Of a DNA stretch of 48,924 nucleotides, positions 1 through 48,924 are shown piece after piece (the stretch's first letter is position 1; each line of letters opens with the position of its first letter). The notes under the pieces are model-generated. The model made no database searches and was not told where the DNA came from. It worked only from the letters and a program-made list of their open reading frames with translations. Source of the DNA: Nemertoderma westbladi (lineage: Eukaryota > Animalia > Xenacoelomorpha); the NCBI GenBank assembly GCA_032718475.1, contig JAUCBJ010001528.1, forward strand, positions 1 through 48,924, in the 5' to 3' direction. The translations under genes were made by a program, and so were the position numbers.

Positions 1-35
1 GTTTGTGCTGTAATTACATATATTATTATTATTAT

Positions 36-290
36 TGAATTCACATCTCTCAACCCGGGTTAAATCCTCGCAATCCTCGCTTTATTTGAAGGGACGAATG
101 CTTTGAAGGGACCAGCCGTAGACTGGACGCGATCTCTGCCTTGCATCCTTAAGTGGTAGCTAAATGAGTATTGGAGTTTCCTCTGGGGAGTATAGTTCTG
201 GGGGGACCGCACTGGAAATAAGTCGATAGACTTTGTGCGTAATCCCTGACCTAACGGCCGAGAAAATCTACCCTTTTACTTTTTTCAATG
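36..290 (+). mobile_element. SINE copy, 5'-truncated, same family as 6978-7110
   Basis: Shares ttgaattcacatctctc, acgaatgcttt(g/a)aaggga and atctctgcc blocks in the same order with the tRNA-headed copy at 6978-7110. Boundaries approximate. Confidence 0.55.
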
Positions 291-782
291 CTGCTGACCT
301 GAGAGTGTACCCCCCCCCCCCCCCCCCCCCCCCCTTAAGGGAAATGGATCAATAGGTCCTACTTTTCAGCTGTAAATTTATTTCAAAAATAGAGGGTGCA
401 TCACCGCACTCTCTTAATGGTCCCTCATGACGATTTTTAAATGGCAATTACATAAAATCATCAATGGATGATACTGGACCATCATCATATTACCAACTAC
501 ACCCCACTCGCAAACCGTTTAATACTGGAAGAGTACGTAGGCCTAGCAGGTGGAATTATCCATTAAACTTTCATGGGAGTATAAACTCCCATGAAAGGTT
601 CGATGATAATTCATTAAACGTAAAGGAGCCCACAGAGCTAAACCGGCCTAGCCGGCATTTATTTGTGTAATTAATAATAATGATTAATAATTATAATGAT
701 TTTAAATATAATGATATTTGGAGGAAAACTTAACAATAATAAATGTTTTATAATAGTTGGGTATCTGTAGTCTAAGTAATCA

Positions 783-1451
783 CTAAATGAGGTTTATGAT
801 GATCGTCATTAGAAGACACAAGATTGTCGCCTTGGTATCAGCTGCATCACTAGGAGCAGTCGTGGTCTCATCCATGGTGCTCGTATCAACCTCGTCACCC
901 CAATCGAAAGGAGGGCAAACCGTGTCGCAGCACTGTGTTTGGCATTCTTCTTCCTCGATGGTTAGATCCTCCGCGTAGTAGCTCCTGATCCCGTTGAAGA
1001 GCTCGGCCTTGCTCGAAGTAACGAGGTTTATGAGATCTTCTTGACCGGGATTGAATATCGACGCGCATCGATCCGCTGGGAGAGTCATGCAGATCGTCAA
1101 CCAGCTCTCATCTTCCGGCGCTTCTGTGGCGTTCCTGATGCACGCGTAGCCCAGCCACTCAAACATAGCCCAATAATCGACGCTGCGACCTCCCTCGACC
1201 AGCGACTCGTATGCGTGGAATCGCATATTTAGAACGCCGCATTCGTTGCAATCGTCAGAAATGTGAGGAGTGACGTCACCCCAGTTGGAAGTTATCAAAT
1301 CGTTAATCCTGGCCTGGTACAGATCTTGGAGCTCATCGTTGTCATGGAAGGTGAATGTGAAAGTAAATCCTTCCATACAACTGGTGCTAAAGGTAACAGC
1401 GACGGATAAGGCTATGTAAACGGACTGCTGTAGGATGTTATACTTTGCCAT
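783..1451 (-). CDS. Uncharacterised secreted, acidic, Cys-containing protein with putative C-terminal GPI-anchor signal (222 aa)
   Basis: ATG-to-TAG ORF, GC-richer than its flanks. N-terminal hydrophobic signal (VYIALSVAVTFSTSC), T/S/D-rich stalk, then small residues and a terminal hydrophobic tail (PSDAADTKATILCLLMTIIINLI). A splice acceptor (tttcaattttag) lies about 50 nt upstream of the ATG. Confidence 0.8.
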   Translation of the reverse strand: MAKYNILQQSVYIALSVAVTFSTSCMEGFTFTFTFHDNDELQDLYQARINDLITSNWGDVTPHISDDCNECGVLNMRFHAYESLVEGGRSVDYWAMFEWLGYACIRNATEAPEDESWLTICMTLPADRCASIFNPGQEDLINLVTSSKAELFNGIRSYYAEDLTIEEEECQTQCCDTVCPPFDWGDEVDTSTMDETTTAPSDAADTKATILCLLMTIIINLI

Positions 1452-1974
1452 GGGATCGATTACACCTTACTTGTGTAGAATATTACGGTATGTAATATTT
1501 CTAAAATTGAAAGCGATTTGACTTTGACAGGATATACTAACAATCAGCAATTTGTGCTTTAATTATTTATAATGTTATTATAATAGTAATAAAATTTGCC
1601 TCGACTGAGGTTGTCGTTATAATAATATAGGAAATATTATTTGTACAATAGAATAGAAGTGTAATCATATAATAGCAGATAGTTGAAGAAAGTGATCTCC
1701 ATCGCAAATTGGTCGAATTTGAAATAAAGTTTTGTTTATTGTTTTTGTTAGAAAACACTGATACTGTAACCTGCTCCTTTCCCTTAACTAATGTAGTAAT
1801 TTAAATTTAAACCCTGTAAGCACATATTTGATATTTACAGTCATATAGCGCCATTAACTCCGCAACATAAGTTTGAAAACTAAACAGAATAAATGGAAGA
1901 TAAATAATTAAACAGGGAAACTTTGAAAGTAGCTACTTTTGACTCACTACACAACCACAAGACATATCATTCAA

Positions 1975-2370
1975 ATTTTTGGATGGCACATACTGTAGCC
2001 AAGAATAGTACGACGGCTTCATTTTGTAAAGAACAATGAACACATCTCCAACCAGACACTATATAGAATTGGAGATATCACATTCGGCCAGGAAGTAAAC
2101 ATTTGAACAGAGCCACCTCCGCTTTGCAGGACATTGCTTTCGCCATGAAGACAAGCCAACGCTCGAGCTTGTACTTTCGCGGCCTCATTGAGAAAATAAG
2201 CATGGTGGAAAGCCTATGACTTTCTTGAGACGCCTCCTAAAGGACACTGGCCTTGAAGATGCGGGTAATTTCGCGAAAGTCATGTCGGATAGAGAGTTGT
2301 GGCGGCGCAATTTTGTCAACAAGCCGGCATAGCATTTTTTATGCAAACTGCAATGCAACATGCCGCTTTT
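1975..2370 (+). mobile_element. Degenerate 3' fragment of RTE-type LINE (family B)
   Basis: Colinear with 11397-11590 (ggccttgaagatgcgg...gagttgtggcggcgcaattttgtc) and with the reverse strand of 37685-38000 and 45100-45250 (ctccgctttgcaggacattgctttcgcc = LRFAGHCFR). Confidence 0.7.
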
Positions 2371-3988
2371 GGATTGCGTTGAGGCAGCAGTAGAACCTGT
2401 GCTGCTACGAAGACTATATGACACTGCTGGCAGCTTTTACTGCAAAAGACAAGAGATCGTTATGGTACATGCACATGTACAGCTAGGATGATGCACGAGT
2501 TTGGCTTCATGCAATGCTTACTTAACAAAGGAGGCATTGTACAATCTCGGTAGAAACACCTCGTTGCCAAAACCCAGCACCACCATGCAGGTACGGTGGA
2601 TGTTCCTCGTGCTCCGCGCACTCTTATTTTAGAACTTACTTCAACCTGTGACTTGTTCTACAGCAGTATACTGCTGGTATGTTGGAGAAAAGAAAAAAAA
2701 CATTCCTGAATAGTTTGCTAAAAGACACTGGGGATACAAGAAACTCATCTTGATATTAAGATAAATTTTTTCTTTGAATGGCTCTCCGCAAACTGTGTGA
2801 AGGTGTTACACGCTTAATACGTTTTTTATTCATAAATTATTGAGGTCCTCAAAATTCTTTAATGCTGATGTACACAGCAGAAACTATTGATGACGTTTAT
2901 AAAATCACAAGGAAGCATTTCTTATTGCAACGATCTCTGGAGCTATGTTAAAAAATTTGAGAAATCCACTAAAAAAGAGTTCATTTATTATTTTAACTTT
3001 AATTTCTAAGAAATCAAGTATTTTTTTCTCGAGAAATTGAGTAATAAGATCCTAGTGTACATTGCGAAATTTAAAATCAATCTTTCAAAAATAGCACCAT
3101 TGAAATACTAAAATTGAATTAAACTTTTGTAAATAAACTCCACTGGGGAATTAACATTATATAGAAGTATTTTAATTAGTATTAAAATATGTAGAGAATT
3201 TAATATGTCCCACCTAACTGCATATATTGTCTCTAATATACCTATGTAGGCTGCCTGAGAAGCAACATTGTATCCTGTGGATATGGAGATATGGAGATGC
3301 TTGTACTACTATTTCTTAGTTGTTACCCCCCGTGGTGAAATATGCAAAGTTAACTCAATAAAGTTCGATCTTGGAGACTCAAACTCCATCCACATAGGCC
3401 TACAGTTGCGTTAGTGCATAGCTACTGTACGTCAAAGTGGGAAGGTACAGTAGCAATGAAGTATGTTTAACTAATTATGTATTATTGTCATCATTAAGAA
3501 CAGTAAGGTAAGGTTATCGTTGATGGTGAAGCGCGAAACATCCGAGGCTCCTATCTCCTGGCTCTTACAAGTTTGTGTTTTTCCCACCTCGGCGTAGTTT
3601 AAATCAGTTGCAACCCTTTAATATAGATACCAGACCTCATCCTGTAACAATGCAGTACCTATAGGCTGTACGCGTACAGTTTTGGACACAGGCCTAACAC
3701 TCTATAGAGAGCTAACAACGTCCCAAAGTACCCCTAGAGGAGGCCTGTGTCGCCCGAGAAAGACAGTCGATGGATGACCATCAAATTAAACCCCGTGGTG
3801 CCGGAATTCTAGATCTGCCTCGGCGGCATATGAACTTTATTTCATCTAGAAAAATAAAATCTAGAAAAATTGATATTTTCATGACATTATCTTTCAGTAT
3901 TTCCATATGCACAACAAATTTGCTACATGTAATATTAAATCAACTGAATAAAATTGCCTATAATATTTGGCACTGGGTGCTAGCTAAC

Positions 3989-4170
3989 CTCTGAGGCATT
4001 GTTGGGAACCTGTACCAAATTGATGCCATCATTGGATGGTTGCGCCAATCGCACCTGGTACTTTAGCGGTATATCGTAGCTGGTGTACCCGGTTGGAGGT
4101 TTCCATGACAACGCAGCGACATCGTTGCCGACAAGGAGAACTTCTAACGCAGATGGGGCTTCAGTGTAAT
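3989..4170 (-). CDS. Cytokine receptor-like coding exon 4 (FN3 D2, N-half)
   Basis: gtgcttatag acceptor, GAG|gttagc donor. Encodes YTEAPSALEVLLVGNDVAALSWKPPTGYTSYDIPLKYQVRL. 182 nt, phase 1 to 0. Confidence 0.8.
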
Positions 4171-6252
4171 CTATAAGCACCGAATGGCGTCTATTTAGAT
4201 GCAAGTATGTATGTTCTAGAACATCGTTTTGGAACTTTTGTAATTTATAATGGAGTTTTAGCAAATTTTTTTAATACCAAGTACCGTGACACTATATGTC
4301 CTGGAATATAGTGTCGCTGTTCAGGTACCTGCTCCTCCCCTCCCCTCCCCCAAAATATTTCTACAAATCTTAATGAGATTACATGAAAATTGAAACAGAA
4401 AGAGTTTCACCTCCCTGCTCCTTAGTGGGTGAGCCAAAAGTTTTATTTTCGCTTTCAATCTTTAGCTACAAGCGTTTAATAAAAGGTGTCTCCGGTGATA
4501 TTTAAGCGAGTTACACCGCTGATATTCTTTATACTTATAGTTTTTTGTTGATTCTGTTAGAAAGCTGGCCGTGCAAGGTAACAACACATGTGTATATGTA
4601 ATGTGTATGTAATGTGTATATGTAATGTGTATATGTAAAACAATCTGAATTTTGTTTAAAAATAGCTGAGATTTATGTTAAAAAAAACTGTTAACTTCTG
4701 TACACCAATAGGGGAGATAAAACAGTGTGAAATTCCTGATATATGATAGAATAAAATAATTGACTTACACATTCTTCGGGGTTGGTAGAAGATAAACCCA
4801 CGAGTGGTTCCCTCGGAGTTAATGGCCTCAACGCAGATGGTGTTAGTTGTAATACAGCTGAACCCCTCGGAGCCGATGATGCAATTAAACTCAACCTGAT
4901 TGATGGTCCCGTTCACTAAAGTGCAATCTATCGAGTCGTACATGTATCTGTAAGGAATAATTAAACATATTATGTTATAAGAATAAAAATAATAATTTTT
5001 ATCTAACAGGAAAATCACTAAATTAATCATTTTACTTACTAAATATATTAATTCTAACTAAAATCTATAAATTATCACTTTTGTAATTATCACATTTACT
5101 TTTGTCTTAGAAAGATAAGGTGGCGGAAAAAAAATTAATACATCACTGTTTAACAGACTGTACTGTAATAATTATCACTGATTTATCATTATCACTAATT
5201 ATAGTGTTTGTCTATGGTAGATTGTATTTTACATGGTTTTTGTGTCCGTTTTAAAAGAGAAATTAAATTTTTTAAGTTGAACGAAAATGTAAGTTGGGAA
5301 AATTGCAATTATTGTTTTTAGTGCCGGTAGCACTAATAACGTTTGTATCGTAGTTTTTTTTATAAGACTAGTTTCGTAGTTTCGCTCTTGTAAAGAACTC
5401 TAACCAAACCATTATTATACAATAATACAGTGGGATGAATGCTATTACGTGATTAATAAGGTAACGCTGTATGCAGGCAGGCCCTAAAACAGTGGTTCAG
5501 AGCTTATCAGCTGTTGTTGATCAACTGGCGGTATTGCTTAGCAACGCTATAAACACTAACCTGTTGGCAGTAGTGCAGACATATTCAACTCCCTCCTGCA
5601 CTGGCCACGTACAAGTTGTATGTTTGTATGTGTTCACAGACTCACAGGTGATGTTGGGTTCTAACGGTTTCGAACCTGACAAAATGTAAAATATGTAATG
5701 TTGACAATGTTTATTTACAAATTAAGTGCGAATTTCTAGTTCTGATGCTTCATCTATTAATAAAAGTGAATATAATGTATGGATAATATTTGTTTATAAA
5801 ATATTTGAAATTATACCAAAAATGAATGTCGCATGTATTAAAATTAAAAGCGTTTTTCATAAAATTTATTTCATTGGCAGTTCATTGGCCGTTTCGTAGG
5901 CCTAATGTAAAAAGTTTGGAGTGAAAACGCTGTTGTACACATTGTAGGGACTACTGCATATACAGTTCATTGGTTTAAAAATCCGTTAGGCCTGTTGTAC
6001 CGTGTTTTGACGTTTATTTTCCCATTTTCACTACTTTTACTGTGTAACAATTCGTTACTCAGATAAGCATGATTTGTAAAGCTGGAGTTTACTCACATAG
6101 TATCAGTATGTAAATAGTTATTGCCAATAATGATGTTTGCATCTCTACTATAATATTGAAGCTGTAATTATTAGCTTTCACTATTTCTCACCTTGACAGA
6201 TGGATACCCCAACTGTTGCAATGATGTAACATATATTCAGATAAAATCCCAT
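3989..6252 (-). CDS. Class I cytokine receptor-like gene (signal peptide, CxW-containing D1, first half of FN3 D2); 3' end unresolved
   Basis: Four GT-AG exons join in frame: 6252-6192, 5675-5561, 4947-4769, 4170-3989. Protein: MGFYLNICYIIATVGVSICQ-GSKPLEPNITCESVNTYKHTTCTWPV...CVEAINSEG...TEAPSALEV...LSWKPP...PLKYQVR. Has the C-x10-CxW motif and intron phases 1-2-1-0. Confidence 0.8.
4285..4680. mobile_element. Diverged single arm of the fold-back family seen at 19555-20556
   Basis: aatatagtgtc, C-rich tract, atttctacaaatctt, then aatctgaatt(t/c)gtt occur in the same order as 19590-19960. Confidence 0.55.
4769..4947 (-). CDS. Cytokine receptor-like coding exon 3 (D1, C-half)
   Basis: ttccttacag acceptor, T|gtaagt donor. 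Encodes YMYDSIDCTLVNGTINQVEFNCIIG...ICVEAINSEGTTRGFIFYQPRRM. 179 nt, phase 2 to 1. Confidence 0.8.
5561..5675 (-). CDS. Cytokine receptor-like coding exon 2 (D1, N-half with CxW)
   Basis: ttttgtcag acceptor, AG|gttagt donor. Encodes SKPLEPNITCESVNTYKHTTCTWPVQEGVEYVCTTAN. 115 nt, phase 1 to 2. Confidence 0.8.
6192..6252 (-). CDS. Cytokine receptor-like coding exon 1 (signal peptide)
   Basis: ATG at 6252-6250, MGFYLNICYIIATVGVSICQ then G|gtgaga. The exon's acceptor is ttttttgtatag at 6289-6290. Confidence 0.75.
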
Positions 6253-6409
6253 TGTATTATTTTACTGATTTGATGTGGATATCCTGAACTATACAAAAAA
6301 GAAAATATATTAGCAGTCTTATTTGTGGAAAAAATATTAATTGTGATATCGGTACTTCTAATAAAAGCAATATCAAAACAAGGATAAGGATTACTGTAGC
6401 TCATCTTAC

Positions 6410-6445
6410 CTGGTTTGTGTAGGTTCTCACAAATACGGATAATTG
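6410..6445 (-). other. Putative 36-nt 5'UTR exon of the cytokine receptor-like gene
   Basis: acttttgcag acceptor and CAG|gtaaga donor, 120 nt upstream of the signal-peptide exon acceptor. Confidence 0.45.
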
Positions 6446-6977
6446 CTGCAAAAGTTGATGCAGTATTTTTAAAATATCTTTGAATTAAATGAGTGAGGTT
6501 GTTAGTTTTTTAGTGTTTTATAGTTTTTGTTAAAACAGCCAATGGGTAGAATTGATGATTGAAATACCACCTCTATTTATTAGACAGTTGGCCAATGATT
6601 GTGATTCGCTAATTGGGTGAATCTATTTCATTTTACTGAATTTCCATTTGCTCTTCTTAGAATAGAAAGAAAATTTTGATTAATATTTAAAGATTACACA
6701 AAGAGAGTTTGCATAGTGAACTGATAGATCTCTCGGCGCCAATTTTTAAATAAAAATGTAAGAAATCTGTATTGATAAAGATACACTTTATTGGTTGCCT
6801 AAATATAATATAAAGATACATTATGGATGTCGAAAATAGCCTTAAATATCGTACAGTGTCTGCCTAAAAAAATCAGACCAGTCACTTGCCTAATAAAGTT
6901 CCATGATTCACAAACTTTTCATACAAAATAAATTATAGTCTTCAAACATGCCTTTATTGATAATAGATAATGAAGTC

Positions 6978-7110
6978 CCACCTTGGTGTAGTGGTTGCAT
7001 TGAATTCACATCTCTCCAGAGGTCGTGAGTTCGATCCCTGCTTGTGGGCAAGTGCAGTTTTATGTTAGGCACGAATGCTTTAAAGGGACTAGCCAGGGCG
7101 CATCTCTGCC
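6978..7110 (+). mobile_element. tRNA-derived SINE 5' part
   Basis: A-box-like tggtgtagtggtt and B-box-like gagttcgatccc. Body matches 36-140 and runs directly into the 15-bp array. Confidence 0.65.
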
Positions 7111-8563
7111 TGCTCCTTTCATCCCTGCTCCTTTCTTATCTGCTCCTTTCTTCTCTGCTCCTTTCTTCCCTGCTCCTTTCTTCCCTACTCCTTTCTTCCC
7201 TGCTCCTTTCTTCCCTGCTCCTTTCTTCCCTGCTCCTTTCTTATCTGCTCCTTTCTTCTCTGCTCCTTTCTTCCCTGCTCCTTTCTTCCCTACTCCTTTC
7301 TTCCCTGCTCCTTTCTTCCCTGCTCCTTTCTTCCCTGCTCCTTTTTTCCCTGTCCCTTTCTTCCCTGCTCCTTTCTTCCCTGCTCCTTTCTTCCCTGCTC
7401 CTTTCTTCCCTGCTCCTTTCTTCCCTCCTCCTTTCTTCTCTGCTCCTTTCTTCCGTACTCCTTTCTTCCCTGCTCCTTTTTTCCCTGTCCCTTTCTTCCC
7501 TTCTCCATTCTGCCCTACTCCTTTCTTCCCTGCTCCTTTCTTCCCTGCTCCTTTCTTCCCTGCTCCTTTCTTCCCTGCTCCTTTCTTCTCTGCTCCTTTC
7601 TTCCGTACTCCCTTCTTCCCTGCTCCTTTTTTCCCTGTCCCTCTCTTCCCTGCTCCTTTCTTCCCTGCTCCTTTCTTCCCTACTCCTTTCTTCCCTGCTC
7701 CTTTCTTCCCTGCTCCTTTCTTCCCTGCTCCTTTATTCCTGCTCCTTTATTCCTGCTCTTTTCTTCCCTGCTCCTTTTTTCCCTGTCCCTTTCTTCCCTT
7801 CTCCATTCTGCCCTACTCCTTTCTTCCCTGCTCCTTTCTTCCCTGCTCCTTTCTTCCCTGCTCCTTTCTTCCCTGCTCCTTTCTTCTCTGCTCCTTTCTT
7901 CCGTACTCCTTTCTTCCCTGCTCCTTTTTTCCCTGTCCCTTTCTTCCCTCCTCCTTTCTTCCCTGCTCCTTTCTTCCCTACTCCTCTCTTCACTGCTCCT
8001 TTCTTCCCTGCTCCTTTATTCCTGCTCCTTCATTCCTGCTCCTTTCTTCCCTGATCCTTTCTTCCCTGCTCCTTTCTTCCCTGCTCCTTTCTTCCCTGCT
8101 CCTTTCTTCCCTGCTTCTTTCTTCCGTGCTCCTTTCTTCCCTGCTCCTTTCTTCCCTGCTCCTTTCTTCCATGCTCCTTTCTCCCCCCTGCTCTTTTCTT
8201 CCCTCCTCCTTTATTCCTGCTCCTTTATTCCTGCTCCTTTCTTCCCTGCTCCTTTCTTCCCTGCTCCTTTCTTCCGTACTCCTTTCTTCCCTGCTCCTTT
8301 ATTCCTGCTCCTTTCTTCCCTGCTCCTTTCTTCCCTGCTCCTTTCTTCCCTGCTCCTTTCTTCCCTGCTCCATTCTTCACTGCTCCTTTCTTCCCTGCTC
8401 CATTCTTCCCTGCTCCTTTCTTCCCTGCTCCTTTCTTCCATGCTCCTTTATCCCCCTTGCTTTTTTCTTCCCTGCTCCTTTCTTCCCTGCTCCTTTCTTC
8501 CCTGCTCCATTCTTCACTGCTCCTTTCTTCCGTGCTCTTTTCTTCCCTGCTCCTTTCTTCCCT
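7109..8563. repeat. 15-bp polypyrimidine minisatellite (tgctcctttcttccc)n, about 95-100 units
   Basis: Directly visible tandem array. It generates the spurious PAPFF/LLSS/KKGAG ORFs. Confidence 0.97.
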
Positions 8564-8835
8564 TTAAATAAATACTAAATAGCCCAGCTCGGTCTTTTAC
8601 ACCATGTCTTGGAATAGAGTGTAGTAATTCAGTGACTTAGTCATTCTCAGTCAGTATTTTTATTTTCTCTTTCATTCAATCCGTCTATATTTCACCAGTT
8701 ACACCGCAGTTATTAGTCAGCCATATAGAGATTTGTTGGTGCCAATAGAAAGCTGGTCATGCAAGGATTCCAAATTATGTATAACAAATAAAAATATGTA
8801 TAATTTATTATTGGGTGAATGAGTGATTTCATATA

Positions 8836-11075
8836 CTTATACCCTTTGTTGGGCTGTGGATTTACAAAGTCGGCAATGATGTCCAGGTGGGATCGAACTC
8901 CGGGTTTACCCTCTAACCATTCAGCTACCGGCTCAGGTAAAAGATAGACCTGGAAATACTATCTGATACCTACCTTGTATGTCCGCAATTTACCTCCTCA
9001 TGGCCTCCCATCTGCCAATACCATCATATGCTTCCACTGTGGTCAACCCTATCGTACTTGGCCGTCTTTAACCACTCGCTACAATGAAAGGGTAGTGTAT
9101 ATTAACCATGAACCATCACGGCCACTATTATTAATTAAACGCTCTAGCTACTAATTTAGGTAGGACAGTTACACCCATAGAGAAATGCGACCGGGTTATA
9201 ATAATATGAAACCATTCATTCACCCAAAACTCAAATATTAAATTATAAAAAATAAGCCGGTGGCATTTCTCTATGGGTGTAACTTTCCTGCCTAAATTAG
9301 TAGCTAGAGTGTATAATTAATCATAGTGGCCATGATGGTTCATGGTTAATATACGCTACACTTTCATTGTACTACTACTACTACTAGGTGGAGCGAACTC
9401 GGACAGTGGAAATGAGATCCTTGCAGGCTTCCCGATTCTCCATAGTTGTCGCAATTTCGTTTCTCTCAAGTTCAGTATCCCTTTCAAGTTGATCTATATA
9501 TGTTATGGCCGGTCGTCCACGACTACGCTTTCCATGAGTTGGTTGCCAGAAAAGTAGATCTGGTATGACCTCGCCATTACTTCGCCAGCAGTGCCCACTG
9601 AATCTTAATCTGCGTTCACGGAGGGTGGTTGATGCAGGTGGTATTGTACCATAAAGCTCGGCGTTTGTCATGTGTTGTCTCCAGCTGATGTTTAGGGCTG
9701 TCCTTAGTAGTCTTGTGTAGCAACCATCAATTCGTTGTTCAAGTGATTTAGTCAGTGTCCAGGTCTAACCCCCGTATAAAAATACACTTTCCACTGTGGC
9801 TCGAAAGAACTTAGTCTTCAGGTGCCTGGAGAGATCTGATTTCCAGATGGTATCCATTTTTGATAGAGCTACCCAAGCCTTTGCTTTCCTAACTTCTATG
9901 TCCTTTTTGCTACTCTCTATCCACGATCCAAGGTATGGAAGTCGTCGACCTTCCTTAGTTGATTATTATCAATGGTTGTCAAGTTTCCATCAACATTAAA
10001 GGTCATGAATTCGGTCTTGGTAGCATTTATAGGAAATCCAGCCTCCTTGGCAGCCCTCTCCACTTTATTTAGTAGAAGCTGTGCGTCTGCTAGGGTATTA
10101 GAGAGCAGGGCGATATCATCCGCAAAGTCGGTTTCTTTTACTGTAGTTGCCGGATATCTACTACTTCTGCGTTCTTGAAGTGTGAATCCCAGATCTTCAC
10201 CCTTTGTATATATTAAATTAAATTAAAGGAAGAACATTTAATATATACATACCAACCCCCTGTTAGTCAGTATGTCGTTAACATCAGTTAACATCAATCT
10301 TCACCCTTTGTGGCCGTCCTCATTGCGTAATGCAGCACAATTACAAATAGTAATGGTGCTAATGTATCACCTTGCAGTACGCCAGCCAGGATTGAGAAAA
10401 ACAATCTGGTTTCACCATCTGGTGTCGTGAGAGTACCTGCGCTTCTATGTAAGAATATAACAATCCAATGCCAGCAACAATTACTTCTGGTATTCCATAA
10501 GCTCTTAGGATTTCAAGCATTTTACCTCTATGGATGGAGTCGAATACCTTCTTGAAGTCCACAAAAGTCATGACTGCGTGGAGATTCTTTGACTTGATTC
10601 CTTCAATCAGTCTCCGTAGTGCAAGTATCTGAGCTATTGTTGATCTACTTGGTCGAAATCCGTTTTGGCTCTTACGCAGTAGTTTCTCTATGTGAGGCCT
10701 AATCCTATATAGAATCATTTTATTGCATATTTTGGCAGCTACCACAAGCAGACAGATCCCACGATAGTTTGTTGGTATACCGAGGTCTCCTTTGTTGGGG
10801 AGAGGCTTTAGTTGACCATTGTAGCGAGTGGTTCAAGACGGCCAAGTACAGTAGGATTGATCACAGTGGCAGGAGATTATGGTAATGACAGATGTGAGGC
10901 CAGGAGGAGGTAAATTGCGGACACACAAGGTATCAGGTATTATTTTCAGGCCTACCTTTTACCTGAGCCGCTATATCCATTACAGCGTCAGACTTTCAAC
11001 CCGCAGGCCACCAGTTCGATCCTACCTGGAGGTCATTGCCGACTTTGTAAAGCTGTACCCAACAAAAGTTATAAT
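8836..11075. mobile_element. Fold-back element with about 360-bp arms; right arm split by a LINE
   Basis: Left arm 8836-9199 is the reverse complement of 9252-9371 joined to 10817-11075. Examples: ttacacccatagagaaatg / catttctctatgggtgtaa and ccgcaatttacctcctc / gaggaggtaaattgcgg. Confidence 0.85.
9372..10816 (-). mobile_element. 5'-truncated RTE-clade LINE (family A) with (TAG)n tail and 7-bp TSD
   Basis: RT motifs NYRGICL, QNGFRPSRST, FVDFKKVFDS, ETDFADDIAL and C-terminal RRLRFSGHCWR, with frameshifts and stops. cattgta is duplicated at 9365-9371 and 10817-10823. Confidence 0.92.
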
Positions 11076-11394
11076 AAAATAAAAAGATATCACATATATT
11101 AAAATATGTATATGATTTTGGTTGAGAAATAGTTGAGATATGGGCGTTCGAATGTAGCCTGCATGCATTTGCATCAGTTGCTGTCCATGGAACATGTTTG
11201 TTTACATCATAAACAAAAAATTGCTTTGTTGGTGGGAAACAATGCTTGTTGGAGGAAATTATTTTGAGGACAATTGAGGCAATGACCTCTGAGGCAATTG
11301 TACGTGTAGTTGACTCTTGAACGGAACCGCCTCAGCGTTGCATGAATTAGCTTTCACCGTTATGACCCGTGCATAATATTGTGCTTTGGCGGCC

Positions 11395-11600
11395 TCATGG
11401 AGTCAATAAGCATGGTGGATTGGATAGCCCCTGACTTTCTTGAGACGCATCTTAAAGGACTCTGGCCTTGAAGATGCGGATGATCCAGCAAATGTCATGG
11501 GTGATAGGGAGTTGTGGCGGCGCAATTTTGTCGACAAACCGACACAGCATTCTTAATATATATAAATATTGCAGCTGCAAGGCAGCATGCCGATCGTAGT
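11395..11600 (+). mobile_element. 3' end of RTE-type LINE (family B)
   Basis: Colinear with 2190-2370 and with the reverse of 37682-37870. Ends gcagctgcaaggcagcatgccgatcgtagttg, where the 21-bp array starts. Confidence 0.7.
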
Positions 11601-13900
11601 TGTAGTAGTAGTACGGGTAGCTGTAGTAGTAGTACGGGTAGTTGTAGTAGTAGTACGGGTAGTTGTAGTAGTAGTACGGGTAGTTGTAGTAGTAGTACGG
11701 GTAGTTGTAGTAGTAGTACGGGTAGTTGTTGTAGTAGTACGGGTAGTTGTAGTAGTAGTACGGGTAGTTGTAGTAGTAGTACGGGTAGTTGTAGTAGTAG
11801 TACGGGTAGTTGTAGTAGTAGTACGGGTAGTTGTAGTAGTAGTACGGGTAGTTGTAGTAGTATTACGGGTAGTTGTAGTAGTAGTACGGGTAGTTGTAGT
11901 AGTAGTACGGGTAGTTCGTAGTAGTAGTACGGGTAGTTGTAGTAGTAGTACTGGTAGTTGTAGTAGTAGTACGGGTAGCTGTAGTATTAGTACGGGTAGT
12001 TGTAGTAGTAGTAGTAGTACGGGTAGTTGTAGTAGTAGTACGGGTAGTTGTAGTAGTAGTACGGGTAGTTGTAGTAGTAGTACGGGTAGTTGTAGTAGTA
12101 GTACGGGTAGTTGTAGTAGTAGTACGGGTAGTTGTAGTAGTAGTACGGGTAGTTGTAGTAGTAGTACGGGTAGTTGTAGTAGTAGTAGTAGTACGGGTAG
12201 TTGTAGTAGTAGTGCGGGTAGCTGTAGTAGTAGTACGGGTAGTTGTAGTAGTAGTAGTAGTACGGGTAGTTGTAGTAGTAGTACGGGTAGTTGTAGTAGT
12301 AGTACGGGTAGTTGTAGTAGTAGTAGTACGGGTAGTTGTAGTAGTAGTACGGGTAGCTGTAGTAGTAGTACGGGTAGTTGTAGTAGTAGTACGGGTAGTT
12401 GTAGTAGTAGTACGGGTAGTTGTAGTAGTAGTAGTAGTACGGGTAGTTGTAGTAGTAGTACGGGTAGTTGTAGTAGTAGTACGGGTAGTTGTAGTAGTAG
12501 TACGGGTAGTTGTAGTAGTAGTACGGGTAGTTGTAGTAGTAGTACGGGTAGTTGTAGTAGTAGTACGGGTAGTTGTAGTTGTAGTAGTACGGGTAGTTGT
12601 AGTAGTAGTACGGGTAGCTGTAGTAGTAGTACGGGTAGTTGTAGTAGTAGTACGGGTAGTTGTAGTAGTAGTACGGGTAGTTGTAGTAGTAGTACGGGTA
12701 GTTGTAGTAGTAGTACGGGTAGTTGTAGTAGTAGTACGGGTAGTTGTAGTAGTAGTACGGGTAGTTGTAGTAGTAGTACGGGTAGTTGTAGTAGTAGTAC
12801 GGGTAGTTGTAGTAGTAGTACGGGTAGTTGTAGTAGTAGTACGGATAGTTGTAGTAGTAGTACGGGTAGTTGTAGTAGTAGTACGGGTAGTTGTAGTAGT
12901 AGTACGGGTAGTTGTAGTAGTAGTACGGGTAGTTGTAGTAGTAGTACTGGTAGTTGTAGTAGTAGTACGGGTAGCTGTAGTAGTAGTACGGGTAGTTGTA
13001 GTAGTAGTACGGGTAGCTGTAGTAGTAGTACGGGTAGTTGTAGTAGTAGTACGGGTAGTTGTAGTAGTAGTACGGGTAGTTGTAGTAGTAGTACGGGTAG
13101 TTCGTAGTAGTAGTACGGGTAGTTGTAGTAGTAGTACTGGTAGTTGTAGTAGTAGTACGGGTAGCTGTAGTAGTAGTACGGGTAGTTGTAGTAGTAGTAC
13201 GGGTAGCTGTAGTAGTAGTACGGGAAGTTGTAGTAGTAGTACGGGTAGTTGTAGTAGTAGTACGGGTAGTTGTAGTAGTAGTACGGGTAGTTGTAGTAGT
13301 AGTACGGGTAGTTGTAGTAGTAGTACGGGTAGTTGTAGTAGTAGTACGGCTAGTTGTAGTAGTAGTACGGGTAGTTGTAGTAGTAGTACGGGTAGTTGTA
13401 GTAGTAGTACGGGTAGTTGTAGTAGTAGTACGGGTAGTTGTAGTAGTAGTACGGGTAGTTGTAGTAGTAGTACGGGTAGTTGTAGTAGTAGTACGGTAGT
13501 TGTAGTAGTAGTACGGGTAGTTGTAGTAGTAGTACGGGTAGTTGTAGTAGTAGTACGGGTAGTTGTAGTAGTAGTACGGGTAGCTGTAGTAGTAGTACGG
13601 GTAGTTGTAGTAGTAGTACGGGTAGTTGTAGTAGTAGTACGGGTAGTTGTAGTAGTAGTACGGGTAGCTGTAGTAGTAGTACGGGTAGTTGTAGTAGTAG
13701 TACGGGTAGTTGTAGTAGTAGTACGGGTAGTTGTAGTAGTAGTACGGGTAGTTGTAGTAGTAGTACGGGTAGTGTAGTAGTTGTAGTAGTACGGGTAGTT
13801 GTAGTAGTAGTACGGGTAGTTGTAGTAGTAGTACGGGTAGTTGTAGTAGTAGTACGGGTAGTTGTAGTAGTAGTACGGGTAGTTGTAGTAGTAGTACGGG
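11597..13900. repeat. 21-bp minisatellite (acgggtagttgtagtagtagt)n, about 110 units
   Basis: Directly visible. It generates the spurious SSSTGSC/VVVVVVR ORFs. Confidence 0.97.
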
Positions 13901-15862
13901 TTATTGCCTTTTTAGTGCCCCTTTATGTCTAGGCAATTTTATGGGAAGAAATTGACCATGACGGTATTTTCCAGGGGGCAATAGTCCGGATGAGCAATTG
14001 TCCTGCTCTTCACTGATCTATTGGGGGAGCCAGAATTAATATTGTCAACTTAAAATACTCCTTAATTACGCTAACCCTATGTTTTATTTTCAGAACTTAT
14101 ATTCAATTTCATTACAATTAGCAATGGACCGCTTACGTGAGAAAATTAAATCAGAATTTTTTCATACTTTTCATTGAAAACACCGCTATTTTCAAAAAAA
14201 TTAAATCTTAAAAATATGCACACAAAAAAATATAAAAACTCCTTGTATTTTATTATATTATTACAGAAACAACAAGCTCACATTAGAACCCAAAAATATG
14301 CGAACTGATTGGTAACAATGCCAACCAATAAGACCTCGATTATATTTTCACTTTGGGTATTTCCTGGTCGCTGAATTTTCACATTTGATGGCGATTAAAA
14401 CTGTCTGTTAGTCTGTTATGTCTGCTCTCGGTTATATTTCGACGGACAGAGAACGACAGGTATTCACACAAGCACGACGCTGTCAATATCGTAAACTTAC
14501 ATAGGAATTGAAATTTTCGACCACAAAAAAACACCTGGAGGAAAACACTTTATTTAGCTAGATCGTGTGCTTTCCAATGTGTTAACGAACAGTCAGTCAG
14601 TGAATCATATCTAGAGAAGTAAAAGAGAAACAGGTTTCCAGATTTTGAACCCTTATAAAATTGATCTGGGTGTAAAACAAACAAAAATGTTAAATTTCAA
14701 TATGGAAGTTAATATCTGGGATTCATTCATAACAATAATTTCATGATATCATTTCTTACGAAATTGTGTTCGTTGCTCACGACTTCACGATACGACAGAT
14801 CACACAAAGCATCACAAATCACACATTGAACAACAAAATATGTTTTATAGGTAATATCAATACTGCACATATACCACCGCCAATGAAAAGAAAAAATGAT
14901 TTGCTTTAACACGTGCCGCCCTCAATAGGACCAGGTATTCTGCTTCAATGACTCCAGTTTAATTGGTCTAATACTCAGAGTGATTTATATTCCACGCACT
15001 GCGATAACAATTAGCGCATGTGGGGGGCGCCACTGGGAGAAAAATTATTGTGTTCCATCCAAAAGGCAACACTCTGGGCCCAGAACGGATCACGTGCTGT
15101 GTGAACTGGGACATGGCAAAGAAACTGCCGGATTGGTTGCGGGTGGGTAGGGCCCGCATAACGACGGCATTCGATCAATGGGGACGCCATCCCCGGCAAA
15201 CAGCCATTGTTTACCGGGCTGGTTGACCAAAGGCAGCCCCCACGTGGAAGCGGTCTGCCCTAGCTCCGATAACTCCAGCCTCTCCATCAAAAACTACCCA
15301 TTATGTTGCGGACAAAAACGTGGCGAAACTGGCAAGTCAACTCGTGGTTGGGGCTCACCGGGTCGCAACCTGGGCACCGTTGTATCCCACCGGTCACGGT
15401 CACATTAACATTGAAGTAATAATAAAGTATCTAAAGATCAACCGACGGGCGACGGCTATTATACAACCCGCTAAACGCATCTTATATCACAAGCTTAATA
15501 ATCTAAGCAATATAGCTGATGTTGGTGTGCGTGTTGGGAAATCGAAATAGAATAGAAACATTTTGCATTTAATTAATTAATTGTAAAATATTACATAATC
15601 TCTCAGCGACCTGTAAAGCAAAAGTTTACATTAATTCCTTCTGATGAATACGGTAACTAGTGTTTCACTTTCACCTGATGGGATCGTTATAATACTTATT
15701 AGATTGATCTTATTATATGATTTTAAATAATTAAACAATTATAGGTTAACATAATTAAAATAAAACAATTAATAACAGCACAAACAATACAATTGAAATT
15801 TAAATTAATTTAAATTCAATCCAGATTTACTTATAAAACATGGACTAGAAATAAAACATTAA

Positions 15863-16292
15863 GGCCCCCCTCACACGGAGCAACTTGTTTCTGCAACTTG
15901 TTTCTGAAACTTGTTGCTGGACCCCCTCACACACAGAAACAAGTTGCTGCAACTTGTTTCCGAAACTTGTTTCTGTGTGTGAGGACTCCAGCAACAAGTT
16001 TCTGCAACTTGTTTCCGAAACTTATTTCTGTGTGTGAGGGAGTCCAGCAACAAGTTTCAGAAACTTTCCCAGCAACTTTTTAAAAAACCTTTTTTACATC
16101 CAATTTTTAGATTAGAGCTAATATTCGATATATTGAGTGATTTGATATTATATATAAATGACTAAACATGTTAGCTATTTGTTTTGAAATAATTGTTATT
16201 TTCTTGAGCAACAAGTTTCTGTGTGTGAGGGGGTCCAGCAACAAGTTGCTGAAACAAGTTGCAGAAACAAGTTGCTCCGTGTGAGGGGAGCC
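15863..16292. mobile_element. PIF/Harbinger-type MITE (430 bp)
   Basis: TIR ggc(c/t)cccctcacacggagcaacttgtttctgcaacttgtttc at both ends. TAA TSD at 15860-15862 and 16293-16295. Internal repeats of the TIR motif. Confidence 0.9.
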
Positions 16293-16320
16293 TAACGAGT
16301 ACGGAAAAATTTTCGAGGTA

Positions 16321-18758
16321 CACACTGGCAAGGTCTACATAAAACATTAGCTACACACACCAGCAAGGTCTACATAAAACATTAGCTACACACCGGCAAG
16401 GTCTACATAAAACATTAGCTACACACACCAACAAGGTCTACATAAAACATTAGCTACACACACCAACAAGGTCTACATAAAACATTAGCTACACACACCA
16501 GCAAGGTCTACATAAAACATTAGCTACACACACCAACAAGGTCTGCATAAAACTTTAGCTACACACACCAACAAGGTCTACATAAAACATTAGCTACACA
16601 CACCAGCAAGGTCTACATAAAACATTAGCTACACACACCAACAAGGTCTACATAAAACATTAGCTACACACGCCAACAAGGTCTGCATAAAACATTAGCT
16701 ACACACACCAACAAGGTCTGCATAAAACATTAGCTACACACACCAACAAGGTCTACATAAAACATTAGCTACACACACCAACAAGGTCTACATAAAACAT
16801 TAGCTACACACACCAGCACGGTCTACATAAAACATTAGCTACACACACCAACAAGGTCTACATAAAACATTAGCTACACACACCAACAAGGTCTGCATAA
16901 AACATTAGCTACACACACCAACAAGGTCTACATAAAACATTAGCTACACACACCAACAAGGTCTACATAAAACATTAGCTACACACACCAACAAGGTCTA
17001 CATAAAACATTAGCTACACACACCAGCACGGTCTACATAAAACATTAGCTACACACACCAACAAGGTCTACATAAAACATTAGCTACACACACCAACAAG
17101 GTCTACATAAAACATTAGCTACACACACCAGCACGGTCTACATAAAACATTAGCTACACACACCAACAAGGTCTACATAAAACATTAGCTACACACACCA
17201 ACAAGGTCTGCATAAAACATTAGCTACACACACCAACAAGGTCTACATAAAACATTAGCTACACACACCAACAAGGTCTACATAAAACATTAGCTACACA
17301 CACCAGCACGGTCTACATAAAACATTAGCTACACACACCAGCACGGTCTACATAAAACTTTAGCTACACACACCAACAAGGTCTACATAAAACTTTAGCT
17401 ACACACACCAACAAGGTCTACATAAAACATTAGCTACACACACCAACAAGGTCTACATAAAACATTAGCTACACACACCAGCAAGGTCTACATAAAACAT
17501 TAGCTACACACACCGGCAAGGTCTACATAAAACATTAGCTACACACACCAACAAGGTCTACATAAAACATTAGCTACACACACCAACAAGGTCTGCATAA
17601 AACATTAGCTACACACACCAACAAGGTCTACATAAAACATTAGCTACACACACCAGCATCGAAGGTCTACATAAAACATTAGCTACACACACCAACAAGG
17701 TCTACATAAAACATTAGCTACACACACCAACAAGGTCTACATAAAACTTTAGCTACACACACCAACAAGGTCTACATAAAACTTTAGCTACACACACCAA
17801 CAAGGTCTACATAAAACATTAGCTACACACACCAACAAGTTCTACATAAAACTTTAGCTACACACACCAACAAGGTCTACATAAAACATTAGCTACACAC
17901 ACCAACATCGAAGGTCTACATAAAACATTAGCTACACACACCAACAAGGTCTACATAAAACATTAGCTACACACACCAACATCGAAGGTCTACATAAAAC
18001 ATTAGCTACACACACCAACAAGGTCTACATAAAACATTAGCTACACACACCAACAAGGTCTACATAAAACTTTAGCTACACACACCAACAAGGTCTACAT
18101 AAAACTTTAGCTACACACACCAACAAGGTCTACATAAAACATTAGCTACACACACCAACAAGGTCTACATAAAACATTAGCTACACACACCAACATCGAA
18201 GGTCTACATAAAACATTAGCTACACACACCAACAAGGTCTACATAAAACTTTAGCTACACACACCAACAAGTTCTACATAAAACTTTAGCTACACACACC
18301 AACAAGGTCTACATAAAACATTAGCTACACACACCAACATCGAAGGTCTACATAAAACATTAGCTACACACACCAACAAGGTCTACATAAAACATTAGCT
18401 ACACACACCAACAAGGTCTACATAAAACTTTAGCTACACACACCAACAAGGTGTACATAAAACATTAGCTACACACACCAACAAGGTCTACATAAAACAT
18501 TAGCTACACACACCAACAAGGTGTACATAAAACATTAGCTACACACACCAACAAGGTCTACATAAAACATTAGCTACACACACCAACAAGGTCTACATAA
18601 AACTTTAGCTACACACACCAACAAGGTGTACATAAAACATTAGCTACACACACCAACAAGGTCTACATAAAACATTAGCTACACACACCAACAAGGTGTA
18701 CATAAAACATTAGCTACACACACCAACAAGGTCTACATAAAACATTAGCTACACACAC
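16321..18758. repeat. 35-bp minisatellite (acacacaccaacaaggtctacataaaacattagct)n, about 70 units
   Basis: Directly visible head-to-tail array without spacers. Variant units are clustered (+tcga at about 17655-18345, gtgtac at about 18450-18700). Confidence 0.97.
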
Positions 18759-19554
18759 TGTATGTTTAAAGCTGTCTCTTTCTGGAGCACTGTATGTCTG
18801 TAAGCTGACGTGACGGTGAGTTAAACAACATTAATGTCTACCGGAAAACTTAACTGAAATAGCCTCTAAAAGTAAAGACCAAATTTTGTACCCAACAAAA
18901 ATTGTGTGGAATTTATAGCGCCTTCCACATGATATCGATTGAATCACCAGTCAGCATGAGCTCAACAAGGACTGCCAGTAGCTCTAATGCTACCCGCAAT
19001 AAACTTATAATATAAGCTTAGTGAAGGTTTGACTCCAGGAGTTTTCCATACCCTTAATTAGATTATTTAATTGCCTTTTCCAATTCCGAGGTCTACAGGA
19101 CATCTCACAAGAACCTACGACTGAACACATCGGCGGTCGCTGATCTGCTCTGGAGAGTCGGTTTACATATTTTTTACGGTTTATGTATTTACAAATAAAC
19201 CAACATTGGATGCTGTCAGATCTCGACTCACTGAGTAATCCATCCAATGTTTTTGTCATTAAACCCAGAGCATCAGCAAGGTGAGTGTAGGCCTAATTGG
19301 TGGTTATTAATTTAATATTAGAGGATATGAAAATAGTAGATTTTGTTAAAATGCAATTATTTATCAAAAATAATGCAACAAGAATATCGGCTAACACGGC
19401 TAAAGTTGTGCTGATTTAGGCTAAAGTTGTGCTGATTTAGGCTAAAGTTGTGCTGATTTAGGCAAATAAAATTATAAAAACTGCTAAATACAAAAATAAC
19501 CATTGCACTGCGCCAAGCTTCGATGTACTATTTATTGAGAAAACCAACGATAAG

Positions 19555-20556
19555 GAAATTTTAATTAAATTCAAATTACACCTTGACCCGTAATATAGTG
19601 TCATTGTTTATGACACGGACCCCCCCCCCCCCCCCCCCCCCCCATATTTTTCTACAAATCTTTATCATATTGCTGAAATTTGAAAGTTCAACTCACCGTA
19701 GAAGAAACCATGAATGAAACCGAATTTGTCTGTAAATGTTTTGTTTATATGCGTTATTAAGTGTCTTTCCTACCCATCTATCTATAATGTTGTTAATTAC
19801 TATTTACTGTCCGCACACTTCACTACCGACAAGCCGCACCCACCGTATATTGGACATTCTTAACATTAGCGTCGGTTTGTACATATAATTAGAAAACTTT
19901 CGTTACAAAGATTCTAAATATGTAACAATATCTGAATTTCGTTGAGAAACAGATATAGGCGTTCAAAGATTGCAAGAACTATCGTTCGCTTCAGGCCATT
20001 TATTCTATTTAATAAATACACAAAATTCTAGAACGTGTTATTTATAATTTTTAATTAATTATTTAATATCTCTACCGCGTAGCTATTCTTACATAAACAA
20101 AATGTTTCAGAACGTTGTGTATTTATTAATTAGAATAAATAGCCTACAGCGAACGGGAACAATAATTCTTGTAATCTGTAAACGCCTAGATCTCAGCTGT
20201 TTCTCAACGAAATTCAGACTTTGTTACATATGGAATCCTGGCAACGCAAGCTTTCTATTGATATACGATGATATCGATTGATTACGACTAATGTGAAGAA
20301 TGGCAATGATACGGATGGTGCGATTTCGCAAAAGACACTTTTTTAAAACGCTTATAGAAAACATTTAAAGGCGAAATAGAAAATTCCGGCTTCATGGTAA
20401 CAACCACGGTGAGTTGAACTAGTTGTGTTTCAAATTTCAAGCAATATGATAAAGATTTGTAGAAAAATTTGGGGGGGGGGGGGGGGGGGGTCCGTGTCAT
20501 CAGAAAATGACACTATATTACGGTGTATTTGCATTGTAAATTCAAATTAAATTAAC
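19555..20556. mobile_element. About 1-kb fold-back (long inverted repeat) element
   Basis: ccgtaatatagtgtcatt..gacacggac-polyC-ctacaaatctttatcatattgc mirrors 20440-20523 (polyG). tctgaatttcgttgagaaacag mirrors 20197-20218. Centre near 20060. Confidence 0.85.
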
Positions 20557-20562
20557 TTTGTT

Positions 20563-22290
20563 TCATTTTTTAATCCAAACAGCAATTTCACGAATTATCA
20601 ACCAAAACTTGGTGGAGCTCACTGTAATAACAATCCGGACGCACTGCACTGGGTCCGGATATCGTTCGGAGATATCCCGGATATCAGCTGTGCCGCTCCG
20701 CGATATGTCTCCGATCTTAGAGAACCCTAAGCAGGAGATGGCCCCCTTAAGGGTCCACGCGGTCAACCTTGGCGACAGATAAACGTCTGCGCCTCGGATA
20801 AGATCTTCCGGGTGTTGTTTGTTACCGGTGAGGATTACCAATCTGGACAACCGTACTGGCTCCCGGAACACCAAGGTAACGTGATCGTCAACTCGGTATT
20901 CGTTCACCCAGAAGTAACCTGCGTCCGTGTAGGCTAGGTTCGCATGGAAGTCGGTGTAGGGCCGTCTGCTAGAGACCACGAATCCACGCGGGTTGTCCGC
21001 TACTCCCACAAACTCTTTCTCGCTCCCGTAGAAAGGATCCATTTTCAGCTGCTTCTTGTTCTTCAATGAGGAACTAGTTCCCATGTGTTGGAACAGAGAA
21101 GGGCGAAATTCAATAATGTCTCTTTGTCCGAAGAGTTTATAGAAAATCGGCATTAAAAAATCTACCGGCATTTCCTCGTAGAAGAACAAGTAAAATAATG
21201 CGATTTCCTTGAGGTAGGAATTGGGTACTAATTTCCCAATGTGTCCCAGATTGCTGTACTCAGACATTACCCACGAGGCGTTCTGTGCGTTAATTTTCTC
21301 GATGTGTTGAGCGATGGAGCGAGTGAAATTATTCTCAGCGGTTACATCGTCCTCTAAATGTAAGTAATACCGGCCCAATCCGCTGCAGTAATTCATGAGA
21401 AAGGAGAAATCTACGCACTGTTTGGAACGCCAGTAAACCCGCTCGGGTTTGTCCCCGAAATTGTTCCTTAAGTTGTCAAGTCGAGGGTAAAAATTGGGAG
21501 GAGCCTCGATAAATCGGAGGAGTCCGGAGGCGATATAAGATTGGAAGAGAGGCAACGTGTTGGCCAACACATTCTTACGGGTTTCCTGGTTGGAATCTGC
21601 GAGAAATACGACAATGACGACCCGGTCTAGATGTTCCTCGGCAATATTCTCTATCAAAGAAGACAAAGTCGGTATTAAGTAGTTGGATTTATGACGGAAA
21701 ATAGTTGGGATACCGATAACAAGGATGTTATCCCGGGAATTAAGTGTTTGTGGGGCGGTAGGAGTGGTTGAATTGGTACCGGAATCGTTGACAACAGGAA
21801 TACCGACTACTACAGTTTCGATATTCGGAATATGAAGTCGTTCACTGCAAAAACGGTCCCGGTTCAATACCGGGGGTTCATCTCTCGTACTGTTAGGCCT
21901 AATCTCTTCGTCGTTCTGCGTGAGCTTAGACCACTGAATATGGTCGAGGTTGCTACATAACGCTGTGTAATTAATTGTACCTGTAAGGTTGATTTTTACG
22001 TTAAGTTTCGTTTCAGATGGCAGATCTGGAGGAATGGAACGCCTCGAACAGTTTTTTAAGAATTTCAATTGATCGCGGAGTATTTGAAAAACTAATTGAA
22101 GGGTCTTCCGTTCTGTAATAAGTTCCTGGTTCTTAGATATTACCAATTGTTCGTAGTTAGCTGAACTTGTTAACAGCAAAAGACTTAACATGAAGCTGCA
22201 CAATATGCTTGCTACAAGAAATCCCGTATTTTCAGTGCAATTGTTAAGATATTTATATACTATATTTCTAACAAATGTTAGTTTTCTCAC
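20563..22290 (-). CDS. MGAT4C: Alpha-1,3-mannosyl-glycoprotein 4-beta-N-acetylglucosaminyltransferase C-like (GT54); true start uncertain
   Basis: 575-codon uninterrupted ORF. Type II TM segment and stem, then GT54 motifs IGIPTIFR..NYLIPTLSSL, NNFGDKPERVYWRSKQCVDFSFLM, YYLHLEDDV, LGHIGKL, FFYEEMPVDFL, FRPSLFQHMGTSSSL, and a C-terminal lectin-like region ending WLIIREIAVW. Confidence 0.93.
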   Translation of the reverse strand: MRKLTFVRNIVYKYLNNCTENTGFLVASILCSFMLSLLLLTSSANYEQLVISKNQELITERKTLQLVFQILRDQLKFLKNCSRRSIPPDLPSETKLNVKINLTGTINYTALCSNLDHIQWSKLTQNDEEIRPNSTRDEPPVLNRDRFCSERLHIPNIETVVVGIPVVNDSGTNSTTPTAPQTLNSRDNILVIGIPTIFRHKSNYLIPTLSSLIENIAEEHLDRVVIVVFLADSNQETRKNVLANTLPLFQSYIASGLLRFIEAPPNFYPRLDNLRNNFGDKPERVYWRSKQCVDFSFLMNYCSGLGRYYLHLEDDVTAENNFTRSIAQHIEKINAQNASWVMSEYSNLGHIGKLVPNSYLKEIALFYLFFYEEMPVDFLMPIFYKLFGQRDIIEFRPSLFQHMGTSSSLKNKKQLKMDPFYGSEKEFVGVADNPRGFVVSSRRPYTDFHANLAYTDAGYFWVNEYRVDDHVTLVFREPVRLSRLVILTGNKQHPEDLIRGADVYLSPRLTAWTLKGAISCLGFSKIGDISRSGTADIRDISERYPDPVQCVRIVITVSSTKFWLIIREIAVWIKK

Positions 22291-23051
22291 TCTGATACTT
22301 CATCATAATGAAGGATGCAAGATAATTTAATTATATTACTCATACAATCTGTGCCTAAGTAATAAATCTGTAGGCCTAAGTAATAATGAGGAGTTATTAT
22401 CGGATTTCTGCTTGCTGTAGATTCATAAATCTATTTACTTTCATTTTCCATTATGGTACCGGTATGTAGTCAATATTCATGTTTCTACATGCAGTTAACA
22501 GTGTAAGCCTATCATGACGAAGGCCTACACTACTGTAGCCAATACTCTTCCTTGTCATGTGCCGTTCTACACAAACATTATTGATTTTGAAATTATTAAC
22601 TACTTCTTGCTTTCGTAATACATACATCTACTACTAACAGATATTAAATCGGGCACACGCACACTAGATGTATTAATTACAGTACATTTAACAACAACAA
22701 CATTATTTTTTATACATCTATAGGAGGGCTCCGTGGACCTGGGATAGCCACATGGTTCCCTATTAAAACAAAAGGCGTAGTAGTGTAGACTGGACACGTT
22801 CGTGGGGCCTTCGCGCAGCACGAGGCCCAGTTATTAGATACAAATTGAAATTGAGCGACTGTATCACAAAATCAGGTTTTGAGAAATTTACCCACACCAC
22901 CAATCAATCAAAGAAAGGGGGACAGTACGTGTTCACCCCTTTTAATCCCCCCCCCCCCCCCCCCCCACCACCCTTCCCAACCACCAATACATAACCGCGA
23001 CATCTACCACCCACAGAAGGGTAGCACGAACTTATTTCCAATCGCACGTTA

Positions 23052-23341
23052 AATATGAAAAGCCAGGTGGTTTATATGAATATAATTAACGCAGTACTCG
23101 TTTTCATTATAAGCCTCTTTGCGTTCGACCTGTTTTGTATTTAAATATATTTCTTAAACGCAGGCTAGGACGATCTTTATAATAATAATAACTAGGGATG
23201 CGATCAATATGTGAAGCCAGGTGGTTTATGTAATAATTTAGTCAACGCAGTACTCGTCTTCATTATATGCCTCGTTGCGCTCGTCGCTTGTCCTGTTTTG
23301 TCATAAAATATTTTTCCTAAACGCAGACTGCCGATCTTTAT
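23052..23341. repeat. Diverged two-copy tandem duplication (about 150 bp)
   Basis: aagccaggtggtttat...aacgcagtactcgt..tcattat...cctgttttgt...taaacgcag...cgatctttata occurs at 23052-23181 and 23206-23341. Confidence 0.85.
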
Positions 23342-24149
23342 ACAGTTATAACTATGCGAAGTTTCGAAACTGTGTGAGTAACTGTTGATACATCTATGTG
23401 GAGATGTGTGATATGTGGAGGTGTGTGATACAACGCCAACGCATCTTATGCCGATGTAGTAATATGGGTATTGAAATAATATTAAATCAATGTACACTCT
23501 TAAAGCTGCAGCGAAAAAATGTAGCTAATTTCCTAGGTTACCTATAAAATAATAATATTATTTTTAAGAACATTAATTTTACTACTTTGCAAAAATTCAA
23601 TTAAAAAATAACCAGACATATACATTGTGGAATAAACTATTTCAGAAGCCTACAACAGCCATGCCATGGATAGTATTTATGTTATTATATCTGTCATTTA
23701 CCTGTCTGTCTGGGCTGGAATAGCAATACTGGTTGCCTACAGTATTACAATTCCTCTCTGGTTAGTCTACAGCCACAACTCCAAGCCAGCTAGCTCCACA
23801 CCAGCAGAGACTTGACCAATAATCATTCCCAGCAACTGGCTGCCTTACATCCTTCCATCTATGTACCAGCATGTTAGCCAATAAATGAGCAGTATTTAAT
23901 GAGAATAAATTTTTTATGACGTTTTAATTACTTTAGATCAATTAAAGACACAATTATTAAAGCAAATCACTTGAACTAATTAAAAACTATAATAGAATGG
24001 CGTATGTGGATTACATCTGTATAATTTTTAAGTATAATTATTTAAATCTTATACTGTAAAACAATTAATTTCCTTTAAAAGGCAGGTTGAAAATGGTGTT
24101 TTTACCGTAATCAACTTAATTAACTAATTAACTGCTATTATCTTAGCTT

Positions 24150-24355
24150 CTCGAAGGCCACACGGAAATTCTACTTGGAAAATTTCTAAACTTTTGCCAA
24201 ACAACATGTGTACCAAGTTTGGATAGATTTCATCAAAGATTGGCCGAGTTATTAACGTTTAAAATTGAACACGACAGAACGACAGAACGACAGAACGACA
24301 GGTTGATTAATGGTACCACTACGCTAAGGCTCACTCACTTCGTGGCTCGCCCCAC
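24150..24355 (+). mobile_element. Possible Helitron/Helentron-associated interspersed element end
   Basis: tgtgtaccaagtttgg, then (gacagaac)n microsatellite, then ggctcactcacttcgtggctcgccc. Recognised by architecture only. Confidence 0.35.
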
Positions 24356-27300
24356 AACATCTTAATGCCAAACATTCGTGGAATGACATTGACATTTGAT
24401 CGCTTCCTGTTTGTTAGTCTGTTTACAACGCGTTGTGTTGATGTTAAAGTTAATGTAGGCCCTACAACAAAGTATAGTAACAACATAGCAGCAACAAGTT
24501 AATAACAATATAACCAACAATATAGTAAATGAATACATTTACAAATTTTCCTCGCAGCGCAAGATTAGCAAAATTTTATTGCAAATTTGTTGCGTTTAAA
24601 GTGAAGATTTATTGCATTGTAGGTAGAGTTTGAAAGAGCTATTTCATTTTTATATTCACTACAGACAATAAATTATTCACATCGGCGTCTTACCAAAACC
24701 ATACTTTCAATAAGGAAACTGGTTTACAATAGGCGCCAATTCAGGAACAGCTGATCATTGCTATAAATAAACCGACCTAGTATATACTATATACTATAAA
24801 ATATTGTAATTGGTAGAGTTGCAACCGAGAGCAATAAATAAATCTATATATTTTCTCGGCGAATTAACAATATGCCCCCCACCCCTTAGGCTATTTTTCA
24901 ATGTAGATAAAGCTGCAGGTTGCACATAATTCTAACAGAATAATATACGAAATATAGTCAATAGCGCAGCTTACAAATTAGAATAATCAGCTGTATTTTA
25001 AGTCAATTATCCTATGGAGAGGGATAAATTTTGATTGTGTCAAAAATCAAGTCACCCATATCAAGGCGGGGGGGGGGGGGGGGCAGGGGGGGGGGCATAA
25101 TTATCGTTTAAAGATGCTGAGGTGAGAACTCAGAAGTGCTATCTAGCGAAAATAATATGCTGAATTCCTATGGCGAAAAGCACAATAATATAATACAATT
25201 TATTGGTGACATTCCTATATATTTCATTACAATGGCACTAAATTTTGTCGGCGAACAAACCTTGTCAGAATTAATTATTGCAAAATCTCAAAATATTTTC
25301 ACGTACGCAACCGACGACGACTCACGTGCTACCGGCCAAACGCTTTAATCACAGTTATACGAATTGAGTTTAGGGAATGTGGTTGTTGGGATTAAAAAAT
25401 ACATTGATTGTGTTTTTTTGTTCCACCCCAATAAATTTATATGAAGAACATCAAAGTTGAATCTCTATAAAGAATTCCGCTCTCATTGTGGGCCTGGGGA
25501 CCAACTCACCAACCTGGGCCTGGGGACCAACTCACCAACCAACACGCATATTATATAGCGAGGTAATTTAACGCTAGGCCTTCCTCTACGTATTGGGAAG
25601 CATTTTGTTCACAGCTCTCCACGCTAAGCTGCGTGATTGCATGTACGCCCTAGGAAGAAAATCGATGAAGATGGCCTCCTCTATAAAATCGCCTTAGGCT
25701 AAATGGTTTATTGGGGACGACTTTCCGACACAATAGCCTGTGTCTTTGTACCTGGGAGATTGGATGCCTTCTATGGGAGTAATTATGTTCCCATCTTTTT
25801 GCGGTAATAGCCCAACAGGAATACAGTTGGAACACCAACTCCGCTGTATAACTAGACCACCAAAGGGGCATTAATATTAATGATGGTAGGAACTGGGGGC
25901 CACTGACCTAACCCGATGACCGGGGTTTAATAGTTGTAGTTTCGTAACCTGGACACCTTCACTGCCTCCAAAAGTTAGGGCCTAACTTCACGGGAGCACT
26001 TTCGCTCGGATTTTATTCTCTAATTCTCACTCATGCAGGTCAACCGTAACTTTTATATGCGGCCCGGCCCTATTAGAATTAAACCGAATGTAATATGTAT
26101 TTTGGTACGCAGCAAACTTCGCCCGCGAGCAATCTTCGCCCTCAAAGTGAGTGTTAACAACATCGTTTATTGTTTTGGTTAGAAAATTCCGTCTCTTTAA
26201 CTTGCCGTCTCTTTAACCTGCTCCTTTCCCCCAATCGGGCGAAGGTTGGACGCGAGCGAAGATTTCCCGCGGGCGAAGATTGAATCCAACCGTTCGGTTT
26301 GTGATATCCTATTAGAGTTGAACTAACAAGGAGCAACTATTGTTCAATGATAGATTTTGGGTAAACGCAAAATAAATACAATTTATGTAATCGTACCGGT
26401 ATGTATGTATGAGATTATTTGAGATCAATGCGGTGAACATTGAAAGCAAAATATAGTTAAATATAGTAGGTTTTATTATGTGTTCTTAAATAGTATTACG
26501 TTGTCAATAAAATATATAATCTAATCCAATCTATATTGTGCTGAGTATATTTCTCAAATTATAATTTTACGAGATAAAGAAAGCGGCTAGACATAATTGC
26601 ATGTTTCCATAGAGATTTTTATAGTTACAGTACCTTAGGTACATGTATAGGTACGTGTATAGGTAGCAGTGACTGCTTTTATTAGAGAAACGTAATGTCT
26701 GATTGTCTGATATTTATTTGTAGTTCTATTTGTCGAGTTCGTGGAAAGCCACTCCGAATTCATGGCACATTGGAAAGGCCAATTCCTTATTATAATGGAC
26801 TTTCGGAGAAGCAACTGCGTAGCATAAAACATGGGGGCTACGTGAGGGGCTTCAGCGCTGGGAGCCAATTAGAGTTAATACAACACGGCCCCAAAACGAT
26901 GTCCAATCACGGACAAGCACGAACTGTGACACACTGCAGCCTACCTAACGGGGTATTCCCGTTAGGGACTTACCTCACCTGACCGTTATCCTTGCACGTG
27001 AGCCGCAATAGGCCCCGTTATAACCTCATGTGACTTTAACTAAACTCCATCCGCGCGCCCATTACTAGTAGTTTAATGCTCGTAAAAGTTTACTGAGAAA
27101 AGTTAATTTGACTAAAAGAAGATGGACACACCGCCTGAGCTGAACCCATCAACCCATGTGGGAAACTCTTTCCCAGTCTTTGTAACTGCACCCCCTGCCA
27201 GCAGTCATCAGCACCTTCCCTTTCTACCTGGGATGATGAATCAAACATTAATGACCCACATTAATCAACACCAGGTAAATCAATAGTGCATAGCCTCGTT

Positions 27301-28083
27301 TAACTTTGCCACTAGGCGGCACAAGTGCCGCCCAGTTGAATCAATTTGCCGCCTAGTCACAGCCAGAGTGCCTTCCTAATATATTATATCTGGACTAGCC
27401 TCAGCCAGCGACCAATCACCCAGTAAAGTACCTACATAAACTTCTAAAGGAATAAGTGATTGACAGCACAGAGACTTCAATGGGTGATAGCCATAGTACA
27501 GTAGTAGTAGTAGTAGTGGAGGGATGAGTCAGTGTCCAACCCAATGCGACCTTTACTAATGTTAGTAAAGGTCGCGCCTTTGGTCCAATCATTGTGTAGA
27601 TGTCTATAGATTCCTGATAGGCTTACTGCAGTTAATTGGTGCCTCAGATGGATATTGGATAGTTCCAACTTCCAAGGCTGCTTGCTATCACCATACTTAC
27701 CTGTCTGGCACCTTTAACCCCCTACCCCTGTTAAGAGTAGTCAGTTTTCAGTATATGTTACTATTAGTATTCAGGAGAGATTTAGAAGTTTATTAGTCAT
27801 TATAAACTACCCCGAGACGGCAGGGCTTACATTGCATCATTGCTTTATTATGTAATAAATTGGTTTTGAAAATTAAGTGTTTAACTACTTAATTAGGGTT
27901 CGTCTATGTACATTTATTAATAATTTGATATAATTATAATAATACTATTATTATTTTATTAATAATAATTTATTAAGTTTTAATAATGATTTTTATGATA
28001 CTGTATATTTATTTATTTATTTATGATACTGATATTATTTTTCTTATAAATTTAATTATATTATTTTTAATAAGTATATTTAG

Positions 28084-28360
28084 GCCCATGTGAAGAATAC
28101 CAGACTTTCTGCCGTTATATTTCACTTTGCAGTTACCCCCATGTGAAGAATATCAGGTTTTCACAAAAAAACACAGGTTACAGACGGGTTGAATCTAACC
28201 AAAACAATAAACGAATTAGTATATGTACAGCTTATAAGACAGAAATTAGCGCTATAAAACACTTAATAAAGATAAATTAAAAAAAATACAAAATCTTCAT
28301 ATATAAAATTCCAATAAAAAGTCGACCGAAAAGTGAAATCCTGGAATTCTTCACATGGGC
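28084..28360. mobile_element. Small MITE-like inverted-repeat element nested in the hAT element
   Basis: gcccatgtgaagaat at the start and attcttcacatgggc at the end, plus an internal extra copy near 28138. Confidence 0.55.
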
Positions 28361-28530
28361 GAGTATATTTTGGCCGACAATAATTTAATTATTTATTAAA
28401 GAAATAATTATTATAAGATTAAATTCAAGTCTTATAATCTAGCACTTTTACAGCTTTATATAGACAGGGGAAGTGGACGCAAATCCCATCTTGGCGAATT
28501 AATATCCCGCCTCAGTTAAATTATCAATTT

Positions 28531-28967
28531 AGGGAAAGGAGCAGGTTACAGTGGCATGTTATTTTAACCAAAACAATAAACTAAACAAAACAGTTTACAG
28601 TTTTATTTTTGAGAGTAATCAGCTGTTATTTGCGTCGAATTTCCCCTGGAGAGGGATGAATTTTTATTGCATCCAGTTCCCCCCCCCCCCCCCCCCCCCT
28701 ATCTGGCTTTATAATATTACAATTTCCGGCTCAAATAAATTTGGTGCATACTACAGGTACCTCCTATTTTCTACACATTAATAACCTTACCACCGATTTT
28801 AATCTCCCGATCCTTAATACCGATTTTTTTTTCATTTCATCTAGAGCAACATTTCATCAGAATTCCAAATCTGAAGTCTGTTTGTTCATAGCTTGTTCCG
28901 TTATCGAAATATCGTTTATTGTTTTGGTTAGAAAAGCCGGCAGCCTCTGTAATCTGCTCCTTTCCTT
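28531..28967. mobile_element. MITE with about 50-bp TIRs nested in the hAT element
   Basis: ggaaaggagcag(g/a)ttacag...taaccaaaacaataaac is inverted at both ends. Solo ends of the same family at about 1730-1785 and 26160-26230. Confidence 0.7.
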
Positions 28968-30242
28968 CAAATGGTATCAGACACTTATTTTCAATAATTT
29001 TGCAATTTAATGAAAACAAGTTACTTTATTTCACTAATAAATTTGTAAAACTTTTAGAGAGAAAGCAGTTTTTTCAAATAGTATATAATTATTAAATTTT
29101 ATTTCTTACCTTATAGATAATTAATTAATTTTTGATTGGGCTGTGTATGGCATTTTCTCACCTATTAAATATAAATTGTAAATGTAATACAGTATGTACA
29201 TGTAATTGAATTAATGTATATTTAATGTTACATCTATTATATTGAAATATAAATGGCTATATTTTATGATGCAATAAATTGAATTATTATTGGTTTCATT
29301 TAATTTTTAGTGTAATGTAATCTAATGTTATTATTTTCTTTCTAGCTGGCCTTATTGTTAAAAATATTCGGAAATAATTGTATAATTATTAATTTTGTTA
29401 TCAAACCTGTTTTAACCACCTCTGAATTTCCGGTTATAGGTGCCACATTTTCTATTATAATTTAATATTTATGTAAAATAATGATTTAATTAAGTTTTGT
29501 AAAATTAGTTGTTGCTTCTTATAGAAATTATATCCATTATTGTCAATAAACAATATATTACAGTATGCTTAATAGTTTTTCGTTCACACACATTAAAAAT
29601 GTGTATCAAATTCACCCCCCCCCCCCCCCCCCCCCCCCACTCATACAATTTGCCATGGCGAGTGACTGTGCCGCCCAGTAAAAAATTCTTAAAAGAGGCT
29701 ATGCAATAGTGTATTAATTGTACAATATTTACATTAATGACGCAATAGGCGTGGCGCTTTAAATATATTCCTTATATAAAATATTGCATAATTTTAAACT
29801 TATTTTTCATCACGTTCTTGCCCTACATGACATCTATATCTTTATTGCTTCACCATCGCACATACTTTATTTGTATGATATCATTTAATATGTTACTCTG
29901 ATTATATATAAGCATTCGCCCATGGCCTATGATACGCCTCACAATACAGGTGCCACACCCCTATTGCCAGGCCACATCGTGGATTTCGCAGTGCAGTTGA
30001 TGTTGACAGTAAGCTCATCAGAGTCACCTGTAATAGCTACATGACCTTGACTTACCATTGGCTGAAGCCCATCTACCACAGCATGCCTGTGTACCTGCTG
30101 GGGCTGACAGATACCCGTTATAGTGTGTTAATTGGAATATACGAGGATTTAGCTATTTAGCTGATTCGAAAACGTTAGAGCTCTTTGCAGCCGTCGCACT
30201 ACCGCACTATACACCCACCCAGTGCATTTTTGTATCCGCTTC

Positions 30243-30280
30243 ATTGGCATGGGTTTCTCACAGTACAGAGCACTATAAAT
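30243..30280 (+). promoter_or_regulatory. Candidate HES promoter: inverted CCAAT, Su(H)/CSL site, TATA
   Basis: attgg 30243-30247; ttctcaca 30255-30262 (TGTGAGAA on -, fits YGTGRGAA); tataaat 30274-30280; about 370 nt upstream of the ATG. Confidence 0.4.
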
Positions 30281-30648
30281 ATAATATAAGAGTTATTACT
30301 CGAGAACAATGAATTTTTTAATAAAAATGGGATGGTGTGTCTATTCTAATAAACCGTGTGCAGTTAAGCGCTACATAGCCGAGGCACCAAGGTGGGATCT
30401 GGCTACACAATCAGCTGGAATATGTTGCCAACTGGCGGCATAAAGAAAGGTTACGAGCATGCTGTAATGCAACTATAGGAGGCGTTTTCGATATTGAGAC
30501 AACTCAGCGCAGTTAGGTGCAACATCGGCATATGCGACTTTTTCGAGAACGCGTGTATGAATGCATTGCGTACTGCTATGCTCTTTAAACTGCGTCGCTG
30601 ACGACGCGAGAACATTTTAATCAACTTTTTTCAATTTTCAAACAGGTG

Positions 30649-30921
30649 ATGTCAAATGAGCAAACTCCTCTAAGTTATCCTCCAATGGCCCTCCAACCCA
30701 CCAACTCAGTGGAACAAATCCCCGCAGGGATTATAAGGCAGCCTCTTGGTTCCCTAAACCCCAATGTAACAAGACCCAGAACCCCACCAAACAGCTGCGG
30801 GAAACTGAAAGTAAAGGAGCGACGCAGTAACAAACCGATCATGGAAAAGAAAAGAAGAGCTCGGATCAATTCCAGTTTAAACCAATTGAAGTACCTAATT
30901 CTCGACGCTCTTAGAAAAGAT
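30649..30921 (+). CDS. HES: HES coding exon 1 (basic region, helix 1)
   Basis: ATG 30649, GAT|gttagt donor. An acceptor-like ttttcaaacag ends at 30645, so an upstream exon may exist. Confidence 0.9.
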
Positions 30922-33900
30922 GTTAGTAACAAGGAACAACCAATAATTATAAATTTAATAAATATATCCTACTTCGGCAATTAACTTTCTGTTGATAGTT
31001 ATAGCTCGGATATTATTTTAAATTTACTTATTTGATATAATATTATTATATTTATCATATTTGATTGTGCAAAAATATTTTTAAATATTTTATTTCAAAA
31101 TTGTAACATTAGGATTTAACGTCGTTAGTACATATTATTAATGCCGAGTTGTTAATGTAGCACATATCTTTAGAGTAGAATAAACCAACTCAATATTACA
31201 GATGCATTATTTGATTGATAAGTTCCTATTAATAATTTATGATATTCCACCAAAAATATTACATATTTTATAGCCATAAAATATCCAGGCGGGATTTTAG
31301 ATTATAAATCGATTCACAACATTATTTTGGATACATCTACAAACATACAAAGTTGCAAAGTACTTTCTATTAATCTGATCCTCGCGACTTTTTTTAAACT
31401 CACTCACTACGTTCGTTCGTGTAACAGACCACTCGAGTCATCAAATTGTGAAGTGCCACTTACACAATATTGTTGATACTGTACTTTAACATATATAATA
31501 TATTATTATTTGTTTATTGTTTATTAGCGTTTTACTTTACAGCATAACTTTGACCAACATATTTTATTTGCAGACAAGCAAACATTCGAAGCTGGAGAAA
31601 GCCGATATCCTGGAAATGACGGTAAACCATTTGCGAAATCTTAAACGGAAGGAACTCGTAGGTGAGTTTCATTAAATTACAAAATCATTGAATAATAACA
31701 CTTTACTTAGAAAATAGTTTTACTTACTCTTACAGATTCGCCCACCAACCCCAAGCTATCAATAAGTTTACTTATTCTTACAGATTCGCCCAACCAACCC
31801 CAAGCTATCAATAGTTTTATTTATTCTTACAGATTCGCCCAACCAACCCCAAGTTATCAATAAGTTTACTTATTCTTACAGATTCGCCCAATCAACCCCA
31901 AGCTATCAATAAGTTTACTTATTCTTACAGATTCGCCCAACCAACCCCAACCCCAAGCTATCAATAAGTTTACTTATTCTTACAGATTCGCCCAACAAAC
32001 CCCAAGCTATCAATAAGTTTACTTATTCTTACAGATTCGCCCAACCAACCCCAAGCTAACAATAAGTTTACTTATTCTTACAGATTCGCCCAACCAACCC
32101 CAAGCTATCAATAAGTTTACTTATTCTTACAGATTCGCCCAACCAACCCCAAGCTATCAATAAGTTTACTTATTCTTACGGATTCGCCCAACCAACCCCA
32201 AGCTATCAATAAGTTTACTTATTCTTACAGATTCGCCCAACCAACCCCAAGCTATCAATAAGTTTACTTATTCTTACGGATTCGCCCAACCAACCCCAAG
32301 CTATCAATAAGTTTACTTATTCTTACAGATTCGCCCAACCAACCCCAAGCTATCAATAAGTTTACTTATTCTTACAGATTCGCCCAACCAACCCTAAGCT
32401 ATCAATAAGTTTACTTATTCTTACGGATTCGCCCAACCAACCCCAAGCTATCAATACGTTTACTTATTCTTACAGATTCGCCAAACCAACCCCAAGCTAT
32501 CAATACTTTTATTTATTCTTACAGATTCGCCCAACCAACCCCAAGCTAACAATAAGTTTACTTATTCTTACAGATTCGCCCAACCAACCCCAAGCTATCA
32601 ATAAGTTTACTTATTCTTACAGATTCGCCAAACCAACCCCAAGTTATCAATAAGTTTACTTATTCTTACAGATTCGCCCAACCAACCCCAAGTTATCAAT
32701 ACGTTTACTTATTCTTACAGATTCGCCCAACCAACCCCAAGCTAACAATAAGTTTACTTATTCTTACAGATTCGCCCAACCAACCCCAAGCTATCAATAA
32801 GTTTACTTATTCTTACAGATTCGCCAAACCAACCCCAAGTTATCAATAAGTTTACTTATTCTTACAGATTCGCCCAACCAACCCCAAGTTATCAATACGT
32901 TTACTTATTCTTACAGATTCGCCCAACCAACCCCAAGTTATCAATAAGTTTACTTATTCTTACAGATTCGCCCAACCAACCCCAAGTTATCAATAAGTTT
33001 ACTTATTCTTACAGATTCGCCCAACCAACCCCAAGCTATCAATAGTTTTACTTATTCTTACAGATTCGCCCAACCAACCCCAAGTTATCAATAGTTTTAT
33101 TTATTCTTACAGATTCGCCCAACCAACCCCAAGCTATCAATAGTTTTATTTATTCTTACAGATTCACCCAATCAACCCCAAGCTATCAATAAGTTTACTT
33201 ATTCTTACAGATTCGCCCAACCAACCTCAAGCTATCAATAAGTTTACTTATTCTTACAGATTCGCCCAACCAACCCCAAGCTATCAATAAGTTTACTTAT
33301 TCTTACAGATTCGCCCAACCAACCCCAAGCTATCAATACGTTTACTTATTCTTACAGATTCGCCCAACCAACCCCAAGCTATCAATAAGTTTACTTATTC
33401 TTACAGATTCGCCCAACCAACCCCAAGCTATCAATACGTTTACTTATTCTTACAGATTCGCCCAACCAACCCCAACCCCAAGTTATCAATAAGTTTACTT
33501 ATTCTTACAGATTCGCCAAACCAACCCCAAGTTATCAATAAGTTTACTTATTCTTACAGATTCGCCCAACCAACCCCAAGCTATCAATAAGTTTACTTAT
33601 TCTTACAGATTCGCCCAACCAACCTCAAGCTATCAATAAGTTTACTTATTCTTACAGATTCGCCCAACCAACCTCAAGCTATCAATAAGTTTACTTATTC
33701 TTACAGATTCGCCCAACCAACCCCAAGCTATCAATAAGTTTACTTATTCTTACAGATTCGCCCAACCAACCCCAAGCTATCAATAAGTTTACTTATTCTT
33801 ACAGATTCGCCCAACCAACCCTAAGCTATCAATAAGTTTACTTATTCTTACAGATTCGCCCAACCAACCCCAAGCTATCAATAAGTTTACTTATTCTTAC

Positions 33901-36900
33901 AGATTCGCCCAACCAACCTCAAGCTATCAATAAGTTTACTTATTCTTACAGATTCGCCCAACCAACCTCAAGCTATCAATAAGTTTACTTATTCTTACAG
34001 ATTCGCCCAACCAACCCCAAGCTATCAATAAGTTTACTTATTCTTACAGATTCGCCCAACCAACCCCAAGCTATCAATAAGTTTACTTATTCTTACAGAT
34101 TCGCCCAACCAACCCCAAGCTATCAATAAGTTTACTTATTCTTACAGATTCGCCCAACCAACCCCAAGCTATCAATAAGTTTACTTATTCTTACAGATTC
34201 GCCCAACCAACCCCAAGCTATCAATAAGTTTACTTATTCTTACAGATTCGCCCAACCAACCCCAAGCTATCAATACGTTTACTTATTCTTACAGATTCGC
34301 CCAACCAACCCCAAGCTATCAATAAGTTTACTTATTCTTACAGATTCGCCCAACCAACCCCAAGCTATCAATAAGTTTACTTATTCTTACAGATTCGCCC
34401 AACCAACCCCAAGCTATCAATACGTTTACTTATTCTTACAGATTCGCCCAACCAACCCCAAGCTATCAATAAGTTTACTTATTCTTACAGATTCGCCCAA
34501 CCAACCCCAAGCTATCAATACGTTTACTTATTCTTACAGATTCGCCAAACCAACCCCAAGTTATCAATAAGTTTACTTATTCTTACAGATTCGCCCAACC
34601 AACCCCAAGCTATCAATAAGTTTACTTATTCTTACAGATTCGCCCAACCAACCCCAAGCTATCAATACGTTTACTTATTCTTACAGATTCGCCAAACCAA
34701 CCCCAAGTTATCAATAAGTTTACTTATTCTTACAGATTCGCCCAACCAACCCCAAGCTATCAATAAGTTTACTTATTCTTACAGATTCGCCCAACCAACC
34801 CCAAGCTATCAATACGTTTACTTATTCTTACAGATTCGCCCAACCAACCCCAAGCTATCAATACGTTTACTTATTCTTACAGATTCGCCAAACCAACCCC
34901 AAGTTATCAATAAGTTTACTTATTCTTACAGATTCGCCCAACCAACCCCAAGCTATCAATAAGTTTACTTATTCTTACAGATTCGCCCAACCAACCCCAA
35001 GCTATCAATACGTTTACTTATTCTTACAGATTCGCCAAACCAACCCCAAGTTATCAATAAGTTTACTTATTCTTACAGATTCGCCCAACCAACCCCAAGC
35101 TATCAATAAGTTTACTTATTCTTACAGATTCGCCCAACCAACCCCAAGCTATCAATAAGTTTACTTATTCTTACAGATTCGCCCAACCAACCCCAAGCTA
35201 TCAATACGTTTACTTATTCTTACAGATTCGCCCAACCAACCCCAAGCTATCAATACGTTTACTTATTCTTACAGATTCGCCCAACCAACCCCAAGTTATC
35301 AATAAGTTTACTTATTCTTACAGATTCGCCCAACCAACCCCAAGCTATCAATAAGTTTACTTATTCTTACAGATTCGCCCAACCAACCCCAAGCTATCAA
35401 TACGTTTACTTATTCTTACAGATTCGCCCAACCAACCCCAAGCTATCAATAAGTTTACTTATTCTTACAGATTCGCCCAACCAACCCCAAGTTATCAATA
35501 CGTTTACTTATTCTTACAGATTCGCCCAACCAACCCCAAGCTATCAATAGTTTTACTTATTCTTACAGATTCGCCCAACCAACCCCAAGTTATCAATAAG
35601 TTTACTTATTCTTACAGATTCGCCAAACCAACCCCAAGTTATCAATAAGTTTACTTATTCTTACAGATTCGCCAAACCAACCCCAAGTTATCAATAAGTT
35701 TACTTATTCTTACAGATTCGCCCAACCAACCCCAAGTTATCAATACGTTTACTTATTCTTACAGATTCGCCCAACCAACCCCAAGCTATCAATAGTTTTA
35801 CTTATTCTTACAGATTCGCCCAACCAACCCCAAGTTATCAATAAGTTTACTTATTCTTACAGATTCGCCCAACCAACCCCAAGCTATCAATACGTTTACT
35901 TATTCTTACAGATTCGCCCAACCAACCCCAAGCTATCAATAAGTTCCGCGCTGGCTTCAATGAATGCGCAACAGAAGTGACGCGATACGTCCAGGGTATG
36001 AAAGACATCGATTCCGTACTAAAAGTGCAAATGTTGAGCCAGTTAGCGAAAAGGTAAAAATATTCATGTAGCGGGATTCAATTAATATTTTATTAATATT
36101 CACAGAGTTGATAAAGGCAGCCAACGTACTATTGTTTTTACCGTGTTTGGATTAATATGTATAATTTATTCATATTATTAGAATAAACTGTAATAGTAGT
36201 TCATGTACATGATTACACTCCCATTTCCTACAGTATAATTTACTTCACTGCAGCCATGTGCGGTGCGTCCCACTGGGGTATACCATTTAATATAAGGATA
36301 CTTCAAAAGAATCTGAAAGCTTTACAGAACTGCACACACAATAATTGCATTTAAATTAGTTGAACCCAGCTCAGCGCATCCACAAACTAATTAAACTTTA
36401 ATTCTCTTTCAGTGTCGGCTCTTTGAACCAGGTTTCTGCGTCATCGTCGCCCCCCAATCAGCCGCTACAGATCGACATTCCCGGAACCTCCCGGTTGTCC
36501 CAACCGATGTCGTCCGGAACCCTAGATTCCGGATATACCAGCGTTCCGGGACTTACTCCGGACACCTGTACATCCATAACGGACGAGTCTCCATTCGTGC
36601 CGGACAACAACAGTCCATCAGTCCCGGACACCTGTCCATCCGTTACCGACACTCGCTTCTCTCACACACAAACGGAAAATGACCAAGGTTACTTCGAGGA
36701 AATGGGTCACCGCAGCGAACATTCGGAACCACTCTTCAATATGCGCCCTCTAACGGGAAACGATGTTTCTCGTGTTACTGCAACCGATAACTCATTACAA
36801 CCGATAGATGGCGCAGTTCGTTCTCTCGTTACACCCGCTACTGCGCTACCCACGCTACAGCCCAGCACGACCTTGCCAGTTACCCCACCAACCTCGCTCC

Positions 36901-37361
36901 ACAATTCAACCCTTACCAACCCTTACCATTTCCAGCCGACAACCAAAAACTTCCACCCTATCGCTGTGTTACCTGACCAAACCCAAGGTATTCCAATTGG
37001 GGTTTCGGCAATGCAACCAATGGGTCCTAGATTCCCAATGGTAACGGGTTTACTACCCAGTAACCAATTAGCGAATCGCGCAGGCCCAGCTATGTTCATG
37101 GCGCCGTCAGGTCACCCCTCAGCGACTAATAACATGGACTTACTCCCGCCCAAGATATACTACGAAATGGTCGCTATGCAACCGCCACAGACCCCTCAGA
37201 TGCCTCAGAGAGCTATGGTGCAGGGAATGTTTACAAGGCAACCGAATTCTGCAATGATGATGGTGCCTTCTCAGGGTGTTATGTATCCAACACCAGAGAT
37301 GAGCGGAGCCGGATATATTATCAAACAGGACTCCAATGGATTTATGTGGCGTCCGTGGTAG
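30649..37361 (+). CDS. HES: Hairy/Enhancer-of-split family bHLH-Orange-WRPW repressor (HES1/HES4-like), 4 coding exons, about 483 aa
   Basis: Exons 30649-30921, 31574-31661, 35912-36053 and 36413-37361 join in frame. [54 protein letters not shown] (bHLH with basic-region Pro), [17 protein letters not shown] (Orange), terminal MWRPW*. Confidence 0.95.
31574..31661 (+). CDS. HES: HES coding exon 2 (loop, helix 2), 88 nt
   Basis: ttatttgcag acceptor, G|gtgagt donor. Encodes [29 protein letters not shown]. Confidence 0.95.
31714..35945 (+). repeat. 49-bp minisatellite made of the HES intron-2 acceptor plus exon-3 start, about 86 units
   Basis: Unit gtttacttattcttacag|attcgcccaaccaaccccaagctatcaataa. 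The last unit continues into the Orange-domain coding sequence. Confidence 0.97.
35912..36053 (+). CDS. HES: HES coding exon 3 (Orange domain), 142 nt
   Basis: Encodes (D)[48 protein letters not shown]|gtaaaa donor. In frame only from the last repeat-unit acceptor. Confidence 0.9.
36413..37361 (+). CDS. HES: HES coding exon 4 (P/S/T/Q/M-rich tail, WRPW)
   Basis: ttctctttcag acceptor. Phase 2 joins the 36423-37361 ORF, which ends WRPW-TAG. Confidence 0.95.
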
Positions 37362-37681
37362 GAAACACAGCAAACTAAATCCATCACGGGAATTGGAACT
37401 TATGATTTTCTGAGATTTTTATATCTATTTTTTAGTTAATGCTAATAATCCTTTCGCTTACCTAGTGCTCAGTGCTTATAGAAGTACAATATATGCAGTA
37501 GCGATATATAATCCATTGTTTCATGTCATATTTATTTTATAAAGTGTATAAAATATTATATATAATACTGTATGTATAGACCCACGTAGCCTCAGGTTGG
37601 TCTCCAGAACATCACTTTATTCCATTACGGTATGTGATACAATCTCAATCTAATTTGACTGGATGAGGTGACCGTTATTCT

Positions 37682-38390
37682 ACTTCAACTATCGACGTGC
37701 TGCATTGCAGCTGCATTATATATATTAATATATATATATGTTATTATATATATTAAATATATATTAAGAATATGCTGCGCGGCTTTCGAAAAAGTTTCGC
37801 CGCCATAACTCCCTATGACATTTGCTAGATTATCCGCATCTTCAAGGCCAGTGTCTTGATTCAAGGCCAGATGCTTATTCACTCCATGAGGCCACCAGAG
37901 CCCAAGATTATGCACTGGCTGGTCCTCGCGGTGAAAGCAATGTCATGTAAAGCAGATGCGGCTCTGTTCAAGTGTCAAGCTAGGGCAATAATGAAACATA
38001 TCCAATGTTATCTGATTGGAGATTGTATTCATCCGAAGGTCTTCATCAGACTTCCGGTTCCATTATCCCAAGTTGCAGAAGTCATCCACGTGCTCAAGGA
38101 AGCCGTCCCTTACGATCAGACATTTCCTGATGGCTGTCTACTGTAGGTTCACTGTCATAATTTTGGTCTTCTTAGATTTCACATAAAGACCAACACTAGA
38201 AGCAACCTGCTCCAATGATCAGCGGAGCCGTTGGGCTCTCTCTAGTGATTCTGAAGGCATCCCTAAGTCATAAGTAAAGTCTAGATCAGTAAGGCACTTT
38301 GCCGGATTTCCTGTACTACTTGTGCCAGTTGGGGGTGCTACCATCACCCCATGTTTATTAAGATGATCAAAGGACATGCGTAGAACATAA
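37682..38390 (-). mobile_element. Degenerate RTE-type LINE (family B)
   Basis: Colinear with 45100-45830 (aagtctagatcagt, ggagccgttgggctc, ggacatgcgtagaacata) and with the 3' ends at 2190 and 11397. Confidence 0.8.
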
Positions 38391-39019
38391 TATTACTGGT
38401 GAGCTATATAAAAAATAAAACATCTACTTTTAATCACGAGCGTCCAGTCGTCCACGTGATTTAAAGGTACGAAATAAAATAAATTAGATTTATCGCATTT
38501 CTCTCTGGTCTGACTGGAACGCGCGAAGCGAATAAGCAACATACGATATCCCTAATTAAATATATCCCTACAACACCGGAATCCCTACAGGGTGACCGCA
38601 TATATCCTGCCCGCGTTGAAAATACCGGCACAGAAATTTGAAAAATATTTAAAATTCGGGAGGTAAAAGATAGAAACACTATCTGTGGTAGACTGTAGTG
38701 TATATCGCGAACTCTAATGAATCTATGTTTAAACTTCCTTATTAGATATTATATTTGCTTTCCTTATCAGCAGCCAGTCGTCAGCAACAGCATTCATTTC
38801 CCAAGTGCTGTTGTTTTAATTTACTGGTAGAAGTTGAAATCATAATAACATTTTTTCCATTAATTTCTGTGACGGAACAAAAAAACCAAATTAATTGGCA
38901 TAATGGATGCAAGAATACGAAAATTATTTTTAAAAAATTGTGAATTTTTCCACATTTTCTACCTTTTTCCATTAAATTTGCTACTACAGTATACTTGGCT
39001 TATATTTCATCAGATTGAG

Positions 39020-39660
39020 TTATTGAGAGATAGCCGGTCGTCAACGGCTACGCTTTCCTTGTGTTGGTTTCCAGAAACATAGATCTGGTATGAATTTGTC
39101 TTTACTTCTCCAGGAGTGCCCACAGAATCTTAATATCTAATAATAAATTAAAAATGAATATAATCACGCATAATTGCACTATCTTATAATATTTGGGTCT
39201 TATATTTTTACAACAACTCTGCCTGTTTATACATATTAATACAATGAGAACAGTAAAGATGCAATAAATAATAATACTGTATATAGTAATTAATCCTATT
39301 TAGTAATAAAGATGTAACAATATTATTAATTGATATGTCCTATTGACCTACGCTTAGTCTGTTATAATTGATTAAGTAATAATACAGTATAATATTTGCT
39401 TGCCCCAACTTCTAATAAGCCTATTCTGTTGCTCTCTATCCATGACCCAAGGTACTGAACGTCGTCTGCTTTCTTTAGATGATTCTTATAATGTCACGTG
39501 TTCGGTTTTGGTAGCATTTATAAGCAATCCAACGTCCTTTAACAACCATTTTCGCATCGTTGAGTATAAGTTTTGGAGGGAATCTGCTGCTTCTGAGTTC
39601 TTGTAGTGTAAATCCAATATCTTCTATCTTTGCGGCCGTCCTAAATCCTCATAACAATCA
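39020..39660 (-). mobile_element. Fragments of RTE LINE family A
   Basis: 39030-39140 matches 9505-9612 (ctacgctttcc..tagatctggtatga..agtgccca). 39400-39540 matches 9880-10050 (ttggtagcatttata). Confidence 0.65.
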
Positions 39661-39745
39661 CTTTCCTTTAGTTGGAAAATCATTTAAAAAAAACATTTCT
39701 TTAGTCGATAAAAATAATATGAAAGTCTTTACAAAAAGACCAACA

Positions 39746-40455
39746 CTTTTCCTTTTCCTTGTCCTTGTCCTTGTTTGTCCTTGTCCTTGTCATTGTCCTT
39801 GTTTGTCCTTGTCCTTGTCATTGTCCTTGTTTGTCCTTGTCATTGTCCTTGTCCTTTTCCGTGTCCTTTTCCTTTTCCTTGTCCTTGCCCTTGTCCGTGA
39901 CCTTGTCCTTGTCCTTGTTTTTGTCCTTGTCCTTGTTTTTTCTTGTCCTTGTCATTGTCCTTATTCTTGTCCTTGTCCTTGTCATTGTCCTTGTTTGTCC
40001 TTGTCATTGTCCTTTTCCGTGTCCTTTTCCTTGACCTTGTCCGTGACCTTGTCCTTGTTTTTGTCCTTGTCCTTGTTTTTTCTTGTCCTTGTCATTGTCC
40101 TTGTTCTTGTCCTTTTCCTTGCCCTTGTCCGTGTCCTTGTCCTTGTTTTTGTCCTTGTTTTTTCTTGTCCTTGTCATTGTCCTTGTCCTTTTCCTTGCCC
40201 TTGTCCGTGTCCTTGTTTTTGTCCTTGTTTTTTCTTGTCCTTGTCATTGTCAGTGTTCTTGTCCTTGTCCTTTTCCTTGCCCTTGTCCTTGTCCTTGTTT
40301 TTGTCCTTGTTTTTTCTTGTCCTTGTCCTTGTCCTTGTCCTTTTCCTTGCCCTTGTCCGTGTCCTTGTCCTTGTTTTTGTCCTTGTTTTTTCTTGTCCTT
40401 GTCATTGTCAGTGTTCTTGTCCTTGTCCTTGTTTTTGTCCTTATTCCTGTTCATG
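39746..40455. repeat. (cttgtc)n-derived compound satellite
   Basis: Hexamer variants cttgtc/cattgtc/ttttgtc with recurring higher-order blocks. Explains the CPCPC/LSLSL/LVLVL ORFs. Confidence 0.95.
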
Positions 40456-41600
40456 TCTTCTTTGTTAATTAATTTGTTTCTGTACCTAACCTAGATGACT
40501 ATCCCCATACATTGTATATTCGTTGGACTATGTACAGTACTGTAATCTTTGTTTTACTTGTGTTGTTTCTCCTTTTGTAACTACTGTATATCATTACTAT
40601 TTGTTTATGTTCTGTTGTCACCAATCATATGTATAGTCAATAAATTACATACATACTTATTATTATTATTATTATTCGTGCATACGATCAAACGAATGTA
40701 GCACAGATACGGAATGGAAATATAGAAAATATAAATACACATTGTCTTATGTACACGTACAGTAGTAGTAAATATAATGAAATGTACCAAAGGAAGAAGA
40801 ACAAAAAAATATACATACAGTATTCAGTAGGCTCGATAATATTTGAAATTGAAAGCTCTTGAAAAGGGCTTCTTTATACCTACGTAATTAACTTTATTAC
40901 GGTGTATAAAATTCTTAATGGCATGGGGTGCGATTTCACTTGATATTAATACCTATTTGTAATGTCAGTGGAACTTCAATGAGTTTACGAGGACGACCTT
41001 ATAAATTACAATAGTGACAATGTAGGACTATGGCGGTGCATTCATTTAATAATCCTGTTGTGCCGGTTTGGAACTCTCTACCATACAGTATGCTTGCTGT
41101 AACAGCCCTTAAGTTGAATTGTTTAAGCGACACCTAGTCAACCATAGTCAACCAACCTACACATGTGTAATTTTAATAATTGGCTTAAATTTAACCTCAA
41201 TTTGTAGTTATTTTAATTTCTAATATTTTTATTCCAAAATTGAAACATTTATTACTCAACGCCGTTAGTATTAACAGAGAGTTATTATTTAGCACTTTAC
41301 AACTCTAGAGGACATTACAGTATTGTATTGGCCTGTACATTTAGTATTGTATTGGTATATTATTATTAAGTAATGTTAAATTAGCTGACTTTACAACACG
41401 CCGTCATTTTGTTACCACCTAAACAAGGTGGTATTTATTTGAAATTGCCTGACATCCATATACGCCTACTCCATTGCCTACCGGTAGTCGGGGTATAGCT
41501 ATTAATAAGTAGCTATAAACTATTAACATGGCTCCAAACACCACCAAAAATATAAGCAAAATTTTTTATAACATAATTTATGTCACAATTAATTTACTAA

Positions 41601-41681
41601 CTACTACTAGGTCGAGCGAACTCGGACAAAAAACTCATACTGTATGAGATTTTTATCCGAGTTCACTCGACCTAGTAGTAG
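41601..41681. repeat. Near-perfect 81-bp palindrome built from LINE 3' ends
   Basis: 40-bp arms, 1-nt centre, 3 mismatches. Arm ctactactaggtcgagcgaactcggac matches the LINE tail at about 9378-9405. Confidence 0.85.
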
Positions 41682-42442
41682 TAGTAGTACTGTAGATTTC
41701 ATTAAAAGTGAAATCTGACCTCATAAATGAAATACACGACCCGGAAAATCCCCAAAGCAAAAATCTTAGCATGGTTTTGTGCTTTCTTGTTGCTAGACGT
41801 ACAGTTTTCGCGCGGGGAGATTCAAAATTTAGAGGCAATTATCTCGGAATGGCATATTTTCATTTTTCAGTCACTATAGCGCCTGCCTACTCATCCTCCG
41901 CCAATTTTCATCCAATTTGTAAGCTCTTGTAAGCTCTTGTAAGCTCTTAGTATTAAATGAAAATGCTAGCAGTGCGTGCGCAATAATACAATTCGAACAG
42001 TTTTTTTAGTTTTGCAATTGTTCATCGGTTATATGTATTTTTAACGACAAAATTCAGTGTTTTTTTTAATATTTGAAACTTATTTTGAAAAATAGCGGCA
42101 TTTTCCTAAAAAAGTTAGCTACGAAACAAAAATTCTGCTGGAATTTCTTGACGTACAGTAATCGGCCATGTTGATTCCAAAAAAACAGGTTACAACTTCT
42201 GAAAATAAAGCATAACAAAGGAGTATCATTTTAAGTCAAAAATATCAAAATTTTATCAAAATTTTAAGTCAAAAATGATTTTATTTTTAAAATATTAAAA
42301 TTCAATAATAGTCCACCTAAAATGTATCTTACACTCAAAATGTTCACATCCAAGCCAGTGTTTAATAGTCCATTCCACCAATCCCCGCCATACTGTATAA
42401 AAAAATAAATACCGGTAATAATATTATAATCCTGGATATAGG

Positions 42443-43888
42443 CCCTTCTGCTATGTGATTTTTTTGTGCGCCGAACGCGACGCGGCGCGGACAAAAATGT
42501 GCGCCTGCGCAGTCGGAAACAGTGCAAAATCCGCGTGCGCAGCAGAAAAACTGCGCGAGATTGGCCCGCGAAGCAGAAATTCTGCACGAGATTGGCGCGC
42601 ACAGCAGAAATACTGCGCGAAATCTCCTACCACCTAGACCTGCCTGCCTACTGGTCGAAGCACACCCAGACACCAAGTAAGAGGCTTATTACTGTATTAT
42701 CTCATATCTGTATTACTGTATTGTCCTTACCCTGTTTGCTGTTACCGGTAGTCGGCAGACTGCCAGGCACTAGGTTGGAATTCATGCATGAGCGCGCAGG
42801 TACGCTTTGTTGTTTTGAAATCACCGCGCACCTGAAATTGGCTCGTCGCGCACCTCATCATATGTCATAATCCAAACAAAATCGCGCAGCTCATGTCATG
42901 CATATCTCAAAAAATCGCAAAAAATCGCAAATTTACATTCCTATTTTACAAGTTTGAGCGTTTTAAGCTTATCTTTACGTCTGTCTGTCTGTACGTTGAA
43001 TCTAGGCTTACATAATACTGTAATACAGTAATAAATGTAATTTTTGCAACATCAAAATTGTTAATATTAAAAAATATTTTTTTAATCCACTACTATGGTG
43101 GCCCATCGGGCTCACTGCTTTTATAACAGAAAATATTATTTTAGATTACAAACAAAACATGTACCGGTAATTTCAAAAAAACGAATATTGAAATAGGTAC
43201 CTACCCTACCAGTCTGCCAATAATACTTTGTATAGGCCTACCTAACAATTAGGCTTAAACATACAGTTGGCTTATAATTAAGTCATACTTATAATACATT
43301 GTTACTTTCTGACTTTACCTGTTTACTAACGTAACATCGGCATAGCATAGACCTAATAACAATACAACAATAGAGTACTGTAGTTAAAATAAATAGACAA
43401 ATTCAGCTCCGGTTGCCGGTATTACAGTATTATGGTGAAGTGATTTGACTGTTTGAAGAATTGGAAATTTTTTTGTGTATTTTCGTGATTTCAATTTTTT
43501 TTGTGGTGCGCATCAGAGGCAGAGCTGCGCGCTGAGGCGCAACGCGCACCTGTCTCACACCAGTCACACCCGAACGCGCACCTGTCTCACCCAAACGCGC
43601 AACGCGCATCTGGTTTGCGGTCATTCGCGCAGGTAGGTACGCGTCCGAGTTTTGCAGCATGAATTCCAACCTGGCCAGGCAGGGGTAGGCCTACTGGCCT
43701 ACTTACTGACTTGTGCTGTAGTCGTGTAGTGCAAGTCTGAGCCGCGCTATCAATTTTCTGAGCCTGCCTGCCTGCAGGCCTGTCAGCCTGTGCGGTGCCG
43801 CGCTCTCAATTTTCTGCGCCTGCTCCAAATTCTGGAAAAAATTGTGCGCCGAACACGTTCGGCATACATACCCTACTTAGCAGAATGG
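42443..43888. mobile_element. Non-autonomous DNA transposon with 8-bp TSD, just upstream of the dispanin gene
   Basis: TIR cc(c/a)ttctgcta(t/a)gt. TSD gatatagg at 42435-42442 and 43889-43896. CpG-rich subterminal repeats (ttgtgcgccgaac). Confidence 0.7.
42770..43673. mobile_element. hAT-like non-autonomous element nested in 42443-43888
   Basis: TIR aggttggaattcatgc / gcatgaattccaacct. 8-bp TSD gccaggca at 42762-42769 and 43674-43681. Confidence 0.85.
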
Positions 43889-44126
43889 GATATAGGGGCC
43901 TGAAGCCGTACCGGTAAATTAAACTCTTAGAATTCATGGAATTTGAAATACTGAAATAGGCCTACCTGTAAACTACATTACAGAAATAGGCCTAACTACT
44001 GACCTACTTGTTCTGCTGTAAACGTGTTAACCTGCATACGGCAGTACGGTGCCGAAACGGTATACAGTATACGGTACTGGGTACTGCTTCTGCTGTACTG
44101 CAGTTCCGGTACGTGAAAAGTAAAAT

Positions 44127-44306
44127 ATGGAGAAGCAAGGTTATGGATATGATGCGCAAGGGGGTGGTGGTGGTGGCCCTGTAGCTCCGCCACCATATTC
44201 TCAAAATATCCCCCCATCCAGTTCATCTCAATATCCTCAACAGCCACAATATTACCCAAATGCCCCACCAACCATCCAACCACCAGGACAACAACCATCC
44301 GGTTAT
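44127..44306 (+). CDS. Dispanin exon 1
   Basis: ATG, MEKQGYGYDAQGGGGGGPVAPPPYSQ..., TAT|gtaagt donor. Confidence 0.88.
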
Positions 44307-47300
44307 GTAAGTGCCTAAACCTGTAAACGGCTAAATCTGTATACCGATAGGCCTACCGGTATGCGAAATTGCGTAGTCAGTGTTGTGCCAGTGCAGCTGT
44401 GTGCTAAGTGCAGAAGTGCTACTACATACTACTACAGTACCGGTACTAGGACTGTAGGATCAGCATGCTGCTTTGCAGCTGCGGGACGTTCCTGTTTGGG
44501 GTCCTCCATTTTGAATTTTTTTTACTGTCATTTTACCAGTTCCCATGGCAAACCACTAATAAAATTTTTGTATTTTTGGTCAATTCTGCAATTTACCGCT
44601 TTCTAGAGGCTAGAGCAGTAAACGAAACCACTTAGAAATTAGGTCAATTTACCGGTTTCCTACAACAAAATACTTAGAACATTAACATATAATTTTGATT
44701 CAAAGTAAGCTGCTCCCAACTGCCCAAACCCCCACGTACAGGTTTTAGTTAGAGCGCTACCTCCCTCAAACCACTTTTAAAACACATCATTCCCATTTAA
44801 AAGTATTGTTCTTCCAAAATCAATTCCTCTATCAGTCTATGCCCTTGATTAAGAAATCTACCGGTAATTATTTTAAAGTTTGTTTCTTAACATAATATTA
44901 AGTAGTACCGGTACCTGTAGTCTGGTAGTAACTAGTAAAACAGTAATAACGATAGAAAACAATACAAGATCCAAGATGTGACCTGATTCGCATACATACA
45001 GACACAGACTGACAGATTGCACAGTAATATTCTATATAATTACCTAATTAACTAAAACTGCTGCTAATTAACTATTAAGAAATGCCAAATAATGGTCCTC
45101 TGGCTGGTCCTCACGGCGAAAGCAATGTCCTGCAAAGCGGAGGCGACTTCGTTCTAGTGTCAAGCTTGGCGCAACCAATCAGCCAATGAGACACCTCCAG
45201 CTCCAATGTTATATAGTGTCTGGTTGGAGATGAGTGCATTGTACTTGACACAATGAACCCGGCGTAGCATTCTTGTGAATGTACCATCCCGAGATTTGGT
45301 GTCCTCACCCTCAGCAGTTAGAGCCCAGTATTGACTCACATAGAGAAGAGGAGTACCGGAACTACTGCTGCTCGAAATAATTAGTTTATTAGACCTTAAG
45401 TTTCCGATTATGTGTCTTCCAAATCCTGGAAACCCTATTCAAGGCTGCCCATGCCTTTACCTTACGTATTCGATGGTCCTCATCTGACTTCCGGATCCAT
45501 GATCCCAGGTAACAGACGTCGTCCACATGCTCAAGCATACCATCCTTTGAGCTTATGCTCATCCGGTCAGAGACAAGTTGACTGTCAACATTTTGGTATT
45601 TTTGGAGTTAAGAAAAAGAAAAAGACCAACACTGCAGTAGAAGCAGCTTGTTCTAATGAGCTGAGGAGCCGTTGGGCTCCCTCTAATGATTCTGAGAGTA
45701 CTCCTAAGTCATCAGCAAAGTCTAGATCAGTTAGGTACTTGGCAGGATTTCCTCGACTTCTGGAGCCAGTAGGTGGAGTTATCATCACCCCATCATCATT
45801 ATGATCATCTAAGGACATGCGTAGAACATAGTCAACCACAATTATGAACATGAATGGCGCAAGTGTGTCTCCCTGGAGGACGCCCCATAACACTTCAAAT
45901 GTCTCTGTGTCACCATCAACAGTAGACACAAATTTTGTCGAACCATCGTATACTGATCTGATTGCTGCAATACTTTCATCAGGAAGCCCATATAATGAAA
46001 GTATGCTGAATATACGTGTGTGCGCCTAGCGCCTGTATGCTGTTGTGTATTTATTGTTAGGGCTGCAGCTGTACAGTCTGACAGTGTTAAATGGGTCTCT
46101 AGTACAATTTTAGAATCGTTCAGAAAGTCAATAGTACCGGTAGTACTTACTTCTGACTAGTAAATATGTGAGATGTTTTCTAATTCTATGTCATATATAT
46201 TCTATACCAAACGTGGTTCAAGGTCTACACCCACCGACAATTAACAAAAAGAAAGTGCATCGCAGCGAGCTTTCTGCCTCTCCCAGACACTAGAGACCTT
46301 CCTCATGCTTTATTAAGTACATTATAAGTACAGTAAGAATAAAATACTGAAATACCACAATACACATTGTCAGATTGTGGGGTACTTATAACTTTAATAA
46401 AGTATGAGGAAAGCCTCTAGTGTCAAGGAGAGGCAGAAAGCTCAGAATGGCTGCGATTAGTGCGATACCCTTTCTTTTTGTTACTTGTCGGTGGGTGAAG
46501 GTAGACCTTCAGACCTTGAACCACGTTTGTTGTATTAAATTAATCATCCCCACCTTACCTGCTATAACTGTATAATATTCTTTAAATACATTAATAATTT
46601 AATCTTGCAGGCACCAGTTCCTCAACCTGGTTTCCAGGCACCGGTACATCAACCTGGTTTCCAGGCATACCCACCCAACTACGGTCCTGGTATTCAACCT
46701 ACACCGGCCTACGGCGTACAGCCAGTAATGGTTCTTACAGAAGCTCCAAATGACTACATGGCGCTCGCAGTGTTTGCCTGTCTCTGTTGCTTCTGGCCTG
46801 TTGGAATTTGTGCCATAATAAAGTCATGCGAGGTTGGTATGGTAGTAGTAGGTCGTACGTTAGGTATGGGGCTCCTTACTCTATAAGTAGCATATTTGCC
46901 CACCACAAGTGGTCAATTATTGTTGGGTAATTTTGGTGGCCGTGGGTTCCAGGAGCAGGAATGGAATACTTTGACCACGAGTTTTTTATCACACAAATTT
47001 GAGTTATTTTGTGTTGCAAACTGGCCGCCTATATCCTAATTAAAACTGTCATATCATGTTACCCTGACTCTAAGCCTGTAAGGCATTTGTGCCAATGGCA
47101 ATACGCCGGAAATTCCATCAAATTCCTCAGATTTGCGCGTCGCCCATTACTATCACTTTGATTTAGGGGTTACATGGCTGATCTCATTTTGCTTTTATCC
47201 AATATATATACAAACCAAAATATGAAATAAGCAAACGCCAGACTGGTACCGGTACTGAAACACGTCATTAGCCTACCGACACCAGATTTTAAAATTCAAT

Positions 47301-48707
47301 CGCCCGTGGTAAAGTCGACGACGCATTCGACCGATATGGTATTTGTCTCCCACCAGTATGCTCCCAGATTAATTATATCAAACTGCAGTGTGTGTGTTTG
47401 TTTTGCAGACTCGTGATGCTGTCACGGCTAGCAACTTCCCAGTAGCTAGTGCCGCATCCCGTGACACCAAGAAGTATTCTCTCATCAGTATTGGTATCGG
47501 AATTGTGTCAATTACCTTGGCCGTCATTATCAATTTATGCGTTTTTTTTATATTATTACCTCACTGATTCCCGAATTAAGGTTGGATTTAGTGGCTCTAT
47601 GGGTACCACCAACCTCGTATGGGTACCGGTACCACCAACCTCGTACTACCTGAATAGTATTTTGTTAGCTTTAGAATTATCTTTTTTACACATAAAACAT
47701 TATTTTGTTTGCTAAACTTGTATTTCCTTTAGATTGTTATATTTATTTCTTTGGGAGATTTGCTACTTCTAGGTCTACTACACCTGTATAAATACTTTCA
47801 TGACAAATGAATATTGAATCGCATTTTGCTTTATAAAGTTTATTTAAGGAGCGCCATCTAAACAATAAACTCAATAATCCTTAATTCGGTAATCCTCACT
47901 CACATCACTCTTACCCCTTATCGTTTTATTCAACTACTAATAAAGTTTGTTAGCTAAACTAATGATAAAGCATAGTTTATAATACTAAAGTAAATAACGC
48001 ATCAGCGGCCGTGGTTTTTCTCCCTTTCTAATTTCGTGTTTATCCTCATTGTATTTCTTATTCATTCATGGTTCAATCACATTTTAATACCTACCAGGTA
48101 TTAAGTATTTGAATCTAACTTACAACTATCATTTTTCATTATTTTTATATCGAAGGTAAATTCTTAATTCAACTTTACAAAGTATATTAATTATTTAAAC
48201 ACTTAATTCTGATATGTTTTGATTTGACGAACTTTATTAACGTACCGGTAATGTTAAAAGAACGTATGAAATACCCAGGAATTTGAATGGACCATTTTTA
48301 TTTTAAAATCGAAATAAATGGGTTGATTACCAATACCAATTTTTGTTAGTTATTTTTACATTCCAAAAACATTTTTCATTGTGTGAGTGTCCAAGAAACA
48401 AACTAGGAGAGGACCACATGACAACGGATATCAATGGGAGTTCCGGATACCGGAAGTTGTTGTCAAAAAGAATCCCGTACCGTTAAAGCATTGAAACCCT
48501 GTTGTACATCACGTGTCTCATGAATCACGTGTTTTACTCTGTATGCGTTTGTTCTTTCAGACACGAGATGCCGTCGCGGCCCGTAACATCCCAGTAGCTA
48601 ACGCAGCGTCTCGTAGCGCAAAGAAATACTCGATGATTAGTATAGGTCTCGGAATCGGTATATCCGTTGCCTCCATCATTCTGGTTATAATTATATCAAT
48701 GTTGTAA
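44127..48707 (+). CDS. PRRT1: Proline-rich transmembrane protein 1-like (CD225/dispanin family) with alternative last exons
   Basis: Exons 44127-44306 and 46611-46832, then 47409-47567 or 48561-48707, all phase 0. P/Q/Y-rich N-terminus with PPPY. CD225 signature PNDYMALAVFACLCCFWPVGICAIIKS..TRDAV...A..AS..AKKYS..SI. Confidence 0.9.
45085..46010 (-). mobile_element. RTE-type LINE (family B) fragment in dispanin intron 1
   Basis: RT motifs GVLQGDTLAPFMFIIVVD and YLTDLDFADDL, plus LRFAGHCFR. Frameshifted. Confidence 0.88.
46208..46529. mobile_element. Fold-back MITE in dispanin intron 1
   Basis: caaacgtggttcaaggtct / agaccttgaaccacgtttg termini. Arms of about 120-150 bp are complementary (cacccaccgacaa, gagctttctgcctctcc, ttataagtac). 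Confidence 0.85.
46611..46832 (+). CDS. Dispanin exon 2 (CD225 first hydrophobic segment)
   Basis: aatcttgcag acceptor, GAG|gttggt donor. Encodes APNDYMALAVFACLCCFWPVGICAIIKSCE. Confidence 0.92.
47409..47567 (+). CDS. Dispanin alternative terminal exon 3a
   Basis: tttgttttgcag acceptor. Encodes TRDAVTASNFPVASAASRDTKKYSLISIGIGIVSITLAVIINLCVFFILLPH*. aataaa at 47864. Confidence 0.8.
   Translation, partial: TRDAVTASNFPVASAASRDTKKYSLISIGIGIVSITLAVIINLCVFFILLPH
48561..48707 (+). CDS. Dispanin alternative terminal exon 3b
   Basis: gttctttcag acceptor. Encodes TRDAVAARNIPVANAASRSAKKYSMISIGLGIGISVASIILVIIISML*. Confidence 0.85.
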   Translation, partial: TRDAVAARNIPVANAASRSAKKYSMISIGLGIGISVASIILVIIISML

Positions 48708-48779
48708 ATGTTGCTAATACTACGTCTATTATTGAATACGTAAGATAATGCATGGGCATCATTGAATTGGCATTCCAGG

Positions 48780-48924
48780 ATTTGGACACATCGAATTCAT
48801 CGGAAACTTAAGGTCCGATTATTTAGAGCAGCAGTAGTTCCAGTACTCCTCTATGGGAGTCCATGCTGGGCTCTAACTGCTGAGGACACCAAATCTCTGG
48901 ATGGCACATTCACAAGAATGCTAC
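48780..48924 (+). mobile_element. RTE-type LINE (family B) fragment, runs off window
   Basis: Reads KLKVRLFRAAVVPVLLYGSPCWALTAEDTKSLDGTFTRML. Reverse complement of 45260-45410. Confidence 0.8.

Follow-up and report, generated by a model that had tools for sequence, protein, structure and literature searches.

The HES locus and its exons

We analyzed a stretch of 48,924 nucleotides from Nemertoderma westbladi (contig JAUCBJ010001528.1, forward strand), hereafter the window, and found that one intron of a HES/hairy gene carries a long tandem array of its own 3' splice site. The features of the locus are as follows.

ends at 30645, plus strand: acceptor 5' of the first coding exon seen
30646..30921, plus strand: first HES/hairy coding exon seen, ATG at 30649, basic region and helix 1 (Pfam HLH, E 2.4e-06)
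31574..31661, plus strand: exon with bHLH loop and helix 2 (Pfam HLH, E 2e-05), joined 30921>31574 (GT..AG) in the transcript contig
31662..31735, plus strand: donor and presumed ancestral 74-nt intron, closing with the first acceptor; a yUnAy branch-like motif is kept at -31
31719..35945, plus strand: 49-bp minisatellite, 86 copies, each 31 nt of exon 3 head and 18 nt of acceptor tail; 20 unit variants in higher-order blocks
32035..32769, plus strand: stretch with three consensus-branch decoys and three dead acceptors (AG to GG)
35863..35911, plus strand: last unit, closing with the working acceptor; ACG-type variant without AG at -18, junction hairpin or yUnAy at -16 to -42
35912..36053, plus strand: exon 3 of 142 nt, encoding the linker and the Orange domain (Pfam Hairy_orange, E 5.4e-10); donor GTAAAA at 36054
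36413..37361, plus strand: final coding exon, rich in Pro, Ser and Thr, which closes with WRPW and the stop codon (spliced model)

The spliced model, in which exon 4 starts at 36413, encodes 483 amino acids with a single stop, and the bHLH, the Orange domain and the C-terminal WRPW share one open frame. PF00010 and PF07527 both score above the Pfam cut-off, which places the protein in the HES/hairy family. The gene thus shares all three elements with the bHLH-Orange-WRPW repressors, whereas it differs from them in having no intron immediately 5' of the basic-region SNKP motif, the canonical HES/hairy intron position. Protein searches for a close relative of the window's proteins (MGAT4 and the HES piece) found none, the best MGAT4 match being 39%. 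The transcript contig described below extends 229 nt further 5' of 30643, probably into an upstream exon, so that the array, which the original prediction had assigned to intron 2, probably lies in the transcript's third intron or a later one.

Structure of the array

Tandem Repeats Finder (TRF) delimits the array at 31719-35945 (period 49, 86.0 copies, 96% matches, score 7744). Since the best unit-like match in the rest of the window reaches only 27/49, the array is not a product of chance. Each unit combines a 31-nt exon 3 head, whose consensus is identical to 35912-35942, with an 18-nt acceptor tail. Acceptor positions number 86 in all: the series opens with the one that ends at 31735, at a distance of 74 nt from the donor (31662), and closes with 35911. 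This agrees with the original prediction of a 49-bp unit, about 85 decoys and these two end points. Unit length is 49 nt in 82 of 85 cases, 55 nt in two and 48 nt in one. CAG is present at 83 of the 86 acceptors and CGG at three (32181, 32279 and 32426), leaving AG at 82 of the 85 upstream sites. The 82 units differ by 3.5% on average in pairwise comparison, and variant words of three to five units recur beyond what was seen in 5000 shuffles (p 0.0002-0.0008), which reveals higher-order blocks. Homogenised units with local variant blocks are what tandem-repeat turnover produces. A metagenome scan for a 20-nt motif of the unit gave 0 matches.

The microhomology proposed between the intron end and the exon is present as shared patches. 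At the true 49-nt register it does not read as a gapped aata(a)gtt, however, but as AATA, two mismatches and TT. The array contains two junction types, AATAAGTTT (60 cases) and AATAGTTTT (6 cases), consistent with crossovers in either the AATA or the TT patch. Large minisatellites are abundant in the window, where five arrays occupy 11115 of 48924 nt (23%); this abundance, and the existence of a named class for such repeats (see below), had been overlooked in the original prediction.

Decoy acceptors and their products

Premature stops, predicted earlier for a few acceptors, were found at every upstream site: translated read-through from all 85 stops before WRPW. The resulting products would keep the whole bHLH followed by a short tail, most often of 26 amino acids; the first acceptor yields a distinct 42-amino-acid tail because unit 1 is one base short. 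As predicted, acceptor 35911 alone leads into the Orange domain.

Local sequence is unable to select this site, as identity to it extends over -49 to +33 in 4 of the 85 decoys and over the shorter stretch -18 to +31 in 27 of them. The consensus branch motif CTAAC occurs at -25 in three decoys (acceptors 32083, 32573 and 32769). A yUnAy motif, which is short enough to arise frequently by chance, is absent from -16 to -42 of the working acceptor and present at 7/7 other acceptors checked. In predicted accessibility the working acceptor ranks only 16th to 36th among 86, and its ACG type is found in 17 decoys, so structure cannot select it either. The junction hairpin, at only -1.9 kcal/mol, is missing from 25 upstream sites; a 291-nt piece folds more stably than 200/200 shuffles (z -4.3), yet its centroid is empty, and the surroundings of the working site are not unusual (z 0.39). 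The idea that ACG was selected at the working site was likewise rejected as not significant, since 12 of the 34 preceding acceptors carry this variant too. The sole unique feature of 35911 is its adjacency to the exon 3 donor; the next decoys upstream would form exons of 191, 240 and 289 nt up to that donor.

Several routes by which the array might be removed or used otherwise were rejected. Seamless removal as a new intron fails because the AGs of the consensus unit precede CT, TT and AT, never giving AG/GT or AG/GC; the duplicated AG/GT proto-splice site of one known route of intron gain is therefore absent from the unit. Recursive splicing through ratchet points fails since every acceptor is followed by ATTC, never by a regenerated donor AG/GT. 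Mini-exons spliced through an internal GT would carry a 31-nt head in 75 units or a 20-nt head in 20 units, and either length shifts the frame. An in-frame head of 30 nt occurs in 6 units, and its donor, ATA/GTTTTA, is far from the consensus by which donors are judged.

Transcript evidence

Run X4 stems from a third sample, whose array may differ in length; it is labelled 'DNA?', and its behaviour points to RNA. It holds a single contig for the locus (1858 nt, depth 180.3), which covers 30643-30921 and then joins 31574 through a GT..AG intron. Its other 1262 nt are as long as exon 3 plus the exon 4 coding sequence (1091) and 171 nt of UTR, a length that suggests that the contig runs on into exon 3; X4 contains 0.55 of the words of 35912-37560. 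In two repeat bins X4 reaches depths of 37.6 and 165.3; this one contig, matching the unit head over 32 letters, would by itself give 37.56 and 165.28, which leaves no X4 contig on an acceptor tail. A search for decoy acceptor tails among the contigs of this one run, which drop rare forms, found none. An average decoy-spliced RNA would carry 43 tails, so that use of random decoys at about 2% would bring tail depth up to the main depth.

The HES gene is thus expressed and not silent, and this one RNA-like contig indicates that its mRNA likely uses only the last acceptor. The spliceosome would then pass some 85 near-identical acceptors, as originally proposed.

The array as a likely mirage minisatellite

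We consider it likely that the array is a tolerated 'mirage' minisatellite lying over the intron/exon 3 boundary of an expressed HES gene, in which the last acceptor is chosen and the array needs no function. Such minisatellites are described for amphioxus Adh3, troponin C, the globins BflGb6 and BflGb9 and PGBD5, where they leave splicing undisturbed in the accessible parts of the two reports (PMC3087553, PMC3902484). The resemblance extends to the head-to-tail arrangement at the boundary, to a unit that spans it (18 nt + 31 nt) and duplicates the splice site, and to a splice signal kept in many but not all units (82/85 CAG, 3 CGG here). The amphioxus genes make normal mRNA, as the HES gene may, judging by the one X4 contig; as far as these sources go, BflGb6 is acceptor-side like the HES array, and 49 bp falls inside the 10-72 bp unit range of the Adh3 mirages. 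The HES array differs in its 86 copies, against 3-6 reported in the same texts for BflGb6, and in its host gene; the best Branchiostoma match to MGAT4, 41% over 45% of the query, also points to a host outside that genus. Mirages are further characterised by copy numbers that vary among alleles or somatic cells; here the HES array offers only the contig depths given below, which differ 3.5- to 4.6-fold between two runs of one sample.

Human junction minisatellites offer a second comparison, here limited to the accessible part of PMC1557585: F7 IVS7 (37 bp, 5-9 copies), CBS intron 13 (31 bp, 15-21), 6-16 (25 pseudo-sites), LMNB2 (10-15) and PDGF (16-18). They share with the HES array many identical tandem splice sites of which the one adjoining the exon body is used, and in F7 the pseudo-sites can function but lose by position (PMC1557585, same portion). 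In contrast to the HES array, they sit on the donor side, where transcription reaches the true site before any other; in the HES gene it reaches the true acceptor last, 4.2 kb past a usable-looking one, and this acceptor lacks the ancestral branch region. Closer in orientation is human CBS 844ins68, a duplicated intron/exon acceptor junction whose distal copy is strongly favoured and which gives normal mRNA, with two copies rather than 86 (PMC2630376, accessible part).

The following course of events would account for the array. One slipped or unequal exchange, acting through the AATA..TT patches common to the intron end and the exon, likely founded the 49-nt duplication, and unequal crossing-over or slippage may have expanded it. 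The exon 3 donor (36054) and the part of exon 3 beyond nt 34, which the decoys lack, would bind factors that mark out the 142-nt exon and bring in the nearest acceptor upstream, 35911. The weak hairpin and the extra AG at -18 in 60 decoys may assist, though neither can serve as the main filter. Rare decoy-spliced RNAs, with a stop far 5' of the last junction, are predicted to be removed by NMD. Choice of the last acceptor by the spliceosome is the likely reason why the array is tolerated.

Several points speak against this reading. With the first acceptor only 74 nt from the donor and equipped with a branch-like motif, 31735 should have the advantage under intron definition or if splicing were first-come, and the reading does not account for its loss. 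The working acceptor has no yUnAy at -16 to -42. In human alternative 3' sites, exon definition favours the sites nearest across the exon, but the upstream site is preferred overall in both groups and exon definition only lessens this bias (PMC9225289).

Copy number and alternative readings

NMD could conceal a large loss to decoys, and the original prediction had suggested a tunable control. A real share of transcripts might be spliced to decoys, among which intron definition would make the first acceptor the likeliest choice, and then be destroyed, with array length or variant content setting HES output. All 85 upstream sites lead to a premature stop 5' of the last exon junction, the first acceptor is as favourably placed as described, and the human donor-side arrays of 6-16 and CBS leak to pseudo-sites (PMC1557585, accessible part). 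We nevertheless regard such a rheostat as unlikely: X4 has no contigs on decoy tails, where about 2% use would equal the main depth, and leakage is a cost, not in itself a selected control.

Slightly less probable still is a reading in which the long array represents an allele that is recent, harmful or silent, or has its length inflated in the assembly, while normal mRNA is made from a short allele. Summed repeat depth over flank depth was 189/104 in X1, 125/105 in X2 and 35/23 in X3, all short of the 626/389 simulated for 86 copies and closer to 10-40 copies, and the X4 animal may have another genotype. However, X2 and X3 are runs of one sample and their summed contig depths differ 3.5- to 4.6-fold, so depth from contigs is too lossy to serve as a copy-number measure and gives a lower bound only, 86 being the copies in this assembly. 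The DNA contigs of X1 and X2 cross 31662..31735, ending about 30 nt past its last unique base; both samples therefore enter the array, even though the X2 flank carries 28 differences from the window in 1345 sites (X1 may be the assembly source and hence not independent of the window). Together with a repeat depth well above that of the flank and variants in higher-order blocks, which resemble real turnover, this rejects a pure assembly artefact, a doubt raised with the original prediction.

We find it improbable that the array is a copy-number-variable splice sink, in which the first or later decoys would trap a large share of HES pre-mRNA for NMD, repeat length and variants would set the dose of this Groucho-recruiting repressor, and the working acceptor would have had to obtain a new branch point from the exon-derived repeat.

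Two further proposals have very little in their favour. Decoy products keep the whole bHLH and could act as a stable dominant negative without Orange and WRPW; decoy mRNAs would, however, carry up to 4 kb of repeat 3' of the stop, which should make them NMD targets, and an abundant isoform does not fit the lack of decoy-tail contigs in X4. It is just as improbable that the array tunes the delay of an oscillating gene: Hes7 oscillation needs intronic delay (PMC4197574, accessible part) and acceptor competition could slow splicing, but the extra 4176 nt (4.18 kb) amount to about 0.9-3.8 min at 1.1-4.8 kb/min, the Hes7 delay is attributed mostly to splicing and not to length (both from the accessible part of PMC4173035), any DNA would provide length, and oscillation of this gene is an assumption.

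Significance

Mirages are a known class; what stands out here is the size of the array and a working acceptor without the consensus branch point that some decoys possess. With 86 copies against at most 25 pseudo-sites, the HES array is the longest among the cases compared, which leave aside Adh3 copy numbers and draw on parts of the published accounts. A regulatory role, if true, would matter more and is unsupported here. As had been proposed, the locus lends itself to a clean natural test of how a 3' splice site is chosen: the working acceptor is the last to be transcribed, four of 85 decoys are identical to it over 82 nt, three have better branch motifs, and a usable-looking rival sits only 74 nt after the donor. 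Should the last site win in spite of all this, exon definition would dominate in this animal, even where a short intron is on offer instead.

A tandem array of 49-bp acceptor units in the HES gene

The HES gene occupies the following segments.

30649-30921, 31574-31661, 35912-36053 and 36413-37361, plus strand: HES gene model with GT..AG introns

The spliced model encodes 483 amino acids with a WRPW end, and both HLH and Hairy_orange exceed the Pfam cut-off. Tandem Repeats Finder placed the array at 31719-35945 (period 49, 86.0 copies, 96% matches). Counted directly, the acceptor positions number 86, the first at 31735 and the last at 35911; 85 of them lie upstream of the working one, in line with the roughly 85 decoys of the original prediction. 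The acceptors end in CAG (83/86) or CGG (3/86). Each repeat unit consists of 31 nt of the exon 3 start and an 18-nt acceptor tail; exon 3 start and unit have 34 nt in common. Twenty variants occur among the 85 units, of which 82 measure 49 nt, two 55 nt, and one 48 nt. Variant blocks of 3-5 units recur beyond shuffled order (5000 shuffles; p 0.0002-0.0008), and the best match to the unit elsewhere in the window was only 27/49. Premature stops, predicted for some decoys, extend to all 85, each of which stops before WRPW in read-through translation.

The founding duplication had been ascribed to microhomology between intron end and exon. At the 49-nt register, the two do share AATA and TT, but with two mismatches in between. 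Both junction types occur in the array (60 and 6), which fits exchange in either homology patch.

The array is present in genomic DNA

The 3' part of the HES gene was found in four runs with one organism label, representing three samples from three studies. In the DNA runs X1 and X2, contigs compared with 30400-31815 cross the intron start and end about 30 nt past the last unique base, as is expected at the point where an assembly graph runs into a repeat. Summed depth in two repeat bins was 3287 and 1812 versus 17.4 in the flank for X1, 3138 and 2646 versus 25.2 for X2, and 535 and 346 versus 15.3 for the third DNA run, X3. The resulting repeat/flank ratios (189/104, 125/105, and 35/23, respectively) are closer to 10-40 copies than to 86, for which a naive graph simulation gave 626 and 389. 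Since X2 and X3 come from the same sample, the depth measure is lossy and the copy estimate a lower bound only. X1 is possibly the source of the assembly; the X2 flank differs from the window at 28/1345 sites, and the array is therefore common to diverged haplotypes. As to an assembly artefact, contigs entering the array and the high repeat depth speak against it, whereas the depth ratios stay below those simulated for 86 copies. The array is real DNA, and 86 is the count in the assembled sequence.

Transcript evidence

The fourth run, X4, is listed as 'DNA?', and its RNA nature was taken from its behaviour: a single 1858-nt contig (depth 180.3) lies on exons, omits 30922-31573 (GT..AG), and links 31661 to a complete unit head. 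The stretch compared with X4 included the first two units only, which placed the join on unit 2. Repeat-bin depths of 37.6 and 165.3 equal the 37.56 and 165.28 expected from this contig alone (32-letter head match); hence, no X4 contig lies on any acceptor tail in this one run, which is from a third sample whose array may differ in length, and rare forms drop out of contigs. RNA from a random decoy would bear 43 tails on average, such that tail depth would already reach the main depth with about 2% of RNAs of this kind, and NMD possibly hides decoy losses. Of the contig's 1262 nt beyond exon 2, exon 3 together with the coding part of exon 4 would take up 1091 nt, leaving 171 nt for UTR. The X4 word content of 35912-37560 is 0.55, where an mRNA of this structure could reach 0.74 at most. 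From length and word content, we infer that the transcript uses acceptor 35911. The joined exons and the tails free of contigs support the predicted passage of the spliceosome over the decoys, with continuation into exon 3 probable from the contig's length.

The contig also carries 229 nt upstream of 30643 that have no match on 30400-30642, and the HES transcript therefore likely has a further exon upstream of 30646. Candidate donors for this putative exon are found at 27274 and 28756. The first HES intron contains two short high-copy elements (31072-31119 and 31374-31443) with a summed depth of 850-6300 versus 15-25 in the DNA runs.

Likely choice of the last acceptor

Local sequence does not select the working acceptor, which 4/85 decoys match fully from -49 to +33. 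The AAG junction (60/85) brings a -1.9 kcal/mol hairpin across the pyrimidine tract and an extra AG at -18; the working acceptor is of the ACG type and has neither. RNA structure was nevertheless rejected as selector, as 17 decoys are likewise ACG and the predicted accessibility of the working acceptor ranks only 16th to 36th among the 86. The same applies to a branch motif: yUnAy is absent from -16 to -42 of the working site and present at -31 of the first acceptor, and CTAAC occurs at -25 of three decoys. Recursive splicing and seamless excision of the array as an intron both require AG|GT, which the unit lacks.

Only 35911 leads into the remainder of exon 3, and it is closest to the exon 3 donor, giving an exon of 142 nt compared to 191, 240, and 289 nt from the next decoys. 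With sequence, structure, and branch motif failing, position remains, and exon definition is therefore the likely selector, although intron definition or first-come splicing should favour the first acceptor, which ends only 74 nt after the donor. The available text of PMC9225289 supports cross-exon proximity as a factor in 3' site choice; according to the same text, upstream 3' sites are preferred overall and exon definition merely lessens this bias.

Genomic surroundings

Four further large arrays of the window are listed here with an MGAT4-family frame and a CD225/dispanin gene.

7109-8563: tandem array, 15 x 97
11596-13901: tandem array, 21 x 108
16329-18758: tandem array, 35 x 69
39746-40442: tandem array, 6 x 119
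20563-22299, minus strand: uninterrupted MGAT4-family frame, 578 codons (Pfam E 1.2e-67)
44127-48707, plus strand: CD225/dispanin gene (Pfam E 5.1e-10)

Including the HES array, the five arrays cover 11115/48924 nt (22.7%); local sequence expansion is ordinary in this stretch. On the minus strand of 16329-18758, a 35-bp unit resembles a strong acceptor (CTAAT, T-rich run, YAG) in 53 copies; other copies have CTAAA (12) or AC in place of AG (4). Downstream of the last copy on that strand, neither an exon nor an open frame is convincing. This array may therefore resemble acceptors by chance, or else be the mirage (a minisatellite spanning an exon-intron boundary) of a non-coding exon.

The CD225/dispanin gene ends alternatively in either of two similar exons (47409-47567 or 48561-48707), each in frame after an acceptor. 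At a CD225 exon start, an in-frame 27-bp coding duplication (46608-46667) has both copies ending acceptor-like in TTTCCAG. The best relative of the MGAT4-family protein is 39% identical, and the protein searches returned no close protein relatives for the host animal. Broken minus-strand frames at 9384-10832 and 45585-46025 presumably resemble LINE reverse transcriptase in their motifs. A 227-codon minus-strand frame (783-1466) has hydrophobic ends and several cysteines, with no Pfam family above the cut-off.

Comparison with known systems and possible function

Tandem repeats across exon-intron boundaries were named mirages in amphioxus, where, in the text available, the data suggest that splicing is unaffected (PMC3087553, PMC3902484). 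The BflGb6 mirage is acceptor-side like the HES array, but has 3-6 units (PMC3087553, available part) compared to 86 here. Human junction arrays, as described in the accessible part of PMC1557585, are donor-side with 5-25 pseudo-sites, some of them leaky, whereas the HES array is acceptor-side with 86 positions. In CBS 844ins68, a single duplication of an acceptor junction contrasts with the 85 upstream decoys here, and the distal copy is favoured (PMC2630376, available part), as is likely in HES. Among these cases, as far as the available texts go, the HES array is the longest. The literature matches listed (e.g. best 15 of 354) included no HES-gene case of a boundary-spanning repeat.

The HES array is a real, unusually long mirage of this known class and is most probably tolerated and functionless. 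Among regulatory readings, an NMD sink is a candidate role for the decoys. A transcription delay set by array length, by analogy with Hes7 oscillations (background in the available text of PMC4197574), was also proposed; however, at rates from the accessible part of PMC4173035, the length would add just 0.9-3.8 min, which argues against it. A stable bHLH-only isoform from decoy use is disfavoured, X4 having no contig on the tails. The HES array is of note for its size and as a test of acceptor choice.
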